NCBI GenBank assembly: GCA_016185945.1
Contig: JACPMR010000015.1
Span: 7,256 to 71,255, forward strand
From: Candidatus Woesearchaeota archaeon
GTDB taxonomy: Archaea; Nanobdellota; Nanobdellia; Woesearchaeales; GW2011-AR4
Direction of reading: 5' to 3'
Length of the DNA stretch: 64,000 nucleotides
Under the pieces are notes generated by a model, which was given only the letters and a program-made list of their open reading frames with translations, was not told the origin of the DNA and ran no database searches. Shown piece by piece: positions 1-64,000 of this stretch. How positions within the stretch are numbered: the stretch's first letter is position 1; each line of letters opens with the position of its first letter. A program made the position numbers and the translations under genes.

Positions 1-134
1 AACGTTCTTTTTCTTGCTTATTACTTTTACTGCTTTCTTTTTTTTGGATTTATTTGCTTTTTTCGTCTTCCTTTTTGCCATTGAATCACCGTTTTTATTT
101 TTAATTTTGCTTAAAATTACATCATTTTTAAATC

Positions 135-449
135 TTACGAAATATCCCTGTGGGTTTCATAAAGAAATGCAGCATCCTCATTATGCTTTTGTAATTCTTC
201 TATCAATTTCCTGAAAATATCATTTGACGAAACAACTTTCTTTGTTTTAATCCATTTTGTAATTGATGAACTGACTTTATTGCATATTTTTTCAGATTCT
301 TGCTCGCTTAAATGAGCGCTCCTGCATGCAAAATAGCACGAGCCGTATACTTTTCTATCATCGTAAATTTCTGTATGCCCTTTTCGCTTTACTATATGCA
401 ATATTGTCTTGTCTTTTGTTTTTTTGATTATTTTTTTTCTTTTTGCCAT
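135..449 (-). CDS. ATP-cone domain protein (NrdR-like regulator candidate)
   Basis: 104 aa ORF; segment VKRKGHTEIYDDRKVYGSCYFACRSA fits the ATP-cone pattern (V-KRdG-xE-FD--KI); Lys-rich N-terminus. Confidence 0.45.
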   Translation of the reverse strand: MAKRKKIIKKTKDKTILHIVKRKGHTEIYDDRKVYGSCYFACRSAHLSEQESEKICNKVSSSITKWIKTKKVVSSNDIFRKLIEELQKHNEDAAFLYETHRDIS

Positions 450-450
450 T

Positions 451-1158
451 TTAGTTAAATGTTATCGTGCCGTTTGCTATCAATATCAAAAGCCACCCAA
501 GCATAACCAAAATAACGCCTATTGCAAGCCTCATATAGGTTCTGTTGTTTTGCTTCCATCTTTTTATTTGTTGTATTTTGGTTCCTCCATAAACCATTAG
601 TAAAATAACTATGAGAGGCATGACGAAGATTATGTTGTACAATATGAGCATTAAAAATGCCACAAAATTAAAGTTTTGCGATAATAAAAGTAGTATTGCT
701 AAGTATGGTGCGCCTGTGCATGGAAGCTCAACGCCTGCAACAAAAATTCCAAGGAATATGACTCCAGGCAGTGTTATTTTCTTAGTCATTTCATGAATCT
801 GCTTTGCCCTTTCTGGCGGTATTGCAAGTGTAATGCCTTGCCCGTACCAAAAGAAATCCTTAATTTCAATTAAGCCAGCAATCACTATTAACAAACCAAC
901 AACAATTGATATGTATTCGCTTACATAAAGCGGGATAGAGCTTAGAAAGTACAAAATGCCTAATCCAGCTAATATATAAGTAACAAATATCGCAAGAATA
1001 TACAAAAGCCCATGATAAAGCATTTCTTTTTTTGTCTTGAAAGCAATCATTATTGAAACAAGAAGTATTAAAACTCCTATAGCACATGGGTTAATCGAAT
1101 CTATCAAAGCTGTTACTACAACTGTGCCAAGTGTCGGCAGATATGCTTCTACTCCCAT
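451..1158 (-). CDS. DsbD/CcdA-family thiol-disulfide transporter membrane protein
   Basis: 235 aa, about 6 predicted TM helices; Cys in TM1 (SINPCAIG) and TM4 (ELPCTGAPY) as in the cytochrome c biogenesis CcdA/DsbD_2 family. Confidence 0.5.
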   Translation of the reverse strand: MGVEAYLPTLGTVVVTALIDSINPCAIGVLILLVSIMIAFKTKKEMLYHGLLYILAIFVTYILAGLGILYFLSSIPLYVSEYISIVVGLLIVIAGLIEIKDFFWYGQGITLAIPPERAKQIHEMTKKITLPGVIFLGIFVAGVELPCTGAPYLAILLLLSQNFNFVAFLMLILYNIIFVMPLIVILLMVYGGTKIQQIKRWKQNNRTYMRLAIGVILVMLGWLLILIANGTITFN

Positions 1159-1159
1159 T

Positions 1160-1906
1160 TTATTTTAGGTAAGGATTTATTTCCTGAACTGGCTTTTCCG
1201 TGAAGATGATTTTTATCCTATCGCCTGGAGGCACTTTTTCGTATGGCGCAATGACATAATCTCCTGGGTTTTGTATTAAATTGCCATTTACAAAGACATA
1301 GAGTTTTGCTGGCTGCTCGTTGCATTTGTCTCCATCATGCATGGAAACTAAGCCATCGTCTGCAGGCATTTTTAATCCGTCATCTGTGATTGAGCCGCCG
1401 ATTGCATAGAAAAATGCGCCTACACTTGCCTGTCTTTCATCCAATATAACTCCCTCAACATGTATTCTCTTGTCTTCATGAGCATGCATTAAATCAACTC
1501 CCTGCTTGTTGGACAACCCTTTTGCTTCAGGAAGGTGCAGTTCTTTGCCACAAACCCATACCTCGAAGTCTGCATGCCAGTGCACAGGACCTTTTGTCAA
1601 TGAAGTTAGGTTAAGATGCAAGGTGGTTATTACAAGGTAAAGGGTTACTATAGCGACAACAATCACAATCAACAAGTAAACTGCTCTTTTATGCAAATCA
1701 TTCATTTTTTTATGAAATAACAATACAACCAAAATCAAAATTCCAAAAGCTATTGAGCCATAGCCAACAACAGCCAACTGGCTTAAAGGGTATAGCTGAG
1801 AATGGTCCAGCATAAATTCTTCTTCTGGCTCACCTTCATGGGCAATAATAGGATATGCAAATAGAATAAAGAGTATAAAAAGCCAAAAAGCCAACCTCTT
1901 TTTCAT
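1160..1906 (-). CDS. exported membrane-anchored protein, His-rich C-terminal domain, function unknown
   Basis: 248 aa; N-terminal signal-like hydrophobic segment, second TM near residue 45-65, several His/Asp clusters (HWHADFEVWVCGKE, LMHAHEDKRIH). Confidence 0.4.
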   Translation of the reverse strand: MKKRLAFWLFILFILFAYPIIAHEGEPEEEFMLDHSQLYPLSQLAVVGYGSIAFGILILVVLLFHKKMNDLHKRAVYLLIVIVVAIVTLYLVITTLHLNLTSLTKGPVHWHADFEVWVCGKELHLPEAKGLSNKQGVDLMHAHEDKRIHVEGVILDERQASVGAFFYAIGGSITDDGLKMPADDGLVSMHDGDKCNEQPAKLYVFVNGNLIQNPGDYVIAPYEKVPPGDRIKIIFTEKPVQEINPYLK

Positions 1907-1992
1907 GATGTTTTATTAAAAGTGATATTATTTAAAGGTTGCTATTAGACATTAGGTAAAGATTTTATGATTTTCATTTATTTAAAATAATT

Positions 1993-2138
1993 TCAATCAC
2001 GTAGCGACCCATTTTCTGCTTAAGGTGATATGGGTGCCCCGCATACTTCTGTGGCACTATATTGCTTGCTTTAAAGTGCCTGAAGCACAAGCGGATTACT
2101 TTATTCACTTGTACATTTAAAAGTCGCTCTCGGGATTG
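1993..2138. repeat. GC-rich intergenic repeat element, copy A (TIR TCAATCACG ... CGGGATTG, core GATATGGGTGCCCCGCATACTTC)
   Basis: Shares terminal motifs and the GGGTGCCCCGCATAC core with copies at 13120, 23896, 36335, 45966 and 63551; lies in a divergent intergenic region. Confidence 0.65.
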
Positions 2139-2257
2139 TTATTTTTATTTTAATGAGATTTTTATTATACTTTTGGAATTAGTTTAATTTTATCAAATTG
2201 GTCCATATATACCAACAAATAAACTTTATAAACTATACTTCTTTCATTTTTGAGTAT

Positions 2258-3496
2258 ATGAATAAGCAGACTTTTAGAAATAAAAACATTGTAATTGGAG
2301 TTACTGGAGGGATTGCATGCTACAAAGTTCTTGACTTGATAAAAGAATTGCGGAACAATGGCGCAGATGCACATGTAATCATGACAGAGAATTCCATGCA
2401 TTTTGTGGATATTAAAGATTTTGAAAAGGCATCTGGAAATGAAGTGCATACAACATTGTTTCATCCAAAGATAAATTATGTTGAATACATCAAGAAAAAC
2501 AAACAAATAAAGCACATTTCATTGGCTGACATTGCTGACTTGTTTCTGGTATGCCCTGCAACTGCCAATATAATAGGGAAAATAGCAAATGGAATTGCAG
2601 ATGATTTGCTTTCCACTTCCATAACTGCAACTATTGCGCCTGTCCTTATATGCCCTGCAATGAATGTCAAGATGTGGAAAAATGCCATTGTGCAGGAGAA
2701 TGTCAAAAAATTAAAATCTTTAAATTATCATTTTGTCGAGCCGGAATATGGGGAACTGGCATGCGGCTATAAAGGGGTTGGGCGGCTTGCAAACTTGAAA
2801 GGGATTATTGAAAGAGTGGGTTTATTGCTTAAACAAAGAAATGATTTGAAAGGGAGAAAAATTCTTGTTACAGCAGGAGCAACTGTTGAGGAAATAGATC
2901 CTGTGAGAGTAATAACGAACAAAAGCTCGGGCAAAATGGGAACAGGCATTGCAGAGCAGGCATTTTTGAGGGGGGCAGATGTTTTTTTATTGAGAGGGTA
3001 TAATTCAATAGAGTCAAACTATAACATCAAAGAAGAAAAATTTACGACAGTGCATGACCTATTTGACAAAATCAAAAAAAACATTAAAAAATTTGGTATT
3101 GTAATACATTCTGCTGCTGTCTCTGACTTTGCAATCAACAATAAGCAAAACAAAAAGATAAAAAGTAACAAAGAACTGCATCTTGAATTAACTCCCACGA
3201 CAAAGATATTTGAAAGGTTAAAGAAATTAAATAAAAGAATATTTCTGGTTGGCTTTAAGGCAGAGTATAATGTCAGCAAAAATGATTTAACAAACAGCGC
3301 TTTTAACCTACTGAAATCTGCCGATGCCGACTTGGTTGTTGCCAATGACGTAGGCAAGACGAACATGGGATTTGATGTTGATACAAATGAGGTTTTTGTT
3401 GTAGACAAAAATAAAAATTTTTTACATATAAAATTAGCTGATAAAAGAATTATTGCTGACAAAATTTTAGATGTTATAGTTGAGAAAATAAAATGA
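2258..3496 (+). CDS. coaBC: bifunctional phosphopantothenoylcysteine decarboxylase / phosphopantothenate-cysteine ligase
   Basis: N-terminal flavoprotein motif NIVIGVTGGIACYK; C-terminal CoaB motif ILVTAGATVEEIDPVRVITNKSSGKMG; start taken at MNKQTF rather than the upstream ORF-track Met. Confidence 0.85.
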   Translation: MNKQTFRNKNIVIGVTGGIACYKVLDLIKELRNNGADAHVIMTENSMHFVDIKDFEKASGNEVHTTLFHPKINYVEYIKKNKQIKHISLADIADLFLVCPATANIIGKIANGIADDLLSTSITATIAPVLICPAMNVKMWKNAIVQENVKKLKSLNYHFVEPEYGELACGYKGVGRLANLKGIIERVGLLLKQRNDLKGRKILVTAGATVEEIDPVRVITNKSSGKMGTGIAEQAFLRGADVFLLRGYNSIESNYNIKEEKFTTVHDLFDKIKKNIKKFGIVIHSAAVSDFAINNKQNKKIKSNKELHLELTPTTKIFERLKKLNKRIFLVGFKAEYNVSKNDLTNSAFNLLKSADADLVVANDVGKTNMGFDVDTNEVFVVDKNKNFLHIKLADKRIIADKILDVIVEKIK

Positions 3497-4329
3497 TTTC
3501 TGCAAAAGCATTTGCGCCTGCAAACATAAGCTGCGTATTCAAGATTCACGAGCACAAAAACCCGAGATGGATGGGCTCTTACGGGTTTGGTTTTACATTG
3601 AATAAAGGTGTTATTGTTGAGGTTTCAAAAGCAAAAAGGACAGAGGTTGTGTTCAACAACCATTCTATAAGTTTTCCTACTGTAAAAAGTGTTGTTGAAG
3701 AATTAGCCAAAGAAAAATTGAGGGTTTATATTAAATCGGAACTGCCTCTTGGCTGCGGATTTGGGTTAAGCGGGGCAAGTGCTTTGGCAACAGCTTATGC
3801 AATTAATAAATTGTTAAAATTAGGAAAAACAAACAAAGAATTGGCAGTCACGGCACATACTGCAGAAGTCGAAAATAGAACTGGTTTAGGAGATGTTGTA
3901 AATCAATATTATGGAGGATTTTGCGTTAAGTTCAAGCCGAGCTCTTATTTTATTGTTGAGAAAATAACATTAAATAATATTAATGTTTATTGCAAATATT
4001 TTAGCAAAATATCAACTAAATCAATAATAACAAATGCAAAAATAAAAAATAAAATAAATGATGCCGCCTCAATTGCATTGGATAAAATAAAACAATTATT
4101 AAAATTTAACAAAAACATTCAACTTAAACAAATAATAAAAATATCAAAGGAATTTGCTGTGAATAGCAAATTATTAATGGATAAAAAAACAATTCAAATA
4201 ATTAGAGAGATAGAAAAAAATAATGGGAATGCATCGATGATAATGCTAGGGAATGCTGTTTTTAGTGATAAAAAGTTTAGAGGCTCAATAAAATTAAAAA
4301 TATCAGATAGAGGCGCACATTTGTTATGA
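3493..4329 (+). CDS. GHMP-family kinase, candidate archaeal pantoate kinase
   Basis: GHMP phosphate-binding motif ELPLGCGFGLSGASALATAYAI; sits between coaBC and a candidate phosphopantothenate synthetase, with start codons overlapping the upstream stops. Confidence 0.55.
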   Translation: MISAKAFAPANISCVFKIHEHKNPRWMGSYGFGFTLNKGVIVEVSKAKRTEVVFNNHSISFPTVKSVVEELAKEKLRVYIKSELPLGCGFGLSGASALATAYAINKLLKLGKTNKELAVTAHTAEVENRTGLGDVVNQYYGGFCVKFKPSSYFIVEKITLNNINVYCKYFSKISTKSIITNAKIKNKINDAASIALDKIKQLLKFNKNIQLKQIIKISKEFAVNSKLLMDKKTIQIIREIEKNNGNASMIMLGNAVFSDKKFRGSIKLKISDRGAHLL

Positions 4330-5021
4330 AAGTTCCAAAATCACATCCAAGATATATTTCATTAAAAACAAGGGATTTGATAGCTGATGGAGTAGAAAAA
4401 GGAATAACATCAATTCATGGACTGATTGCGCATGGAAGAGGTGAGGCATTTGACTATTTGCTTGGTGAGAAAACAACTGATGCTGCAAAAAAATCAATTG
4501 AAGCGGCTGCAGCAATGTTATTATTGGCAAAAAATCCGGTTATTTCTGTAAATGGAAATGCTGCAGTATTAGTTCCAAAAGAGTTGGTTAAATTATCAAA
4601 TTTATTGAATGCTCCGCTTGAAGTCAATATTTTTCATCAATCGAAGCAAAGAGAAATAAAAATAAAAAAACATCTTGAAAAACATGGAGCAAGAAATGTT
4701 TTATTGCCCGACAAAAAATATAAAATAAAGTTTCTTGAGTCAAACAGAAAATATGTAAACCCCCATGGGATTTTAAAGGCAGATGTTGTCTTTGTTCCTT
4801 TGGAAGACGGCGACAGGGCAGAGGCATTAATCAAGAATGGAAAAAAAGTTGTAACTATTGATTTAAATCCATTGTCTAGGACAGCGCAGAAAGCAACAAT
4901 AACTATTGTGGATAATATAACAAGAGCGATGCCTTTGTTAATAAAAAAGATACAACAATATAAAAAATATGATAATAAAAAAAGTTTAAAGCAATCATCA
5001 AAAATTATAAAATCGTTCTAA
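4326..5021 (+). CDS. candidate archaeal phosphopantothenate synthetase (DUF137/COG1701-like)
   Basis: 231 aa; N-terminal segment GLIAHGRGEAFDYLLGE; operonic with coaBC and the GHMP kinase; assignment rests on context plus recalled family features. Confidence 0.5.
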   Translation: MKVPKSHPRYISLKTRDLIADGVEKGITSIHGLIAHGRGEAFDYLLGEKTTDAAKKSIEAAAAMLLLAKNPVISVNGNAAVLVPKELVKLSNLLNAPLEVNIFHQSKQREIKIKKHLEKHGARNVLLPDKKYKIKFLESNRKYVNPHGILKADVVFVPLEDGDRAEALIKNGKKVVTIDLNPLSRTAQKATITIVDNITRAMPLLIKKIQQYKKYDNKKSLKQSSKIIKSF

Positions 5022-5075
5022 AAACCCAAGAATAGCAATATTTAAATACCTATTTCTTAAAGAATAAACGCGATT

Positions 5076-7148
5076 ATGGTAAAGCGCATGGACATTCTGG
5101 AATGGGTTTTTAGGGAAAGGCCTTGGGAACAGCAATTGTCCGAGGTTGAGGCGCTAAGAAGCTCTATTAAGGCACAATTGATATTATTTGATGATTTGTG
5201 GAGAGCTCATCAAACAAAGTTATCAGCAATAAAAGCAATAGCCGAAGGATATCTTCCTTATTTAAAAGATATTCCAGAATTAAATAACATAATAATAACT
5301 AATTTTAAGAAAATACTAGAAGGGATAAATTTCAAAGTTCTGATTAAAAAAATTTTGTACGAATCTACTGAAAGACTGCATGAGATTGAAGTTTTTGTTT
5401 GGAGATATGGTGGAGCAAGTCTTCCAGCATGGGATCCTACTACTGGGGAAAAGATTGTACCAAAAGTGGAAATAAAACCCTATAATATAGAAAGTGCAAA
5501 AAGAGCAATATGGAGCATTGTGAAAGACAAACAAGAGTTGGAAGATTTCATTAGAGATGCCTCAAAACAATTGCTGCCGGAGTTAGAAGCATTAAAGAAA
5601 CTTTACAATGAACAACTAGAACCATTCTTGAGGGAACAGTCAGACAAGGCTGGAAGCGGCATATGGACTGGTTTTAATACAGATGAAAATGAAAGATATT
5701 GGAAGCAAGAAGGTGAAATTATTTTACAAATGAAGAGGATTCTAAGTGACATAATAAATAAGACAATTGTAATGGCTAGACTATGGAGCAGAGTAGAGAT
5801 TGAGGAGCTAAAAACAAAAGAAGAATTCATAAAAGAAGTAGGACAAAAAGTAAGAAAAAAAGTGGGGGTTATGCTGATATCTCAAATATCAGGAACACCT
5901 TATCAAATGAGTGAATTTGAGAATTTCCTAAAAAGCATGGGCTACATAACCTATAATGTAAGGCTTCCTGGACATGCAACTTCTTTAGAGGAATTGTTTA
6001 ATACGCCAGTTGACGAAATTGAAAGATTTTTAATAAGCCAATTCAATTTTTTCTATCAAGCTATGAAAAAAATAAACAATGGTGACGGCAGATTTTATAT
6101 TGCAGGAAATTCCCTTGGCGCTATGATGCCATTACATATAATGGCAAAAAGCTGGAAAGTCGCCATAAAAACAGAAAACTCAGCTAAAAAATTTAATGAA
6201 AAAATTGGTGAAACTGTGACAATACACCCTTATCAAGATATGGTTAAAGGAATTATTTCAATCTCGGCAGCAACAAGCCTTGCCGCAGGTCCACTTCCAT
6301 TTGGAGTTGGGCCACCTATGATTAATCTTGGTACAAAGGTAGCAAAAAATCCTATTGCCTCAAAAATATTAACGCCTATAATGGCTCTTTTAGCAGGCAG
6401 AAAAATACGCAAAGAAGGCATAGTAGATTATGCGGGTTCTGTACATATAAAGATTGAGGGGATTAAGAAAAGAATAGACCCTGACCTCGAACCTGATAGA
6501 TTTTATGAAGCGGTAAGAAATGAGATTAAGCCACTAATTCAAGGAATTTACAGAAAAAAGATAGCTAAAATCAATAATCTAAAACTCAAGAACATAATAA
6601 ATAAAAAGATTGAGGAGATTAAACAAGAAATCAACCCAAATCTTTATCCTGATAGATTTTATGAAACAGCAAAGAAAGAGATTGAATTAATTAGAGAGAC
6701 TTTTAGAGGAATGTCAACTGAGATTAGCGAGATGGAACTTAACAGTATGGTTGAACAGGTAATAGATAATGTAAAAAAGGGACTACATGCATTTGCTGGC
6801 GAAAGTTTGATGGGTGTAAGGCCACTACAAGAAAAAATGCGTGGACAGTCTGTTAAAACATTACTAGGCGGTGTATCCAAATTAATATCACAATTAAGGG
6901 AAGATGTAAAACATATTTATATACCGATTCTTATACTTCAGGGACTTCATGACAGTATAACCCACCCTTCAAGCGCAGATTATATTTATAATAATGTTAA
7001 AACAAATCCAAAATTCAAGAAAAAAAGAATGTTAGAAGGTTCAGGACACACGCCACAGTTAGACTTCGATAAAGATATAGTGTTCGAAGAATCTGTCAAA
7101 TTTATTGAGATGGTAGAAGAAAGTGAAAAAGTGCCTGTATATGGCTAA
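5076..7148 (+). CDS. large alpha/beta-hydrolase-fold protein with N-terminal domain of unknown function
   Basis: 690 aa; nucleophile elbow GNSLG, and C-terminal LQGLHDS and GSGHTP consistent with an Asp/His triad; internal duplicated segment (IDPDLEPDRFYEAVRNEIK / INPNLYPDRFYETAKKEIE) inside a long cap insertion. Confidence 0.5.
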   Translation: MVKRMDILEWVFRERPWEQQLSEVEALRSSIKAQLILFDDLWRAHQTKLSAIKAIAEGYLPYLKDIPELNNIIITNFKKILEGINFKVLIKKILYESTERLHEIEVFVWRYGGASLPAWDPTTGEKIVPKVEIKPYNIESAKRAIWSIVKDKQELEDFIRDASKQLLPELEALKKLYNEQLEPFLREQSDKAGSGIWTGFNTDENERYWKQEGEIILQMKRILSDIINKTIVMARLWSRVEIEELKTKEEFIKEVGQKVRKKVGVMLISQISGTPYQMSEFENFLKSMGYITYNVRLPGHATSLEELFNTPVDEIERFLISQFNFFYQAMKKINNGDGRFYIAGNSLGAMMPLHIMAKSWKVAIKTENSAKKFNEKIGETVTIHPYQDMVKGIISISAATSLAAGPLPFGVGPPMINLGTKVAKNPIASKILTPIMALLAGRKIRKEGIVDYAGSVHIKIEGIKKRIDPDLEPDRFYEAVRNEIKPLIQGIYRKKIAKINNLKLKNIINKKIEEIKQEINPNLYPDRFYETAKKEIELIRETFRGMSTEISEMELNSMVEQVIDNVKKGLHAFAGESLMGVRPLQEKMRGQSVKTLLGGVSKLISQLREDVKHIYIPILILQGLHDSITHPSSADYIYNNVKTNPKFKKKRMLEGSGHTPQLDFDKDIVFEESVKFIEMVEESEKVPVYG

Positions 7149-7158
7149 TGGAATAATT

Positions 7159-7815
7159 TTAAGCTATATGCTTCAAAATCTCACTTAAATCCTTCTTGTC
7201 TATGCAGACATTTGCAACCCTTTTTACTTCGTCGTGCATACAGTTAAATGCAATTCCAAGTCCAGCCTCTTGCATAATTTTTATATCATTTAAATAGTCG
7301 CCGACAAAAACACATTCCTTCAAGCTGATTTTTTCCCGTTCTGCTATTTTTTTAAGAGCCAATGCTTTTGCTTCCATGTCAAACTCTGTTGCTTCCACTT
7401 TAGCGATATTGCCATGCTTATCAAAGTGAATTTTGCTTATGAAGACATCATCAAAAAATTCCCCATAGTTGGGTATAAATTTTTCAAGAACAACATTCAA
7501 AGAGCCTGATATAACTGCAAGTTTTAGTCCTCTTTTTTTAAGCTCATTTAATGTGTCCATTGCACCTTCCATAAGCTTTAGATTGCTCATTGCCTTAAAG
7601 AAATCTTCTTTTTTTGCATTTTTTTCCTTCCATAAGTTTATGTCATGCTCTGCCCACTGCAAATAACTTATCTGTCCATTGAGAAACCTGCTTTTTGCGT
7701 CTTCCCTTCTGTGCCTGTCTGTCTGGAAATAGTCATGGAAAACCTGCCAAGAGAACTTAACATTGTCTATTAAAGTACCGTCAACGTCAAAGCAAACTAA
7801 CTTGTATTTTGGCAT
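7159..7815 (-). CDS. serB: HAD-IB hydrolase, phosphoserine phosphatase-like
   Basis: N-terminal DVDGTLI motif (KLVCFDVDGTLID); C-terminal GDYLND and GLGIAFN motifs typical of SerB. Confidence 0.65.
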   Translation of the reverse strand: MPKYKLVCFDVDGTLIDNVKFSWQVFHDYFQTDRHRREDAKSRFLNGQISYLQWAEHDINLWKEKNAKKEDFFKAMSNLKLMEGAMDTLNELKKRGLKLAVISGSLNVVLEKFIPNYGEFFDDVFISKIHFDKHGNIAKVEATEFDMEAKALALKKIAEREKISLKECVFVGDYLNDIKIMQEAGLGIAFNCMHDEVKRVANVCIDKKDLSEILKHIA

Positions 7816-7849
7816 TTTTGGAATAAAATGGATTTTTTCTTATTACTAT

Positions 7850-8686
7850 TTAGTACATCCCCTTCTTGAAAAAATTTGTTTCGGTGACAAAATCTTTAGT
7901 CTTATTTTCTATTTGGATTAATTCTTCTTTACTAAGTTGATTGAAATTTTTGGCAAGATTTGCATTTTCCTGCACTTCTGGCGGAGTTTTGCACCCAATT
8001 ATTGCCAAGTCAACATCTTGGCTTAGCGCGTAATAGAAGGCTTCTTTCATCGTGATTGAAGACAATGCATTTCTTTGTGCTGTTACCTTCATTGCTATAA
8101 CACCCATTCCTTTCTTTCTAGCTTCTGGAATTACAGAGCTGATAAAAGGCATATAATGAGAATCTCCAGCATTAACACAAAGTAATACAGTATCAAAGCT
8201 GTATCTTCTTATTGCTTCAATAAGAATTTTAGGATCGTGATGTCCTGTAATCCCAATAAACCTTGCTTTACCTTGTTTTTTTGCATCTTCCAATGCATAA
8301 ATTGCTCCATTGCTTGAAAATATTTCATCAATATCCTCTTTTGTGCGCAAATCGTGGAGTTGCAATAAATCAAGATAGTTTGTTTTTAATCTCCTTAATG
8401 AATCTTCGAGAAGCAGCATTGTTCCTTCATAGCCTCTGTCATGCGTTTTTGAAGCCAGGAAAATCTGCTCGCGCTTTGCAAACTTCCATAAATATGCTCC
8501 GAGATAGTCGCGACTTTGCTGGTAGGCAGGGGCAGTATCAAAATAATTAACTCCAACCTCAACTGCTTTTTTAATTACAGCCTCTGCTTCTTTGAAATAC
8601 CCAGTTGTTCTTAAAATTCCCTCTCCACCAAGCCCGAAAATTGTTGCTTGATGCTTGGTTTTGCCTAGTGCTCTGTATGGAAGCAT
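7850..8686 (-). CDS. aldo/keto reductase
   Basis: AKR signature GVNYFDTAPAY; start placed at MLPYRALGKT (ATG at 8684-8686), not the longer ORF-track start. Confidence 0.8.
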   Translation of the reverse strand: MLPYRALGKTKHQATIFGLGGEGILRTTGYFKEAEAVIKKAVEVGVNYFDTAPAYQQSRDYLGAYLWKFAKREQIFLASKTHDRGYEGTMLLLEDSLRRLKTNYLDLLQLHDLRTKEDIDEIFSSNGAIYALEDAKKQGKARFIGITGHHDPKILIEAIRRYSFDTVLLCVNAGDSHYMPFISSVIPEARKKGMGVIAMKVTAQRNALSSITMKEAFYYALSQDVDLAIIGCKTPPEVQENANLAKNFNQLSKEELIQIENKTKDFVTETNFFKKGMY

Positions 8687-8792
8687 ATTCTTATTTAAAG
8701 AGAATTGATACTTAAAGTTTGTGGAATACCATTGCAGTCGTCTGATATAAAAATGCAGATAATAAATAAAATTTATAATGATTGTATTTGAT

Positions 8793-9086
8793 TCAACAAA
8801 ACCTGCCAAACTCTTCCTTCATGTCATAAAATATCTCGCAGAATTTTCTTGTTGCAGCCTTAAGCTCCTTTTGCCCCTTTTTAGTAAGCTTGTATTTCTT
8901 CTCCTTGCCGCTGTCCTTTACCTCTTGTATAAAGCCGCTCTCGCTTAATGCCTTAAGCACGGGATATATTGTTCCGGGGCTCGGCTTTGCGCCTTTTCTC
9001 TTTTTCATTTCTTTCCTGATGTCTTCCCCAGACATGTTTTTTTTGGATATAAGCCTCAATACTATAAAGCTCAGGAACCCCCTCAT
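8793..9086 (-). CDS. PadR-family transcriptional regulator
   Basis: Winged-helix PadR signature RGFLSFIVLRLISKK...GTIYPVLKALSESGFI; about 97 aa. Confidence 0.75.
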   Translation of the reverse strand: MRGFLSFIVLRLISKKNMSGEDIRKEMKKRKGAKPSPGTIYPVLKALSESGFIQEVKDSGKEKKYKLTKKGQKELKAATRKFCEIFYDMKEEFGRFC

Positions 9087-9148
9087 GTCACAGCATTCTC
9101 TCATGCAACTTAATATTTTTAGGGTGTTTATAAATTTTTACCCATTAT

Positions 9149-9211
9149 TGTATCGTATAACCGATACATTTATATATTACCTCATACTACAAATATCGTA
9201 TATCCGATATT
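9149..9211. promoter_or_regulatory. two operator-like palindromes in the divergent PadR / small-ORF promoter region
   Basis: TGTATCG-TATAAC-CGATACA at 9149-9168 and AATATCG-TATATC-CGATATT at 9192-9211; half-sites (T/A)(G/A)TATCG / CGATA(C/T)(A/T) with a 6-bp spacer, between the PadR start and a Shine-Dalgarno-led small ORF. Confidence 0.5.
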
Positions 9212-9229
9212 AATATGGAGGTGCTAAAA

Positions 9230-9370
9230 ATGGAAACTTGCGGATGCTACGGGACAAGAAGCTTCTTCACAAAGGATGAGAAGATAGAAATGCTTAAGGA
9301 GTACAAGGGATCCCTTGAGAAAGAAGCCAAAGGAGTTGGAGAAAGGATAAAACAACTGGAAAAAGAGTAA
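9230..9370 (+). CDS. small Cys-containing protein (46 aa), METCGCYGTRSFF...
   Basis: Not in the ORF track (<60 aa); ATG preceded by GGAGGTG 8 nt upstream; divergent from PadR and downstream of the operator-like palindromes. Confidence 0.35.
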   Translation: METCGCYGTRSFFTKDEKIEMLKEYKGSLEKEAKGVGERIKQLEKE

Positions 9371-9457
9371 TATCCTTATGTTAGAAGGCTTTAAATGCAG
9401 GCTGGATTTACACCCTCTTTTTCCAGCTTGCTAAATTTTTTTAACTTGGAGTGAAAA

Positions 9458-10087
9458 ATGGAGAGAATTATGGAGTTTAATATGGATTTCGGAACTATAG
9501 TCAAGGAAAGGTACGCAACAAAATTATTTGATGGAAAAAAGATACCTGAAGATAAAGTTAATGAGTTAATAGAAATAATAAGATATGCTCCTTCTTCTTT
9601 CAACATACAGCCGTGGAAGATAATTGCAGTAACCGATTCAAAAATTAAGGAAAAGCTTTCACCAGCATCATGGAACCAGCCGCAGATAACTTCCTGCTCT
9701 CGTCTGCTTGTTTTCTGTGCAAACAAGGATATTGCAGGCAACATAGACAAGCTTGAAGAATTGATGATTAAGGCAGGCGCAAAGCCAGAGGATATCAAGC
9801 CATATGTTGACATGATGCGGGGATTTGAAAAAAGCTTGAATGACGAGCAGAAATTAAGCTGGGCTCAAAGGCAAATGTTTCTTGCTTTGGGGAATGCTGT
9901 CAATGGAGCAAAATCACTTGGCTTTGACTCATGCCCGATGGAGGGCTTTAATCCAGAAGAATATGCAAAAATTCTTAAGCTACCAGATAATTTAGTTCCC
10001 ACTGCATTATGCCCGATTGGATATGCGGCAGACAAGCCAAAAACAAAATTTAGGTTTTCTGAGGAAGAGGTATTTGTCTATAAGTGA
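9458..10087 (+). CDS. nitroreductase-family protein
   Basis: Nitroreductase motifs ERYATKLFD, APSSFNIQPWKIIAV, C-terminal GYAADKP. Confidence 0.8.
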   Translation: MERIMEFNMDFGTIVKERYATKLFDGKKIPEDKVNELIEIIRYAPSSFNIQPWKIIAVTDSKIKEKLSPASWNQPQITSCSRLLVFCANKDIAGNIDKLEELMIKAGAKPEDIKPYVDMMRGFEKSLNDEQKLSWAQRQMFLALGNAVNGAKSLGFDSCPMEGFNPEEYAKILKLPDNLVPTALCPIGYAADKPKTKFRFSEEEVFVYK

Positions 10088-10103
10088 AAGAAGGGAATGT
10101 GAA

Positions 10104-10433
10104 ATGAAAAAAATAAAATTCATTGCCATAGAGCAGCTTTTGGAGATGATTGAGAACAAGGAAAACTTTAAGCTGGTGGAAGTCTTAAAAGAAGAAGGCT
10201 ATAAGGAAGGGCATATTCCTGGAGCTATTAACATCCCAGTTGACAACCTGAAAGAGATGGCTCCAAAGCAGCTTGAGAAAACAGACGCGATTGTTGTTTA
10301 CTGCGCAAGCTACCAGTGCCATGCAAGCACAAATGCTGCAAGGATTCTTCTTGACATGGGCTACAATAAAGTGCTTGACTTCAAGGCAAGCAAAAAGGGC
10401 TGGGTTGACGCGGGGTTTGAGCTGGAGAAATAA
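10104..10433 (+). CDS. rhodanese-domain sulfurtransferase
   Basis: Rhodanese active-site loop VVYCASYQCHASTNAARIL; start at MKKIKFIAIEQ (ATG 10104), not the overlapping upstream ORF-track Met. Confidence 0.8.
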   Translation: MKKIKFIAIEQLLEMIENKENFKLVEVLKEEGYKEGHIPGAINIPVDNLKEMAPKQLEKTDAIVVYCASYQCHASTNAARILLDMGYNKVLDFKASKKGWVDAGFELEK

Positions 10434-10435
10434 GT

Positions 10436-10530
10436 TAGATGCCCCTGCGGGGACTTTCATAAGAAAAGATTTTTCTTTTCTTACATTGAACCCCGACCTC
10501 AAGGTCCGCAACCTCACGTTCTGGTCCGTT
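10436..10530. other. GC-rich structured element of unknown identity downstream of the rhodanese gene
   Basis: GCCCCTGCGGGG hairpin, GAAAAGATTTTTCTTTTC hairpin, and a terminal CTACAGGGGC resembling the CTACAGGGAAGCC 3' module of the intergenic repeat family; tRNA-like segments but no complete cloverleaf found by hand. Confidence 0.3.
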
Positions 10531-10782
10531 ATACTACAGGGGCAATAAGAAAGTTGAGAAAAGCGATTTATAAAGTTTCTTAATAACAGAATTCAATTTA
10601 TAAAATAAATCAAAATTTAAAAAATTCAAACAAACTGGCTCCCTAGGAAATTTTATAAGTAGCATAGGGAACCCGCTGTGATTCATGCCTTTAAAGTAGA
10701 TATTCAGAGACAAATTTCCGCTTTTGAACAAATTGTCCATATAGAAAATAATTTTTACTACTAATATATAGTGACAAACCGA

Positions 10783-10818
10783 AAGATTTATAAAGGGTGG
10801 AAAATATAGATTTTCCAT
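10783..10818 (+). promoter_or_regulatory. archaeal TATA-box promoter for the GGDEF gene (likely leaderless transcript)
   Basis: TTTATAAAGG at 10787-10796, about 23-32 bp upstream of the ATG at 10819; no Shine-Dalgarno motif between. Confidence 0.4.
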
Positions 10819-11475
10819 ATGGACGGAGATAAATTAGAACCAAGAGTAAGACAACTTGAAGAATTGATAAGGACTGTAGAAGGGGTTAGTGAACAAAAAA
10901 AACAAGAAATGTTGGAATTAGTTCACCAAGTATCACTGCACGACCCACTTACAGAACTTCCTAATAGAACTCTGTTTGCTAGAAGATTTAACGAAGAGGC
11001 ACATAGAGCTGCAAGACATGGGCAGCCTTTAGCAGTTTTAGCACTTGATTTAGACTATTTAAAAAGATATAATGATATGTATGGACATCTACAAGGAGAT
11101 AGGGCGTTAATACACGTTGCATATTTGTTGACTCGACAGAGAAGACCTGAAGACATAGTAGCAAGAATTGGCGGAGAAGAATTTGATGTAGTGCTTCCTG
11201 AAACTGACGAAAGAGGTGCTGTCACAGTTGCTGAAGATATTTTAAGAAGATTTAGATCACATCCAATTAACGATTATGTTGGGCTTCCAGAAAGAGCAGA
11301 AGCAACATATTTCAAAAAAAGAACATTCCGCGATCTTACTATGAGCATTGGCGTAGCTACCTGCACGCCAAAAACTAATTCAGATGCTCTCCTATTACCA
11401 GCCGATGCTGATAAAGCGTTATACTCAGCAAAAGAAGCTGGAAGAGATAGGTATGTTGTTTATCGAAGTAGATAG
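10819..11475 (+). CDS. GGDEF-domain diguanylate cyclase (bacterial-type, intact I-site and A-site)
   Basis: Near-consensus GGDEF domain: DPLTELPNRTLF, LDLDYLKRYNDMYGH, I-site RPED, active site RIGGEEF, C-terminal SIGVA...ALYSAKEAGRDRYVVY; short N-terminal coiled coil; locally elevated GC. Confidence 0.85.
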   Translation: MDGDKLEPRVRQLEELIRTVEGVSEQKKQEMLELVHQVSLHDPLTELPNRTLFARRFNEEAHRAARHGQPLAVLALDLDYLKRYNDMYGHLQGDRALIHVAYLLTRQRRPEDIVARIGGEEFDVVLPETDERGAVTVAEDILRRFRSHPINDYVGLPERAEATYFKKRTFRDLTMSIGVATCTPKTNSDALLLPADADKALYSAKEAGRDRYVVYRSR

Positions 11476-11480
11476 TTCTC

Positions 11481-13037
11481 TCATTCCCCCCAATCCCTCA
11501 AGCTAATCTGCCCTTTTCTTTTGTTTTCAGGCACTTCTAATTGCTCCTGTCCAAGTTGTTTTTTGACGCTTAAGGCAACTTTCTCTCCCAGTAATTGAGA
11601 TAACGTTGCTAAGTCTGTGTTTTTGACATCCTTTATGTCCCTTATTCTGTTCCTGAACAAGATTCTTGCTCTTACCCTTCCTATGTTTTCCAATCTTATC
11701 AAAGGCAGCAATTCTTCTTTTATTCCATACTTCAATCTTAACCTTAACTTGATAATTTCCTTTATCAGTGATTGGTAATGCAATATCTTGCATATTTCCT
11801 CTGTTGCATAAAGAAGCCAGTCTGCAATGTCAAGCTTTGTTCTTAGTTCGCCTGGCCTTATGTTAAATTCCTCCAATAAGAATTCCTCATCCTGTTCACT
11901 AATCCACTGGTAAAACATCATGGCCGTCTTTACGGAGTTTAAAAACTCTTCATATTCCGGCTCGTACATTGACGGCTCGTTCTCAAGCAGGAAATCCGAG
12001 AATTCAAGCAAGGATTCCTGTATTCTGTCATATTCCCTAATGCCGACCCTGAGCAACGGCCTTATTTCAAGGGTATGGGAGAGCATCTGCAGGAAAGAAA
12101 AATCATTGATTTTTTTGTCAGACGCATTTCTCAGGCAGGTTATTATGAAATTTGCTGTCAACGGATCGATGTAAAGCTCGGCAACCCTCTTGCCGATTAA
12201 AGTAGCTTTGAATTTTTCATCTTCAAGCTCGTTTGCACTCGCAAAATCATCTGCAGACGACATTATTAACTCCCATTCCTCGAGCAAATCAATAACTTTG
12301 TTAAGTGTAGAATGCAATTTCCTTAAGTCCTTGAACTGATAAGCATAGAAAGTTTTGTCAAAAAAATCAAAAAGCTGCTTTTTTGTTGTTGTAAAGTTTG
12401 CTGCTATAAGAGATAAAACATAAGTTCTAAGCACTGGCTCGACTGCAAGCTTTGAGTAAATCTCTTCAGGAGTCCCGTCAATGTATTTTTCCTCTATCTT
12501 TTCCTTTTCCGAGTTTGTTGCTGCAATTGCAATTGCTTGCCCTTCTTTGTCATAGTTTGGACGTCCTGCTCTTCCTGACATCTGCATATAATCCAAAACA
12601 GGAATCCAAGTCAAGCCATGCAATGTGTATCTTCTCAAGTCTTTTAAAATAGATCTGTACGCCGGTAAATCTACACCGTACGCAAGAGTTGGCGTGGAAC
12701 ATATTATTTTTATTACTCCACTCCTGAAATTTTCCTCTATCAATCTTCTTTGCTTTTCTACCAAGCCAGCGTGATGGAATGCAATGCCCTTTTTCAGGCA
12801 TAAAGCAAGTCGTTCGCATTGCTTTGTAGGGCGGGAAAGGGTGTTCAAAGCACCCTCTGAAAGCAAGCTTAATTTTTCATCATCAGTTTTTATTTTCTTT
12901 GAAATTTCCTCTGCTGTCTTTTCTGCTGATTTTTTCGTGTTTGCAAAAACCAGTGCCTGCTTTCCAAGCTTTATAGTGTCTAAAGCGATATTTAGAACAG
13001 CACTATCAAATTCATCATCAATTTTGATTGATGCCAT
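11481..13037 (-). CDS. Hel308/Ski2-like helicase lacking the N-terminal RecA1 (Walker A/B) domain
   Basis: Helicase C-terminal motifs LVFANTKKSAEKTA, GIAFHHAGL, STPTLAYGVDLPA, QMSGRAGRP, followed by winged-helix/ratchet/HhH-like regions; ORF begins directly in RecA2; a repeat element lies immediately upstream. Confidence 0.6.
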   Translation of the reverse strand: MASIKIDDEFDSAVLNIALDTIKLGKQALVFANTKKSAEKTAEEISKKIKTDDEKLSLLSEGALNTLSRPTKQCERLALCLKKGIAFHHAGLVEKQRRLIEENFRSGVIKIICSTPTLAYGVDLPAYRSILKDLRRYTLHGLTWIPVLDYMQMSGRAGRPNYDKEGQAIAIAATNSEKEKIEEKYIDGTPEEIYSKLAVEPVLRTYVLSLIAANFTTTKKQLFDFFDKTFYAYQFKDLRKLHSTLNKVIDLLEEWELIMSSADDFASANELEDEKFKATLIGKRVAELYIDPLTANFIITCLRNASDKKINDFSFLQMLSHTLEIRPLLRVGIREYDRIQESLLEFSDFLLENEPSMYEPEYEEFLNSVKTAMMFYQWISEQDEEFLLEEFNIRPGELRTKLDIADWLLYATEEICKILHYQSLIKEIIKLRLRLKYGIKEELLPLIRLENIGRVRARILFRNRIRDIKDVKNTDLATLSQLLGEKVALSVKKQLGQEQLEVPENKRKGQISLRDWGE

Positions 13038-13119
13038 AAGGTAAAAGAAGAAATGATTGTTTATAAAGATTGTTGAATTAAATTTAAAATTCATTGACAA
13101 AAATAATAAAATAAATTAA

Positions 13120-13341
13120 CAATCAGCGACCCATGCACTTCCATGAAGTAAAATGGGTGCCCCGCATACTTCTTCCTGCACTATATTGCAGGCGATAAAG
13201 TGCAACTGCGTGGCATGTGAGCGAGTTCGCTGTTGCGTGCGAGAACGCTCGCACGCTCGCGTTCAGGTCGAGCTCACTCGCATGTCACTGGCTGTGGTTC
13301 CCTCATCGCAAAGGCGGCTACAGGGAAGCCCCGTGATTGAA
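13120..13341. repeat. GC-rich intergenic repeat element, copy B (long form with extra GC hairpins)
   Basis: CAATCAGCGACCCATG ... AAAATGGGTGCCCCGCATACTTC ... hairpins GCGTGCGAG-AACG-CTCGCACGC and GAGCTCACTCGC ... GGCTGTGGTTCCCTCATCGCAAAGGCGGCTACAGGGAAGCCCCGTGATTGAA; TIR CAATCA.. / ..TGATTG. Confidence 0.7.
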
Positions 13342-13406
13342 ATAAATAATTTAATCATTGTTTTTAGGAAGCCTCTTTGATTGAATTATAAATTTATTAA
13401 TGCTTT

Positions 13407-15296
13407 TTACACCACATTCACATTCATTATCTGCTCAACTTTTTCAATTCCGTCGCTTACTGTAACTTTAATAACTTTTGTGCCTTTGCTTGTGAATGTT
13501 CTTTGATGGCTGGAAGTTGCCTTATACTTTTCCAAAAGCCCAAAGTTCCATGTGTAAGTCAGTTCATCTCCATCGTCGTCAACTGCTTTCACAAATAAAA
13601 GAACAGGCTGATTTGCTCTTGCTATTACGCTTTTTGTCGAATCAATTATTTTAGGCGCCCTGTTTTTATCCGTTACCTCAACTTTTGCAATTTGCCTTGT
13701 CTCTGCCTTGCCATCGCTTGCAACAAAAATCAAGTCAAGCTTCTTTGTTTCCTTTTTATTTGCTATATCAAAACTTGGTGTCCACAAGAATGCATTTCCT
13801 TTAATTGAATAGTCCTCTGGAGCATTATCAATCCTGAATGTCATTTCATCCCCGTCTGGGTCGTGGGCATTTAGAAGTATTGCAATATTGTCGCCTTCCA
13901 TTGCTTTTACACTCTCAATCTTGCCGAACAATGGCGCCCTGTTTGTTTGCTGTATGTTAATCTGCACAAACTTTGATGTTTCAAGCAAGCCGTCGCTTGC
14001 AGTTACTTTTACATAATAAATTCCTGCATCATCATAGCCTGAATTGAAAGTGTCAGAATCCATAAAGCCGGAGTATCTTAAAGTTATCTTATTTTCATCC
14101 AAGTCATATGCTTTTGGCACAATTTTTAATGTTTCGCCCTCATTTATTGCTATGGGCTCCATGTCTTCAATTAGGGGGGCTCTATTTACATCCTTGACTG
14201 TGATTATTATATTTTGAATAATTTTCTTGTCTTTTGAAGATGCAATAAACTGAACATAGAAGCTCTTGCTCAAAACCCTGAACTTGTCCATAACTTTATC
14301 TACGAAGCCCTCTTTCCTTACTGTGTCAAAATTTGTTTTCCATGCGAATACATTGCCTTCAAGCATTGCGCCTTCTGGCAGATTGTTTGCAGAATAAGTT
14401 ATTTCATCTCCGTCAGGCTCATTTGCACTTAGTGTTATTTTTACTTCCTCATTCTCATTTATTACTTTGTTCTCAACTTTCTCAAAAAAAGGCGCTCTGT
14501 CAACATCATTTACGATCACCTTAACAATTTTGTCGCCGCTGAAGCCTTTGCCTTCTGCATGAACTTTGAATTCATAAGCGCCTGCATCCTGATAAGCAGT
14601 CTTCCACTCATTCTTGCTTAGCGGCTCTGAAATGGAGTAAGCCAAGCCGTATTTTTCAAAATTGGGTAGCTTTAACTTAACAACCTCATTTTCATTAACA
14701 GCAACATCGCTTATGCCATTTAACAAACCTTCAACATCAACATTCTGTGCATTAACTTGCCATTCCTTGCTTGCTGAACTTATTACATCAGAAACAGAAG
14801 CGGTTATTCTATGAGAGCCAGCGTCGTTATAGGTTGTGTCATAAGTGAATTCCTGCCCATCCGCGACTTTTTTGTCGTCCAAAAACCACTCGTAGCTTAA
14901 AGCATCTTTGTTTAAATCACTTGCTGAAACTTTAAATTCAATAGAATCGGTTTCCTTAATGCTTAAAGTATCCTGCCTTGGGCTGAACGAATCTATCTTT
15001 GGGCTTTCTTCTTTCTTGTTGACAACAATCAGCACTTCCTGCGATGTCTCTGTAACGCCGTCAGAAACAGTTATTGTGGTTTTATGCTCGCCTGCATCTC
15101 CGTAACCAGTTTGCCATTCGCCGTTTTCATTGAGAGGAGGAGCGTAAGTTATCGTAAGCTTGTCCGCATCAGGGTCTGCTGCATTCGGCACTAGGCTTAT
15201 CTTTTCAGTTTCCTGGATTACAAAAGTAGTGGCTGAATACACAAGATGGGGGAATATTAAAAAGATGATTAGCAATAATACAATCCTTTTATTCAT
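13407..15296 (-). CDS. secreted surface protein with tandem cadherin-like/Ig-like Ca-binding repeats
   Basis: 629 aa; N-terminal signal peptide; repeated ~95-aa units with NRAPLF/NRAPKI starts and DPDGDE/DDDGDELTYTW motifs. Confidence 0.6.
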   Translation of the reverse strand: MNKRIVLLLIIFLIFPHLVYSATTFVIQETEKISLVPNAADPDADKLTITYAPPLNENGEWQTGYGDAGEHKTTITVSDGVTETSQEVLIVVNKKEESPKIDSFSPRQDTLSIKETDSIEFKVSASDLNKDALSYEWFLDDKKVADGQEFTYDTTYNDAGSHRITASVSDVISSASKEWQVNAQNVDVEGLLNGISDVAVNENEVVKLKLPNFEKYGLAYSISEPLSKNEWKTAYQDAGAYEFKVHAEGKGFSGDKIVKVIVNDVDRAPFFEKVENKVINENEEVKITLSANEPDGDEITYSANNLPEGAMLEGNVFAWKTNFDTVRKEGFVDKVMDKFRVLSKSFYVQFIASSKDKKIIQNIIITVKDVNRAPLIEDMEPIAINEGETLKIVPKAYDLDENKITLRYSGFMDSDTFNSGYDDAGIYYVKVTASDGLLETSKFVQINIQQTNRAPLFGKIESVKAMEGDNIAILLNAHDPDGDEMTFRIDNAPEDYSIKGNAFLWTPSFDIANKKETKKLDLIFVASDGKAETRQIAKVEVTDKNRAPKIIDSTKSVIARANQPVLLFVKAVDDDGDELTYTWNFGLLEKYKATSSHQRTFTSKGTKVIKVTVSDGIEKVEQIMNVNVV

Positions 15297-15328
15297 TTAT
15301 TCCCCCCCTCGAAATGAAAAGAAAAAAT

Positions 15329-16363
15329 TTATTTTTTCTGCACTATGTCTGTTATAACAGGCGGCCTGTTGACATTCTCAACAGTTATTGCCAATTTCTG
15401 CTCTGTTGTGTCCTGCCCGTCAGATGCCGTTATAGTAACTTCATAAGTGCCTGCACTTGCATAATCTGTCTGCCATGTGAACGCATTGTCTTCCTGCGCA
15501 AACCTGTTGTCGCTGATTGAGTATGCTATTGAATCCCTATCATCATCTGTTGCCAATGCTGTTATGACAATCTTGTCTGTCTCTTTTGCGGATATGTCTT
15601 CTAATTTCTCCAAAACCGGCTGCCTGTTCACATTTTTGATATCCACCGACCATATCTTGCTTGTGCTTGACAAGCCATCAGACACTTCCACCTTGATTGT
15701 ATGTGTGCCTGCATCCTCGTAAGTTGATTGGTAGGTATATTTGTCTTCATTGCCTACGTCAGTGCCGTCAAACTTCCAGGCATATGACAAAGAATCTTTA
15801 TTTAAATCGCTTGCTGTGACGGTAAATTCAATTGCTTGGGTTTCATCAATTGCCAAGCCGCTTTCGATTGGCTTTGCGCTGTCGATTGTTGGCGCCTCTT
15901 CTTTTTTGTTTACAATTATCAAAACATCTCTTGCAGTTGTTGATTCCCCATCTGATACCGTAACTGTGACTGTGTATTCGTCTGCATCTCCATAGTTTGT
16001 TTGCCATTCGCCGTTTTCGCTTAATGGCGATGTAAATGTGAAAACAAGGCTTGTGTCTCTGTCAGGGTCTTCTGCTCTTGGTGATAAGCTTACCAAATCA
16101 GTTTCCTGAACAACCACAACAACTGGCTTTTCCCCTGTTGGTTTTTCCATTATTTCTTCTTTAACCTCGACTTTGGGCTCTTCTTCCTTGGTTGCTTCGC
16201 CAGTCACTTCGGGCTTTTCTTTTGTAACATTTTCCATACTTACATTTTCAGCTGGCTTTGTAGCATTAGGAGCACCATACAAAGTTTGATATACTTCACA
16301 ACTGCTTAACAAGAATACAGAAACAATTAGCAATGCCACCAATTTTTTATTAAAGTCCATCAT
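15329..16363 (-). CDS. lipoprotein-like surface protein with cadherin-like/Ig-like repeats (paralog of adjacent gene)
   Basis: 344 aa; signal peptide with LLSSC lipobox-like motif; Glu/Lys/Pro-rich linker then repeats homologous to 13407..15296 (NRQPVL, NRPPVI, VSDG motifs). Confidence 0.6.
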   Translation of the reverse strand: MMDFNKKLVALLIVSVFLLSSCEVYQTLYGAPNATKPAENVSMENVTKEKPEVTGEATKEEEPKVEVKEEIMEKPTGEKPVVVVVQETDLVSLSPRAEDPDRDTSLVFTFTSPLSENGEWQTNYGDADEYTVTVTVSDGESTTARDVLIIVNKKEEAPTIDSAKPIESGLAIDETQAIEFTVTASDLNKDSLSYAWKFDGTDVGNEDKYTYQSTYEDAGTHTIKVEVSDGLSSTSKIWSVDIKNVNRQPVLEKLEDISAKETDKIVITALATDDDRDSIAYSISDNRFAQEDNAFTWQTDYASAGTYEVTITASDGQDTTEQKLAITVENVNRPPVITDIVQKK

Positions 16364-16519
16364 GCACCCTCCTTTATTCTGAAAATAAGTGTTGCTATTC
16401 TAAAATAATAACTTGTATTTAAACTTTGTGGTAGTTAAAAGATTTTTAAATAACCTATAAAAATAACATTCAATAAATTGCAAAGGATTCATTCTAAATA
16501 AATTTGTATTGAAAAGAAA

Positions 16520-16594
16520 TGGGCTCGGCGGGACTTGAACCTGCGACCTCTGCCTTATCAGAGCAGCGCTCTAACCAAGCTGAGCTACGAGCCC
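16520..16594 (-). tRNA. tRNA-Ile (anticodon GAU)
   Basis: Minus-strand cloverleaf GGGCUCG-UA-GCUC-AGCUUGGUUA-GAGC-G-CUGCU-CUGAUAA-GGCAG-AGGUC-GCAGG-UUCAAGU-CCCGC-CGAGCCC-A; 7-bp acceptor; one A-C mismatch in the T-stem. Confidence 0.8.
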
Positions 16595-16649
16595 AACAAA
16601 TAATGGAATAATATTTAATTTATAAAGTTTATTAGAAGGAAAAATATAG

Positions 16650-16800
16650 CGCCCTTGACCAGACTTGAACTGGTGACCTTCCATTCCTTTACTAGGATTT
16701 ACGGTGTCTAACCCTGTAGGATAACAGCTTCGTAGTTTCTACCAGAACTCGTACGCTCCACCTATTGCTCCATGCCTTTGCATGTCTGAGCTACAAGGGC
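16650..16800 (-). tRNA. intron-containing tRNA (151 nt; at least two non-canonical introns; isotype unresolved, possibly Arg-UCU)
   Basis: Perfect 7-bp acceptor GCCCUUG/CAAGGGC, canonical U8-A9-GCUC-AG start of the D-arm, T-arm ACCAG-UUCAAGU-CUGGU; about 75 extra nt between D-arm and T-arm including a CAUGCAAAGGCAUG hairpin inside the D-loop. Confidence 0.55.
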
Positions 16801-17570
16801 GTCAAAAATTTTTTAAGTTCTGGTAGATTAGAAACAATTGAACCTTCAAATTCTTTATAAAACTTTCTAGTTAATGATGGGATAAAAAATACAACTTTAT
16901 AACCAAGTTTATTATAGTCTTTGAGTTTCTTCTTTATATGACTAATTCTATCTTTATTGGGATGCTTCCATTCTGTTACTTCAATAATTTTATCATCAAT
17001 TTTAAAGTCAGGAAAATAAACTTTTCCATCTACATTAATATAAGGCTCATACTCAAAACCTATGCTTTCTTGAATTAAAAAATTCCCTATTTTCTGTTCT
17101 AATAAATTTCTTACAGGAATTTCATTATCTAGGCAATATAGATAGCCCCTACCAACTTTCTTGAATCTTTCGTACTGCCAAATATGATATTGTTTTGGAA
17201 GATTTTTTTTCATATATTTATGCCATTTCTTCATTCGCTTGGAACTTATTTTTCTTAGTCTCTCAATCTCGTACTGTAATGTTCCTTCTCGTATCTTCTT
17301 AAGCACGCAGTTTTTTCCACCTTTGATTTGACCCCAATTTTTAGGGAGGTGTTCTAAAATTTCATTTTTGTATTTGGACAAATCTTCATCAATAAATTTC
17401 AGTATTTTTTCTAGTCTATCCGTTCTTACGCATGTCAATTCGAATTTATACTTATAAACCGAACCTTTTGACAGGGTCAATATTTTGCACAATTTCCTTT
17501 CAGAACCAGCTTTGGTTATTGCTCTGCAAATTATTTCTTTTTGCACTCCTTTTTTAAATTTTAAAACCAT
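16791..17570 (-). CDS. HTH plus DUF559/Vsr-like endonuclease-domain protein
   Basis: 259 aa; C-terminal YFPDFKIDDKIIEVTEWKH ... GYKVVFF resembles the DUF559 endonuclease-like pattern (PDF..IIEVdG..H ... GW-V-RF); 3' end overlaps the 5' end of the intron-containing tRNA by about 10 nt. Confidence 0.4.
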   Translation of the reverse strand: MVLKFKKGVQKEIICRAITKAGSERKLCKILTLSKGSVYKYKFELTCVRTDRLEKILKFIDEDLSKYKNEILEHLPKNWGQIKGGKNCVLKKIREGTLQYEIERLRKISSKRMKKWHKYMKKNLPKQYHIWQYERFKKVGRGYLYCLDNEIPVRNLLEQKIGNFLIQESIGFEYEPYINVDGKVYFPDFKIDDKIIEVTEWKHPNKDRISHIKKKLKDYNKLGYKVVFFIPSLTRKFYKEFEGSIVSNLPELKKFLTPL

Positions 17571-17728
17571 AACATTGGTGGTGTTAACTTATATTTAAGC
17601 ATTACTAAGCTATAGGGGCATGAAGTTTTGAGATAAAAGAATCGTTTAAATAGGTTTCGTTAAAGTAAAATTGTGATTTCTCAGAAACAAATTCAACCCG
17701 TTGCCTTCGGCAACAATATTTACTGCTC

Positions 17729-17758
17729 GGTGTCGCTTGTCTGCCATTCAGCGACACC
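17729..17758 (-). terminator. GC hairpin immediately downstream of the FKBP gene
   Basis: GGTGTCGC-ttgtctgccattca-GCGACACC, 8-bp perfect stem, 8 nt after the stop at 17767; a second hairpin GTTGCC-TTCG-GGCAAC at 17700-17715; no clear U-tract. Confidence 0.3.
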
Positions 17759-17766
17759 TCGCCTGT

Positions 17767-18183
17767 TTATGCATTAACGGCAACAACCTTAACCTTGAAT
17801 GTCAGTTCCTTTCCTGCCAATGGATGGTTCAAGTCAATTGTAACAACATCTTCTTTCACTTCTTTCACAACAGCAGGCATCCTTTCTCCATTCGGCCCCT
17901 TAAGGAGTAATGTCCCGCCTGCCTGAACTTCTGGAGGGAATTTATCCCTTGGGATTTTTGCTATCAATCTGCTGTCTATATCTCCATAAGCGTCTTTTGG
18001 ACTTATCTTGAATGTTTTTTCTTGATTGAGATTCATTTCCTTTATTTGATTTTCAAAGCCTGGAATTACTTCTCCATTGCCTATAGTTAATTCCAATGGC
18101 TGTTTGCCTTCGCTTGAATCAAATACAGTACCATCATTCAAAGTGCCTGTGTAATGGACTTTTATTTTGTCTCCTTGGTTCAT
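17767..18183 (-). CDS. FKBP-type peptidyl-prolyl cis-trans isomerase (SlyD-like, with IF insertion)
   Basis: KIKVHYTGTLNDGTVFDSS, LELTIGNGEVIPGFE, NHPLAGKELTFKVKVV: FKBP domain with insert-in-flap region. Confidence 0.8.
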   Translation of the reverse strand: MNQGDKIKVHYTGTLNDGTVFDSSEGKQPLELTIGNGEVIPGFENQIKEMNLNQEKTFKISPKDAYGDIDSRLIAKIPRDKFPPEVQAGGTLLLKGPNGERMPAVVKEVKEDVVTIDLNHPLAGKELTFKVKVVAVNA

Positions 18184-18235
18184 TGGAATACCTAAAAAAC
18201 GGGAAAAATAAAGATGGTATTTAAAGGTATTGTGA

Positions 18236-18604
18236 TTATCTTACAAACTCGACGTTTTCGAAGCCTTTGAATGCATAATCTCCTGTCACGAATTTTAAGT
18301 TTAATTTTAATGCAGCCACATATCCAATGCAATCAGTAAAGCTAAATCTTTTTTTATTATTTGCAAGTTTGAACTTATTTGCGTCTTTGATTATATCATC
18401 ATCTGTGCTCATGATTAATGGCAGTATAAGATTGTATATTCTTTCTGCCTCTTCATTTCCAAAATTCTTCAAGTAATAGAAATGAATTTCCATAATGTTA
18501 AATATTGTTGTTCCGGCTTCTATCGGGCTGATAGAGTAATTACTGTACTTAGGGTTTTGTGTAGCTATTTCTATCAGCGCATAAGTGTCCAGAAAGTATT
18601 GCAT
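18236..18604 (-). CDS. vapC: PIN-domain ribonuclease toxin (VapC-like)
   Basis: MQYFLDTYALIE (first acidic residue), FTDCIGYVAA, TGDYAF: PIN catalytic residues; start taken at the internal Met so that it abuts vapB. Confidence 0.7.
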   Translation of the reverse strand: MQYFLDTYALIEIATQNPKYSNYSISPIEAGTTIFNIMEIHFYYLKNFGNEEAERIYNLILPLIMSTDDDIIKDANKFKLANNKKRFSFTDCIGYVAALKLNLKFVTGDYAFKGFENVEFVR

Positions 18605-18605
18605 T

Positions 18606-18827
18606 TTACCTATTCCATTCCTTCCTAAGCTCGTCTTTTGCCTTCTGCGCATCAATTTTTAGATGCTTGCTTGCGCCCCACAATTTGCTTAAATCAACTT
18701 TCGGGATAATCTCGAAAGTAACTTCCTGGCCGACTTTTAGTTTTCTCTCTTTGACATAATGCGGAGGAACAGTCAAAACAATGCTGTTTCCTGACTTCCT
18801 GACTCTTGTAGTTGGCATATTAATCAC
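18606..18827 (-). CDS. vapB: AbrB/MazE-type antitoxin (VapB-like)
   Basis: 73 aa; SpoVT/AbrB swapped-hairpin signature VRKSGNSIVLTVPPHYVKERKLKVGQEV; directly upstream of and overlapping the PIN gene. Confidence 0.65.
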   Translation of the reverse strand: MINMPTTRVRKSGNSIVLTVPPHYVKERKLKVGQEVTFEIIPKVDLSKLWGASKHLKIDAQKAKDELRKEWNR

Positions 18828-18917
18828 CTATGTAATACATATGTAATACGGAAGTATTTAAAGGTTTTGGGTAGGAATATAGGAAATATTTAAATTATCA
18901 AAACTTATCCTGTATAT

Positions 18918-19703
18918 ATGAAAGAGAAAGCTGTAGAAAAAGTGGAAAATTTCATTGATTTATCCATGCCTATTGTGAAAGCCGCTGTTAACATACCTAC
19001 TTTAGGTTTTGGTGGAGCTGTTATCGAAATATTTCAAACTGACTACCGATTATCAAAAGAAAGGAATATTAAAGAGTTTTTTGAAAGTATAGACAAAAAA
19101 CTAAAGGAAATAGGAATACAAATTGATGAGACAATTAAAGAAAGGCTGAAATCTCCTGAATTCTATCAGATTATCACAAGAATACTAACTAAAATTCAAA
19201 TAGAAAGTAGAAAAGAAATAAGAGAGATTTATTCAAATTTACTTATTCAATTACTTAAGGAAGAACCAAAAATTAATTTTAATCAAAAATTATTTTATTT
19301 AGAAATATTGGGAAATTTAAATGAAGACCATATTAAAATATTAAGTGTTTTTTATAAGGAAGGGGAAGTAAAAAGCAGATTTAGACTAGATTCACTTTAT
19401 GAAAAGACTCGATGTTATGAAACCAAGAAATTAAAAAAAGGTGATCCAGATTTTGATTTTATGGGATTTAAAGAACGGAAAACTCTAAATTATGCGAAAT
19501 CTTCTTATTTTAAAGGTTTAGTAAGTGACTTAGTTGGTAAACAAATAATTGATATTTTTCAAGAAATTGAATCAACCCCAGAATACAAAGAAGAGGGAGA
19601 TGTTAGAAAAGAGTTAAAATCTATTGAATCAGAAATAAAGGAAGAATATGAAGGAACAGAATTGGGATTAAGTTTCTATAAATTTGTTCTGACTTATAAA
19701 TGA
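18918..19703 (+). CDS. hypothetical protein, first gene of a two-gene module (possible Abi-like partner)
   Basis: 261 aa, no recognisable catalytic motif; hydrophobic Gly-rich N-terminal segment IPTLGFGGAVIEIF; co-oriented, 35 bp upstream of a PD-(D/E)xK nuclease-like gene. Confidence 0.4.
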   Translation: MKEKAVEKVENFIDLSMPIVKAAVNIPTLGFGGAVIEIFQTDYRLSKERNIKEFFESIDKKLKEIGIQIDETIKERLKSPEFYQIITRILTKIQIESRKEIREIYSNLLIQLLKEEPKINFNQKLFYLEILGNLNEDHIKILSVFYKEGEVKSRFRLDSLYEKTRCYETKKLKKGDPDFDFMGFKERKTLNYAKSSYFKGLVSDLVGKQIIDIFQEIESTPEYKEEGDVRKELKSIESEIKEEYEGTELGLSFYKFVLTYK

Positions 19704-19738
19704 AAAATCAAAATTTTTAAAGGAATTCAGATTAATTT

Positions 19739-20635
19739 TTGAACATGGATAATTCAATCAAAGAAAAGATAAAAAATCACATTTTAGAGCATGGATTTTT
19801 ATTAGAAGAAGAAACTAAAACTTTCTTAGAGTTACAAGGATGGGAATGTGAAAGAAATGCTCATTTCGTCGATCAAGATGTTCCAACCGAATCAAGAGAG
19901 ATTGATATAATTGCCCGTAATTTTAGTTGGTATAAAAATTTTGACCCAAAAAGGATTCTAGTTAGATTTGATTTAATAATTGAATGTAAAAACTATAAAG
20001 ATCCAATAGTATTTTTTTCTACTAATAAAACTAGAGAGGACAAAGAAATTTTCTTTTCAAAAGAATTGATCAATTTTTTTACTACCCATGATACTGTTTA
20101 CGTGCCTATTCCAGAATCACAAAATAAAAAAGTTATATCTGTTGCTGAATTCTTGAAAATTGATAAATATCATCATTTTTTTAATAGTAATTTAAAAGCC
20201 ACAAACCTTAATTTATCAAGAGTTAAGTCTGATTATTCATTCTCAAATATAAAATTATATGAAGCTACTATATTACCATTAATCAAAGCAAATGACTGGT
20301 ACAGAGCAGACCGTAAGAATAGTGTTAAACTTTTTGCTGGAAATAGTATCCACGTACCATTTTCATTTATTATTCCAATTTTAGTACTTGGTAATGATTT
20401 TTTTGAAGCATATTTTGAAAATGGAGAGCTTAAATTAAAAAAATCAGATTATATTCAATTTATTTCTGATTATAGATCCAAAAATATAAATGGACGTTTC
20501 CAAATTGATATAGTGAATAAAAGTTATTTTGAAAATTATCTAAAAGAAAAAGTAGATGTGACTATTAATAAGGTTAGTGAAGTTATATTAAATAACTTCC
20601 AAGATATAGATAGATTTAGTCATATTTCAAATTAA
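19739..20635 (+). CDS. PD-(D/E)xK (restriction-endonuclease-fold) nuclease-like protein with C-terminal domain of unknown function
   Basis: N-terminal segment EIDIIARNF ... RFDLIIECKNY supplies a D ... D-x4-E-C-K motif typical of Mrr/NERD-like nucleases; about 200 aa of unassigned C-terminus. Confidence 0.5.
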   Translation: MNMDNSIKEKIKNHILEHGFLLEEETKTFLELQGWECERNAHFVDQDVPTESREIDIIARNFSWYKNFDPKRILVRFDLIIECKNYKDPIVFFSTNKTREDKEIFFSKELINFFTTHDTVYVPIPESQNKKVISVAEFLKIDKYHHFFNSNLKATNLNLSRVKSDYSFSNIKLYEATILPLIKANDWYRADRKNSVKLFAGNSIHVPFSFIIPILVLGNDFFEAYFENGELKLKKSDYIQFISDYRSKNINGRFQIDIVNKSYFENYLKEKVDVTINKVSEVILNNFQDIDRFSHISN

Positions 20636-20643
20636 AAATATAA

Positions 20644-21039
20644 TTATTTAATAATTGAAGTATTAATAAGATTTTGTGTAGTTCCTAAATATCCTCCAAA
20701 CCATAAAGCTGCTATGATTAAGATAGAAAAGGAACCGTATGCTAAAAAACTAATTTGATAGAACTCAACTGGAAGACTTTCTTTTGATAGATAAGCTACT
20801 AAGGCAATTATACCTATAATTGTACCAATATTAAGATAAATTTGAAACCAGTTAGGTAAATTATTGAAATAATGATAAAAGATCTGCCATAATAATAAAG
20901 AATTTAAAAAAATGCCAACTCTTCCTATATAAGATTGTCTAAATTCAACAATACCTGCAACTACTAATCCTATCATAGCAATATATGATAGGGATTTTGG
21001 TAGTATTATTAATGTCTCAATCATTAAAGGTGTTGTCAT
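20644..21039 (-). CDS. small integral membrane protein (4 TM), unknown function
   Basis: 131 aa, four hydrophobic helices. Confidence 0.4.
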   Translation of the reverse strand: MTTPLMIETLIILPKSLSYIAMIGLVVAGIVEFRQSYIGRVGIFLNSLLLWQIFYHYFNNLPNWFQIYLNIGTIIGIIALVAYLSKESLPVEFYQISFLAYGSFSILIIAALWFGGYLGTTQNLINTSIIK

Positions 21040-21082
21040 GGTTATAAATTAATAAAAATAATGTTTAAATTTATTGACTAAG

Positions 21083-21400
21083 TTAAGAGTTTATTACATC
21101 TTGTGCAATTTTCTTATAAATTAAATGTAATAAATTATATTTATTATTTTTTTTATTTATCTGGAAATATTTTGATTTATCATCTTCCCTTGTTTGTACA
21201 ATTAAATTTTTATCTAATAAATCTTTAATTGCATTTCTAACTGCTGTTCTTGATAATCCAGTACCTTTATGAATTTGAGTTATGGTAAAATCAAAATTCT
21301 CTCCTAAAAAAAAGAAATCAAGAACTTTAATGGTATTATTAGTACCAAAAACATTTTCAAAAAGGGGTTTACCTAAAAGTAATTTTTGTTTCATCGCCAA
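21083..21400 (-). CDS. winged-helix transcriptional regulator
   Basis: 105 aa; HTH segment ITQIHKGTGLSRTAVRNAIKDLLDKNLIV. Confidence 0.5.
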   Translation of the reverse strand: MAMKQKLLLGKPLFENVFGTNNTIKVLDFFFLGENFDFTITQIHKGTGLSRTAVRNAIKDLLDKNLIVQTREDDKSKYFQINKKNNKYNLLHLIYKKIAQDVINS

Positions 21401-21516
21401 TTCACCTCTTATTTGAAAATGACTACTGAAGTATTATAATAAATCATAAAGTTTAAATATCAGTACACCCTAACTCCTTATAGGTGTATGTTAGGGTGAC
21501 TGACAAAAAACTTTTC

Positions 21517-21756
21517 TTATCTTTTTCTTGGAACAAAAGTTAACTTACCATTTTTCAATGGAATAATTTCCTTTCTTTCAATCAAGCCATCAATTGATTT
21601 ATCCGAATTTTTGGTATTTATACCAATATTTTTTAGATAAACAACAATCTCTGCTCGATGAAAGCTGGTTATTCCAGCGTTCTTTAATTCGATAAGATAG
21701 TTTTGTACTATGTTATCTATGGGCCTCATCGTAATCACCTTCCCCCACCGACCCAA
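21517..21756 (-). CDS. small hypothetical protein
   Basis: 79 aa ORF followed by a 9-bp perfect inverted repeat CACCCTAAC ... GTTAGGGTG at 21457-21495. Confidence 0.3.
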   Translation of the reverse strand: MGRWGKVITMRPIDNIVQNYLIELKNAGITSFHRAEIVVYLKNIGINTKNSDKSIDGLIERKEIIPLKNGKLTFVPRKR

Positions 21757-21950
21757 GCAGGTTTAAACATGATTTTTCAGGAGGAAAAATCAATGGCAAA
21801 TACAACAATTTCTTTTTGGAAGGTGATTAGTCGTTGCCGACTAACAAGATGTGTTATTCTTAGAGTTTATAAATGTTTCCTTTTTAGAACATTATCGTCT
21901 TAAAAAAGACATAAACTAAACCTATAGATTTGGAATAAACCCTTTCTAAA

Positions 21951-22040
21951 CCTCCACTTCCCTCTCCACCACAATCTTCCCTGTCACACTCCTCACTATT
22001 TGATTGATTATCTCCAAATCATAGAATTGTTTTAGTGAAA
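21951..22040. repeat. degenerate direct duplicate of the 3' end of the radical SAM gene (att-like)
   Basis: CCACTTCC ... ACAATCTTCCCTGTCACACTCCTCA matches CCACTTCC ... ACAACCTTCCCAGTCACGCTCCTCA at 22331-22420 (the real gene end), about 22/25 identity in the core and weaker on the flanks; the copies bracket the Bro-N fragment. Confidence 0.55.
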
Positions 22041-22124
22041 GCATTCATAGCCTCAAAAAGCATTCAAATACCACTGGACATTCCCAGACAAAGTATTTAA
22101 AGCAATACTTGTACTCATGCCAAC

Positions 22125-22352
22125 ATGGAGCCTGAAAACGCCCTTGTAGTATTCCAAGGCAAGAAAATAAGGAGAACTTGGTTTAATGATGAGTGGTGGT
22201 TTGTAGCCGTTGATATTGTAGAGGCATTGACTGACTCAAAAGACCCTAATGGCTATTTAAAGGATATGCGAAGGAGGGATGAAGGCTTTGCTCAAGGATG
22301 GGGGCAAATTGCCACCCCCCTTTCTATTGATACACCACTTCCACTTTCTTAA
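22125..22352 (+). pseudogene. Bro-N (phage antirepressor N-terminal) domain fragment
   Basis: 75 aa: ALVVFQGKKIRRTWFNDEWWFVAVDIVEALTDSKDP fits the Bro-N pattern (F-F ... IR ... WF-A-DVA--LG); truncated, GC-richer than surroundings, 3' end overlaps the radical SAM gene. Confidence 0.5.
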
Positions 22353-23814
22353 CAACCTTCCCAGTCACGCTCCTCAACATCTGCCCCGTAACCTCAATGT
22401 CATAAAACTTCTTCAACTCTAGTCTTCCTTTAACCCCAACAATGATAGGATATGTTCCAAATTGACGGCAAAAAGTTGTATTCCCATCATAAATCTCGGC
22501 ATAGCAATTAGTCAAAACTGTTCCATTTGGAATTACTCTCTGGAGCATTGGCCAGTCAATCTTCTGCCTTATGTCATTGCGCCATTTCCAATATAATTTC
22601 TTGTTCTTCTTCAGGAACTTGTCTTTGCCTTCATTGTACAAAGAAGTGCCTTCAAATATTGCAACCTGCCTAATATTTATCCTGCGAAGCATCAATCCTT
22701 CATTGTAAATTCTTGAAAGCCATTTCATGTTTTCTTCATGCGTTTTCTTGGTTTCATTCCTCAAGCCGAATATTATGTTGACTCCGGGCAAAAACTTAGG
22801 AAGTCCATCAGAGCCTCCTTCAGAGCCATACTTGTTCAAAATCTTAATTGCTTCATAAGCAATATTTGGCGGAGTGTTCAAAGTGTTTGCCTTGACAACT
22901 TCCATGTCAAATGATTCAATTCCAAAAGCAGCTATGTTGCCTGAAGTGCAATACTTCACAACAGCTTTTGTGATTGCAAAATCATTCTGCCTGTCCATCA
23001 CAACTTTTACAGGGTTTACATTGTCAATGTGCAAAACTTTTATGCCAGGGCATTTCTCATTGATTTCTTTTAACAATTCAGCAGCATAAGGCAAAGTGTA
23101 AAAGCATGTCTGCTTTCCCAATCTAAAGTAGCGAGCGCCAAGCTTGTAAAACTCAATAATTTCATTCAGAACATCCTCTTTATTCCTGAACTCAACCTTA
23201 TTCTTCAAAGGCTCTGTGCAGAAAGAGCATTTTCCAATGTCGCAGCCATGCCCTGTCTCAATCTCAACCATTCTCAAGCCAGGAATCTGTTTTATGATTG
23301 ATGCCCCTTTAACGGAATATTCCTTAACATCCTTGTACGGAAAATTAAACATCAAATGCTCAACCTTGTCAAAAATGCTTAAATCCGCCTTCTCAAAGAA
23401 CCTGCCTCCGAATAATTGCGTGCCAAACACGGCAGGCCCTGTCAAAATCTTCCTGCATTTCAAATCCTTTAACATCGGGATAATCTCGTGCAAAGTGCCA
23501 GGCACAGCAGAAAGATACTTTCCGGGAACGTGAACGCCAAGAACAACAACCAAAGTTTGTGTTTCCTCCAATATTTTTTCAATATTTTTGTGATTTACAG
23601 TCAGATTGTATGTTGTTATGTCGGTTTTTTGTGATAATTTTGTCTCCTTGACAATTCCGTTATGCTTCTTCCATAACCTCAAATCATCAATTGTCAGGTA
23701 ATTAACATCTTCATTAAGGTAGCCGGCTATGTACCTTGGGTATGTGCCAAGGTAAGGAGGCACTCCCAAGCCAGCGGGCTCGTCAGTATAGCAGTCAATT
23801 ATAGTATAAGTCAT
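22324..23814 (-). CDS. radical SAM superfamily protein (archaeal subfamily, unusual CX4CX2C cluster)
   Basis: 496 aa; Cys cluster GHGCDIGKCSFCTEP (C-x4-C-x2-C); N-terminal domain of unknown function (MTYTIIDCYTDEPAGLGVPP) is a possible B12-binding-like module. Confidence 0.65.
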   Translation of the reverse strand: MTYTIIDCYTDEPAGLGVPPYLGTYPRYIAGYLNEDVNYLTIDDLRLWKKHNGIVKETKLSQKTDITTYNLTVNHKNIEKILEETQTLVVVLGVHVPGKYLSAVPGTLHEIIPMLKDLKCRKILTGPAVFGTQLFGGRFFEKADLSIFDKVEHLMFNFPYKDVKEYSVKGASIIKQIPGLRMVEIETGHGCDIGKCSFCTEPLKNKVEFRNKEDVLNEIIEFYKLGARYFRLGKQTCFYTLPYAAELLKEINEKCPGIKVLHIDNVNPVKVVMDRQNDFAITKAVVKYCTSGNIAAFGIESFDMEVVKANTLNTPPNIAYEAIKILNKYGSEGGSDGLPKFLPGVNIIFGLRNETKKTHEENMKWLSRIYNEGLMLRRINIRQVAIFEGTSLYNEGKDKFLKKNKKLYWKWRNDIRQKIDWPMLQRVIPNGTVLTNCYAEIYDGNTTFCRQFGTYPIIVGVKGRLELKKFYDIEVTGQMLRSVTGKVVKKVEVVYQ

Positions 23815-23895
23815 AAGAAAATAGTATTCTTAGCAACTTAAAAATCTTTTTATGTGTTATAAGTTTATACGCAATTAAAATATAAATAAAAAATT

Positions 23896-24044
23896 CAATC
23901 ACGATGGCGACCCATGCGCTTCCTAAGCTAAAATGGGTGCCCCGCATACTTCTTTGGCACTTTATCATCAGCAATCAAGTGCAAGCATCAGAGGCTGTGG
24001 TTCCCTTATCACGATGGTATAGACAGGGAAGCCCAGTGATTGAA
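23896..24044. repeat. GC-rich intergenic repeat element, copy C
   Basis: CAATCACGATGGCGACCCATG ... AAAATGGGTGCCCCGCATACTTC ... CAATCAAGTGCAAGCATCAGAGGCTGTGGTTCCCTTATCAC ... CAGGGAAGCCCAGTGATTGAA; clear TIR CAATCACG / CAGTGATTG. Confidence 0.7.
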
Positions 24045-24169
24045 AATTTTTAAAACTTAGTTTTTTATGTACGAATTGATTATATTCTTTAAAATATATA
24101 TCAAACTTGCATTTTTAGCAAAAAGCTTAAATAGACATATTTTGAAATATTCTCTTTACACACAAGGAG

Positions 24170-24535
24170 GTGGTGTATATCGCAGATGTACAGAAAACAT
24201 ATGCAATGGTTATAGGTGCAGTTCTTGTGCTTGTAGGGTTAATCGGATTCTTCAATGCGCCTATATTTGGAGTGTTTGGAGTCAACACAGCGCAGAACTT
24301 GTTGCATCTTGTGGGAGGAGCCTTAATGCTCTGGTTTGGATACAAAGGAAGCGGCAAGACAGCCAACACATGGCTTGGCTACATCTCAGCTGTTGTAGCT
24401 GTTCTCGGCTTTGTGCCAGGAGCAAAGGATTTGCTTGCAAGCATTTTTGCCATCAACATGGCAATAACATGGCTGCACGCAGCAATAGCTGTTGTTTCAT
24501 TGGGAGTTGCTTTTGGAGTTAAAGGTGCAGCATAA
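24170..24535 (+). CDS. small membrane protein (DUF4383-like, 4 TM)
   Basis: 121 aa, GC-richer codon usage; GTG start 7 nt after a strong AAGGAGG Shine-Dalgarno; preferred over the overlapping ORF 24067..24522, whose cysteine-rich translation looks spurious. Confidence 0.5.
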   Translation: MVYIADVQKTYAMVIGAVLVLVGLIGFFNAPIFGVFGVNTAQNLLHLVGGALMLWFGYKGSGKTANTWLGYISAVVAVLGFVPGAKDLLASIFAINMAITWLHAAIAVVSLGVAFGVKGAA

Positions 24536-24555
24536 GCTGCATTCTTTTTTCTTTT

Positions 24556-24750
24556 ATGAAGAATAAAATTTTTGATGTGCTAGGAACCATATTGCTATTT
24601 ATTGGATTTTTTCTTGCCTTTTTGCCGCATGCAGTACATACCACTATCGGCTTAGGTGGTGAAACTTCACATTTCAGGCATATCTTAATAGGAATGGCAC
24701 TTGTGATAATTTCACTTGTTATTTTAATAAAAAACAGACACCAAAAGTAA
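24556..24750 (+). CDS. small 2-TM membrane protein
   Basis: 64 aa, two hydrophobic helices, follows the previous gene by 20 bp. Confidence 0.35.
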   Translation: MKNKIFDVLGTILLFIGFFLAFLPHAVHTTIGLGGETSHFRHILIGMALVIISLVILIKNRHQK

Positions 24751-24914
24751 AGAATAAAAAAATATATTAAGGTCACTTAATACCCTATGCTTGATTTGAA
24801 TGGGCACAAATGTATCAAAAAGAGTAATGCTTATGCATCTATACTCACGGACAAAAATAATTATACAATAGTTGTCCGTTCGTAATATGTCGGAAATTGC
24901 AAAATAAATTATAA

Positions 24915-25000
24915 ATTGTTGCGATTTCCGCTGAGTTGAGCGAGCGAGATATGAACGCGAGCTTGCGAGCGTTCTCGCAATCGCCATGCAAGCATCGCCT
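24915..25000. repeat. GC-hairpin module of the repeat family (copy D, partial)
   Basis: GCTGAGTTGAGCGAGCGAG ... TTGCGAG-CGTT-CTCGCAA ... CCATGCAAGCATCGCC; shares the GAGCGAG hairpin module with copies B and K. Confidence 0.5.
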
Positions 25001-25075
25001 TAGAAAATGCGCTTAAAAAATTGGACAAAAATATTAAAACACTAAACTTGGACTCTATCAACAAGAAACGGAATA

Positions 25076-25837
25076 GTGAACATGGCTAAAATAATACTTA
25101 ATGCTGCGTTTATACTTTTACTTTTTATTTTAATGATAATTTTAGACTCAATTTACTTCTATCTTAACTGTTATTACGGATTTTTCTCACAGGCCGGCAT
25201 TGTTAGAAGTGGTTCCCGCAACAAAAGGAACGTAGCTATCACATTCGATGACGGCCCTTCAAAGTATACGGATAAAATCCTCGATATTCTCAAAAACAGA
25301 AAGGTGAAAGCAACCTTTTTTTTGGTTGGGGAACAAGTAGGGCAATATCCGCATATTGCTAGAAGAATAGTCGAAGAGGGACATGACATAGGCAATCATT
25401 CTTTTGCCCATTCAAGGCTTTCCCTGAGGACAAAAAAGACCGTCATGGAACAAATAGAAAAAGCTGAGAGAATAATAAAAAAAATTACAGGCAAAAAAGC
25501 ATTATATTTTAGACCGCCAAATGGAAACTACGATCAAAATCTTAGAGAGATTCTTGTAAGAAAAGGCTACAAAATGGTTCTCTGGACAATATCATCTTAT
25601 GACTGGATGAATCCCGGAGTCGGTATCATCATTTCAAAGGCTACAAAACGCGCGAAAAATGGAGACATTATCCTTTTTCACGATTCGGGAGGATTAATAA
25701 AATCTCATATGATGGGCAGAGAGCAGACAATCAATGCCCTCCCAAAAGTGATTGATGAGCTAAAGAAAAAAAGATTAATGCCAGTAAAAATAAGCAGGTT
25801 ATTAAAAGATAACTACAACTCGCCGCTCGGGGGCTAA
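25076..25837 (+). CDS. polysaccharide deacetylase (NodB-homology) family protein
   Basis: N-terminal TM then ITFDDGPSKYT, ATFFLVGEQV, HDIGNHSFAH: NodB motifs 1-3. Confidence 0.8.
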   Translation: MNMAKIILNAAFILLLFILMIILDSIYFYLNCYYGFFSQAGIVRSGSRNKRNVAITFDDGPSKYTDKILDILKNRKVKATFFLVGEQVGQYPHIARRIVEEGHDIGNHSFAHSRLSLRTKKTVMEQIEKAERIIKKITGKKALYFRPPNGNYDQNLREILVRKGYKMVLWTISSYDWMNPGVGIIISKATKRAKNGDIILFHDSGGLIKSHMMGREQTINALPKVIDELKKKRLMPVKISRLLKDNYNSPLGG

Positions 25838-25966
25838 CTGCACCCTAAAGGGATGAGGTATTGAACTCTTGCCAATATTGCAAAAATTAAAAATTTTTCT
25901 TCACAAAATAAATCACGATTCAGAATGATAAAAAAATTTATATAAGGCTGTCAAACAGCAGTTTCC

Positions 25967-26569
25967 ATGGTATGGGAATTAACAACTGCTATTGTCATCT
26001 TGCTTTTGATTATATTCTTGTTGAATTTCTACAGAGACCCTAAGAGAAGAATACCGAAAGGAAACAATATCGTGGCTCCTGCAGATGGCAGTGTAATAAA
26101 CATTTTGAGGATAAACAAAAGTGATGCTAACATCAGAAAAGGCATGCTTGGAAAAATAAAAATATTGACAAAAGACATCGCAGAAGAATGTTATGTCATC
26201 TCTATCTTCATGTCCCCTTTAGACGTTCACATCAACAGGGCGCCTATCGACGGCAAAATAAAAGCCGTAAAATACACAAAAGGCAGGTTTTTTGAGGCGT
26301 ACAACTTGGAAAAGAGCCTTGAAAATGAAAGAAATGAAATAATAATTCAGAACAAAAAAATGAAAGTCAAGGTTATACAGGTGGCGGGCTTTCTTGCAAG
26401 GAGAATAAAATGCTATGTCAAAAAGAATCAAAAGGTTAATAAAGGGCAAAAAATAGGCATGATATCCTTGTCAAGCCAGACAACATTGGTAATTCCGGCA
26501 TGGGTGGATTTAAAGGTTGAGATTAATGATGGAATGAAAGCTGGAGAAACCATATTGGCAGAGTGGTAA
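25967..26569 (+). CDS. phosphatidylserine decarboxylase-related protein (short archaeal type)
   Basis: 200 aa; N-terminal TM; FMSPLDVHINRAPIDGKI and C-terminal GQKIGMISLSSQTTLVIP resemble the PSD family, although the canonical LGST cleavage motif is not obvious. Confidence 0.55.
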   Translation: MVWELTTAIVILLLIIFLLNFYRDPKRRIPKGNNIVAPADGSVINILRINKSDANIRKGMLGKIKILTKDIAEECYVISIFMSPLDVHINRAPIDGKIKAVKYTKGRFFEAYNLEKSLENERNEIIIQNKKMKVKVIQVAGFLARRIKCYVKKNQKVNKGQKIGMISLSSQTTLVIPAWVDLKVEINDGMKAGETILAEW

Positions 26570-26572
26570 TTT

Positions 26573-27178
26573 ATGGAATTGCTGTCTATGGATTATTTAG
26601 TTGTTATTTCTATGACTATTGTATTGATTAGCGGAATATACCAATTTTATTTTTGGTGCGAGAGAAAACATATCAGACCATGCAGGAGCTTACTTACTTT
26701 TTTAGATTCTTGGTTCAGTTGCCATCCCAGCTGGATTTGGATTTACGCGGGTTTGTATTACCCGGTGATTATTCTTGCAACTTTAACCTTAAAAGACACA
26801 CGCCATTTCGCATATACCACATTTAGCTATATTGTTTTGATGTTACTACAAATGATTTTTTTTCTTCTCTTCCCAGTCGAGACTCCTGTCCAATGGAGAA
26901 AGCAGGTATCCGGTAACTCCATATCAGAAAGATTCCTTCGACTTGTTCATAAGGCAGATACTGACTCAAATTGCTTCCCAAGCATGCATGTTAGCGTTGC
27001 AATGCTTACCTCACTACATTTAACCGCTAATGTGCCGAAACTTGGTTTGTGGACACTTTTATTTCCACTCCTCATCGCACTCAGCACACTTTATACCAAG
27101 AGGCATTATTTTTTGGATACAGTTCCAGGAGCGATACTTGGATGGATAGTTTTTAGGATTTATAATTTGATATACTAA
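26573..27178 (+). CDS. PAP2-superfamily membrane protein (Aur1/sphingomyelin-synthase-like motifs), paralog 1
   Basis: SNCFPSMHVSVA (PSGH-like) and YTKRHYFLDTVPGAILGW (SR-x5-H-x3-D-like) on a 6-TM scaffold; paralogous to 30027..30719. Confidence 0.55.
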   Translation: MELLSMDYLVVISMTIVLISGIYQFYFWCERKHIRPCRSLLTFLDSWFSCHPSWIWIYAGLYYPVIILATLTLKDTRHFAYTTFSYIVLMLLQMIFFLLFPVETPVQWRKQVSGNSISERFLRLVHKADTDSNCFPSMHVSVAMLTSLHLTANVPKLGLWTLLFPLLIALSTLYTKRHYFLDTVPGAILGWIVFRIYNLIY

Positions 27179-27259
27179 TGAAATCAAAAGATTAATAAAA
27201 TAAGTTTGGTTAATTTTACACTTATGATAGTTGATAAATCAAAAAACATAAATGAAACA

Positions 27260-27793
27260 ATGGTATTTTTTTCTACATTTTTGAAGAATCCAAAAGAAGT
27301 TAGCGCATTAATTCCCACTCCGAAGTTTTTAATTGACAAACTGCTGGAAGAGATTGATTTTGAAAATGCCAAGTATATTGCGGAATACGGCGCTGGCACT
27401 GGTTGTATAAGTGCCGAACTTCTCAAAAGAGCTGGAAAAGACGCAAAGATATTGTGCTTTGAATTAAATAGGACTCTGTTTAAATACCTAAAAGAGACTC
27501 TAAATGATGATAGGCTAAAAATAATTGGTGATAGTGCTGAAAAGGCAGCAGAATATGCAGTGAATTATGAAATTCCTTATTTTGATTATGTGATATCAAC
27601 ATTGCCATTCACTCATTTAGAGCCGGATACAAAAACTAAAATTCTTGTTGAAACTAAAAAGATTTTGAGCAACAAAGGAAAGTTTATATTTTACAAATTA
27701 TTCCCGCTTTACGAAAGAAACCTAAGAAAAATTTTCTCTAGAACATCGATGAAATTTGCATCTCCCTGCCTTGTATATGTATGCGGGAAGTAA
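27260..27793 (+). CDS. class I SAM-dependent methyltransferase, PmtA-type phospholipid N-methyltransferase candidate
   Basis: FLKNPKEVSALIPTPKFLIDKLLEEIDFENAKYIAEYGAGTGCISAELL is colinear with the N-terminal region and motif I of bacterial phospholipid N-methyltransferase (COG3963-like); embedded in a lipid head-group cluster. Confidence 0.5.
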   Translation: MVFFSTFLKNPKEVSALIPTPKFLIDKLLEEIDFENAKYIAEYGAGTGCISAELLKRAGKDAKILCFELNRTLFKYLKETLNDDRLKIIGDSAEKAAEYAVNYEIPYFDYVISTLPFTHLEPDTKTKILVETKKILSNKGKFIFYKLFPLYERNLRKIFSRTSMKFASPCLVYVCGK

Positions 27794-27797
27794 ACAA

Positions 27798-28868
27798 ATG
27801 AAACTAAAAATCAGAAAGGAAAGGATTTTCTTTGCGCTTACTTTTTTAAGGATAGTGCTTGCTTTTGTAGTGGCTGTTTCCATCTCGCTAAACAGAAGAA
27901 ACATAGCATTGTTTATTTTCATTTTTACGGCATTAGTCGGGTTCTTTGAGAATTTCATATCAAAAAAATACCCTTCGCAATTGCGCTCCATAATGGATTT
28001 TTTTGCCGACAAGCTTCTCGTCAATCTAACAGCGATAACACTTACATTAGGCGGTGTAATCCCCATATGGGCAACTGCGATTATTCTTGCTAGAGACATG
28101 CTTACAATAATCGGAGGCATAATTCTTTTTTACAAAAACTTGAAAAGGGAATTCAAGTCAAGTGTGCTCGGCAAAATAAGCTACTTCTTTCAGATTATGG
28201 CATTGATACAGATTATAATTAACCTGCAGATTGACTGGTATGCGATGTCGGCTGCGTTAGTGCTTACAGTCGCTTCAGGGATTTATGCGCTTGTAAAATC
28301 TGAGTTCAGGTTTACAAGGAAAAAAACCGACCTTGACGAGTTTAGGATATACAATCTAATAAAGTTTGCCGATATATTCACCCTGATGAATGTTGCGCTT
28401 GGGCTTGTAAGCATAGTTTTCGCCATAGACAGCAATTTCGATTATGCTGCTTTTGTGCTGCTCATTGCAGTTGCTTTTGATTATCTCGACGGTAAAATTG
28501 CCAAGTCTATGCAGCAGCAAAATCCATTCGGCAAGGAGCTTGACTCTTTGGCTGATACAGTTTCATTCGGCGTTGCGCCTGCAATATTCGGATTCAGCCT
28601 CATGCAGTTTACCTCAGACATAAGGTATTTTCAAATAACTTTTGGCATGATATCTTTTACGGTTTTCTTGTTCTGCGGTATTCTGAGGCTCGCGAGATAC
28701 AATATAATGGACATCAAAGGCGCATTTCAGGGAATGCCAATCACGCTGAATGGCATCATTATTCCGCTTGCCTACTTCATTGGAGTCCCCATCAAATTCT
28801 ATCCCTACATTTACTTATTGCTCGGGATATTTATGGTTTCTTCATTCAGAATAAAGAAGCTGCCTTAA
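27798..28868 (+). CDS. CDP-alcohol phosphatidyltransferase, two-domain (degenerate N-terminal copy plus canonical C-terminal copy)
   Basis: C-terminal half DYLDGKIAKSMQQQNPFGKELDSLADTVS fits D-G-x2-A-[RK]-x8-G-x3-D-x3-D; the N-terminal half has a degenerate version (ENFISKKYPSQLRSIMDFFADK); start taken at MKLKIRKER. Confidence 0.65.
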   Translation: MKLKIRKERIFFALTFLRIVLAFVVAVSISLNRRNIALFIFIFTALVGFFENFISKKYPSQLRSIMDFFADKLLVNLTAITLTLGGVIPIWATAIILARDMLTIIGGIILFYKNLKREFKSSVLGKISYFFQIMALIQIIINLQIDWYAMSAALVLTVASGIYALVKSEFRFTRKKTDLDEFRIYNLIKFADIFTLMNVALGLVSIVFAIDSNFDYAAFVLLIAVAFDYLDGKIAKSMQQQNPFGKELDSLADTVSFGVAPAIFGFSLMQFTSDIRYFQITFGMISFTVFLFCGILRLARYNIMDIKGAFQGMPITLNGIIIPLAYFIGVPIKFYPYIYLLLGIFMVSSFRIKKLP

Positions 28869-29974
28869 GCAATCGCTGTTTTCTTTAGCGTCTTTTTGGG
28901 CAGCCTCAAAAACTTGAATATATAACCAATCATTGTTAGATACACCATTACGAGTGTTGCTATCATCAAATAAAAGCTGTATCCAAAATTGACATTGTAT
29001 CCAAAACTTATCAAAATAGAGATTATGGTTATATAAGTTAAGCTTACACTTACCCTTGATATAAAAGTTACAGGTACTATTTTTGTTCTCTTGGCATAAG
29101 CCACTTTTAAAGCGCCACTAATCAAAGAAGGCACAACCAGAAACACAAACCATGATGCATCAATGTAATTTTTTATGATAAAAAGAATAAATGTGGCTAT
29201 TATCAGTGTCCAATCTGTAAAAGAGTCTAAGGCGCTTCCAAGTTCTGTCTTCTGGTTCATTAGCCTTGCTGAGATTCCATCAAGCTTGTCAGTCAAGGTT
29301 ATTATTGCAAAAATAAACAAAGATATCTGTATTTTTGAACTCAAGAGGTAGTACCCAAAAGGGGCAATCAGTACAAATCTTGTCAAAGTTATTATGTTTG
29401 GCGTATTAATTACTTTATTGCCTGTCATTTGTCTTATTCTGATTAGGTATTCAAGCCCTGACACGAGGGTAAGAAAAACAGCGCCAAGCATTGCGTACCA
29501 GCTAAATGGCAACTTTAAAAGAACAAACACAATTGCAATGCTTTGCACCACTGTTTTTGCCTTTCCAAATGTGCTCGCTGGCACAACTATCCTGCTTGGC
29601 AATAGGTAAATTCGTATTGCGGTTATTATTATTTCCCTAACAATAATTGCAACAGCCATCCACAGCTCAACGCCCTTGCCGATTAGGAATATTAATGCCG
29701 TTGAAATCAGCAGCTTATCTGCAATCGGATCTATAAGCTTGCCAAATTCAGTAACCTGTTTTTTCTTTCTCGCAAAATATCCGTCCAAAAAATCGGATAC
29801 AGAAAGCAGTCCAAAGATAAATGCCGACAAGATGTTTTTATAAAGTATGTCAGCCAAAAGAATTACCGCAAATAAAGGTATCAAGCCTATCCTGATGATT
29901 GTTATTTTGTTGGGAATGTTGGATTTGAATTGCATGTTCTCAGAGTATTCAGTGCCGTTTAAATAATTTTGCAA
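28865..29974 (-). CDS. tandem CDP-alcohol phosphatidyltransferase (two complete catalytic motifs in one polypeptide)
   Basis: Motif 1 DFLDGYFARKKKQVTEFGKLIDPIADK and motif 2 DKLDGISARLMNQKTELGSALDSFTDW both match D-G-x2-A-R-x8-G-x3-D-x3-D perfectly; about 12 TM segments. Confidence 0.75.
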   Translation of the reverse strand: MQNYLNGTEYSENMQFKSNIPNKITIIRIGLIPLFAVILLADILYKNILSAFIFGLLSVSDFLDGYFARKKKQVTEFGKLIDPIADKLLISTALIFLIGKGVELWMAVAIIVREIIITAIRIYLLPSRIVVPASTFGKAKTVVQSIAIVFVLLKLPFSWYAMLGAVFLTLVSGLEYLIRIRQMTGNKVINTPNIITLTRFVLIAPFGYYLLSSKIQISLFIFAIITLTDKLDGISARLMNQKTELGSALDSFTDWTLIIATFILFIIKNYIDASWFVFLVVPSLISGALKVAYAKRTKIVPVTFISRVSVSLTYITIISILISFGYNVNFGYSFYLMIATLVMVYLTMIGYIFKFLRLPKKTLKKTAIA

Positions 29975-30026
29975 GGATTAAAATTACAATCTTATTTGGC
30001 AAGCATTCTATAGACTGGAATGATAA

Positions 30027-30719
30027 CTACACTATTATCGTGTAAACCAGCCATCCAAGAAGTATTCCTGGCAAAATGTCGGCAACCTGATGCTGCTTGA
30101 CGAACAGGCAGCTTATTGCAATCAGGAATATAAAAATCAGAGAATAGTAAGACATAACTGGCAGAAGGATTAGCCCTGCGTATGTCGCAACTGAGCAATG
30201 CATGCTTGGGAAGCAATTTCTCCCATTGTCTAGCTTTTGAACGAATTTTAGGAATTTTGTGGATAATGAATTAGCTTTATATTTCCGCCAGCTTGACGGC
30301 ACAGTGCATGGAAACAAAAGGAAACATATTGATTGAAGAAGAAGAAGCAGTAGCCCGCCGAAAATCAGGTTTACGCCTTCCTCTATCGAGTTTATCGAAA
30401 CGGCAACATAACCAATAAGCAAATAATATGAAAAACTGTAAATCCAAATAAATTGCGGCCAAAAGGGTATGTAATCGTCCAATCTTGTTTTCAAGCACCT
30501 TGTCCTAAAAAAGTAATTATTGCGTTGCACCCAAAAAAATATTTGGTAGCTTCCGGTGACAACCACTGCAAGAACCGAAGTAAACACAAGATACTGGTAG
30601 TAAGTCAAGGGCGAGTTGATGAATGTTTTGCCAAAATAGTAGTAAATAAAAGAGAAAGCGATTGTGCCGAGAAATATCAGCAACATATACTTGGGGCTGA
30701 TACCGCTTTTAGCCTTCAT
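30027..30719 (-). CDS. PAP2-superfamily membrane protein, paralog 2
   Basis: RNCFPSMHCSVA and VKQHQVADILPGILLGW paralogous to 26573..27178; start placed at MKAKSGISPKYMLLIF to avoid a 70-bp antisense overlap with the next gene (alternative starts at 30803 or 30833). Confidence 0.5.
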   Translation of the reverse strand: MKAKSGISPKYMLLIFLGTIAFSFIYYYFGKTFINSPLTYYQYLVFTSVLAVVVTGSYQIFFWVQRNNYFFRTRCLKTRLDDYIPFWPQFIWIYSFSYYLLIGYVAVSINSIEEGVNLIFGGLLLLLLQSICFLLFPCTVPSSWRKYKANSLSTKFLKFVQKLDNGRNCFPSMHCSVATYAGLILLPVMSYYSLIFIFLIAISCLFVKQHQVADILPGILLGWLVYTIIV

Positions 30720-30762
30720 AAAAGAAAAAATTTTATAATAGCTTAAATAATTTTCTAAAGGA

Positions 30763-31257
30763 ATGTGCAATAAAAAACCTATTTTGCTGATTTTTTTAGT
30801 CATTTTTATGTCAGGGTGCGGCGAAGCTGACAAGGAGAGGATTGCAAAAGAACTTGTTTATAAACATGCAAAAGCGTGGGAAACGGGCAATTATGAGCTT
30901 CTTAATTCCGTATTGCATGACGATGTTGTTTTTGCCTATCCGGGAAGGAGATTGAACAAACAGGAGACACTTGCTGACTTGATTGATTATAACAAGTCAT
31001 TCAGAGACACAAAAATATATATCAACAAGATTATTATCGAGGGTGACAATTTGGCTGTAGAATGGCAGTTTGCATCGACAAATATAAAAACAGGAAACAG
31101 GACTGCAGTCAGCGACGCCATAGTCGGGAAGATTAAAGATGGAAAGTTTGTAGTTTGGAAGGAATACCTTGACGGGCGAGTAAGTAGGATGCAGGCTACT
31201 GGCGAGCTACCTCTTGAAGAAGGGCAGGAGCCATTTCCGTGGCCAAGGAAGAAGTAA
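30763..31257 (+). CDS. NTF2-like (SnoaL/ketosteroid-isomerase-fold) lipoprotein
   Basis: Signal peptide with lipobox LIFLVIFMSGC; NTF2-like core DVVFAYPG ... DNLAVEWQF ... DGKFVVWKEYLD. Confidence 0.55.
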   Translation: MCNKKPILLIFLVIFMSGCGEADKERIAKELVYKHAKAWETGNYELLNSVLHDDVVFAYPGRRLNKQETLADLIDYNKSFRDTKIYINKIIIEGDNLAVEWQFASTNIKTGNRTAVSDAIVGKIKDGKFVVWKEYLDGRVSRMQATGELPLEEGQEPFPWPRKK

Positions 31258-31258
31258 G

Positions 31259-31894
31259 ATGAAATACGATTTGCATATGCATACTTTTTACTCAAAATGC
31301 AGCAATCTGAAGCCGCAAACTATACTAAAGCTGGCAAAAAAGAAAAAGCTAGACGGGATTGCGATAACAGACCATCATGAGATAAAAGGCGCCTTGGAAG
31401 TAAAAAAACTCAATAAAGACAAAGGCTTTGAAGTGATTGTAGGCGAGGAGATTAGTACAAATTATGGAGATGTTTTAGTTTATTACTTAAACAAAAAAAT
31501 TGACAAAATAGATTTCTATGAAGTCTCTGAAGAGGCAAAACGACAGAATGCGCTGATAACAATAGCCCATCCCTTCAGAACAACTTTGGTGCATAACCAC
31601 AGATTTAAGTTACCATTAGAAAAGGTAAAACATAACATTGATGCGATTGAATGCTTCAACGCAAGAACATTGCCAGGCGACAACAAAAAAGCAAATGAAG
31701 CTGCGGAAAAGCTAAAGGTTGCAAAAACTGGTGGCTCGGACTCACACTTTTTATTTGAAATAGGAACTGCACATACAATTTTTGAAGGCAGTTTAAGGAC
31801 AGCATTAAAAAGAAAGCAAACAAAGATTGCTGGCACAATCATGTTTGGGGCTTTTGGAGGCGTGTTGAGTTACCTGAGGAAAAAAATCTTTTAA
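31259..31894 (+). CDS. PHP-domain metal-dependent phosphoesterase
   Basis: MKYDLHMHTFYS ... GIAITDHH ... IAHPFR: PHP histidine motifs; start taken at MKYDL rather than the overlapping upstream Met. Confidence 0.75.
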   Translation: MKYDLHMHTFYSKCSNLKPQTILKLAKKKKLDGIAITDHHEIKGALEVKKLNKDKGFEVIVGEEISTNYGDVLVYYLNKKIDKIDFYEVSEEAKRQNALITIAHPFRTTLVHNHRFKLPLEKVKHNIDAIECFNARTLPGDNKKANEAAEKLKVAKTGGSDSHFLFEIGTAHTIFEGSLRTALKRKQTKIAGTIMFGAFGGVLSYLRKKIF

Positions 31895-32451
31895 GATAAT
31901 TCATCCCTTAATTCATAAGTACTCTTAAGCAAATCCAGTGTCTGTTTTTTTATGTTTTTTTTATTCTTTATATGAATTAACTTTCCTATGTTTATTGTCG
32001 AGCTAAATGGCTTGCTGGAAAATCTTATGCCCATTGGCAGGATGGGCGTTCTGGTTTCAAGGGCAAGCCTTACAGCCCCTGTCTTTGGATTTTCTTTGCG
32101 GTCCTTTCTTTCCAAAATGCCCTCAGGAAAAATACCCACTATGCCTCCTGATTCGATAACTTTTTTTGCTCCCTGATAAGCTTGCTTGGGGTCAAACAAA
32201 AGGATGGTGCCCGCCCACTTGCTGTAAATTTTAGTTTTAGCAAACCAGAACAATGGCACGGATATAAAATGCACTTTTCTGTTTAATTTACTGATTATAA
32301 GATAACCAACCAATAAATGATCCAAATGATGCTCATGATTTGCTACGACTATAAACGGGGTTTTAGGGGGAACATTCTCTACACCTTTGACTCTTTTTAT
32401 GATTACTCTTAAAAGAGGTAAAAACAGCAATTTGGATATTGGATATACCAT
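31891..32451 (-). CDS. lysophospholipid acyltransferase (PlsC/LPLAT-family) protein
   Basis: VVANHEHHLDHLLV (H-x4-D acyltransferase motif I) and GIFPEGI (FPEG motif III); 186 aa. Confidence 0.65.
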   Translation of the reverse strand: MVYPISKLLFLPLLRVIIKRVKGVENVPPKTPFIVVANHEHHLDHLLVGYLIISKLNRKVHFISVPLFWFAKTKIYSKWAGTILLFDPKQAYQGAKKVIESGGIVGIFPEGILERKDRKENPKTGAVRLALETRTPILPMGIRFSSKPFSSTINIGKLIHIKNKKNIKKQTLDLLKSTYELRDELS

Positions 32452-32667
32452 TTTTCAGCTTATTATCAAAATAGTTTGTTCTTACAATAACGACAATATA
32501 ATTTCTTGGAGATTGCCATATAAATTTTTAATAAATATTTAAAAGTTGGCATTAGGATAAAATTTTAGCATTATTGGTCCATTAAATTCAGAAAGACTTA
32601 TAAACATTTAAGTATTAGTATTTTTTGAATTGTACATTTTTATAAACTATAGGCTGCTTCCAAAAAT

Positions 32668-33363
32668 ATGATAAGCATTTTAGTACCTACTTATAACGAA
32701 GAGAAGTATCTTCCTAATTTATTGGATTCCATTGAAAAACAAACTTACAAAAATTACGAAATTATTGTAGCAGATGCCAATTCTAAAGACAAAACAAGAC
32801 GTATAGCAAAAAAATACGGATGCAAAGTTGTGAAAGGGGGGCTAACTGCTGTCGGCAGGAATAATGGCGCAAAGGCGGCAAAAGGTGACATACTATTGTT
32901 TTTGGATGCCGATATGCAGTTGCCTGATGAATTTTTTTTGGCTAGAGCCCTTCATGAATTTAAAAGACTAGATCTTGGAGCGCTTGCATGCTGGTATACT
33001 CCGAAAGAAAATAAGTACATTTACAAACTTTATTGGATTGTTGCACATACAATTCGACTCGTGTTGCAGTTCTTTAAGCCATACGGGGCAGCTGCGATTA
33101 TGACTACAAAGAAAATGCATTTTAGAGTAGGAGGATTTATAGAAAAGCCAGCACTAATGGAGGAGCATATTTATGCAAGAAATATATCTAAAATCAAAAA
33201 AGTAAGATTGCTACCATGGATTAGGGTAAGAGTATCAATGCGCAGATTTAAGTCAGAAGGGCTATTTAGTATCATAAAGAAATATTTGATGCTTGAAATT
33301 TATGAGTTATTAAAAAAAGAGCCCACTTATAAGGATTTTGACTATAAATTTGGCAAATTCTGA
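32668..33363 (+). CDS. family 2 glycosyltransferase
   Basis: ISILVPTYNEEKYL ... EIIVADANSKDKT ... LFLDADM: GT2 DxD-type signatures. Confidence 0.75.
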   Translation: MISILVPTYNEEKYLPNLLDSIEKQTYKNYEIIVADANSKDKTRRIAKKYGCKVVKGGLTAVGRNNGAKAAKGDILLFLDADMQLPDEFFLARALHEFKRLDLGALACWYTPKENKYIYKLYWIVAHTIRLVLQFFKPYGAAAIMTTKKMHFRVGGFIEKPALMEEHIYARNISKIKKVRLLPWIRVRVSMRRFKSEGLFSIIKKYLMLEIYELLKKEPTYKDFDYKFGKF

Positions 33364-33457
33364 TATACTCAAAAGAAGGCAAAAGAATAAGGTAAAGCGG
33401 TTTAATACCATAACATTATGCAAAACTATTTAAATTAATATTTAAAAGTTTTCTCTT

Positions 33458-34006
33458 ATGGCGGAGTCCCTTGTAACATTCTTAGTGAAATGCTTTTATC
33501 TAATGCTTCCAGCATATTTTGCCAATATGGCTCCGGTGATTGTGAAAAAAATCAATTTGCTTGCTTTTCCGATTGATTTTAATAAGCGCATAGGCAATAA
33601 GCCAATATTGGGCAAAAACAAAACCTTTAGGGGCTTGATTTTTGGGGTGATTTTTGCGATAATTGTTGCTTACTTGCAGTTTTTGCTGTATGGGGCAGAG
33701 TTATTTAGGAATTTCTCATTCCTTAATTATCAAAACTGGCTTTTGTTTGGGTTTTTGATGGGATTAGGTGCCTTGGTGGGCGATTTGGCAAAGAGCTTTA
33801 TCAAAAGAAGGCTCGGCTTAAAGCCAAGTGAGAGATTTGTGCCAGTTGACCAGATAGATTTTGTTATTGGAGCTTTAGTTTTTGTAATGCCTTTGCTTGA
33901 GATAACATTCAAGATATTTTTGACATCTTTGATATTAAGTTTTGTACTGGACATTATAATAAACCACATTGCTTTCCACCTGAGAGTAAGAAATGAGAAA
34001 TGGTGA
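33458..34006 (+). CDS. carS: CDP-archaeol synthase candidate (CarS, CDP-2,3-bis-O-geranylgeranyl-sn-glycerol synthase)
   Basis: 182 aa polytopic membrane protein; ILGKNKTFRGLIFG resembles the CarS (DUF46) conserved K-T-W/F-R-G segment; lies in the lipid cluster. Confidence 0.55.
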   Translation: MAESLVTFLVKCFYLMLPAYFANMAPVIVKKINLLAFPIDFNKRIGNKPILGKNKTFRGLIFGVIFAIIVAYLQFLLYGAELFRNFSFLNYQNWLLFGFLMGLGALVGDLAKSFIKRRLGLKPSERFVPVDQIDFVIGALVFVMPLLEITFKIFLTSLILSFVLDIIINHIAFHLRVRNEKW

Positions 34007-34474
34007 CTAGACCAAAAATAGAACATTTGCAATCAAAATGAACCCAAGATTATAAAAAATAACCTTATGACCATTCTTTTCTTTTTTGCTGTATACCAAA
34101 GAAGCTGTCGGCAATCCATACAGCAAAATCAAGCTTGACTCTATAATAAATAGGTTTGAATTTTTTGAGCCGAGAAAAAACAAAATTCCCAATAGAGTGT
34201 AAGCGATTATGGTTTTCTTAAATAAATCTGCCATCTTGTATTCGACAAATGCCAAAAATACAAAATAAGCAAGCAGTATAAGCAGGCTAAATTTGTCATT
34301 AAAATAGTAAAACATTGTGAAAATAGAAATCAAAATTAGCAAAATCTCCCTTCCATGCACAAAATATTTTTTCAGTGGCTTTTGCTCTTCCGGAGCTATT
34401 TTCACAAGCGCTATGCCGCTTAACAACCCCAGATATGAGGTTACAGAAGCAAAAAAATAATTTATGAATTGCAT
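34007..34474 (-). CDS. small integral membrane protein, unknown function
   Basis: 155 aa, 4-5 hydrophobic helices. Confidence 0.35.
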   Translation of the reverse strand: MQFINYFFASVTSYLGLLSGIALVKIAPEEQKPLKKYFVHGREILLILISIFTMFYYFNDKFSLLILLAYFVFLAFVEYKMADLFKKTIIAYTLLGILFFLGSKNSNLFIIESSLILLYGLPTASLVYSKKEKNGHKVIFYNLGFILIANVLFLV

Positions 34475-34475
34475 C

Positions 34476-34928
34476 TTAAGTCATTCTGTCTATCTTATTT
34501 ATTCTTCTGATGTGCCTTTCTTCGTTTCTGAAATCTGTATTTAGCCATAATTTTACTGCTTTTATTGCTTCGTCTTTTGGCAGAAATCTAGCCCCAAGGG
34601 AGAGTATGTTGGCATTGTTGTGGGTGCGCGAAAGCCTGACAATTTCCATATTGCCTCCGTAATACAAAGCAACCCTTACGCCTTTTACTCTGTTTGCAAC
34701 TATTGCTTCGCCTTGCCCTGATGCACCAAAGATTATGCCTCTGGCATTTTTGTTTTTTGCAACTTCCTTTGCTACAGGCACGATAAAATCAGGGTAATCA
34801 TCCAACTTGTCAAACGAATGCGCGCCCTTGTCAACAACTTCATAGTTATTTTTGATGAGGCATCTTTTGATGTATTCTTTTAATTGAAATCCAGCGTGGT
34901 CTGAGCCAAGAAATATTTTAGGTTTCAT
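34476..34928 (-). CDS. rpiB: ribose-5-phosphate isomerase B (RpiB/LacAB family)
   Basis: MKPKIFLGSDHAGFQLKEY ... GIIFGASGQGEAIVANR ... ALYYG: RpiB signatures; start at the internal Met (ATG 34926-34928). Confidence 0.8.
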   Translation of the reverse strand: MKPKIFLGSDHAGFQLKEYIKRCLIKNNYEVVDKGAHSFDKLDDYPDFIVPVAKEVAKNKNARGIIFGASGQGEAIVANRVKGVRVALYYGGNMEIVRLSRTHNNANILSLGARFLPKDEAIKAVKLWLNTDFRNEERHIRRINKIDRMT

Positions 34929-35034
34929 TACTAATAAATCTAAACTTGTTGCTTTTAAATCTTTCTCAAAATGTTTGAAAATATTAAAAATTCGTTCAAT
35001 AAATACTTCAATAATATATATCAACAATCACGAG

Positions 35035-35172
35035 AGCTTCCTTTAGAAGTAAGCATGATGAAGGAGACCTGCTTTTGCAGAAGGCACTTTCTATCGCAGC
35101 AATCAAGTGCAGGAAGAAGAGGCTGTGGCTCCCTTACCACAAAAGCAGCTACAGGGAAGCCAGATTTTTGAA
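35035..35172. repeat. GC-rich intergenic repeat element, copy E
   Basis: CAATCACGAGAGCTTCC ... GAAGTAAGCATGATGAA ... CAATCAAGTGCAGGAAGAAGAGGCTGTGGCTCCCTTACCACAAAAGCAGCTACAGGGAAGCC; right end degraded (CAGATTTTTGAA). Confidence 0.65.
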
Positions 35173-35198
35173 TAATAATTAGAAATCTTAATTGACTT

Positions 35199-35465
35199 TT
35201 AATACCAACTGCCTCGCCAAGTTGAGTGCCCCCATTGAATGAGCAAGTCGACTCCCAAGCGCTCTACTTGTAATGGCACGTCACAGGCGCCAAAGCACGA
35301 GCCCATCCATATTACTACATTGGCATTTGTATTTTTCTCTATTGCCTGCTGTATCTCTTTTGCCCTTGGCTTCAAGCCGTCCGGCAGCTGAACGCAGACC
35401 AGCTTTGAGTTTTCCTTGGTGATTCTTTCTATGACTTTGTGAAGTTCAAGGTCGTATGGGTCCAT
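35199..35465 (-). pseudogene. Dph2 (diphthamide synthesis 2-(3-amino-3-carboxypropyl)histidine synthase) N-terminal fragment
   Basis: 88 aa: LVCVQLPDGLKPRAKEIQQAIE ... VVIWMGSCFGACDVPLQVERLGVDLLIQWGHS matches the Dph2 N-terminus (P. horikoshii VLIQSPEGL ... YGACD ... LGHS), then diverges (TWRGSWY-stop) exactly where repeat copy E begins; the remaining ~240 aa of Dph2 are absent. Confidence 0.6.
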
Positions 35466-35525
35466 AAGAGTAAGAGAATGGTTAGATAGTTTAAAAATTT
35501 ATTGAGACGGGAGGGAATATAATTT

Positions 35526-35921
35526 TTATCTGCATTTTTTGTATTCGCCAAACAATTCTGGCAGGGTTTTTCCTTCTGGAGATTTTACTGGGATTGTGAT
35601 AACCATTCCAGGTCTTAAAGCACTTGAGGGAAGACAATTTACTTCTATAACATAATCATGCGCCAAGCTATTTGGACCTACAATCCCTTCAATAGTATCT
35701 CCTGACCTAACTCGATACTTTTCTAATGTGTATCGCTCATTTACAGCGCCTGCATTTATATCATATACACTTTCTGTTAAAGCACCATCAAATATCCTAA
35801 CAATATCAACTCCTGAACCATGTAAAATCTCAGCTAATCCTTTTCTTAATCCAGGCTGAGTTGCTAAAGCAGCAGCTGCTAACAAAGTTAGTCCAACTCC
35901 AACTCTTTGTTTATTTACCAT
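35526..35921 (-). CDS. secreted protein, GC-rich codon usage, unknown function
   Basis: N-terminal signal peptide MVNKQRVGVGLTLLAAAALA; segment YRVRSGDTIEGIVGPN is loosely LysM- or DPBB-like. Confidence 0.4.
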   Translation of the reverse strand: MVNKQRVGVGLTLLAAAALATQPGLRKGLAEILHGSGVDIVRIFDGALTESVYDINAGAVNERYTLEKYRVRSGDTIEGIVGPNSLAHDYVIEVNCLPSSALRPGMVITIPVKSPEGKTLPELFGEYKKCR

Positions 35922-35926
35922 TTTTC

Positions 35927-36076
35927 TCACAAAAACATCTCATCCATCTCAAATTCAGACAAGTCCTTCTTATTGAGCAATTTAGCAAAATCCTTATCCT
36001 TCATCTTTTTCCTTTCACTTCTCAAATTTTCAATTTGCTCCATGTCCTCGTCCAAGAATAATTCGTCCATTTCCAT
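35927..36076 (-). CDS. small acidic protein (49 aa) upstream of the secreted protein
   Basis: MEMDELFLDEDMEQIENLRSERKKMKDKDFAKLLNKKDLSEFEMDEMFL; not in the ORF track (<60 aa); stop overlaps the downstream start. Confidence 0.3.
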   Translation of the reverse strand: MEMDELFLDEDMEQIENLRSERKKMKDKDFAKLLNKKDLSEFEMDEMFL

Positions 36077-36334
36077 TTTAGTATGTTGAGCTGTTATAAT
36101 CCTGGTTCGGAGTGTAATCTACCTGCTTCTCGTTCTTTGCAGAAGGATTGTCCTCTGCTATTGCGCATGCCAAACACATTTTAACCCCCAACTTTTGTAA
36201 TATGTTATTACTTCGTAGTGATATAACTAGTATATAAAGTTTTCGATAAATATAGTAAAATAGATAATTTCAATATAGAAAATAAGTACTATAAACAATT
36301 ATTAAAGTATATCCAACAAAAACAGAAACGACTT

Positions 36335-36458
36335 TTGTAAGTAGGCATGATAAAAGTAAACCGTTGTGAGTTAAGTGCTATAGTGCTAAGCGTTCAAGCA
36401 CTGCAGCAGTATGCGGGGCACCCATATTACATGGTTGTGAACATGGCGCTGATTGATT
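36335..36458. repeat. GC-rich intergenic repeat element, copy F (rearranged; core in inverted orientation)
   Basis: GTAAGTAGGCATGATAAAAG (forward, as in copy E) followed by GCAGCAGTATGCGGGGCACCCATATTAC (reverse complement of the GGGTGCCCCGCATAC core) and the terminal GCGCTGATTGATTG (reverse complement of CAATCAATCAGCGC). Confidence 0.6.
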
Positions 36459-36495
36459 GTTCTTATAATTGGTTATTGTGATTAAATTTATTCTA

Positions 36496-36816
36496 TCACT
36501 TAACAGGATGCCTCATATAATGCTTGCAGCTAAAGCAATAATAGATTAATCTATGTTTATGCAACCTAACTCTACAATTAACTCCTGGAACAAGATATTT
36601 GTGGCAGTGCTTGCAGAATCTTTTCTTTAATTGAGAAGGCAGCTTTATCTTGTATTTCATTGCAATCCTTCTTGCAAGTTTTACATATTTGTCAGAAAAC
36701 TTGCTGTCTTCTTTGAATACTTCCTTTGCATGCTGGAACAAGAAATTAATCCTGTTTTTGGCTATTTTAACTTGCTGCGCTGGTTTTTTATAATGTTTGC
36801 GGGGCATTTTTATCAA
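36496..36816 (-). CDS. rpp21: RNase P protein subunit Rpp21 (Rpr2/RNP4)
   Basis: 106 aa; zinc ribbon CKHCHKYLVPGVNCRVRL ... YYCFSCKH; basic N-terminus typical of Rpp21. Confidence 0.7.
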   Translation of the reverse strand: MIKMPRKHYKKPAQQVKIAKNRINFLFQHAKEVFKEDSKFSDKYVKLARRIAMKYKIKLPSQLKKRFCKHCHKYLVPGVNCRVRLHKHRLIYYCFSCKHYMRHPVK

Positions 36817-36852
36817 AAGAAATAAAGCTAAATTATAAAGTTTGTCAAATAA

Positions 36853-38907
36853 TTAAACAAACAACGGCACCAGAACTAGGGTTATTGTACTTAACAGCTT
36901 AATCAAGACATGCAAGCTTGGGCCTGCTGTGTCCTTAAATGGGTCTCCTATTGTATCTCCAGTTACTGCTGCCTTGTGAGCTTCACTTCCCTTGCCGCCA
37001 TGTTCGCCTTCTTCAATAAGCTTCTTTGCATTGTCCCATGCACCGCCGCCTGTGTTTAGCAACAATGCCATCAAAATGCCTGTAATAGTTGCAACCATCA
37101 AGTAAGCTGCAGCAGCCTCATACTTAAGAACAACTCCGACAATAACGGTTACAACAACAACAAGTAACCCAGGCAATATCATTTCTTTCAAAGACGCCTT
37201 AACACATATGTCAACAACTTTGGCGTAGTCGGGCTTTTCCTTGCCTGTCATTATGCCTTTTTTCTCCTTCCACTGCCTCCTGACTTCATGGACAATTGTG
37301 TAGGCAGCATCTCCAACTGCCCTTATGGCAAATGCGCTGAACAAAAATATCAGCATTGCACCAATCAAAGCGCCAACAAAGACATCAATCTTTGCAATAT
37401 CAACTGTAACAACTTTCATGCCTGTGTGCTTTGCAACATCATCAAGGTAAGCTGTAAACAAAAGAAAAGCTGCCAAAGCAGCACTTCCAATAGCGTAGCC
37501 TTTTGTCAATGCCTTTGTTGTATTGCCTACTGCATCAAGCTTGTCTGTTCTTTTTCTAACAGCACTAGGAGCATTGCTCATCACAACAATGCCGCCTGCA
37601 TTATCGGTTATTGGACCAAAATTATCCATTGCAAGTATGTAAGCTGCTGTTGCAAGCATCCCCATTGTGGCAATTGCTGTCCCATAAAGTCCGCCATGCG
37701 CAAGGTTACTCATCTGCCCAAACTTGAAGGAAACAAGCAAGGCAATTGAAAGAACAATTACAGGCAATACAGTTGCTTCAAGCGCAACTGCAAATCCACT
37801 TATTATGTTTGTTGCATGCCCTGTCAAAGATGCTTTGGCTATGCTCTTTACAGGCCTGTAAGTTGATTCTGTATAGTAAACTGTGATCCAGACAATCAAA
37901 ATGCTTGTTATTATGCCAACCAATCCAGCATAGAAAAACCATATGTTGTTAAGAAGCCATTTTGTTGCTGCATAGAATGCGATTGCTGCCAAGAAGCTTG
38001 TTATGTAATAGCCCCTATTCAATGCAGTCATGGGGTTTTCGTTTTCATTTCTTAGCTTGACAGACATAATGCCAATCATTGTTGCTATCAATCCAAATGC
38101 CCTGACAACCAAGGGGAACAAAACTCCTTTAATGCCGAAGTATGGAAATAAAGCAACTCCAAGTATCATTGCTCCTATGTTTTCAGCAGCAGTGCTCTCA
38201 AACAAATCTGCTCCTCTGCCAGCGCAGTCTCCAACATTATCGCCAACCAAGTCCGCAATAACTGCCGGATTTCTAGGATCGTCTTCTGGAATTCCTTTTT
38301 CAATCTTGCCTACCAAATCAGAGCCGACATCCGCTGCTTTTGTGTAGATTCCGCCGCCAAGCTGGGCAAACAGCGCAACAAAGCTAGCGCCAAATCCATA
38401 GCCAACAATCAGGAAAGGAACTTCCTTTGGATCTGTGCCAATGCTAAACAATGAGTAAATCAAGGCAACCCCTAGCAAGGACATTGCAACTATTACAATG
38501 CCGGATATAGCGCCTGAGCGCAACGCAACAACAAAAGCGTCATTCATGCTTTTCCTTGCAGCGCTTGCTGTCCTTATATTAGCCCTTATGGAAATCCACA
38601 TGCCGACAATGCCTGCAATAGCAGAGCTTACTGCCCCAAACAGGAAAGCAATGCTTGTTCGCCATCCCAAACCAGTATTGCCGAAGAATGCATATGCTGC
38701 ATAAATGATAATAGCAAGGACAATTGAGAGTATTGCTATTGTTGTGTACTGCCTCTTCAGGAATGCTTCTGCGCCTATCTTTATTGCAGCTGCAACTTCC
38801 TGCATTGCTTCCGAGCCAGTGTCTTTTTTTAGAATCTGCCTTGTCAAGTAGCCGGCAAAAAGCAATGCCAAGACGCTAATGGTAATAACAATACTGAGAT
38901 AAACCAT
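36853..38907 (-). CDS. hppA: membrane-bound proton-translocating pyrophosphatase, K+-independent type
   Basis: 684 aa, about 15 TM; GYGFGASF ... DVGSDLVGK ... [16 protein letters not shown] ... [20 protein letters not shown] (Lys at the A/K position marks K+-independence) ... DNAKK; start at MVYLSIV. Confidence 0.85.
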
Positions 38908-38984
38908 TGGTTTTGGGAAAAAATAGGTATATATAAAGGTTTTTGTGAATGTTGTTTTCAGTCCTTTAAAATAGTAAAAATTAT

Positions 38985-40283
38985 ATGCATGCAGTTCCAA
39001 ATACACTTAAAATGCTGGAATTCCTAAAGAAAATATTCAAAAGCGAGGAGCAGGAAGTAAAAAAAGCTGCTGAAATAAAGCTGCAATATCTTGAGGAATG
39101 GATTGGAGAGCAGGCAAAGCCATTGACGGAAGATACACAGTACAAAATTGAAGAAATATTTATGAGGGTTAGCGAGGAACTGCAAAGGGCAAGGATTAAT
39201 GTCGAAACTTTGGAGAATGCAAAGCTGCAAAACCCAAATATACCATTCAAAGCAAAGCAGTATATGGAAGGCAACAGGAAGGCATACATAAGAGCAATAA
39301 ACTCCTTTCTTGGACATGCAGAGATAAACAACAAAGATTATTTTTATCTTTTGGATTTCTGCAAATTGTTTGATAGGTTAATAGACGATTTAAATAAGGG
39401 AACTTTTAGGAGCTATACAATACTGCAGGAGTTTTTTGCAAATGAAACAAATAAAATCGCTGAAAACCTCAAGAGTTTTGATGATTTATTCAAAGAGCTT
39501 AAATCCGTGCTGAACAGCAAAAAGATTGTAGCTGTAAATAATTCCAGGCAGAAGGCCCAGAACTTGAGCGCAAAAACAAAGCAGAAAATAAACATAGATG
39601 TGGATTTCAAAAATGCAGAGGCAAGCTTAAAGCTGGCAAATGAAGAGAAAGATTCAGTTATGGCGGAGATAATGGATTTCAGCAAAGGTGATTCCCACAA
39701 TAATTTTGTTAATTTAAACGAAGAGAAAAAGAATAAAGAAAGGGAATTTTATCAAGATCAAGATCGAATACTGCAAAGCTTTTCCGTGCTTGAAAGACCG
39801 TTGAGGAAATATTCGCATGTTGCATTCGAGCACGAGGAGATTGTTCTGGATTATCTGAAGCAGCCGATTGAGACTCTGGCCAATGACAAAGAAATGAAGA
39901 TTGCTGAAATTCTGAAAAATATGGAAAAATTGCTAGATGAAAACCAAATACAGATTGATGAGAAGAAAAGGGAAAAATCACTTGAAGAGATAAAGAAACT
40001 GAACAAGGAATTTTTGGAGCAATTCACCAAGAAATATTATTCGTTTAAATCCGAGATTGAGGAAATTGACAACAAAATAAAGATGACTGGTGTGCCAGAT
40101 AAATTCAGGAACTTTAATAAGCAGCTTGAGGATATTAATTTGAGGATTGAGAAAAACAATGAAGAGTATGAAAAACTGAAAAGTGATGTTGTCAAGATAA
40201 ACAATTCAATTGAAAGCCTGAAGAGCGAGATTGAAGGCGATGTTAAGGAGATTTTTGGGGAGGATATTAAGATTGTTGTTTGA
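38985..40283 (+). CDS. coiled-coil protein, unknown function
   Basis: 432 aa, Lys/Glu-rich with heptad-like periodicity throughout; no enzymatic motifs. Confidence 0.4.
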   Translation: MHAVPNTLKMLEFLKKIFKSEEQEVKKAAEIKLQYLEEWIGEQAKPLTEDTQYKIEEIFMRVSEELQRARINVETLENAKLQNPNIPFKAKQYMEGNRKAYIRAINSFLGHAEINNKDYFYLLDFCKLFDRLIDDLNKGTFRSYTILQEFFANETNKIAENLKSFDDLFKELKSVLNSKKIVAVNNSRQKAQNLSAKTKQKINIDVDFKNAEASLKLANEEKDSVMAEIMDFSKGDSHNNFVNLNEEKKNKEREFYQDQDRILQSFSVLERPLRKYSHVAFEHEEIVLDYLKQPIETLANDKEMKIAEILKNMEKLLDENQIQIDEKKREKSLEEIKKLNKEFLEQFTKKYYSFKSEIEEIDNKIKMTGVPDKFRNFNKQLEDINLRIEKNNEEYEKLKSDVVKINNSIESLKSEIEGDVKEIFGEDIKIVV

Positions 40284-41835
40284 ATTTTTTATAACATTCT
40301 TCCAAAGCTTCTATAGCGGGCAATCTTCCATCTTTTTCGATTAACTCCAAAGTTGCACCGCCTGCATTTGATATAATGGTAAAAGCTTCTTCACCATTCC
40401 ACCTTCTTATAATTGCTGCTGTGTCACCGCCTGCGCCTATCGTAACAGCGCCTTTATTTTTTGCTTCTTTAATAGCTTCGAACAGCTTTTTATTGGTTTG
40501 AGAAAATTTTTCTACTCTAGGATCTTCGATAGAAAGGGGTCCTGCCAGGATTAGCATATATGAATTTTTTACATTTTTGCAGATTAAATCTAAAGTCTCT
40601 GGACCAGGAGCAACTCCAAGCCAGCCATCTGGAATTCCAGCAGGAGCATTGTAAACTTTAAGCTCTGCATCTTTAGGAAGATTTCCATACCTATCAGGAG
40701 ACTTGTTTGTTATTGTATGGTCTGCGTTAAGCATAACTTCAACTTCTTTAGCAGCCGCCTTCAATAAAACCTGTGCTGCAAAGATTATCTGCTCGCCTAT
40801 CTCTTTCCATTCGACAAAAGAATTGCCAATCAGATTTTTTATTTCTTCGTCAGAAACTCCAATAAGTTCTTTTAGTTTGTCACTTTTTTCTTTTTGCAAG
40901 CTTTCCTGAACTTCAGTTGCGGTTTTTGAGGATTTTTCTATTTTTTTGTTATATTCATCAATTATGCTTTCGGCTTCATTAATTCTTTTTTCTATAACAT
41001 CTAAAAATTCTTTAGCCAAAAGAAATGTGTAAGTGACTGCACCTTGCACAATTAGTGCATCGCCTTTTTTCATTTTGTCCAAAAGAGAATGTGTTACAGT
41101 TATTTTTGAGGTTATTCCTACTTGTGTTTCGATTTTTTTACCTGATAAAAAGTAGACAAATGCCCCTCTGTTTTTTTCCTGCAAAAGTTTTGATATATTG
41201 CCTATATACTTGATTACTTCAACGTATTTAAAGCCAAAGCCAGCTTTGCCTCCATTTTCAACAATGTAAAGAGGAACGCTGACAACAGTTGCCTCTGGGC
41301 GCATGTTCTGGGCTTCTGCTTCATTAACATAAACTGCATTATGCCCAGCTAATGACGCAATAAACTTAGCAAATTCTTTGTCATTTGCATTTGCTTCTGG
41401 GTCGTATCTGACATTTTCCAAAACGATAATCTGCCCTTCTTTTAAATTATTAACATCATTAACAACTTCCTCTTTATTTCTGTAAACACTTCTGGGCTTG
41501 CTGCCGTCCAAGCAATTTGGAGTCAAAAGAACTGGATGGTTTAGCAAACCTTCTTCTTTTAATATTTCTTGCAAGCGCAAAGCAACAGGCGCCATGCTCA
41601 ATTCTGGGTCTTCACCTTTTGGTCTGCTTAACCAACCTGGCTCGAGAATGATTTTTGCATTATTTTTTATTAAATAAGCCAATGTTTGTATAGTGTCTCT
41701 TATACGAGAATCGTCTGAGACTCTTTTAGCATCCAATAAACTTTTGCTAGAATCAAGAGGAACATCAAAGCCACACCTTAAAATAACTCTTTTTCCCCTA
41801 ACATCCAAATCATTCAAAGTGAAAAATTTATGCAT
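40267..41835 (-). CDS. pgk: phosphoglycerate kinase with a ~100-aa internal coiled-coil insertion
   Basis: N-terminal LNDLDVRGKRVILRCGFDVPL and C-terminal GAGGDTAAI ... ISNAGGATLELIE are canonical PGK; 522 aa versus about 410 expected, the extra segment (NEAESIIDEYNKKIEKSSK ... EIKNLIGN) lying between the N and C domains. Confidence 0.85.
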   Translation of the reverse strand: MHKFFTLNDLDVRGKRVILRCGFDVPLDSSKSLLDAKRVSDDSRIRDTIQTLAYLIKNNAKIILEPGWLSRPKGEDPELSMAPVALRLQEILKEEGLLNHPVLLTPNCLDGSKPRSVYRNKEEVVNDVNNLKEGQIIVLENVRYDPEANANDKEFAKFIASLAGHNAVYVNEAEAQNMRPEATVVSVPLYIVENGGKAGFGFKYVEVIKYIGNISKLLQEKNRGAFVYFLSGKKIETQVGITSKITVTHSLLDKMKKGDALIVQGAVTYTFLLAKEFLDVIEKRINEAESIIDEYNKKIEKSSKTATEVQESLQKEKSDKLKELIGVSDEEIKNLIGNSFVEWKEIGEQIIFAAQVLLKAAAKEVEVMLNADHTITNKSPDRYGNLPKDAELKVYNAPAGIPDGWLGVAPGPETLDLICKNVKNSYMLILAGPLSIEDPRVEKFSQTNKKLFEAIKEAKNKGAVTIGAGGDTAAIIRRWNGEEAFTIISNAGGATLELIEKDGRLPAIEALEECYKKFKQQS

Positions 41836-41944
41836 AGAGAATGGGATTTATGTAATTTTTAAAAGGTTTGCGGTTTAAGTTGCGAAATTCGTTAAAAATA
41901 AAATTAAATATCATTACAAAAGACAATAAAATATTATTAAAAAT

Positions 41945-42150
41945 CAATCACTAACGAGAGCAATTTTTTGGGATTAAATTGCATTAAAACAATGAGATTA
42001 AATCAATCCCGAGAGCGTCCTTTATAAGTAATCGCGAATAAGGAAACCAGCTTTTGCTATCGCACTTTATCTTTAGCAATCAAGTGCAGATAGAAGTGGC
42101 TGCGGTTCCCTTATCACAAAAGCAGCTACAGGGAAGCCCTCGTGATTGAA
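41945..42150. repeat. GC-rich intergenic repeat element, copy G (possibly two nested/tandem units)
   Basis: CAATCACTAACGAGAGC ... second TIR-like CAATCCCGAGAGCG at about 41994 ... CAATCAAGTGCAGATAGAAGTGGCTGCGGTTCCCTTATCACAAAAGCAGCTACAGGGAAGCCCTCGTGATTGAA. Confidence 0.7.
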
Positions 42151-42186
42151 TTATAATTTTAATATAATTAGTATAATGATGTAATT

Positions 42187-44142
42187 TCAAACCATTAAAG
42201 GCACAAAAACAATCGCAACTATTGACATCAGCTTAATCAAGATATTCAAAGAAGGTCCTGCTGTGTCTTTGAAAGGATCTCCAACTGTGTCGCCGACAAC
42301 TGCTGATTTATGAGCTTCAGAGCCTTTGCCGCCAAGGTTGCCTGCCTCTATGTACTTTTTTGCATTGTCCCATGCACCGCCAGAATTAGCCATGAAAATT
42401 GCCAGAGAAAAACCAGTTACAATAGAGCCGACAAGCAGCCCTCCTAATGCCTCCAAGCCAAAAAAATAGCCAACTATAATAGGGGCAAAAATTGCCAACA
42501 AGGAAGGCATTACCATCTGCCTTAAAGCGCTTCTTGTGCTTATTGCTATGCATCTCTCATAGTCGGGCTTTGCCTTGCCTTTAGCAAGTCCTTTTATTTC
42601 CTTCCATTGTCTTCTTACTTCCTCAACAATCCCAGAAGCTGCTTTTCCCACTGCCTGCATTGCAAATGAACTGAACAGGAAAGGAAGCATCCCGCCAATG
42701 AACAAGCCAATTATTACATTTGGGCTAGAGATGCTCATTACTTGAATTTTTGTAATTTGAGTGAAGCTTGCGAATAATGCTAATGCAGTCAATGCAGCAC
42801 TTCCAATTGCAAAGCCCTTTCCAATAGCTGCGGTTGTGTTGCCGACTGCATCAAGCAATTCTGTTTTTTCTCTGACATCTTTGCCAACCTTTGCCATCTC
42901 TGAGATGCCTGCTGCATTATCAGCCACTGAGCCGTAAGTGTCGATAGCAAGTGTTATGCCCAAAGTTGAAAGCATTCCCACTCCTGCAATTGCTATGCCA
43001 TAAAGCCCTGCAAACTTGTAAGCAACTAAAACAGCAATTGAAACCACAAGAACAGGAATCAAGGTTGAGAACATTCCGACAGCAAGCCCTTGAATTACAT
43101 TTGTGCCTGCACCTGTCCTTGCTGCAGCTGCAATGCTTTTTGTCGGAGCATTTTTGTTTGATGTCATGTATTCTGTGAATAAGCCGATTACAACACCGAC
43201 AATCAAGCCCGCCAATGCTGCATAGAAAATTCCAATGTCAAGTTTCTGGTATTTGACAAGCAAAAATGAGAAAATTGCAGTCAATATAGTGCTTATGTAC
43301 AAGCCATTGTTTAATGCATTAAACAAATGCTTTTCATCCTTTGCCCTTACAAAAAATATTCCAATTAATGAAGCTAAAATCCCTAATGCAGCCAAAGCCA
43401 AAGGAAATATTACATGGCTAACTCCAAATAAAGCCACGCCTATAACCATTGCAGCTATTATGCTGTTGACATAACTTTCAAACAAGTCAGCACCCATGCC
43501 TGCGACATCACCTACATTGTCGCCCACATTATCGGCTATAACTGCTGGATTTCTTGGGTCGTCTTCTGGTATCCCTTTCTCGACCTTGCCAACCAAGTCA
43601 GCGCCAACATCCGCTGCCTTTGTATAAATTCCTCCCCCAACCCTTGCAAATAAAGCAATTGAAGATGCGCCAAAGCCAAATCCAAATATTATGTTTGGAT
43701 CGCCAAAAATTTGGTAAAGAATTGTAACTCCTAATAAGCCAATGCCTACAACGCTTAACCCCATGACAGAGCCAGAGTAAAAAGCAAGCCTTAAGCCCTC
43801 CCCTATATGCTTTTTAGTTGCCTCTGTTGTTCTTGAGTTTGCTCTTGTGGCAATCCTCATTCCAATATTTCCTGCCAATGCAGAAGAAAAGCCGCCAATT
43901 ATGAAAGATATTGCAAGCTTTTGCCCGTTTTCAAGAAAGAAAAACATTATTAATGCAACAATAAGTATGAAAATAACCAAAAATTCATATTCTTTTTTCA
44001 GAAAAATCAAGGCTCCTTTATGGATTGCCTCAGAAATTTCCTGCATTTTGGCAGTGCCTGCTGGCTTCTTTAATATGTAGAAAGCGAGAAATAAGGCAAC
44101 TAGCAATGATAAGATGCTTATGCTGATAATGAATTGAAGCAT
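42187..44142 (-). CDS. hppA: membrane-bound pyrophosphatase, K+-dependent type (H+ or Na+ pumping)
   Basis: 651 aa; GFGFGASS ... DVGADLVGK ... [16 protein letters not shown] ... [20 protein letters not shown] (Ala at the A/K position marks K+-dependence) ... DNAKK. Confidence 0.85.
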
Positions 44143-44335
44143 AACAAGTTTTGTATAGATTTATCTATATAAATATATATGATTTTAACTCCTTGCCTTA
44201 ACCCAGAAATAAAGGTAAATCGCAAATCCAATAAACAGCAACAGGTTAATAATATGAAAAGCAATAGGCAGCCATTTCAGAATTTTTATCTTTGTTTCTT
44301 TTTTCATTATTTGGATTTTTGTTTATTATTATTTA

Positions 44336-44475
44336 TAGGCGAGGCGGGGGTAGCTGGCGAGTGAGTCTCTCACGAGCCTCACAAGTCGGGTGCCGCCGAG
44401 CAGTAAAATTTGCGAAGCGGATTGAAATATTTTATATCGAAATGTTTTATTTTAAGTTTTCCTTTAGTTAATATG
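44336..44475. repeat. GC-hairpin repeat element, copy H (shares a module with copy J)
   Basis: GCGAGGCGGGGG ... GGCGAGTGAGTCTCTCACGAGCCTCAC ... TTTGCGAAGCGGATTGAAAT ... TGTTTTATTTTAAGTTTTCCTTTAGTTAATAT; the 3' half is near-identical to 58450-58515. Confidence 0.6.
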
Positions 44476-44542
44476 ATTTTTACTGTTTGCCTTTGCCAAT
44501 TAGGCATTTTCAATAAATTTAATTTTTTCAAAAAAACAAAAA

Positions 44543-45160
44543 TCATGCCTTTGCCTTTATTCTTTTCATCCTGAAGATGTTCTCCCTTTCTATCTCCTCC
44601 AATCTTAGCTGGATAAATGCCCTTACTTTTTCCAAATTGGGGATTACTATAAATTCCAATGCATTTACCCTTCTTTTTGTTTTTTCTATCTCGCTGAGCA
44701 GTTTTCTCATCGAGGTTTCAACTTCTGCAGCAAGGATTATTTTTTCGACTACTTTTTCATAGGCTGCCGCCGCCTCGTCAACTGCAGATGAATTATAGAC
44801 GCCATAGCCCCTTTCCATGAATGCCTTTTCTATCTCAGAAGATTCTATTTTTGGTACTTTCACTCCCATAATGTTTTTTGTTTCAAGCTTTACTTCCGGC
44901 ATGTCCTTAATTGCCATTGCAATTGATTTGACTTTCAAGTCACCTTCCAGAGTTCTTGCAATGTTGATTTTTTCCAATGCAACTTTATATTCGTTGACTA
45001 ACTCTTCCCTCAAAGTTTTTGCTTTCTTCAGTATTTCAAAGAACTCAAGAATCAAGCCGTCTCTTTTCTTCTTCAGCAAGCTGTAGCCAGATTTGGCTAG
45101 CTTGATTTGCTTTTTTAGCTTCAATAATTCGCTTCTGGTTGGCTTAATGTCTTGGGGCAT
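44543..45160 (-). CDS. atpD: A-type ATP synthase subunit D
   Basis: 205 aa; MPQDIKPTRSELLKLKKQIKLAKSGYSLLKKKRDGL, canonical AtpD N-terminus; last gene of the ATPase operon. Confidence 0.8.
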   Translation of the reverse strand: MPQDIKPTRSELLKLKKQIKLAKSGYSLLKKKRDGLILEFFEILKKAKTLREELVNEYKVALEKINIARTLEGDLKVKSIAMAIKDMPEVKLETKNIMGVKVPKIESSEIEKAFMERGYGVYNSSAVDEAAAAYEKVVEKIILAAEVETSMRKLLSEIEKTKRRVNALEFIVIPNLEKVRAFIQLRLEEIERENIFRMKRIKAKA

Positions 45161-45162
45161 TT

Positions 45163-45912
45163 TTATAAAAATTTCTTCAATAAATCAATTTCATTATGTG
45201 TATTATGTACCTCAAACCTTCTCAAATCAAAATAGCCATTGTGATGCGGAGTGTTTATCATAATTCCTCCAACCAATGCTATTTTTCCATTAAAATGATG
45301 TTTTAGGCTTTCTATAATTTTCATCATTGCTTCATCAACTAGCATGTAATTAACTTCAACTAATTCTTTGATATGATTTTGGGAAGAAATAATTCTATAA
45401 GCATGGGACAGCATCATTTTTTCAACTGAGTACTGCTCCATATCAAGAGCATCTTCAACTGGCTCATATTTCTTGCCGTTTTTCATTGACTCCTTATATT
45501 TGTTCAAAAACGAGATTGCTGCACCGCAAGCTGTTGATTCATGAAATTGATTTTCCCTTAGAACTTTTCCTAGTTCTCCTTTTGGTGAAATTCCTACATG
45601 AGGGCCATAAAGTATCACAAAATTAACTTCAGATTGGTTATTTGGTGCATGATGCGAAAATGCAGCAAAGCCTGTTTTTCCTCTGAATGGATATCCTGTC
45701 AAACCTCCCAATGGAAATTGATGCTCTCCATAATATGATTTGAAACTTGTTACATCTCTGTTTAACTCATCAGGGCAAGTTGAAAATCCAAATAAAGTAT
45801 TTTTTGGAGTGAATTGATGGGTTTTCATTAAAGTGTCTACAACTTCAATAGTCAATTTGTGCCCTTCAATTGCTTTTGGAAAATGCTTCAATAAAGTTTC
45901 CGTCATTATCAT
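45163..45912 (-). CDS. LCIB/DUF1445-like protein with a beta-carbonic-anhydrase-like Cys-His-Cys site (candidate)
   Basis: 249 aa; Cys46 (FSTCPDELNRD), His105 (YGPHVGIS), Cys129 (HESTACGAA); the spacing (about 59 and 24 residues) matches my recollection of the zinc ligands of LCIB-family beta-CA-fold proteins; sits between atpB/proteolipid-2 and atpD. Confidence 0.35.
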   Translation of the reverse strand: MIMTETLLKHFPKAIEGHKLTIEVVDTLMKTHQFTPKNTLFGFSTCPDELNRDVTSFKSYYGEHQFPLGGLTGYPFRGKTGFAAFSHHAPNNQSEVNFVILYGPHVGISPKGELGKVLRENQFHESTACGAAISFLNKYKESMKNGKKYEPVEDALDMEQYSVEKMMLSHAYRIISSQNHIKELVEVNYMLVDEAMMKIIESLKHHFNGKIALVGGIMINTPHHNGYFDLRRFEVHNTHNEIDLLKKFL

Positions 45913-45965
45913 TTTTTACAAAATATTAATTTGATTTTTTATTGGTCAATAATAAGTTCTAAAAC

Positions 45966-46137
45966 CATCAAGCAACCCTTTTTCTTCCAGATAGTGATAT
46001 GGGTGTCCCGCAGTAACAATTGCACTTGATTGCTTTGCTTTATAGTGCAACATTCAAAAGCGGTTTACTTTCAACGGCAAAGTCCGTTGACACCTTGTGG
46101 GCATAAAGCCACATTTACAAAAGTCGCTCTTGATTTG
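45966..46137. repeat. GC-rich intergenic repeat element, copy I
   Basis: CATCAAGCAACCC ... GATATGGGTGTCCCGCAGTAAC ... CAACGGCAAAGTCCGTTGACACCTTGTG (shared with copy K) ... AAAAGTCGCTCTTGATTTG (matches the copy A end AAAAGTCGCTCTCGGGATTG). Confidence 0.65.
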
Positions 46138-46255
46138 TTAGATTTTTATTAATTATTTTTTAATTAAATTATTTAATTTGTAATGAAATTATTCTTGTCA
46201 ATTCGTATTCTGGAAATATTACTAAAGTTACTCCCTTGTTTAAACAATCTTCTAC

Positions 46256-46507
46256 TTATATTCCGCCAGCCAAGTTCAATATCAATATGGCTATTACCAG
46301 CCCAAATATCACCAATGTTTCTGGTATTACGGTAAGGATTAACGCCTTACCAAACATCTCTTCCTTTTCAGCAGCTGCGCCTACAGCTGCAGCCCCTATC
46401 GTGCTTTCAGCTATTGCTGCTCCGATAGCACTTAAGCCTATGGCAATACCAGCCCCTATTGCTATTAAACCTGTTTCTATTGCCATTTTTTGCTCCGTTA
46501 TAAACAT
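46256..46507 (-). CDS. atpK: A-type ATP synthase proteolipid (c/K subunit), second paralog
   Basis: 83 aa, two TM helices, ALILTVIPETLVIFGLVIAILIL with the conserved ion-binding Glu; paralog of 52285..52512. Confidence 0.7.
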   Translation of the reverse strand: MFITEQKMAIETGLIAIGAGIAIGLSAIGAAIAESTIGAAAVGAAAEKEEMFGKALILTVIPETLVIFGLVIAILILNLAGGI

Positions 46508-46522
46508 AAAATTGTTCCGTTT

Positions 46523-47893
46523 TTACTTTATCTCCTTGTAATATTTCTTCCTCAATTCTGGGCTTATTCTTGTCAGTTCACTCTCTGGCAGCAATCCGAG
46601 TAGTTTCCAGCCCAAGTCAAGGGTTTCTGCAATGCTCCTTTCTTCATCCCTTCTTTGCCTTACAAACTTGTCCTCAAACTCGGCAGCTAATTTTAAAAAT
46701 TTTTTATCTCTTTCGCTCAATGCCTCTTCGCCAACAATCGCAACTAATCCGCGTAAATCCCTGCCTTCTGCATAAGCAGCATAAAGCTGGTCACTTACTT
46801 GCTTGTGGTCTTCTCTTGTTCTTGTTGGCCCAATGCCCAAATTCATTAACCTTGAAAGTGAAGGCAATACATCAATGCAAGGGTAAATTCCTTTCCTGTG
46901 CAGTTCTCTCAACAAAACAATTTGCCCTTCTGTAATATAGCCAGTCAAGTCAGGAATTGGGTGAGTAATGTCGTCTCCAACCATTGTTAAGATTGGAATT
47001 TGGGTAATGCTTCCTTTCTTTCCTTTGATTACTCCAGCCCTTTCATAAATTGTTGCCAAGTCAGTGTACATATAACCAGGGTAGCCCCTTCTCCCCGGGA
47101 TTTCTTCACGAGCAGCGCCAATTTCGCGAAGCGATTCGCAATAGTTAGTAATGTCTGTAAGAATGACAAGAACATGAGCGTCATGCTCGAATGCAAAATA
47201 CTCTGCGCAGGTCAAGGCCATTCTTGGTGTGACAAGACGCTCAACAGCCGGATCATTTGCAAGATTGAGGAAAACAACGCTTCTTTCAATTGCGCCTGTC
47301 TGCTGGAAATCGTTAATGAAGTACTGCGCTTCCTCGTTTGTTATGCCCATTGCAGCGAAAATAACGACAAAGTTTTCCTGCCTACCGACAACTTTTGCCT
47401 GGCGAGCAATCTGCAAAGCAATTTCATTATGAGGCAAGCCAGAGCCTGAAAACAAAGGCAGTTTCTGCCCCCTGACAAGGGTATTCATTGCATCTATTGT
47501 TGACAATCCGGTCTGTATGAAGTCATGCGGAGAAGCTCTTGCAAAGGGGTTTATTGCAGCGCCAATTATGTCTAATTTCTTTTCCGGTATTATTTCCGGG
47601 CCGCCATCAATCGGCTTGCCAGAGCCGCTTAAGACACGTCCAAGCATGTCATTTGAAACACTCAACTTTAAAGTGTCTCCCAAAAACTTGACTCTTGTAT
47701 CAATATCTATTCCAGCAGTTCCCTCAAACACCTGAACAACTACAATATCGTCGCTAGTATCAAGGACTTGCCCATTTTTTATTTCTCCATTAGGCAGAGC
47801 AATCTTAACAATATCGGCATATCCAATTGGCTCTGTCTTCTCTACAAAAATCAAAGGGCCTGCAACTCTTGTTATGGTTTTGTATTCCTTCAT
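46523..47893 (-). CDS. atpB: A-type ATP synthase subunit B
   Basis: 456 aa; [12 protein letters not shown] ... [16 protein letters not shown] ... canonical regulatory-subunit motifs. Confidence 0.9.
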
Positions 47894-48612
47894 GCTCTCA
47901 CTCTTAAAGTAAGTTCTAAAAAGTTGGTTAAAATTTTTTTTCTATTACGGCCATATTCTTCTTTTATGTTATTGAAATCTTCCCTTAAAGAATCTGCATT
48001 AACAGACTTCAAATCAGGGTCTTTTAGTATCCACTCATCAAGCAGAGAGCCGGTTAATTCCAAATGCCCTTGAAACCCATAAGCACTTCCTCCAACTTTT
48101 ATAACTTGGTTTTTGCAATATTTTCCAGTTGCCAATAACGACATACCATGCCCTAGTTTTACAGTTTCGCCATGTAAGTGGAATATTCTCATGGGCGATT
48201 TAATTCCTTTAAAGATTTGGTCATTTTTGCCTTCGTCTGTTAACTCCATTTCAAAATAATTTCCTTCAGGATCCCTCCATCCAATTTCTTTTATGAAATT
48301 TTTGTGAACCTCACCACCCATAGCCTTTACTAATGTTTGTGCACCCAAACAAATCCCTAAATAGGGCAGTCCAAAATTAACTGCCTCCCTGATTCTTCTA
48401 ATTTCATTTTTCATTTTGAGTGTGCTGTCATTTGCACTATCCGGACCACCCAAAACAATCAGTGACATATAATCAGTAGGGTCTGGAAAAATTTGCCCTT
48501 TGCTTAAGTCGAATATATCATAAGGGATATCGTTTTCCTTTAAGATAGCCTCTATAAATCCAGGGCCTTCCCTGTCAATATTTTTTACAATCAAAACTTT
48601 TTTTCCATTCAA
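47890..48612 (-). CDS. class I glutamine amidotransferase (GATase1-like, stand-alone), inserted between atpA and atpB
   Basis: 240 aa; nucleophile elbow GICLGAQ, C-terminal FQGHLE (His/Glu of the triad); start and stop codons overlap atpA and atpB. Confidence 0.75.
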
Positions 48613-50333
48613 ACCTTCAACTCCTTTTCCATCTGGAGTGTTATTTCCTCAAGCAATTTTTCATAGTCTTTGGCGAATTTGACTTCGCTCAGCCTGTCTT
48701 TTGATTTTGTTGCAAGTATCTGATGAACTCTAACTCCCCCGTCCATTGCTCTATTGCCAAGTTTTGAAAAATGAGAGATTGCCTTCATAATCCTGTATGT
48801 TTTTTTCAAGTCACAGTAAGTGTCGATTTCGTGGAATGCATTCTGCTGCAATAAGACTTCTCTGATTAATCTCGCAACCTGCAAAACCAATTGTTGCCTT
48901 TCAGGCAAAGCATCTGAGCCGACAAGTTGGACAATCTCAAGCAGTTTTTCCTCTTCCTGCAAAATGCTCATCATCTCTCCAACCAAAACATGCCAGTCAC
49001 CTGCAATATGCTTTGCATACCATGGCTGTAATGTTCCCAAATACAATGAATAAGATGTGAGCCAATTTATTGACGGAAAATGCCTTCTTTGAGCAAGTTT
49101 TGCATCAAGAGCCCAGAAGCATTTTGTAACTCTTAAAGTGCTTTGTGTGACTGGCTCTGAAAAGTCGCCGCCAGGAGGTGAAACCGCTCCGATAATGCTG
49201 ACACTTCCTTCTTTCTTTGTTCCAAGAGTGATTACTCTGCCTGCACGTTCATAGAATTGCGCCAATCTTGTGGATAAATAAGCAGGATAGCCCTCCTCGC
49301 CAGGCATTTCCTCTAATCTTGATGAAATTTCCCTCATTGCTTCTGCCCATCTTGATGTTGAGTCAGCCATCAATGCAACTGAATACCCCATATCCCTGAA
49401 GTATTCTGCAATTGTAACTCCTGTATATACACTTGCTTCTCTTGCTGCAACCGGCATGTTGCTTGTGTTTGCAATAAGAACGGTTCTGTTCATCAATGGC
49501 TTACCGCTTCTTGGGTCTATCAGTTCAGGAAACTCTGTAAGAACTTCTACCATTTCATTTCCTCTTTCGCCGCAGCCGACATAAACTATGATATCTGCGT
49601 CAGACCATTTTGCAAGCTGTTGCTGTGAAACCGTCTTTCCAGCTCCAAACGGTCCAGGAATCGCTGCTACGCCTCCTTTTGCCAGTGGGAATAAAGAATC
49701 AAAAATTCTTTGCCCTGTAATCAATGGGAATTCTGGCTTCAGCTTTGAACTCACTGGACGGGCAATTCTTACAGGCCAATTATGCTTTAGGCGAAGCTCA
49801 AATCCATTGTCGAGCTTTCCAATGACGTCGTTGACTGTGAATTTTCCAGATTTAATCTCAATAATCTTTCCTTTTTGGTTTGGTGCCACCATAACTTTAT
49901 GCATAACGCCCGGGTTTTCTTCAATTTCGCCAATAATCTGTCCTGCATTAACTGAGTCGCCATTTTTTACAACTGCCTTGAAATCCCATTTCTTTGATTG
50001 GTCAAGTCCAGGAGCATCAACGCCTCTTTTGATGAAATCCCCCATCTGCTTAATCAAGACAGGCAAAGGCCTTTGGATTCCATCATAAATGCCACCAAGC
50101 ATTCCTGGGCCAAGCTCAACCTTCAACGGCTCGCCTGTGTTTACAACTGGCTCGCCTGGCTTGATTCCAGAAGTGTCCTCATAAACCTGAATGATTGCCT
50201 TTTCCCCTTCAATCTGTATGACTTCACCCATCAAATTTTCATTACCAACTCGGCATACATCATACATTCTCGGCTTTATGCCTTTGGCTACAACAACAGG
50301 GCCTGCAATCCTGTATAAAATTCCTTTGTCCAT
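48609..50333 (-). CDS. atpA: A-type ATP synthase catalytic subunit A
   Basis: 574 aa from [14 protein letters not shown]; Walker [23 protein letters not shown]; no intein-sized insertion. Confidence 0.9.
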
Positions 50334-50334
50334 T

Positions 50335-50634
50335 TTATCTCCACAAATCAACCCCTATTGATTTTTTTATTAACCTTTTAAGGCTGTCCTGCTCAGTTTT
50401 TGTTGATACAGGAATGAAAACAGGGTCAACAGATGCCTCTATTTCAAGCCTTTCATGCATGTCAAGAGCATCCATTATTTTTTCATCAACAACCACAATT
50501 CCTATGTCTTTCCTATTTTTCATATGCTTCAATTCATTATAGTAATTGCCAGTCAATTCTATGGTGTCCTTTATGCCTGCTAACTGAAAACCAACCACGA
50601 ATTCGCTGCCTCCGACAACTGCGATTTTTACCAT
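50335..50634 (-). CDS. atpF: A-type ATP synthase subunit F
   Basis: 99 aa; [21 protein letters not shown] typical of AtpF. Confidence 0.75.
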
Positions 50635-50635
50635 C

Positions 50636-51733
50636 TTAATAAACCAATTGACTTTCGATAAATTCTTCGCTTAGCCCAAGCTGTTTGCCTTTAACAATCA
50701 CCTTCAAATTTCTGACTTCGATATCTTTTGCAAACATATAGCCAAGGATAACATCAACCGTTAATGGATGCTGGTGCGTAAATAAAATTAATTGCTTCAG
50801 CAAGTATTTGTAAAGTTCTGTCTCAAGCACTATCAATGAGTTGCTTTTCTTGAATTCCTCAATGCCTTTTGCAACCAAACTGCCGTATTCAGTTTTACCC
50901 AATGCCTTTGAAAGTTCGTCTAGATTATCAACATCCGCCAAGGATGTGATTTTCGAGTCTCTTAAATAATCACCCGTTGGAATAATAAAATTCTTTACAA
51001 CGTCTTTGCCCAGCTTTGCCTTTTTCATCCTCAGCAATGTTAACAGGTTCAATACCTCAACTTCTTTAAGCAAGAAGTTTTTGAATAATGCTTCTTCTTT
51101 CGGAAGAATTTTTGAAAATTGAATCAAATGACTGTAATAATATTTGTCAAACGCATTTTCTACACTCACTAGATTATTCTTTTCGCGAAAGTCCTTTAGG
51201 GCGTCTTGTAACAATGAAAAATCCACAATTCCATTGCCTTTTAAAATTTCTTCAATAGAGTCCTTTTTCAAAAGGTTTGTCAGAAAATCGTAGCTCAATG
51301 TGCCTGCAGCTGTTATGGAACTTAAGATAATCTTTTCACTTGCATTTGTAAATTTTCCCCTCAGTATGGTTTTGATATCCTCGATATCCTTTCTTTTTAT
51401 ATACTCCTTAACAAGCAATGCCAGCTCCTCGGAGGATATTCTTATCAATTTCTTAAATGACCCAGAAAGATTTCTGTTCAATGCAAGCTCCAACAAATCC
51501 GCTCCCGAGTATTCCCTGGCTAATTCATTGATTTCTTTTTTGTAATGTGATTCCTGAAGAAATTTTGCAATTTCGCTGAAGCTCATCTTGAGCATTTTCA
51601 AGTAGTCGTCCCTTCTAAAAAGCAAAGCCCTCATTACAACAGTCCTTACATAAGTGTAAGGATAAAAGCCAAGCCTTATCTTCCTCCTCAGTTTTTGTCC
51701 TTCAGCCAGTTTTGATTTTAACATTTTAACCAA
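50636..51733 (-). CDS. atpC: A-type ATP synthase subunit C
   Basis: 365 aa helical protein between atpE and atpF; N-terminal YPYTYVRTVVMRALLF as in AhaC/subunit d. Confidence 0.7.
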   Translation of the reverse strand: MVKMLKSKLAEGQKLRRKIRLGFYPYTYVRTVVMRALLFRRDDYLKMLKMSFSEIAKFLQESHYKKEINELAREYSGADLLELALNRNLSGSFKKLIRISSEELALLVKEYIKRKDIEDIKTILRGKFTNASEKIILSSITAAGTLSYDFLTNLLKKDSIEEILKGNGIVDFSLLQDALKDFREKNNLVSVENAFDKYYYSHLIQFSKILPKEEALFKNFLLKEVEVLNLLTLLRMKKAKLGKDVVKNFIIPTGDYLRDSKITSLADVDNLDELSKALGKTEYGSLVAKGIEEFKKSNSLIVLETELYKYLLKQLILFTHQHPLTVDVILGYMFAKDIEVRNLKVIVKGKQLGLSEEFIESQLVY

Positions 51734-52271
51734 GTAATATGCTGCTTATATGCTGCAATTCTTTGTCTTTTACATTCTGAAGCAAAACCTCAAAGCTGTA
51801 ATCCACTCTTATTGTTTTGTCCTTGTTCTCTGCTATCAGGCCGCCAATAATATCGACAGGCTCGGCATTAAGTCCCTTAAAGAACTTCGTGTCCCTTTTG
51901 TTGCAGTAAAAATACTCTGCCTCGATGTCGTTTTTTGCTTTTTCAAGCAATTTTTTAGCGTACTGCTCTCTCTTTTTGTCGTCCAAGCTTTCAAGCCTTC
52001 TATTAGCTTCATCAAAAACTTCATCAACAGCTTGCTTCTTGACGTCAAGAATCATTTTTTTGTTAGTGAGTTCTGCTGAGATTGTTTCCTGTCTTTTAAG
52101 TACTTCAATCATTTTTTTTGTTTCTGCTTCGCTTTTTTCCCTCATTTCCTCTATTTTCTTCTCAGCTTCCCTCAGCACCCGGTTAGCTTCCTTTCTAGCT
52201 CCGGCTATCAAAGCCACTGACTCTTCTTCAGCATGCTTAATAATTTCTTCCTTTATTTTTTCAATTCCCAT
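51726..52271 (-). CDS. atpE: A-type ATP synthase subunit E
   Basis: 181 aa; N-terminal charged coiled coil and C-terminal globular domain; operon position after the proteolipid. Confidence 0.7.
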   Translation of the reverse strand: MGIEKIKEEIIKHAEEESVALIAGARKEANRVLREAEKKIEEMREKSEAETKKMIEVLKRQETISAELTNKKMILDVKKQAVDEVFDEANRRLESLDDKKREQYAKKLLEKAKNDIEAEYFYCNKRDTKFFKGLNAEPVDIIGGLIAENKDKTIRVDYSFEVLLQNVKDKELQHISSILLG

Positions 52272-52284
52272 ATTTTGCTCAAGC

Positions 52285-52512
52285 TTAATACTTAAGCGTC
52301 AGTATCAATATTGACACGACTAGCCCGAAAATGACAATTGTTTCTGGTATTACAGTAAGGATTAATCCCTTACCGAAGAGCTCTTCCTTTTCGGCCATTG
52401 CACCGATTGCAGCAACGCCTATGTTCTTTTCAGCCCATGCTGCCGCAAATGCGGAACTAGCAAGCGCTATTGCAGAGCTCAATGCCAAAAGCCCACTACT
52501 CAATTCAACCAT
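52285..52512 (-). CDS. atpK: A-type ATP synthase proteolipid subunit K (c)
   Basis: 75 aa, two TM helices, GLILTVIPETIVIFGLV with the conserved Glu. Confidence 0.8.
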   Translation of the reverse strand: MVELSSGLLALSSAIALASSAFAAAWAEKNIGVAAIGAMAEKEELFGKGLILTVIPETIVIFGLVVSILILTLKY

Positions 52513-52526
52513 TTTTCTTTACCTCC

Positions 52527-54395
52527 TCAATTTTGTTTTTTGATTCCAAATGGCACATATTTGCTTGCGCCACCATGGAAAAATTTTGAAAAAAACTCAA
52601 CATAATGCAATCTTAATGAATGCAAAAAGCTTCCCAACAAACCCAAGCCAATGTTGATTATGTGTCCAATTAAAAGTATTATTACTCCAAATAATATCAT
52701 GACAGGGCTGCCGTGAAAGAACTGCTCGCTTTGGTGGTTTATCACCATGGCTAATTGCACTGAGCTTACTCCTATTGCCATAAGTCGCGCATATGATAGG
52801 GTATTGCTAAATAAACTTGGGATTTCTATTGGCCCTCTAACACCCTCTCCTTTGTAAAGCATTAAGATGATTATTATAAACAGTAATATAATACCTATAA
52901 CAAGATTTAACAGGTTAATTAATGAATTTATATATAAATACAAAAGCAACACGAGTCCAATTTGTAATATAAACCAACTTCCTTTTGCATAAATCGCATG
53001 CACAAGTCCGTGGGATTTAAACTCGTTTATAAATCCTAGCGTAAATCCAATGTTAAGGTGCACTACCCCTATGCCAATTGCTATGTAAAGCAAAGGCATT
53101 AACTCGTGTGACCTGCTCAGCAAATGGGGTATTTCTCTTCCAAACAATTCCTCAAAACCAAAGAACTCGCCAAAAATTAAGCCAAAAATCATTGTTGAAA
53201 GTGACGCCAGAATAAAGATATTGAAGAAATGCCTTGCTTTTGGAATCATTTTTTTAAGCACCAAAGCGATAATCAATGTCACAAGTCCATAGCCAAAATC
53301 ACCAAGCATGAATCCAAATAGGATTGGAAATGTCAAAAACAGGAAGAATGTGGGATCAAGTTCTTTGTATAAGGGCATTGTGTAAAGATTCATAAGGACC
53401 TCGAATGAATTTATTAGCTTTGGATTTTTAAGCTTTATTGGAACTTTGTCGTGCTTCTTGGCCGGCTCGAAATGCACTAAAATTTTGTTTTTTGTCGCTG
53501 TTTTTAATCTTTCTATAGATTTGCTTAAATCGTCAGTTGGAATCCATCCTTTGATGAGAAAACTGCTGGGTGTTGATGCAAACATCAAAGGAGCTTCTGC
53601 TTTTTCCAGCTCTATCCTTAAGAATTTGTCTGCTGCCAGCAAAAAGCTTTCGTATTCATTGCTTAATTTTTCAAGATTTTTTTTGACGCTTTCTATTTTA
53701 TTGTGAAGCTTTGAGATTTCCTCTTCAATTTTACTCAAATTGCTTAGCGCAGTTCCTTTGAAATCGCTTATATGTATAAAGTTTAGAGGCAAAAATCCTG
53801 CTTTTTGCAAAAACTGGATTATTTGCTCTTTCTTTTTAACATCAACAAATAAAACTATGAAAATGCCTTTTTGTGTTGCGCTGTCAAACAGCATGAATTC
53901 ATTTGTTATTTTTGACAATTCTTCTCTTAGTGTCAAGATGTATTTTGACTTGATGTATCCGATAAAATAAGCCAGTGATTTATAAGAGATAAAATATTCA
54001 AGAGGAACATTGACATCTTTTAGAATTTCCAGCTCTTGCTTTACAGCGTCTTTTTTTGCCAATTGCTCTTCTATACTCTTCAGTCCCTCTAAATTTTTGG
54101 TTACCTCATCGCTGAGCTTTTTCGTTGTTGATTCTATCTCCAAAAGACTCTTTTTAAGCTTGAATGTGGCTTCTTCCTGCTTAATGTTTAATGTAGAGAT
54201 TAACGCTCTTATTTTGACTAGAATTTCAGAAAGTTTGCTTGCACTCTCCAATGGCTTGCCTATGTCTGCTAATTTGCTTTTGGAGTGCTCAACGATGTGG
54301 AGTATTTTCATATCATGAAGTTCTTTAACAGCAGTCTCTTGCACATTGTTTGGGCCTGCTATTATTACCCTGCTCATCCGGTAAGGAGCCAGCAT
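52527..54395 (-). CDS. atpI: A-type ATP synthase subunit I (a-subunit homolog)
   Basis: 622 aa; about 330-aa N-terminal soluble coiled-coil domain then 7-8 TM helices with the conserved Arg-containing helix (LSYARLMAIG). Confidence 0.8.
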   Translation of the reverse strand: MLAPYRMSRVIIAGPNNVQETAVKELHDMKILHIVEHSKSKLADIGKPLESASKLSEILVKIRALISTLNIKQEEATFKLKKSLLEIESTTKKLSDEVTKNLEGLKSIEEQLAKKDAVKQELEILKDVNVPLEYFISYKSLAYFIGYIKSKYILTLREELSKITNEFMLFDSATQKGIFIVLFVDVKKKEQIIQFLQKAGFLPLNFIHISDFKGTALSNLSKIEEEISKLHNKIESVKKNLEKLSNEYESFLLAADKFLRIELEKAEAPLMFASTPSSFLIKGWIPTDDLSKSIERLKTATKNKILVHFEPAKKHDKVPIKLKNPKLINSFEVLMNLYTMPLYKELDPTFFLFLTFPILFGFMLGDFGYGLVTLIIALVLKKMIPKARHFFNIFILASLSTMIFGLIFGEFFGFEELFGREIPHLLSRSHELMPLLYIAIGIGVVHLNIGFTLGFINEFKSHGLVHAIYAKGSWFILQIGLVLLLYLYINSLINLLNLVIGIILLFIIIILMLYKGEGVRGPIEIPSLFSNTLSYARLMAIGVSSVQLAMVINHQSEQFFHGSPVMILFGVIILLIGHIINIGLGLLGSFLHSLRLHYVEFFSKFFHGGASKYVPFGIKKQN

Positions 54396-54396
54396 T

Positions 54397-54738
54397 TTAT
54401 ATAGTTTCCTCGAACTTTTTCATTACAAACTCGACAGCTTTTGCTTTGTTTTTTTCTGTCTTTGCCTTTAACTGCTTTGCTTGCGCTTTGCCTTCTGCCA
54501 TTTTTTCTTCTGCAACAAGTTTTAGCTTTTCTCTGAAATCCGCCAGCTTTTTTTCCTGCCCTTTTCCAATTTCCCCCTCTTTTTCTGTAATTAATCTTGA
54601 AGAATTTCTAGATGCTTCTCGCAAGATTGACTCGCTTTCCCTTTTGGCTCTTTCTATTATTTCGTCTGCCTTTTTCTCTGCTTCCTTGATTTCCAGCAAA
54701 ATCTCTGCTTCCTGTGAATTTTTTGATTCGGCTTCCAT
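54397..54738 (-). CDS. atpH: A-type ATP synthase subunit H
   Basis: 113 aa highly charged coiled coil (EAEKKADEIIERAKRE ...), first gene of the operon. Confidence 0.6.
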   Translation of the reverse strand: MEAESKNSQEAEILLEIKEAEKKADEIIERAKRESESILREASRNSSRLITEKEGEIGKGQEKKLADFREKLKLVAEEKMAEGKAQAKQLKAKTEKNKAKAVEFVMKKFEETI

Positions 54739-55020
54739 TTTTATCTCGAGAGCAAATTGGCTTTTTCGAGCGTCTTAATAAAATATTCTATTTGTTATAG
54801 GGAAAACATTTGTAAATAACAAATATAAAATACTTACTATATATTTTTCTTATTTTATATTTGGGTTTTATTTTTTAACAAAGCTATGTTCTTTTGAGCC
54901 ATGTCTTTTGAGCAATTTGTGCTTTATGCAAAGTATTTTGCGGCATTAATAGCCGGTATTATCATAGGAAGGCTAACAATGGCTATACAATATGCTCTTA
55001 TAAAGCCGAAGCCCAAATAG

Positions 55021-55893
55021 TTATCTTTCTATCTCTTTTGTGATAGCCCAGTCTGTGATTACCTCTGCTATAGTTGTCAATGAATTCCTTATCCTTTCCA
55101 TATCATAATACTTTATGTCTTTAACCTCAAAATTCCCAATTTTGCTGACTTTTTTTATGAATTGCAGTGCTGTTTTGTGGTTTAGGGTGTTAGTATTCTC
55201 TATTATGCTTTGAAGCTGATCAATCACATCATAAATCTTATTCAGAAATTCCAGTTCCTTGTTGCTTATCCTGATTAAATGGTCAACCGTCCTTTCCAAA
55301 TCTTTGGAGATTAAAGAGATATAATACAAATCAATTGTTTTAAGCTTTGTTACTCTTTCAAAAGCCAATGAGCTAATAATTGATTTCTCAATAATCATCT
55401 TAATTCTGTCAATCTCGTCTTCGTACCTTTCAATAAGCTCCTTGTCATAGCTCTTCTGCATTACTGTTATCATGTTCTTTATCTTCTTTACCATTGTCTT
55501 GAGCAATGACTCTGGATCGCTAATGGAAACAGCGCCATGGCATGTTATCTGCTTCTTGTCAATTTCGACTGATTCCAGGCTGATTAATCGCTTCTGGTTG
55601 AGAAGTTTTGTGAAGTCCATTTCCTTTTCAAGGTTAATTTCAAATGAGCTTGCAGGATTGACATAGCAAGCAACTACGAGCTTATGTATAATGTCTTGGT
55701 CGTCTTCTGAAATGCTGAATTTCAAATGTTTTAGTTTTTTTTCAATAATGTGCGGAGAAACAATTAAAGTGCCGTCGCTGCTCTGCTCTATGCTTACCTT
55801 TGACTTTGAGCCTATTTTATGCTCTCTGCACCACAATGTAGGCAAATAGAGGTAATGCATGTCGCCTGTCTTCTGCACATTTCTAACTTCCAT
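55021..55893 (-). CDS. regulator with N-terminal AbrB/SpoVT-like domain and C-terminal PhoU-like helical repeats
   Basis: MEVRNVQKTGDMHYLYLPTLWCREHKIG (swapped-hairpin-like) followed by about 200 aa of helical repeats as in archaeal PhoU-type phosphate-uptake regulators. Confidence 0.4.
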   Translation of the reverse strand: MEVRNVQKTGDMHYLYLPTLWCREHKIGSKSKVSIEQSSDGTLIVSPHIIEKKLKHLKFSISEDDQDIIHKLVVACYVNPASSFEINLEKEMDFTKLLNQKRLISLESVEIDKKQITCHGAVSISDPESLLKTMVKKIKNMITVMQKSYDKELIERYEDEIDRIKMIIEKSIISSLAFERVTKLKTIDLYYISLISKDLERTVDHLIRISNKELEFLNKIYDVIDQLQSIIENTNTLNHKTALQFIKKVSKIGNFEVKDIKYYDMERIRNSLTTIAEVITDWAITKEIER

Positions 55894-56015
55894 ATATTTA
55901 GTAAGTACTTAGGCAGTATTTATAAAACTTTTGCATTATTTGTTGATTTATTTTCTATATAGAAGAATAATATATAAGAATAAAGTTTTTATACACAAAA
56001 ATCTTTTAATTAGTT

Positions 56016-56441
56016 ATGAAAGTTAAAGAGGTACTACACAGAATTATGAAGATTTCTTCCGACACTAGTGTTGCTGAAGCTGCAAGAATAATGAGTGAGA
56101 AGCTGACTGGTTCTGTTTTAGTGGAAGAAGATGGTGATGTTATTGGTATAATGACTGAAAGGGATATGATGCGCAAGGTTGTTGCAAAAGCCAAAAATGC
56201 CAATCAGTTGAAAGTGAAAGACATAATGAGCACTCCCCTCATTACGATTGATGCAAACGAGGATATTTTAGAGGCAAGCAGAATAATGGATCGGCACAGG
56301 ATAAGAAGACTTATTGTTGTTGAAGATGGTAAGATTATAGGGAAAGTCACAGCCAATAGCATTTCTAGAAATCTTAAATATTTGTTAGCGAGAGACACGT
56401 CAATGTATTCTAAAACCGAATATTATGGGCATAGAGAATAA
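56016..56441 (+). CDS. CBS-domain pair protein
   Basis: 141 aa; two CBS motifs (VLHRIMKISSDTSVAEAARIM ... and LITIDANEDILEASRIM ... RLIVVEDGKIIG). Confidence 0.75.
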   Translation: MKVKEVLHRIMKISSDTSVAEAARIMSEKLTGSVLVEEDGDVIGIMTERDMMRKVVAKAKNANQLKVKDIMSTPLITIDANEDILEASRIMDRHRIRRLIVVEDGKIIGKVTANSISRNLKYLLARDTSMYSKTEYYGHRE

Positions 56442-56484
56442 AAACAATAAAATTTATTAGACAAGCGCATGTCCTCATTCATAT

Positions 56485-56624
56485 GCGCCGGTAGCTCAGC
56501 TTGGTGAGGCTAGCGAGCACTCGCTTTGCTTCGTGCAAATAGAGCGAAAGGTTCCTAACCTTTAGGCCGGGGGCATGATTGAGTACATGCTCTTTCATCC
56601 CGAATTCGAATCCTCCCCGGCGCG
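56485..56624 (+). tRNA. tRNA-Arg (anticodon CCU) with two non-canonical introns (D-arm ~36 nt; T-arm position 53/54 ~31 nt)
   Basis: Acceptor GCGCCGG/CCGGCGC (7 bp); U8-A9-GCUC-AGCUUGGU D-arm start; anticodon arm AAAGG-UUCCUAA-CCUUU at 56547-56563 (U33, anticodon CCU, A37); T-stem 5' GGGGG at 56569-73 separated by 31 nt from the T-loop UUCGAAU + CCUCC; D-arm 3' half GAGC-G at 56542-46 follows a 36-nt insertion containing the GCGAGCACUCGC hairpin. Confidence 0.6.
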
Positions 56625-56975
56625 TTTATAAATTTAAAAATAAATATAAATCTAACTATATGATACCCATTATCTGCTTCAGCGATGTGGGTACCCCTCA
56701 TATAACTTGTTCCACCTAATGATGAACAATAAAGTGCATTAAGCACACTGCCTCGTACTGATGAGGAACCCATGGAGTAGTGCTATCTAGCATAGCATGA
56801 AAAATTGTATCCGAAGCGAGAGAGCAGAAAAAATTATTTGAAATCGAAGTACATTCTTAAATTACAAGAAACATTGCCAACCACAAAAATCTTTTAGCAA
56901 ATTGTTGTGGTTGGCAAGATAGCAAACCACAGCTATTATACCCATCTATTTCTGTGGTTTGCTATATAAGTAAAT

Positions 56976-58388
56976 TTATTTCACAAACCTCTTCACAATC
57001 TCCATCACTTTCTTCCCATCAACCTTTCCCCTGTACTTTGCCATTATCAAGCCCATATAGGCGCTTTGCGTCAGATTTGGTTTTTCTTCAATTATTTTTT
57101 TTATTTCTTTTTCCAAATCTTTTTCAGAAACAGATTCAAAATGCTTTATATCGATTTTCTCTCCAAGCGCCTTTTTTTCCAATAAATCCATTATGGCTTC
57201 TTTTGCTATTTTTCCTTCAGCAAAATATGAAAGCACTTCCTCAAAATCTTTAACATCTAATTTTCCTTTTATTTCAGTGGGTGTATTTACTATAGTCCTG
57301 GCTATAAGCAAAGGCTCTAATTTTCCCAATTTTTTTACAAGAGATTCAAATTCTGTGTCAATCAAATCTTTTCCTACACCTTTAGGCAATCCGTATTTTT
57401 TCTCGAATTCTTCAACTTTTTCTGTTAATAATTTTGGTAATGATTTTCTTAGTCTCTCAATATATGTTTTGTCAACTCTTACTGGCAAAACATCTGTTTC
57501 AGGGTAAAGACGAGCAGCACCCGGCAATGGCCTAAGAAAAGCTGCTGTGAAGTTTGGCTCTGCCTTTCTTACCTCTTTTTCAAGCTTCTTGCCGTGATTT
57601 ATTGCCTCAAGCTGCCTTTTCACTTCATATTCTATCACTTTAGGAATGCTTCTCAAGTCCTGAAAGCCCTTTATCTCTGTTCGTGCTCCGCCTGATATTG
57701 AAATATTGACATCCTGCCTTATTGTACCAAGCCCTCTTTTTACTCCTTCAACGCTTCGCAGAATCATGCCGATATGAGCAGCAACCTCTTTTGCATGTTC
57801 AGGACTTTTTATGTCGGTGCTTGTTGCAATTTCTATTAGAGGAATGCCTAATCTGTCAAGCCTGTACCTTACAAAGTCTTTGTCTTCTTCTAATTTCTGT
57901 GCTGCCTCTTCTTCTAGGCAGATTGTTGGAATTCTAACATTACCAAGAGAAGTTTCAATAAAACCATTGATTGCAACCAATACAGTCCTCTGAAAGCCTG
58001 ATACGTTACTGCCATCAACAACAGTCTTGCGCATTACTTGAATTTCGTCGACTATTTTTGCGTTTAACAATAAAGCAACTTTCAATGTTGTTTCAAGGGC
58101 TTGCGTGTTCAATTTATGTGGCGGCTCTTCGTCTGTCTCTACAAGGCAAACATCCTCGGAATTTGCCTCATAGATTATCTTCTTTTTCTTCATCATCTCA
58201 AATTCCGCTGCAACATCTATGTCGCCTGTTTCTCCAGCTACCGCCTTCAATTTTCTCTCGAATTTTATGTCTGGTTCTTTAGTAGAATTCAAAGTAAGGC
58301 AATTGCAGAATAGTTTTTTGCCTTCTAATTGCTGGTGGATTTCTAAACCACATTTAAATCCAATTTCTTCATAGTTTATTTTTTCCAT
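56976..58388 (-). CDS. gatE: glutamyl-tRNA(Gln) amidotransferase subunit E
   Basis: MEKINYEEIGFKCGLEIHQQLEGKKLFCNC: GatB/GatE catalytic N-terminus; C-terminal YqeY-like helical domain; 470 aa, shorter than typical GatE. Confidence 0.8.
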   Translation of the reverse strand: MEKINYEEIGFKCGLEIHQQLEGKKLFCNCLTLNSTKEPDIKFERKLKAVAGETGDIDVAAEFEMMKKKKIIYEANSEDVCLVETDEEPPHKLNTQALETTLKVALLLNAKIVDEIQVMRKTVVDGSNVSGFQRTVLVAINGFIETSLGNVRIPTICLEEEAAQKLEEDKDFVRYRLDRLGIPLIEIATSTDIKSPEHAKEVAAHIGMILRSVEGVKRGLGTIRQDVNISISGGARTEIKGFQDLRSIPKVIEYEVKRQLEAINHGKKLEKEVRKAEPNFTAAFLRPLPGAARLYPETDVLPVRVDKTYIERLRKSLPKLLTEKVEEFEKKYGLPKGVGKDLIDTEFESLVKKLGKLEPLLIARTIVNTPTEIKGKLDVKDFEEVLSYFAEGKIAKEAIMDLLEKKALGEKIDIKHFESVSEKDLEKEIKKIIEEKPNLTQSAYMGLIMAKYRGKVDGKKVMEIVKRFVK

Positions 58389-58411
58389 TTTTTATTATGT
58401 GTTATCATAGA

Positions 58412-58515
58412 TAGTGAGCGAGGTTAATACCTCGCGAGGGTAACATTTGCCGAAGGCGGATTGAATTGGTAGTTATTATGTTTTATTTCAAGTTTTTCTT
58501 TAGTTTATATTTTTG
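58412..58515. repeat. GC-hairpin repeat element, copy J
   Basis: GTGAGCGAGG-TTAATA-CCTCGCGAGGG hairpin, then TTTGCCGAAGGCGGATTGAATT ... TGTTTTATTTCAAGTTTTTCTTTAGTTTATAT, near-identical to the 3' half of copy H. Confidence 0.6.
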
Positions 58516-58623
58516 TGCTTCTTGTCCTACTTAAAAACTAACATTTTTAAGTTCGTCAGAAACTTCGTTTATGCCGATGCCAATTTGGACATTTCAATAA
58601 AAATTATTTCTTCAAGCAATGAA

Positions 58624-58863
58624 TTATTTCCTTTCCCAAACAACAACATTATCTTTAGCGACTTTTTTTATCCTATGCAATGGGATGTTTGTTTCTTCCT
58701 CATTGTCCAAAACCATAAAAGAACCTTCCAGTTTTTTAATTTTTGTATAAGGGATTTTTATTAATGTTTTTTGAATCCTGTCAAAATAAAAAAGTGTATA
58801 TTGCTCTGGGTTTTCCCTTTTGTCCCATTTTATCTTGTTGAGCAAATCTTTGATTGTAATCAT
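58624..58863 (-). CDS. DUF504-like small protein
   Basis: 79 aa; KWDKRENPEQYTLFYFDR ... ETNIPLHRIKKV ... VVVWER resembles the archaeal DUF504 pattern. Confidence 0.45.
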   Translation of the reverse strand: MITIKDLLNKIKWDKRENPEQYTLFYFDRIQKTLIKIPYTKIKKLEGSFMVLDNEEETNIPLHRIKKVAKDNVVVWERK

Positions 58864-60176
58864 CAGTACAAAAACGCTTTCTCGTCGGTTCTTTCGCTTA
58901 TTTCACCAGCATAGCTTGTGAGCATCATTTCCTTTACTTCTTCAATGTTCTTTGCTTGAGGCAAAACCCAGCCAAGCTTTATGTAAGCAGTTTCTGGAAG
59001 CATGTCCTCTGCAAAGATGCAATTTAACTCCACTGACAATTTTCGCAAATTTGCATAAACATAAGGATGGACTCTGCCGTAAATTGTCTGTGTTGCAATG
59101 ACAACTGGCACTCCATTGTCAATAAGCTCCTTGATTTTTTTAATGAGAGAGTATTTGGGATTTATTGTAGGAACATGCCCAAGCGCAGTGGCAGCAATGA
59201 CAACTCCCTTATACTTTTTCTTTCTGTAGTAATCCATCACATCAGGATCCATTCCAGGATAAACATAAACCAAAGCTGTCTTGTGCTCGAATTTGTCGTC
59301 AACAATAACTTTTTGGCTATTCCTTTTTTTATAGTTTGGGTTTAAAATCTCTATTTTTCCATCCTCATAAACTTTTGCCAGTGGTAATTCATTTATCGGG
59401 CGAAAAGCATCCCTTCTGCTTGTGTGCATCTTCCTTACTTTCGTGCCCCTGTTTAGGATGCAGTAATTGTCATTAGTTGTGCCATGCAAACAGGTTACAA
59501 CTGCTGCTCCGTCAAACTTTGATGCAGCTTGGACTGCGCAAAGTAAGTTTGAGAATGCATCTGAAGAGCCTCTGTCAATGCTTCTCTGGGCTGCTGTAAA
59601 TATAACAGGCTTGTTCAAGTTTCTAAGGAAAAACGACATGGCTGCTGTCGAGAAATGTAAAGTGTCTGTGCCTTGCGTTACAACAACTCCTGCAACTTCA
59701 TTTTCATTCAGTTCTTTTGCAATACTTCTTGCCATCAATTGCCAGTCCTTCGGAGACATGTCCTCGCTCATTATGCCCATAACTTTCTCTGCCCTTAGAT
59801 TTGCAACATTCTCCAGCTCTGGAAGCATTGCAATGAAGTCCTCTGCTGTGTAGTGGGCATAAACGCCCCCTGTCCTATAATCAACTTTTGAAGATATAGT
59901 GCCTCCAAATGAAAGAATAGAAACAGTTGGAAGCCCTTTTTTATGGATTGATTTTGATTTTTCTTCTTTCTTTTTTTCGTATTTCTTTATTACTTCAATC
60001 TTTTTTATTTTTTTGTTGTCTATTCCAATGCCATAGCCATTGTCGAGTTTGATAATGGTATGATCCTTCTCAAAAATCTCAGGGCGAGGCATAAGAATTC
60101 CTTCATAAGTTGCTTCGTCTGCATATACTTTAACAACATCTCCATACTCTGGTTTCATAATAAAATCCGGTTTCAT
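58863..60176 (-). CDS. gatD: glutamyl-tRNA(Gln) amidotransferase subunit D
   Basis: Asparaginase-like domain VSILSFGGTISSKVD ... TQGTDT ... ; N-terminal GatD-specific domain. Confidence 0.85.
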   Translation of the reverse strand: MKPDFIMKPEYGDVVKVYADEATYEGILMPRPEIFEKDHTIIKLDNGYGIGIDNKKIKKIEVIKKYEKKKEEKSKSIHKKGLPTVSILSFGGTISSKVDYRTGGVYAHYTAEDFIAMLPELENVANLRAEKVMGIMSEDMSPKDWQLMARSIAKELNENEVAGVVVTQGTDTLHFSTAAMSFFLRNLNKPVIFTAAQRSIDRGSSDAFSNLLCAVQAASKFDGAAVVTCLHGTTNDNYCILNRGTKVRKMHTSRRDAFRPINELPLAKVYEDGKIEILNPNYKKRNSQKVIVDDKFEHKTALVYVYPGMDPDVMDYYRKKKYKGVVIAATALGHVPTINPKYSLIKKIKELIDNGVPVVIATQTIYGRVHPYVYANLRKLSVELNCIFAEDMLPETAYIKLGWVLPQAKNIEEVKEMMLTSYAGEISERTDEKAFLY

Positions 60177-60217
60177 AATAAAAAAGTTAGAATAAGTTTA
60201 TTTAAATGTTTTCAAAA

Positions 60218-60478
60218 TTACTTCCCAACCCAATTATAAACCCAAGCAAAAATAATTCCTGTGATTAAGCCACCAACAAAAAGAACAACTAAGCCGATAA
60301 CAAAAGCGTCAATTGTTATCACAGGCGGCTGTAAAGCAAGCATGTTGTAAGTGACTTTCTTTGCAAGATTAACAACAAAGTTGGGAAATAGCCATATTAC
60401 AATTGTGCGGATTACATAACAAATCACCAAGAATACACCCAAAGCAAGTCCTAATGATAATGGTTTTAGTTTCGCCAT
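60218..60478 (-). CDS. small 2-3 TM membrane protein
   Basis: 86 aa hydrophobic ORF. Confidence 0.35.
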   Translation of the reverse strand: MAKLKPLSLGLALGVFLVICYVIRTIVIWLFPNFVVNLAKKVTYNMLALQPPVITIDAFVIGLVVLFVGGLITGIIFAWVYNWVGK

Positions 60479-60511
60479 TTTAATTGATGAATTTTATTGT
60501 CTATTTTAATT

Positions 60512-60815
60512 TTTCAATCCGCCTGCGGCAAAAATTTGGATATTAACTTATTATTTCAATCCGTCGTGCTTCGCACGACAATTTCTTGGCGCGTCGGCAT
60601 TGACTTGTGAGCGAGTGAGACGAGCTCACTCGCATGCCACTGCTGTGGAAGTTTATTGTTTTCATGCTCCACCTCCACGCCTATTTATTTTGACTGCCAG
60701 CGATACGTCCCTGAGCTGGGTCCCCATCAACGACAAAGTTCGTTGACACCTTGTGCAAGTGGGATTTAACAATCCCACGGACCTTGCAGATGCTGGGAAG
60801 CGAAGTTGTTTGAAA
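60512..60815. repeat. composite GC-rich repeat element, copy K (about 300 bp, several hairpin modules)
   Basis: TTCAATCCGCCTGCGG; TTCAATCC-GTCGTGC-TTC-GCACGAC hairpin; GAGCGAGTGAG-ACGAG-CTCACTCGC hairpin plus CATGCCACTGCTGTGG (as in copy B); AACGACAAAGTTCGTTGACACCTTGTG (as in copy I). Confidence 0.65.
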
Positions 60816-60851
60816 AATTTTTAATTGTTGATTTTTAATTTAACATAATTT

Positions 60852-63455
60852 TTACCCCATATAGCCCGGCTTTTCCTCAAGCATCTGTTTTGCCCTTGTA
60901 GCAGTGAAGTGATCATGTAGTTCTTCATATGCCTTTTCAACGTCTTTTGTAACGCTGGGTCTTACCTTTTCAAGTGCCTTTTCAAAATGCCTTTTGTAGA
61001 TTTCCTTTGAATTTATGTCTTCCCTCAATGCAAGTATTGCTGCTTCCCTGCATACTGCTTCGATGTCAGCACCAACATAGCCGTCTGTTTTTTTGGTGAG
61101 ATATTTTAATAAATCTTCTCTGCTTTTCAAATTTTCACCATCAACTAACTTATCGCTTTCGTACTCAATTGTTGATTCTCCTTTCTCTGTTTTTGCAGCA
61201 AGCATTTTCTTCTTTATCGGCTGCTCCTCAACAGCAATAGGCATGCCTTTTGTATGAACTTTAAAAATTTCAAGACGGGTTAGCTCGTCTGGAATTGGAG
61301 TCAAAATCATCCTGTCAAATCTTCCTGGGCGCAGCAATGCAGTATCCACAATGTCAGGCCTGTTTGTTGCTGCGATTATGACAACATCATGCAAGTCCTC
61401 CAAGCCGTCAATCTCTGTCAAAAGCTGATTTACAACTCTTTCACTTACATGGCTGTCAGAGCTTGCTCCTCTTCTTGGAGCAAGAGCATCAATCTCATCA
61501 AAGAATATAATGCATGGGCTTACTTGTCTTGCTTTCTTGAAAACTTCTCTAACTGCCTTTTCGCTTTCGCCAACCCATTTGCTTAAAAGCTCAGGCCCTT
61601 TAACCAAGATAAAGTTTGCCTCGCTTTCATTTGCTACCGCCTTTGCAAGCAAGGTTTTTCCAGTTCCAGGAGCGCCAAACAACAATATGCCTTTTGGAGG
61701 TCTTACTCCCAATCTTTTGAATGACTCTGGATGCTTCAAAGGCCATTCAACTGCCTCAATTAATTCCTGCTTAACGATTGCCAATCCGCCTATGTCTGCC
61801 CATTTGACATTTGGAATTTCAACAAGAACTTCTCTAAGCGCAGATGGACGTACAACCTTCAATGACTCTTTAAAGTCGTGCTGCGTGATCACAAGCTTTT
61901 CAAGCAGTTCCTTTGGCAATGGCTCATCTTCCTTCAGCCTTATATCAGGAAGCACTCTTCTCAAAACAATCATTGCTGCTTCCTTTGCCAAAGAAGCCAA
62001 GTCAGCTCCAACAAAGCCATGGGTTATTTCTGCCAATTCCTTAAGAGAAACTATTTTCAAGTTATAGTTCAGTTTGTCCATGTATCTCTTTAATTTTGAT
62101 ATTTCAATTTTTTTAAACAATTCGTTCTTTTCGGGGTTTTCAACAAGATACTTGTTTATTGTCTTTTCCAATCCCCTTGAGTTTGCATCTTTGTATCTAA
62201 GCAAGTTCAAGATTGCTTCCTTGTACTCTAACTCAAATTCGCTTTCTTTAACTATGTTTTCCTTTGTGTACAATGGCATATTTCTTGTGTGAATTTTCAG
62301 GATGTTTAATCTTCCCTCTTTACTTGGCACTCCAATCTCTATTTCCCTATCAAATCTACCGGGCCTTCTCAAAGCAGGATCGAGGATGTTTGGAACATTA
62401 GTTGCTGCTATCACAACAACCTTTCCTCTACTCTGCAAGCCATCCATTAATGCGAGCAACTGTGCAACTACTCTTCTCTCAACCTCTCCTCTTGTTTCCT
62501 CTCTTTTTGAGGCAATTGCATCAATCTCGTCAATGAAAATTATGGAAGGGGCGTTCTTTTCTGCTTCCTCAAATTTCTTTCTTAAGTTTTCTTCACTTTG
62601 TCCATAATACTTAGACATTATTTCAGGACCATTAATCAAAATAAAATGAGAGTTTGTTTCGTTTGCAACTGCTTTTGCCAATAATGTTTTTCCAGTTCCA
62701 GGAGGTCCATGCAATAAAACTCCTTTTGGCGCTTCTATGCCCAGTCTTTCAAAAATTTCGGGATGCTTTAACGGCAGCTCAACCATTTCCCTTACTTTCT
62801 TGATTTCGTCTTCCAAGCCGCCTACATCCTCATAGGTTATGTCTGGAACTCTTTCTTCCTCTATTTCAACTGCCTCTGAGCGGAACTCTATTTCAGTTGA
62901 GTCAAGGATAATGACTGGCTGTTTTGGGTTTGTGTCAACAACAACAAACTTTATGTCGCCAAAGCCAATTCCCATCATGCTTTCATCAAGAATGCTGAAA
63001 ATGTCTTCATCAAAGAAAGGATTGGACATCATTGTTGTTTTTCTTCTTCTTGCTCCTCCCAAAGAGACTATATCTCCTTTCACAACAGCCCTGCCTAGAA
63101 GCCCTTGCTTGAATATTTCTGGAGAAGCCCTTATGACAATGCCTTTTCTTGCGGGAGCTATAATGACTTTCTTTGCCTCCTTGACAAGCGCTTTTCTAAT
63201 CTTTACTATTTCTCCTATACCAGTCTTGGCGTTCTTTCTGATAATACCATCCATTCTTATGATATTAAGTCCTATATCACCTGGATAAGAACGGTCTGCA
63301 ATGGCAACTGTTTTACGCTCGCCTTCAATCTCAACTATGTCGCCTGCTTTTATGTCTACTTCAGATAAGTAGCCAGAATCAATCCTTACAATGCCCTTGT
63401 TTACATCATCTTGGATGGCTTCTGCAACCTTAAGCTTTAGTTCTTTTTCCACCAT
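60852..63455 (-). CDS. cdc48: CDC48/VAT AAA+ ATPase with lineage-specific insertions
   Basis: N-domain, two AAA modules (Walker A GPPGTGKT twice, Walker B IIFIDEID / [11 protein letters not shown]); 867 aa versus about 740 typical, extra Lys/Glu-rich segments in the helical lid of D1 (~80 aa) and D2 (~60 aa). Confidence 0.9.
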
Positions 63456-63550
63456 TTTGTGTTAACTAATGAATAGGTATAGTGTTTTATAAATCTTTTG
63501 TTTAAAGATTTTTTAGGTTAATCTTATACATTAACAAATTTTAATGTAAT

Positions 63551-63730
63551 AATCCGAGACCCTTCGAAAACCAAAGATTTTCGATAGCTCGCAATTCCTA
63601 CGGAATTGCTTTGCATTGGATAGCTTCGCTGAAATGGGTGCCCAAAAAATAATCTTTGCACTTTATTCCTTACATTATAGTGCTACTGGCGTATGCATGG
63701 TACCTGTGCTTGATTCACGGGAGAAAGAGG
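63551..63730. repeat. GC-rich intergenic repeat element, copy L
   Basis: AATCCGAGACCC ... GCAATTCC-TACG-GAATTGC hairpin ... GAAATGGGTGCCCAAAA ... CTTGATTCACGGGAG (reverse-TIR-like). Confidence 0.55.
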
Positions 63731-63775
63731 ATTGTTTATTGGTTGTTTTATTTGATTTTATTTATTGTCTTGTAG

Positions 63776-64000
63776 TCATCCGATATAACCTTTGTCGGGA
63801 GAGCCAACCTGCACTTTTGGCAATGGAATAGGTGGAGGCAGATTGATTTCTTGACTTAGAATTAATGCTTGTACATTGCATTTTGTAAGTATTGTGTTAA
63901 GCATTCCTGCCATAACCTCTTGCGGCAGCTTTTTATCTTTCTTCCAATCATTTAATAATTCCTTTGCCTTTTTCGGCTCTTCAAGGTAAAGAAGCTCGCC
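63776..64000 (-). CDS. C-terminal part of an unidentified protein (gene continues beyond the window edge)
   Basis: Minus-strand frame open from the window edge to the TGA at 63776-63778 (… LLYLEEPKKAKELLNDWKK … KVQVGSPDKGYIG-stop); no family assignment. Confidence 0.3.
   Translation of the reverse strand, partial: GELLYLEEPKKAKELLNDWKKDKKLPQEVMAGMLNTILTKCNVQALILSQEINLPPPIPLPKVQVGSPDKGYIG

What the first reader, a model, noticed from the sequence alone, without database searches (positions are those of the whole stretch)
44543..54738. A-type ATP synthase operon interrupted by a glutamine amidotransferase, a second proteolipid gene and an LCIB/beta-carbonic-anhydrase-like gene
- The gene order is atpH-I-K-E-C-F-A-[GATase1]-B-[proteolipid 2]-[repeat]-[LCIB-like]-D.
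- The class I glutamine amidotransferase carries GICLGAQ and FQGHLE, and its start and stop overlap atpA and atpB, so it is co-translated with the catalytic subunits.
- A second c/K-subunit paralog (83 aa, also with the IPET ion-binding Glu) lies between atpB and atpD.
- Between atpB and atpD there is also a 249-aa protein whose Cys46/His105/Cys129 spacing matches what I recall for LCIB-family beta-CA-fold zinc sites.
- Extra genes inside this otherwise strongly conserved operon are unusual.
- They might link ATPase expression to nitrogen or bicarbonate/pH metabolism, or represent rotor-ring heterogeneity.
Basis: partly seen in the sequence, partly recalled or inferred. Interest (0 to 1): 0.55.

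Follow-up and report, generated by a model that had tools for sequence, protein, structure and literature searches.

The report
Archaeal ATPase operon with embedded enzymes
The rotary ATPase operon of a tiny Woesearchaeota (DPANN) archaeon really does carry a carbonic anhydrase, a glutamine amidotransferase and a second rotor-ring gene. The first two sit at the same places in related genomes, which suggests, but does not prove, that this lineage makes its ion pump together with enzymes that handle protons, bicarbonate and ammonia.

Summary
On the minus strand lies a complete A-type ATPase operon, atpH-I-K-E-C-F-A-B-D, from a Candidatus Woesearchaeota MAG, with three extra genes.

1. An LCIB/theta-type carbonic anhydrase sits between atpB and atpD (PF18599, E 4e-53). 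It keeps all zinc and catalytic residues, and its AlphaFold model matches solved LCIB structures at TM 0.85.
2. A stand-alone class I glutamine amidotransferase (GATase) overlaps atpA and atpB by 4 nt on each side.
3. A second c-subunit gene follows atpB.

The three inserts differ in age. B-LCIB-D occurs in 7 of 11 related operons, including the deepest branches, where LCIB identity falls to 42%. GATase-atpB occurs in 5 of the 9 operons where that slot is visible, and those GATases form one clade. The second c gene is unique to this genome. It is followed by a decayed copy of the atpB 3' end and by a copy of a repeat that recurs in intergenic regions of this window.

In relatives the same two junctions also hold toxin-antitoxin modules, an ion channel and unknown genes, so they are permissive insertion sites. 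Co-expression is shown by the sequence. A role in proton, bicarbonate and ammonia balance is inferred, not demonstrated. I found no published description.

The parts
54397..54738 (-). atpH (A-type ATPase subunit H, 113 aa)
   Evidence: Weak matches, both below the curated cut-offs: TIGR02926 AhaH (25.6 bits against a cut-off of 48.5) and V-ATPase_G_2. Orthologues occupy the same position in L007, L010 and L086.
52527..54395 (-). atpI (membrane stator subunit I/a, 622 aa)
   Evidence: PF01496 V_ATPase_I, 2.9e-28.
52285..52512 (-). atpK, the canonical c/K proteolipid (75 aa, VIPET)
   Evidence: PF00137, 9.5e-16. 85% identical to the c subunit of L007.
51726..52271 (-). atpE
   Evidence: PF01991, 1e-14.
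50636..51733 (-). atpC
   Evidence: PF01992, 1.3e-67.
50335..50634 (-). atpF
   Evidence: PF01990, 3.6e-13.
48609..50351 (-). atpA (catalytic subunit A)
   Evidence: TIGR01043, 9e-282, plus Pfam domains.
47890..48612 (-). Stand-alone class I glutamine amidotransferase (240 aa). It overlaps the atpA stop and the atpB start by 4 nt each.
   Evidence: PF00117, 3.5e-18. The Cys88/His183/Glu185 triad is invariant in the in-operon clade. Its junctions are shown. It lies directly upstream of atpB in L163, L165, the P0082 contig and L175.
46523..47893 (-). atpB (subunit B)
   Evidence: TIGR01041, 9e-245.
46256..46486 (-). Second c/K proteolipid gene (76 aa from the second ATG; the open frame extends to 46507)
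   Evidence: PF00137, 3.5e-18. It is 61% identical to atpK of this operon but 83-84% identical to the canonical c subunits of L163 and L165. dN/dS against those is about 0.05-0.09.
46180..46255 (-). Decayed duplicate of the atpB 3' end, lying just after the stop of the second c gene
   Evidence: One frame of the remnant reads ...FPEYELTRIISLQIK*, against [18 protein letters not shown] at the atpB C-terminus. It matches the atpB ends of L163 at 36/45 nt, L010 at 34/39 nt, and the window's own at 20/25 nt ([D19], 41, 80).
46133..46193 (.). AT-rich low-complexity tandem repeats
   Evidence: TRF periods of 11-20 nt, scores 38-64.
45932..46076 (-). One (degenerate) copy of a ~145-nt repeat found in intergenic regions of the window
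   Evidence: nhmmer E 1.7e-30. There are seven strong and about three weak copies in the window, in both orientations. Two hairpins show some covariation. No Rfam family matches.
45163..45912 (-). LCIB/theta-type (beta-CA-fold) carbonic anhydrase homologue (249 aa). Its stop lies 2 nt before the atpD start.
   Evidence: PF18599, 4.1e-53. C46, D48, R52, H88, H105 and C129 are conserved and align with PtLCIB4. The AF2 model has pLDDT 84.7, and Foldseek gives TM 0.85 to 6kfs and 0.84 (query-normalised; 0.88 target-normalised) to 5b5y.
44543..45160 (-). atpD (central stalk subunit D)
   Evidence: PF01813, 3.3e-55; NF001542, 2e-88.
55021..55893 (-). PhoU-domain protein (290 aa) upstream of the operon, syntenic in relatives
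   Evidence: Weak PhoU match. Orthologues (61-79% identity) lie directly upstream of atpH in L007, L010 and L086.
42187..44142 (-). Membrane pyrophosphatase downstream of the operon, syntenic in relatives
   Evidence: PF03030, 7.8e-273. It follows atpD in L007, L010, L163, L165 and the P0082 contig.

Best explanation
This is the A1AO ATPase operon of a Woesearchaeota (DPANN) archaeon. It has accumulated three inserts of different age at two permissive junctions.

**The three inserts**
1. A cytoplasmic LCIB/theta-type zinc carbonic anhydrase sits between atpB and atpD. It is old, apparently ancestral to the whole clade sampled, and its stop lies 1-4 nt from the atpD start.
2. A stand-alone class I glutamine amidotransferase, probably acting as a glutaminase, sits directly upstream of atpB. 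It was acquired once in a subclade. In this genome it overlaps both catalytic-subunit genes, so it is translated from the same mRNA.
3. A second single-hairpin c-subunit gene was inserted at the 3' end of atpB in this genome's lineage only. It left a decayed duplicate of that end behind. The gene is intact and has evolved under purifying selection.

**What is shown.** The anatomy, the family membership, the intact catalytic residues, the conserved positions, and the coupling of start and stop codons.

**What is inferred.** The cell makes a CO2/HCO3-/H+ equilibrating enzyme and an NH3-releasing enzyme in step with its ion pump and the neighbouring membrane pyrophosphatases. In a fermentative cell without a respiratory chain, the pump probably hydrolyses ATP to expel H+ or Na+. 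The two enzymes would then buffer or supply cytoplasmic protons for the pump. They would be soluble partners in ion and pH homeostasis, not ATPase subunits. The second c subunit would be built into, or would replace, the c ring.
For: **Family membership**
- LCIB: Pfam 180 bits. C46, D48, H88, H105 and C129 are invariant across 30 homologues, and R52 as well across the 20 archaeal ones.
- The same residues align with PtLCIB4. C46, D48, H105 and C129 correspond to the Cys/His/Cys zinc ligands and the conserved Asp of beta-CAs (PMC5876011); P47 and H88 fall at the positions of the deposited S47R and H88A mutants.
- The AF2 model and Foldseek give TM 0.85 to 6kfs and 0.84 to 5b5y, followed by classical beta-CAs.
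- PtLCIB3 and PtLCIB4 are described as constitutively active (PMC9614477, citing Jin 2016).
- GATase: the catalytic triad is invariant.

**Conservation of position**
- B-LCIB-D is found in the window, L007, L010, L086, L087, L083 and L084, with LCIB identity of 42-70%.
- The in-operon copies span the whole archaeal LCIB clade. The one copy found elsewhere (L004) nests inside them.
- GATase-atpB is found in the window, L163, L165, the P0082 contig and L175. These GATases form one NJ clade, apart from homologues encoded elsewhere.

**Coupling.** Overlaps of 4 nt or spacers of 1-4 nt occur at A|GATase, GATase|B and LCIB|D in the window, L163, L165, L007 and L010.

**Theme of the neighbourhood.** One or two membrane pyrophosphatases follow the operon in the window and in all five relatives where the downstream region is visible. 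In L163 the B|D slot holds an ion channel.

**Second c gene.** Identities are, dN/dS, and the duplicated atpB 3' end.
Against: - No experiment or expression data exists. The physiological link rests on gene order alone.
- The same junctions hold selfish or unrelated genes in relatives. These include three HepT/MNT pairs (L175), AbiEi/AbiEii plus a AAA ATPase and an unknown ORF (L084), a 408-aa unknown (L007), and 151-aa and 291-aa unknowns. Presence in the operon does not by itself imply function with the ATPase.
- LCIB works outside the operon in one close relative (L004/L012, next to acetyl-CoA synthetase).
- GATase homologues of 52-57% identity sit in unrelated contexts.
- Several relatives have lost one or the other gene from the operon, and only this genome has both inside it.
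- CrLCIB and LCIC show no CA activity in vitro (PMC5876011), so activity cannot be assumed from residues alone.
- The direction in which the enzyme runs, and its coupling ion, are unknown.
Confidence: 0.5

Rival explanations
1. Hitch-hiking. The A|B and B|D junctions are simply tolerated insertion points in a constitutively expressed operon of a compact genome. On this view the carbonic anhydrase, the GATase and the other occupants only borrow its promoter and have no functional relation to the ATPase.
For: - The contents of both slots vary across 11 operons. Occupants include toxin-antitoxin modules, AbiE, an ion channel, and four different unknown ORFs.
- LCIB has relocated out of the operon in L004/L012.
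- GATase homologues sit in unrelated contexts.
- Repeated losses have occurred.
- A dispersed repeat and a duplicated atpB end show that the region is recombinationally active.
Against: - LCIB has kept exactly the same position, tightly abutting atpD, while diverging to 42% identity. Over the same span atpD diverged to 64% and atpB to 79%.
- The GATase keeps its place immediately upstream of atpB across a whole clade. It overlaps the atpB start by 4 nt in the window and lies 1-2 nt from it in L163 and L165.
- Selfish modules are each seen in only one genome, whereas these two genes recur.
Confidence: 0.35
2. Physical accessory subunits. LCIB, the GATase, or both bind the A1 head or the central stalk. 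Together they would form an energy-coupled module, for example a vectorial CO2 hydration device analogous to the DAB or Cup complexes.
For: - Translational coupling to atpD, or to atpA and atpB, is typical of complex partners.
- The LCIB-atpD adjacency is long-conserved.
- The LCIB family is suspected of directional CO2 hydration in algae (PMC5876011).
- There is precedent for beta-CA-like proteins coupled to ion-translocating membrane partners (PMC13144422).
Against: - Close relatives with more than 90% identical atpB lack the gene or encode it elsewhere. The ATPase therefore does not need it, and the protein does not need the ATPase locus.
- No fusion and no extra docking domain is seen. The protein is the bare LCIB domain.
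- No interaction data exists.
Confidence: 0.08
3. Assembly or binning artefact. On this view the extra genes were joined to the operon by mis-assembly of a metagenome.
For: The source is a MAG, and a repeat element sits in the gap.
Against: - The same junctions occur in independent assemblies.
- Logan contigs L001-L003 carry the gap repeat and LCIB at 100% identity.
- A-GATase-B recurs in L164, L166 and two NCBI MAGs.
- B-LCIB-D recurs in NCBI, JGI and Logan contigs.
- Overlapping start and stop codons cannot arise from chimeric joins.
Confidence: 0.02

Closest known systems
Canonical archaeal A1AO ATP synthase operon (ahaH-I-K-E-C-F-A-B-D, as in Methanosarcina mazei; from established knowledge)
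   Same: All nine subunit genes are present, in the canonical order and on one strand, mostly with overlapping or near-abutting junctions.
   Different: Three additional ORFs lie between A|B and B|D, and a 343-nt gap containing a repeat element precedes LCIB-atpD.
LCIB / theta-carbonic anhydrase family (PtLCIB4 5b5y, 6kfs, CrLCIB/LCIC; Pfam PF18599)
   Same: The fold matches (TM 0.84-0.85, query-normalised). The Cys-His-Cys zinc ligands, the Asp-Arg pair and His88 are conserved, and the protein has the same single-domain size.
   Different: The host is a non-photosynthetic DPANN archaeon with no CO2-concentrating context. The gene is embedded in an ATPase operon, and activity is untested. Bacterial relatives (Balneolaceae, Planctomycetota) have no atp genes nearby.
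Carbonic anhydrases functionally tied to ion-translocating machines (DAB complex, PMC13144422; cyanobacterial CupA/B; CA II with V-ATPase in vertebrate acid-secreting cells, the last two from general knowledge)
   Same: A CO2/HCO3-/H+ equilibrating enzyme is genetically or functionally linked to a proton- or ion-moving membrane complex.
   Different: There is no evidence here of physical association or vectorial catalysis. The link is operon membership only.
Stand-alone class I GATases of unknown function (PDB 3m3p, TM1158/1o1y; NCBIfam PRK06490 and PRK07053 types)
   Same: These are the best sequence matches (E 4e-21, 2e-20; 126 bits to PRK06490). They share the same ~240-aa single-domain architecture and the Cys-His-Glu triad.
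   Different: All scores are far below the NCBIfam equivalog cut-offs. The protein is not GuaA subunit A (54.6 bits against 172). The position inside the atp operon is specific to one Woesearchaeota clade.
Rotary ATPases with more than one c-subunit gene (Acetobacterium woodii c1/c2/c3; eukaryotic V-ATPase c/c'/c''; from general knowledge)
   Same: Two proteolipid genes lie in one operon, which makes a mixed ring possible.
   Different: Both are ordinary single-hairpin subunits that retain the carboxylate (VIPET). The second is not a duplicated or site-less form. It resembles the canonical c subunit of sister lineages.

Membership tests
LCIB / theta-type beta-CA-fold carbonic anhydrase (PF18599) | Matches the family HMM above the curated threshold | tested here: met
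   180.4 bits against a cut-off of 25, E 4.1e-53, covering profile positions 8-222 of 223.
LCIB / theta-type beta-CA-fold carbonic anhydrase (PF18599) | Cys-His-Cys zinc ligands | tested here: met
   C46, H105 and C129 are invariant in the archaeal clade. They align to the equivalent Cys, His and Cys of PtLCIB4 and 6kfs. Metal binding itself was not tested.
LCIB / theta-type beta-CA-fold carbonic anhydrase (PF18599) | Conserved Asp-Arg pair after the first Cys (CxDxxxR), and His88 | tested here: met
   D48, R52 and H88 are invariant in A2. They align with the SLCSDEVTR motif and the GH motif of PtLCIB4; P47 and H88 fall at the positions of the deposited S47R and H88A mutants.
LCIB / theta-type beta-CA-fold carbonic anhydrase (PF18599) | LCIB-type beta-CA fold | tested here: met
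   The AF2 model has pLDDT 84.7 and pTM 0.86. Foldseek gives 6kfs E 8e-22 with TM 0.85, 5b5y with TM 0.84 (query-normalised) and 0.88 (target-normalised), then classical beta-CAs at TM ~0.4.
LCIB / theta-type beta-CA-fold carbonic anhydrase (PF18599) | Carbonic anhydrase activity | not testable with these tools
   Some family members are active (PtLCIB3 and PtLCIB4, PMC9614477). Others are inactive in vitro (CrLCIB and LCIC, PMC5876011).
Class I glutamine amidotransferase (PF00117) | HMM match and the Cys-His-Glu catalytic triad | tested here: met
   66.4 bits against a cut-off of 22.8. C88 (GICLGAQ), H183 and E185 (QGHLE) are invariant in the in-operon clade, and the motifs GICLGAQ and GFQGHLE align to 3m3p.
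GMP synthase subunit A (GuaAa) | Reaches the equivalog score of TIGR00888 or PRK00758 | tested here: not met
   54.6 bits against a cut-off of 172, and 46.6 against 198. It is therefore not filed as GuaA.
A-type (A1AO) ATP synthase operon | All nine subunits H, I, K, E, C, F, A, B, D present in one co-oriented cluster | tested here: met
ATPase c/K proteolipid (PF00137), second copy | HMM match, two-helix hairpin, and the conserved helix-2 carboxylate | tested here: met
   66.1 bits against a cut-off of 24. The VIPET motif is identical to that of canonical c subunits. dN/dS is about 0.05-0.09.
ATPase c/K proteolipid, ion specificity | Complete Na+ motif (Q/E in helix 1 plus E-S/T in helix 2; F-type definition in PMC4320612) | tested here: inconclusive
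   Both copies have E-T in helix 2 and a Glu in helix 1 (AEKN in one, AEST in the other). The structural equivalence of the helix-1 position was judged by eye only.
Physical subunit of the ATPase (for LCIB or the GATase) | Obligate co-occurrence with the complex, or a demonstrated interaction | tested here: not met
   Close relatives lack one or both genes in the operon, and LCIB is encoded elsewhere in L004/L012. Interaction was not testable.

The most novel reading that the evidence does not exclude
The LCIB-type carbonic anhydrase, possibly with the amidotransferase, docks on the A-type ATPase. The assembly would be an energy-coupled CO2/HCO3-/H+ (and NH3) handling module in an archaeon. 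It would be a prokaryotic, non-photosynthetic setting in which the long-debated 'directional' action of LCIB-family proteins is tied to an ion pump and could be tested directly.
Probability: 0.08. Interest if true: 0.85.

Novelty: new variant of a known kind. Interest (0 to 1): 0.55.

Why it matters
**For the LCIB family.** These proteins are known from algal and diatom CO2-concentrating mechanisms, and what they do there is still argued over. Here is an archaeal branch with all catalytic residues. It has stayed wedged between two subunit genes of a rotary ATPase while diverging to about 40% identity. That gives a simple, non-photosynthetic system in which to ask what such a carbonic anhydrase does next to an ion pump.

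**For DPANN energetics.** The energy metabolism of these archaea is poorly understood, including whether their ATPase makes or burns ATP. A conserved carbonic anhydrase, an amidotransferase and membrane pyrophosphatases around the operon point to ion and pH homeostasis as a working hypothesis.

**For operon evolution.** A supposedly rigid operon can have specific junctions that repeatedly accept genes, including toxin-antitoxin modules.

**For annotation.** NCBIfam has no model for the LCIB protein. The two homologues that carry a source name are called 'hypothetical protein'.

Tried and rejected
- **Riboswitch or known RNA in the 343-nt gap.** Rfam gave nothing at gathering thresholds over the whole window, and nothing credible at E<=10 over the gap. 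The fold of the gap core is not exceptional (z -1.8). The conserved core turned out to be one degenerate copy of a dispersed repeat that occurs in both orientations. A cis-regulatory RNA specific to LCIB was therefore rejected.
- **Recent in-genome duplication of atpK as the origin of the second c gene.** Rejected. It is 61% identical to atpK but 83-84% identical to the c subunits of other lineages, with saturated dS.
- **GATase as GMP synthase subunit A, or as a defence gene.** Rejected. The scores are far below the equivalog cut-offs, and there is no PADLOC hit.
- **The unknown slot occupants** (408 aa in L007, 151 aa in L163, 461 aa in L084, 291 aa in L175, 166 aa in L010). None has a Pfam, NCBIfam or PADLOC match.
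- **Genome-collection scan with the LCIB alignment.** It mostly returned bacterial Balneolaceae and Planctomycetota homologues with no atp genes nearby. It added only two archaeal loci.
- **Viral-contig scan with the GATase alignment.** It found nothing.
- **Literature.** Searches combining Woesearchaeota or DPANN with ATP synthase, amidotransferase, carbonic anhydrase or LCIB found no description of this arrangement. Jin et al. 2016 (PMC5187666) is not held. The family-defining residues were therefore taken from PDB alignments, mutant names and reviews.
- **A GATase plus CA pair supplying NH3 and HCO3- to one carboxylating or carbamoylating enzyme.** Considered and set aside. The two genes co-occur in the operon only in this genome.

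Full report
**1. What is there**

The region 44543-54738 carries, on the minus strand, a complete A-type ATPase operon with extra ORFs. The order is atpH, I, K, E, C, F, A, [240-aa ORF], B, [83/76-aa ORF], a 343-nt gap, [249-aa ORF], D.

Pfam and NCBIfam confirm all nine subunits. The three extra ORFs are:
- a class I glutamine amidotransferase (GATase; PF00117, 3.5e-18);
- a second ATP-synt_C proteolipid (3.5e-18);
- an LCIB_C_CA protein (PF18599, 4.1e-53).

Exact-sequence look-ups place the window in a Candidatus Woesearchaeota MAG (NCBI proteins MBI2654427-40, contig 311 kb).

Junctions are tight. The GATase start overlaps the atpA stop by 4 nt (TTGA). Its stop overlaps the atpB ATG by 4 nt (ATGA). 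The LCIB stop is 2 nt from the atpD ATG. The only real gap is the 343 nt upstream of LCIB.

**2. The LCIB-like protein**

C46, D48, H88, H105 and C129 are invariant across 30 homologues. R52 is invariant as well across the 20 archaeal ones. A profile of the archaeal clade hits solved LCIB-family structures: 6kfs at 2.9e-52, 9w05 and 9vzj at about 1e-51, and PtLCIB4 (5b5y) at 5.8e-50.

The printed alignments put window C46-P47-D48...R52 on PtLCIB4 C-S47-D...R, H88 on the residue mutated in the H88A entry, H105 on the YGSHVG motif, and C129 on the ACCG motif.

An AlphaFold2 model (pLDDT 84.7, pTM 0.86) superposes on 6kfs (TM 0.85) and on PtLCIB4 (TM 0.84, or 0.88 normalised to the target). CrLCIB and LCIC come next, then classical beta-CAs.

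The protein has no N-terminal hydrophobic segment, so by direct reading it is cytoplasmic.

Family members differ in activity. PtLCIB3 and PtLCIB4 are described as constitutively active (PMC9614477), whereas CrLCIB and LCIC were inactive in vitro (PMC5876011). Activity here is likely but untested.

**3. The GATase**

The Cys-His-Glu triad (C88, H183, E185) is intact and invariant in close relatives. The best structural relatives are uncharacterised stand-alone GATases (3m3p, TM1158). The protein is not GuaA subunit A: it scores 54.6 bits against a cut-off of 172.

**4. Related genomes**

I examined 11 independent operon instances.

| Operon instance | A\|B slot | B\|D slot |
|---|---|---|
| Window | GATase | second c gene, repeat, LCIB |
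| L007 | 408-aa unknown | LCIB |
| L010 | nothing | LCIB |
| L086 | nothing | LCIB |
| L087 | nothing | LCIB |
| L083 | not visible | LCIB, followed by atpD |
| L084 | not visible | AbiEi/AbiEii (opposite strand), LCIB, then a 461-aa unknown and a AAA ATPase (opposite strand) |
| L163 | GATase | 151-aa unknown plus an Ion_trans channel |
| L165 | GATase | nothing |
| P0082 contig | GATase | nothing |
| L175/L176 | three HepT/MNT pairs, then GATase | 291-aa unknown follows atpB; atpD not seen on the contig |

- LCIB sits between atpB and atpD in 7 of the 11.
- A GATase sits immediately upstream of atpB in 5 of the 9 where that slot is visible.
- In the MAG that carries L175/L176, the LCIB orthologue lies elsewhere, next to acetyl-CoA synthetase (L004/L012).
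- The bacterial LCIB homologues in the loci retrieved (mainly Balneolaceae and Planctomycetota) have no atp genes nearby.
- GATase homologues of 52-57% identity lie in unrelated contexts in other Woesearchaeota, an Aenigmarchaeote and Methanolobus.

**5. Evolutionary reading**

These are neighbour-joining trees on few taxa, so the reading is indicative only.

- In the LCIB tree, the in-operon copies span the whole archaeal clade. The single out-of-operon copy nests inside them.
- In an atpB tree, the deepest branches (L087, L010) have LCIB but no GATase.
- The in-operon GATases form one clade, separate from those encoded elsewhere.

The simplest history is as follows. LCIB entered the B|D junction early. 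The GATase entered the A|B junction later, once. Both were subsequently lost, replaced or relocated in some lineages. Only this genome retains both inside the operon.

**6. The second c subunit and the gap**

The second c gene most likely starts at the second ATG, giving 76 aa with a GGAG 8 nt upstream. It is 61% identical to this operon's atpK. It is 83-84% identical to the canonical c subunits of L163 and L165, while atpK is 85% identical to that of L007. It is therefore not a recent local duplicate.

dN/dS against its nearest relatives is about 0.05-0.09, with saturated dS. That is the same range as between canonical c genes, so the gene has evolved under purifying selection.

Immediately after its stop lies a decayed duplicate of the atpB 3' end. 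One frame reads FPEYELTRIISLQIK*, against [18 protein letters not shown] at the atpB C-terminus. It matches the atpB ends of L163 at 36/45 nt and of L010 at 34/39 nt. This is the footprint of an insertion at the end of atpB.

The rest of the gap contains AT-rich tandem repeats and one degenerate copy of a ~145-nt intergenic repeat. That repeat has seven strong and about three weak copies in the 64-kb window, in both orientations. It is absent from the related loci I hold. It has two hairpins with some compensatory changes, and no Rfam family matches it. In relatives, atpB is followed by LCIB within 3-44 nt. The second c gene and the repeat are therefore late additions.

**7. How it most likely works**

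Shown:
- Two intact enzymes and a second rotor subunit are encoded inside the operon.
- The enzymes' start and stop codons are coupled to the A, B and D subunit genes.
- Their positions are conserved over considerable divergence.

Inferred:
- They are co-expressed with the pump.
- Their chemistry serves cytoplasmic proton and ion balance for an ATPase that, in a fermentative DPANN cell, probably pumps ions. The two reactions are CO2 + H2O <-> HCO3- + H+, and glutamine -> glutamate + NH3.
- The conserved neighbourhood fits this theme. It includes one or two membrane pyrophosphatases, and in L163 an ion channel occupies the B|D slot.

I put about 0.5 on this explanation.

The main rival, at about 0.35, is that these junctions merely tolerate insertions and the genes hitch-hike on a strong operon. 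The toxin-antitoxin modules and unknown ORFs in the same slots, the relocation of LCIB, and the repeated losses all support it.

A physical accessory-subunit or vectorial-CA role is possible but unsupported (about 0.08). Mis-assembly is excluded by independent contigs with the same junctions.

**8. Novelty**

Each component belongs to a known family, and the operon is canonical apart from the inserts. What appears new is the LCIB-type carbonic anhydrase, and in a subclade the class I GATase, embedded in an A-type ATPase operon and conserved there. Six full-text searches found no description.

I rate it a new variant of a known kind, with moderate interest. The finding is real, conserved and testable, but its physiological meaning is not yet established.

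Noticed in passing
window 1964-2126(-), 13084-13242(-), 23868-24052, 35037-35210(+), 36329-36490(+), 42015-42166(+), 45932-46076(-); weaker copies at 56641-56747, 63624-63751: A ~145-nt repeat recurs in intergenic regions of the window. It has conserved blocks (AAAGTAAACCGC, a GCACT...AGTGC hairpin, TGCGGGGCACCCAT...ATGGGTCGC) and some compensatory changes. Copies occur in both orientations. It is absent from the related loci I hold and matches no Rfam family. It could be a MITE-like element or a small-RNA family.
   Followed up: partly
L177-L225 (IMG/VR contigs), e.g. L178 9629-11956, L179 9893-11110: 49 low-GC (29-34%) putative viral contigs encode distant LCIB-domain relatives (20-27% identity in most). 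They keep the Cys-x-Asp, His and Cys motifs (ICSDDVD, GGLAGYPF, PHIGIT, CGAV). In some the domain sits inside much larger ORFs. No atp genes are nearby.
   Followed up: no
L175 1216-7004; L084 898-2359 and 3246-6300: Relatives carry selfish modules inside the atp operon. L175 has an intein-containing atpA followed by three HepT/HEPN-MNT toxin-antitoxin pairs before GATase-atpB. L084 has an AbiEi/AbiEii pair, a 461-aa unknown and a DUF4143 AAA ATPase on the opposite strand around LCIB.
   Followed up: partly
L007 7360-8586: A 408-aa ORF with no Pfam, NCBIfam or PADLOC match occupies the A|B slot. It abuts the atpA stop and overlaps the atpB start, exactly where the GATase sits in other genomes.
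   Followed up: partly
window 36853-39006(-), 40267-41835(-), 42187-44142(-): Two membrane pyrophosphatases (717 and 651 aa) and a phosphoglycerate kinase lie just downstream of the operon. A PPase and a PGK follow atpD in the same order in L007, L010 and L165 and on the P0082 contig (and probably in L163, where the PGK gene runs off the locus); L007 also carries the second PPase. The PGK is unusually long (522 aa, with the Pfam match split in two stretches), as in L007. The L010 and L165 versions are about 395 aa.
   Followed up: no
window 55021-55893(-): A 290-aa protein with a weak PhoU-domain match sits directly upstream of atpH. It is conserved in that position (61-79% identity) in L007, L010 and L086, so it is a candidate operon regulator.
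   Followed up: no
L163 8109-9387: In a close relative the B|D slot holds a 151-aa unknown and a voltage-gated-type ion channel (Ion_trans, 4e-38) instead of LCIB.
   Followed up: partly
window 56976-60176(-): GatE and GatD (the archaeal Glu-tRNA(Gln) amidotransferase; GatD is an asparaginase-type glutaminase) lie upstream of the operon region. The genome therefore has a separate, unrelated glutamine-hydrolysing system nearby.
   Followed up: no
L004 378-3602: The topoisomerase VI B subunit in the related MAG carries an intein with a LAGLIDADG domain.
   Followed up: no

Follow-up and report, generated by a model that had tools for sequence, protein, structure and literature searches.

A stretch of 140 nt at positions 56485-56624 (+) of the window, by which we mean the whole 64-kb piece of DNA analysed here, is, with a probability that we put at about 0.9, a functional tRNA-Arg(CCU) gene of an uncultured Woesearchaeota (DPANN) archaeon that is interrupted by two protein-spliced introns. 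The gene consists of three exons of 20, 35 and 20 nt, all read from the + strand. Exon 1 (56485-56504) provides the 5′ strand of the acceptor stem, U8 and A9, the 5′ strand of the D-stem and the D-loop through G19; exon 2 (56539-56573) runs from A20 to G53 and contributes the 3′ strand of the D-stem, the anticodon arm, the variable loop and the 5′ strand of the T-stem; and exon 3 (56605-56624) contains the T-loop, the 3′ strands of the T-stem and of the acceptor stem and the discriminator base G73. Intron 1 (34 nt, 56505-56538, +) separates G19 from A20 in the D-loop, and intron 2 (31 nt, 56574-56604, +) separates G53 from U54. Written out by structural elements, with a slash at each splice junction, the gene reads GCGCCGG UA GCUC AGCUUGG / UGAGGCUAGCGAGCACUCGCUUUGCUUCGUGCAA / AUA GAGC G AAAGG UUCCUAA CCUUU AGGCC GGGGG / CAUGAUUGAGUACAUGCUCUUUCAUCCCGAA / UUCGAAU CCUCC CCGGCGC G. 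CCA is not encoded at its 3′ end, which is followed by a short T-run (TTTAT). As the three exons follow each other in order on a single strand within 140 nt, this is a cis-spliced gene that is neither split nor permuted; and as its introns occupy positions 19/20 and 53/54 while 37/38 is empty, it belongs with the multiple-intron genes that are interrupted at non-canonical sites.

The elements of the cloverleaf are those that had been picked out in an earlier, sequence-only reading of this DNA: a perfect 7-bp acceptor pairing, GCGCCGG (56485-56491, +) with CCGGCGC (56617-56623, +), followed by the discriminator G at 56624; a canonical beginning of the D-arm, with the D-stem GCUC/GAGC; the anticodon arm AAAGG-UUCCUAA-CCUUU; and a T-arm composed of the stem GGGGG/CCUCC and the loop UUCGAAU. 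The same reading had proposed an insert of about 31 nt at 53/54, which is exactly the length found, and one of about 36 nt in the D-arm, which is real but measures 34 nt and interrupts the D-loop at 19/20, not the stem. The hairpin GCGAGCACUCGC that it described in the D-arm insert is located at 56513-56524; intron 1 contains the hairpin AGCGA-GCAC-UCGCU. The anticodon arm has a 7-nt loop with U33, C35 and A37, and the anticodon CCT (56554-56556, +) would read AGG codons. In other organisms, A20 and C35 serve as arginine identity nucleotides. The anticodon loop, C35 and the A20 with which exon 2 begins together point to tRNA-Arg(CCU) as the probable identity of the locus; A20 is a known identity nucleotide for arginyl-tRNA synthetase.

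When the two introns are taken out at the predicted sites, a canonical cloverleaf tRNA results, as had been anticipated from the sequence. The in-silico spliced 75-mer is the same, at 75/75 positions, as an intron-less syntenic orthologue from a Woesearchaeota metagenome-assembled genome (MAG), designated L031, an agreement well outside what chance would give. Exons 1, 2 and 3 of the window gene correspond to positions 1-20, 21-55 and 56-75 of L031; relative to this gene, the window carries a 34-nt insertion in the D-loop and a 31-nt insertion in the T-arm. With the Rfam tRNA model (gathering score 29), L031 reaches 65.4 bits. A further intron-less orthologue, L072, is one D-loop position apart from the window exons. 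ARAGORN reports both orthologues as tRNA-Arg(cct) and returns the same call for the window precursor once the inserts have been deleted in silico. The minimum free energy (MFE) structure of the spliced 75-mer is the cloverleaf, at -31.4 kcal/mol.

The unspliced gene is missed by standard finders, a property also foreseen in the sequence-only reading and now established for Rfam and for ARAGORN with as well as without its intron option. On the window, the sole match of ARAGORN is a tRNA-Ile gene (16519-16595), and at the gathering threshold Rfam likewise finds the tRNA-Ile gene only. ARAGORN with the intron option returns nothing on the precursor; this option models only anticodon-loop introns. 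In E-value mode, Rfam gives a mis-registered 15.9-bit tRNA match and otherwise noise in the interval 56300-57100, and across the whole window at E<=1 it yields the tRNA-Ile gene (16520-16594) and overlapping noise only, so that no further hidden tRNA was found by Rfam. Among interrupted relatives, Rfam still scores a gene with the T-arm intron only (L026) at 43.2 bits but does not detect one with the D-loop intron only (L014) or one with both (L019), and ARAGORN finds nothing in L014, L019, L026 or L100.

[quoted passage not shown] The archaeal splice motif is composed of a 4-bp helix between two 3-nt bulges and, in canonical introns, anticodon nucleotides 34-35 are placed within the central helix (PMC4090602). 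We scanned for it with a rule in which an exon ends in a 4-nt helix strand and two bulge nucleotides, the intron ends in the complementary 4 nt and two bulge nucleotides, and the following exon opens with the third bulge nucleotide. BHB-compatible folds were obtained at both junctions, with a single U.U mismatch in the D motif. At the T-arm (56568-56605, +), the central helix is formed by CGGG (56568-56571) and CCCG (56599-56602) with 4/4 positions paired, flanked by the bulges GGC (56572-56574) and AAU (56603-56605) and by a 4-bp inner helix, AUGA (56575-56578) with UCAU (56595-56598). The unique best solution places the 5′ site after 56573 and the 3′ site before 56605, and the BHB conformer is equal in energy to the MFE structure of the mini-substrate (both -14.0 kcal/mol). 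As this motif is without an outer helix, it is of the HBh′ type.

In the D-loop motif (56499-56539, +), the central helix pairs GCUU (56499-56502) with GUGC (56533-56536) at 3/4 positions, the U.U mismatch accounting for the fourth; the bulges are GGU (56503-56505) and AAA (56537-56539), the inner helix comprises 5 bp, GAGGC (56506-56510) with GCUUC (56528-56532), and the outer helix is made up of the A14-U20a pair and the D-stem. Among solutions that leave a tRNA-like D-loop, the best has its 5′ site after 56504 and its 3′ site before 56539, which puts intron 1 within the D-loop between G19 and A20. The BHB conformer has a free energy of -12.6 kcal/mol, compared with an MFE of -19.2 kcal/mol for the isolated mini-substrate, in which an alternative register is 6.6 kcal/mol more stable. 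For this reason we treat the D site as a relaxed BHB, the boundaries of which are set mainly by comparison with intron-less orthologues; since the first base of intron 1 in the window is U, this comparison permits one junction pair only. A junction of the form GGU/.../UAGAGC, giving the product GGUUAGAGC, was considered and rejected: the scan for BHB geometry puts the site one nucleotide away, as do the intron-less orthologues (GGAUAGAGC).

At both introns, the helices formed between exon and intron are maintained by compensatory changes. For the T motif, a gap-free alignment (A3) of 22 distinct sequences was used, from which the divergent introns of L123 and L137 were left out and inspected by hand; 99.6% of the cells in this alignment are paired. 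The central pair G50-C is replaced by A-U in four sequences, the first inner pair A-U by G-C in nine and the apical A-U by G-C in two, giving three pairs and 15 cells with double changes, a covariation score that was reached in 0/500 shuffles. When the 3′ partners were slid by 1-3 columns, pairing fell to 38-58%. This covariation settles the register within the G-run, which is left open by thermodynamics alone. For the D motif, with introns that vary in length between 19 and 109 nt, we aligned cores composed of 11 exon nucleotides, 6 intron nucleotides, an artificial AAAA linker, 11 intron nucleotides and 7 exon nucleotides (16 distinct sequences). Here, 92% of the cells are paired, compared with 12-37% in slid controls; in the inner helix, both partners have changed in four of the five pairs, 12 cells show double changes, and the score was again reached in 0/500 shuffles. 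At the third central position, 11 of the 16 sequences have U.U or U.C, and variants with short introns have a standard pair (4/4). Three genes of a second tRNA-Arg(CCU) lineage (L123, L129 and L137) carry an unrelated 31-nt intron at the identical 53/54 site, in which hand alignment, as opposed to a tool count, pairs exon U50 with an A of the intron and gives an inner helix of 9 bp.

The relatives were collected with an exon-2 pattern scan of one genome per species, which returned 113 loci and in which the window's own genome is not among the representatives, and with a metagenome scan for a pattern requiring an insert before the T-loop, which added 25 loci; about 60 orthologous genes were compared by alignment to the intron-less template. 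Archaeal matches are almost all from Woesearchaeota, Pacearchaeota or Nanoarchaeota MAGs. Contigs with 100% identity occur in, for example, the samples SRR12113431, SRR12113424 and SRR12113383, and a search with the CBS protein returned three short Logan contigs that carry no taxonomy. Several are labelled "uncultured Methanosarcinales" and one Parcubacteria; these carry the identical locus type and are probably mislabelled. Dozens of Woesearchaeota contigs share the gene order V-ATPase subunit I, a PhoU-like protein of 290 amino acids, CBS, tRNA, GatB/E-like, an MJ1316-domain protein and GatD, with a nucleotide identity of the locus to the window of 67-78%. Relatives whose flanking proteins are 70-86% identical to those of the window display all four intron states (none, D, T and both) with identical junctions. 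Synteny, flanking-protein identity and fixed junctions together identify these as orthologues in which each insert is either present or absent.

The 34-nt D-loop insert occurs alone in L004, L014, L027 and L060, and homologous D-loop introns of 21-36 nt, at the identical junction, are the sole insert in L055, L058, L065 and L093. The T-arm intron is found alone in L026, L033, L098, L113, L118, L121, L124, L126, L127, L130-L132, L138 and L139, and both introns are present, as in the window, in L015, L019, L056, L084, L100, L117, L120, L125, L135, L136 and L141. The family of intron 1 recurs in L004, L014, L019, L027, L056, L060, L100, L125, L141 and others, and the 31-mer of intron 2 is identical in L026, L117, L121 and L136, the neighbouring proteins being about 75-81% identical; intron sequences are conserved as strongly as exons. 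Identical 31-mers beside diverged neighbours could reflect either selection on the introns or recombination by which the gene has passed between species. In total, at least four insertion sites are used in one syntenic gene, namely 19/20 and about 21/22 in the D-loop, 53/54 in the T-arm and about 58-61 in the T-loop, and they are occupied in mosaic combinations among species that are equally distant. Some relatives have much longer inserts at D-loop sites, for example of 195-196 nt in L024 and L091. Copies of either intron outside tRNA-Arg(CCU) genes were not found in the window and about 0.9 Mb of related loci, and there is accordingly no evidence from this DNA for transposition between tRNA genes.

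In the proposed model, the gene would be transcribed from its own TATA-box promoter to give a precursor of about 140 nt. The putative archaeal TATA box, TTTATTA (56453-56459, +), begins about 32 nt ahead of the tRNA, and a promoter function is suggested by its position and conservation: TTTTTAAA, or (T)TTTTAAA, is present at about -31 (-30/-31) in nearly all orthologous loci, and the TTTATT variant is found at -32 in the window and further upstream, at -34 to -43, in L009 and L088-L090. In the precursor, intron 1 would pair through its 3′ end with the D-loop nucleotides G15-U17a, and intron 2 in the same way with C48-G51, so that a BHB is built at either site. The splicing endonuclease EndA would then cut two nucleotides into each 3-nt bulge, that is, after 56504, 56538, 56573 and 56604, and an RtcB-type ligase would join the three exons at GG/AUAGAGC and GGGGG/UUCGAAU, in the contexts ...GCUUGG/AUAGAGCG... 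and ...CCGGGGG/UUCGAAUCC.... Post-transcriptional addition of CCA would complete a 75-nt cloverleaf tRNA that reads AGG. The mismatch in the D motif and the lack of an outer helix in the T motif would require an endonuclease of broad specificity. EndA and RtcB were not found in a Pfam scan of 60 ORFs from the 64-kb window. According to a survey by Kaneta et al. (2018), DPANN EndAs with an L3 insert accompany more disrupted tRNA genes, multi-intron genes included (PMC5829648).

Directly 3′ of the tRNA gene and on the same strand, a conserved structured RNA is located at 56731-56833 (+). RNAalifold assigns it 21 pairs, six of which have compensatory changes; a covariance model derived from this alignment detects 25 copies among 100 sources, every one on the tRNA strand and downstream of the tRNA, mostly within 0-200 nt; and an Rfam search in E-value mode over 56300-57100 gave no match for it. 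The sequence at its base resembles a K-turn of the box-C/D type, with a G/U-variable position within the 3-nt bulge. A reading of its CUGAUGA...CGAA as a hammerhead ribozyme was rejected, as many orthologues have CUUAUGA and the variable base falls in the K-turn bulge; CUGAUGA is the conserved core motif of the hammerhead, and CUUAUGA would break this core. It is plausible that the tRNA is co-transcribed with this putative downstream K-turn small RNA.

Three other explanations of the locus have to be weighed. It could be a pseudogene, a former tRNA-Arg(CCU) gene that was inactivated by two insertions and yields no functional tRNA, a reading that would fit with the failure of ARAGORN and Rfam to recognize the gene and with the imperfect D-junction motif, and that gains some room from the fact that a functional copy could sit elsewhere in the genome, beyond the 64-kb window. 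A decaying gene would not, however, be expected to match functional intron-less orthologues at every exon position while flanking proteins have diverged to 70-86% identity, nor to have inserts that end exactly at the BHB-predicted sites, with helices that covary, behind a conserved promoter. The two-intron layout has moreover been kept in no fewer than 11 further species or contigs, and among the scanned MAGs the intron-bearing ones have one match each, two matching genes being present in a single, intron-less MAG (JACPGZ); MAG incompleteness weakens this single-copy argument. We regard a pseudogene as very unlikely.

Even less likely, in our view, is that the mature RNA keeps one insert or both as expansion segments, forming an outsized D-loop or T-arm. 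The D insert does fold as a stable stand-alone hairpin, yet what is conserved and covaries is the exon-intron BHB pairing and not an autonomous arm, and orthologues with identical exons manage without either insert; judging from established tRNA structure, 34 nt after G18-G19 and 31 nt at G53/U54 would also be expected to disrupt the tertiary interaction between D-loop and T-loop. Least likely of all is that the inserts are footprints of other mobile elements, such as a MITE or IS remnant or a fragment of a group I or II intron, and not introns of the EndA type. Patchy presence and absence among close relatives and the 195-196-nt inserts mentioned above are what such elements might leave behind, but 31-34 nt is too short for ribozyme introns, no target-site duplications or terminal inverted repeats were seen when the junctions were read by eye, the searched DNA (about 0.9 Mb) holds no copies outside tRNA-Arg(CCU) genes, and BHB geometry is present and conserved. 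The combined evidence favours a functional gene with two introns of the splicing-endonuclease type.

Multiple tRNA introns at non-canonical sites, 53/54 included, are already known from Thermoproteales, ARMAN-2 and DPANN, and the window gene adds no new mechanism. The suggestion in the sequence-only reading that such genes are a hallmark of a few archaeal lineages agrees with these reports, the host of the window gene being itself a DPANN archaeon. As cited in PMC4090602 and PMC4033280, the multi-intron tRNA genes of Thermoproteales (Sugahara et al. 2007/2008) have at least two short BHB introns per gene at non-canonical sites that include the D- and T-arms, and their introns are removed by EndA, as we propose for the window gene, and are missed by ordinary tRNA finders. 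The window gene differs in that it is from DPANN/Woesearchaeota and not from Crenarchaeota, with 36% GC and group-typical flanking genes, and in that it has no 37/38 intron; whereas, on the same cited accounts, similar introns are common to different tRNA species in Thermoproteales, as a result of transposition, neither window intron has a copy outside tRNA-Arg(CCU) in the DNA searched.

A closer parallel is the tRNA-Pro of ARMAN-2 described by Fujishima et al., which has a 53/54 intron; the authors also document in-vitro cleavage of a relaxed motif by the ARMAN-2 endonuclease, and the intron sites in ARMAN-2 overlap with major archaeal insertion sites (PMC3239211). As with the window gene, the host belongs to DPANN, one intron sits at exactly 53/54 and the gene is interrupted a second time. 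The tRNA is a different one, and the second intron of the window gene lies at 19/20 in the D-loop and not in the T-loop, T-loop introns near 58-61 being found in relatives of the window. The DPANN genes surveyed by Kaneta et al. (2018), with an alpha4-type EndA that has an L3 loop, are from the same superphylum, and the genomes covered include one from Woesearchaeota, RBG_13_36_6; the authors note incomplete DPANN tRNA sets that need manual searches, and their main text contains neither the window gene, nor its two intron sites, nor the mosaic distribution (PMC5829648). The split tRNAs of Nanoarchaeum equitans, also a DPANN archaeon, likewise have relaxed BHB motifs processed by EndA, as splicing of the window gene would be, but are trans-spliced, whereas the window exons are colinear in cis. 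Next to these systems, the contribution of the comparative series is modest, namely a single orthologous gene in which at least four sites of insertion are occupied in a mosaic fashion.

It has been considered whether the two introns are independently gained and lost modules that are kept under selection, and not neutral passengers, a proposal that we hold tentatively and consider rather unlikely. If it were true, their selected role could be, for example, to break the tRNA attachment site of integrating elements or to provide a stable excised intron RNA, and the gene family could serve as a natural system for timing the gain and loss of BHB introns. For annotation, what matters is the place of the gene in the tRNA set. 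Apparent tRNA gaps are still being reported for DPANN, such as the lack of tRNA-Trp and of tRNA-Val from Nanobdellota genomes that are complete (bioRxiv 10.64898/2026.05.13.725050), and the window gene fills the position of an AGG-reading isoacceptor that would otherwise appear to be missing, for a codon that occurs 14.2 times in every 1000 codons of the window's long ORFs and accounts for 35% of their arginine codons. The orthologous series, with no intron, the D-loop intron only, the T-arm intron only, both or introns at other sites, provides a clean comparative data set for the turnover of BHB introns.

Alignment to an intron-less template revealed two additional intron sites in the tRNA-Arg(CCU) orthologues of other Woesearchaeota, one in the D-loop after GGAU or GGAUA (about position 21/22) and one in the T-loop after UUCGAA or UUCAAA (about position 58-61). 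Introns at these sites measure 14 to 196 nt and occur at a first set of related loci (L-numbers denote loci or contigs collected for comparison) comprising L009, L020, L023, L024, L041, L053, L062, L089, L091, L114, L122, L133 and L134, and at a second set comprising L030, L039, L044, L047-L050, L052, L057, L059, L071, L087-L090, L106 and L116. D-loop inserts are approximately 195 nt long in L024 and L091. The D-loop intron of the window's family itself reaches 109 nt in L015 and 73 nt in L084, where the extra length is an insertion into the apical hairpin (GCGAGCAG[...]CUGC...) and looks like a nested insertion inside the intron. L123, L129 and L137 form a separate tRNA-Arg(CCU) lineage, whose acceptor starts with GCCCCUG and which carries a 15-nt D-loop intron as well as a 31-nt intron at 53/54 that is unrelated to the window's intron at this position; the two lineages thus appear to have used the same insertion sites independently.

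Some related loci contain repeats or duplications. In L020, L041 and L038, the final 13-19 nt of the tRNA (e.g. CCTCGCAGGCGCG) recur 45-80 nt downstream of the gene. An integrated element could have left these repeats as remnants of its attachment site; alternatively, they could reflect another intron near the 3' end. In L050, the tRNA-Arg(CCU) gene is directly followed by the reverse complement of its own 5' half, including the D-intron, an arrangement that stems either from inverted duplication of part of the gene or from a chimeric assembly. Three independent metagenome assembly (Logan) contigs, L001-L003, are 100% identical to the window and all stop at 56535, within the D-loop intron. Such a common end point would be expected of a de Bruijn graph branch if co-occurring strains shared exon 2, the stretch between the D-loop and T-arm introns, and differed upstream of it, for example in their intron content.

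Woesearchaeota-type tRNA-Arg(CCU) loci are also found in some MAGs titled 'uncultured Methanosarcinales' (L006, L009, L019, L033, L044, L058, L059, L065, L068, L080, L081, L083, L090, L093 and L103) and in one whose title reads 'Parcubacteria group bacterium' (L030); L030 and L059 have identical tRNA genes. In several such MAGs, e.g. L009, L019, L033, L081, L090 and L093, the flanking genes match those of the window as well. The titles are probably taxonomic mislabels, or the contigs are mis-binned.

The gene set of the window has several oddities for a DPANN archaeon. A Pfam scan identified a stand-alone GGDEF diguanylate-cyclase domain protein (10819-11472, forward strand; E 8e-41) and, on the reverse strand, two H+-pyrophosphatase genes (36853-39003 and 42187-44139) and genes for an LCIB-like beta-carbonic anhydrase and a class-I glutamine amidotransferase (45163-45909 and 47890-48609), which break up an A/V-type ATPase operon.

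Nearer the tRNA, an ORF of 79 aa (58624-58863, reverse strand) that lies between GatD and the GatB/E-like gene matches Pfam MJ1316 (E 2e-17), an RNA cyclic group end recognition domain. Splicing endonucleases generate products with 2',3'-cyclic phosphate ends. The DNA around this ORF is kept beside the tRNA locus in relatives, and its proximity may be a coincidence.

Directly 3' of the tRNA lies a conserved structured non-coding RNA (56731-56833, forward strand), in which a small hairpin is followed by CUGCCUCG UACUGAUGAGGAACCCAUGGAGUAGU, a variable hairpin and AUGAAAAAUUGUAUCCGAAGCGAGAGAGCAG. RNAalifold predicted 21 pairs, six of them compensatory, and an Rfam search around the tRNA gave no match to this RNA. 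R1, a covariance model built from it, matched 25 copies in the 100 sources searched, all downstream of tRNA-Arg(CCU) and on its strand, mostly at a distance of 0-200 nt. Judged by its sequence, the base of the RNA resembles a C/D-type K-turn (CU-GAU-GA-GGA opposite UCC-GA-AG), and the RNA may be a previously undescribed L7Ae-binding sRNA that is co-transcribed with the tRNA.
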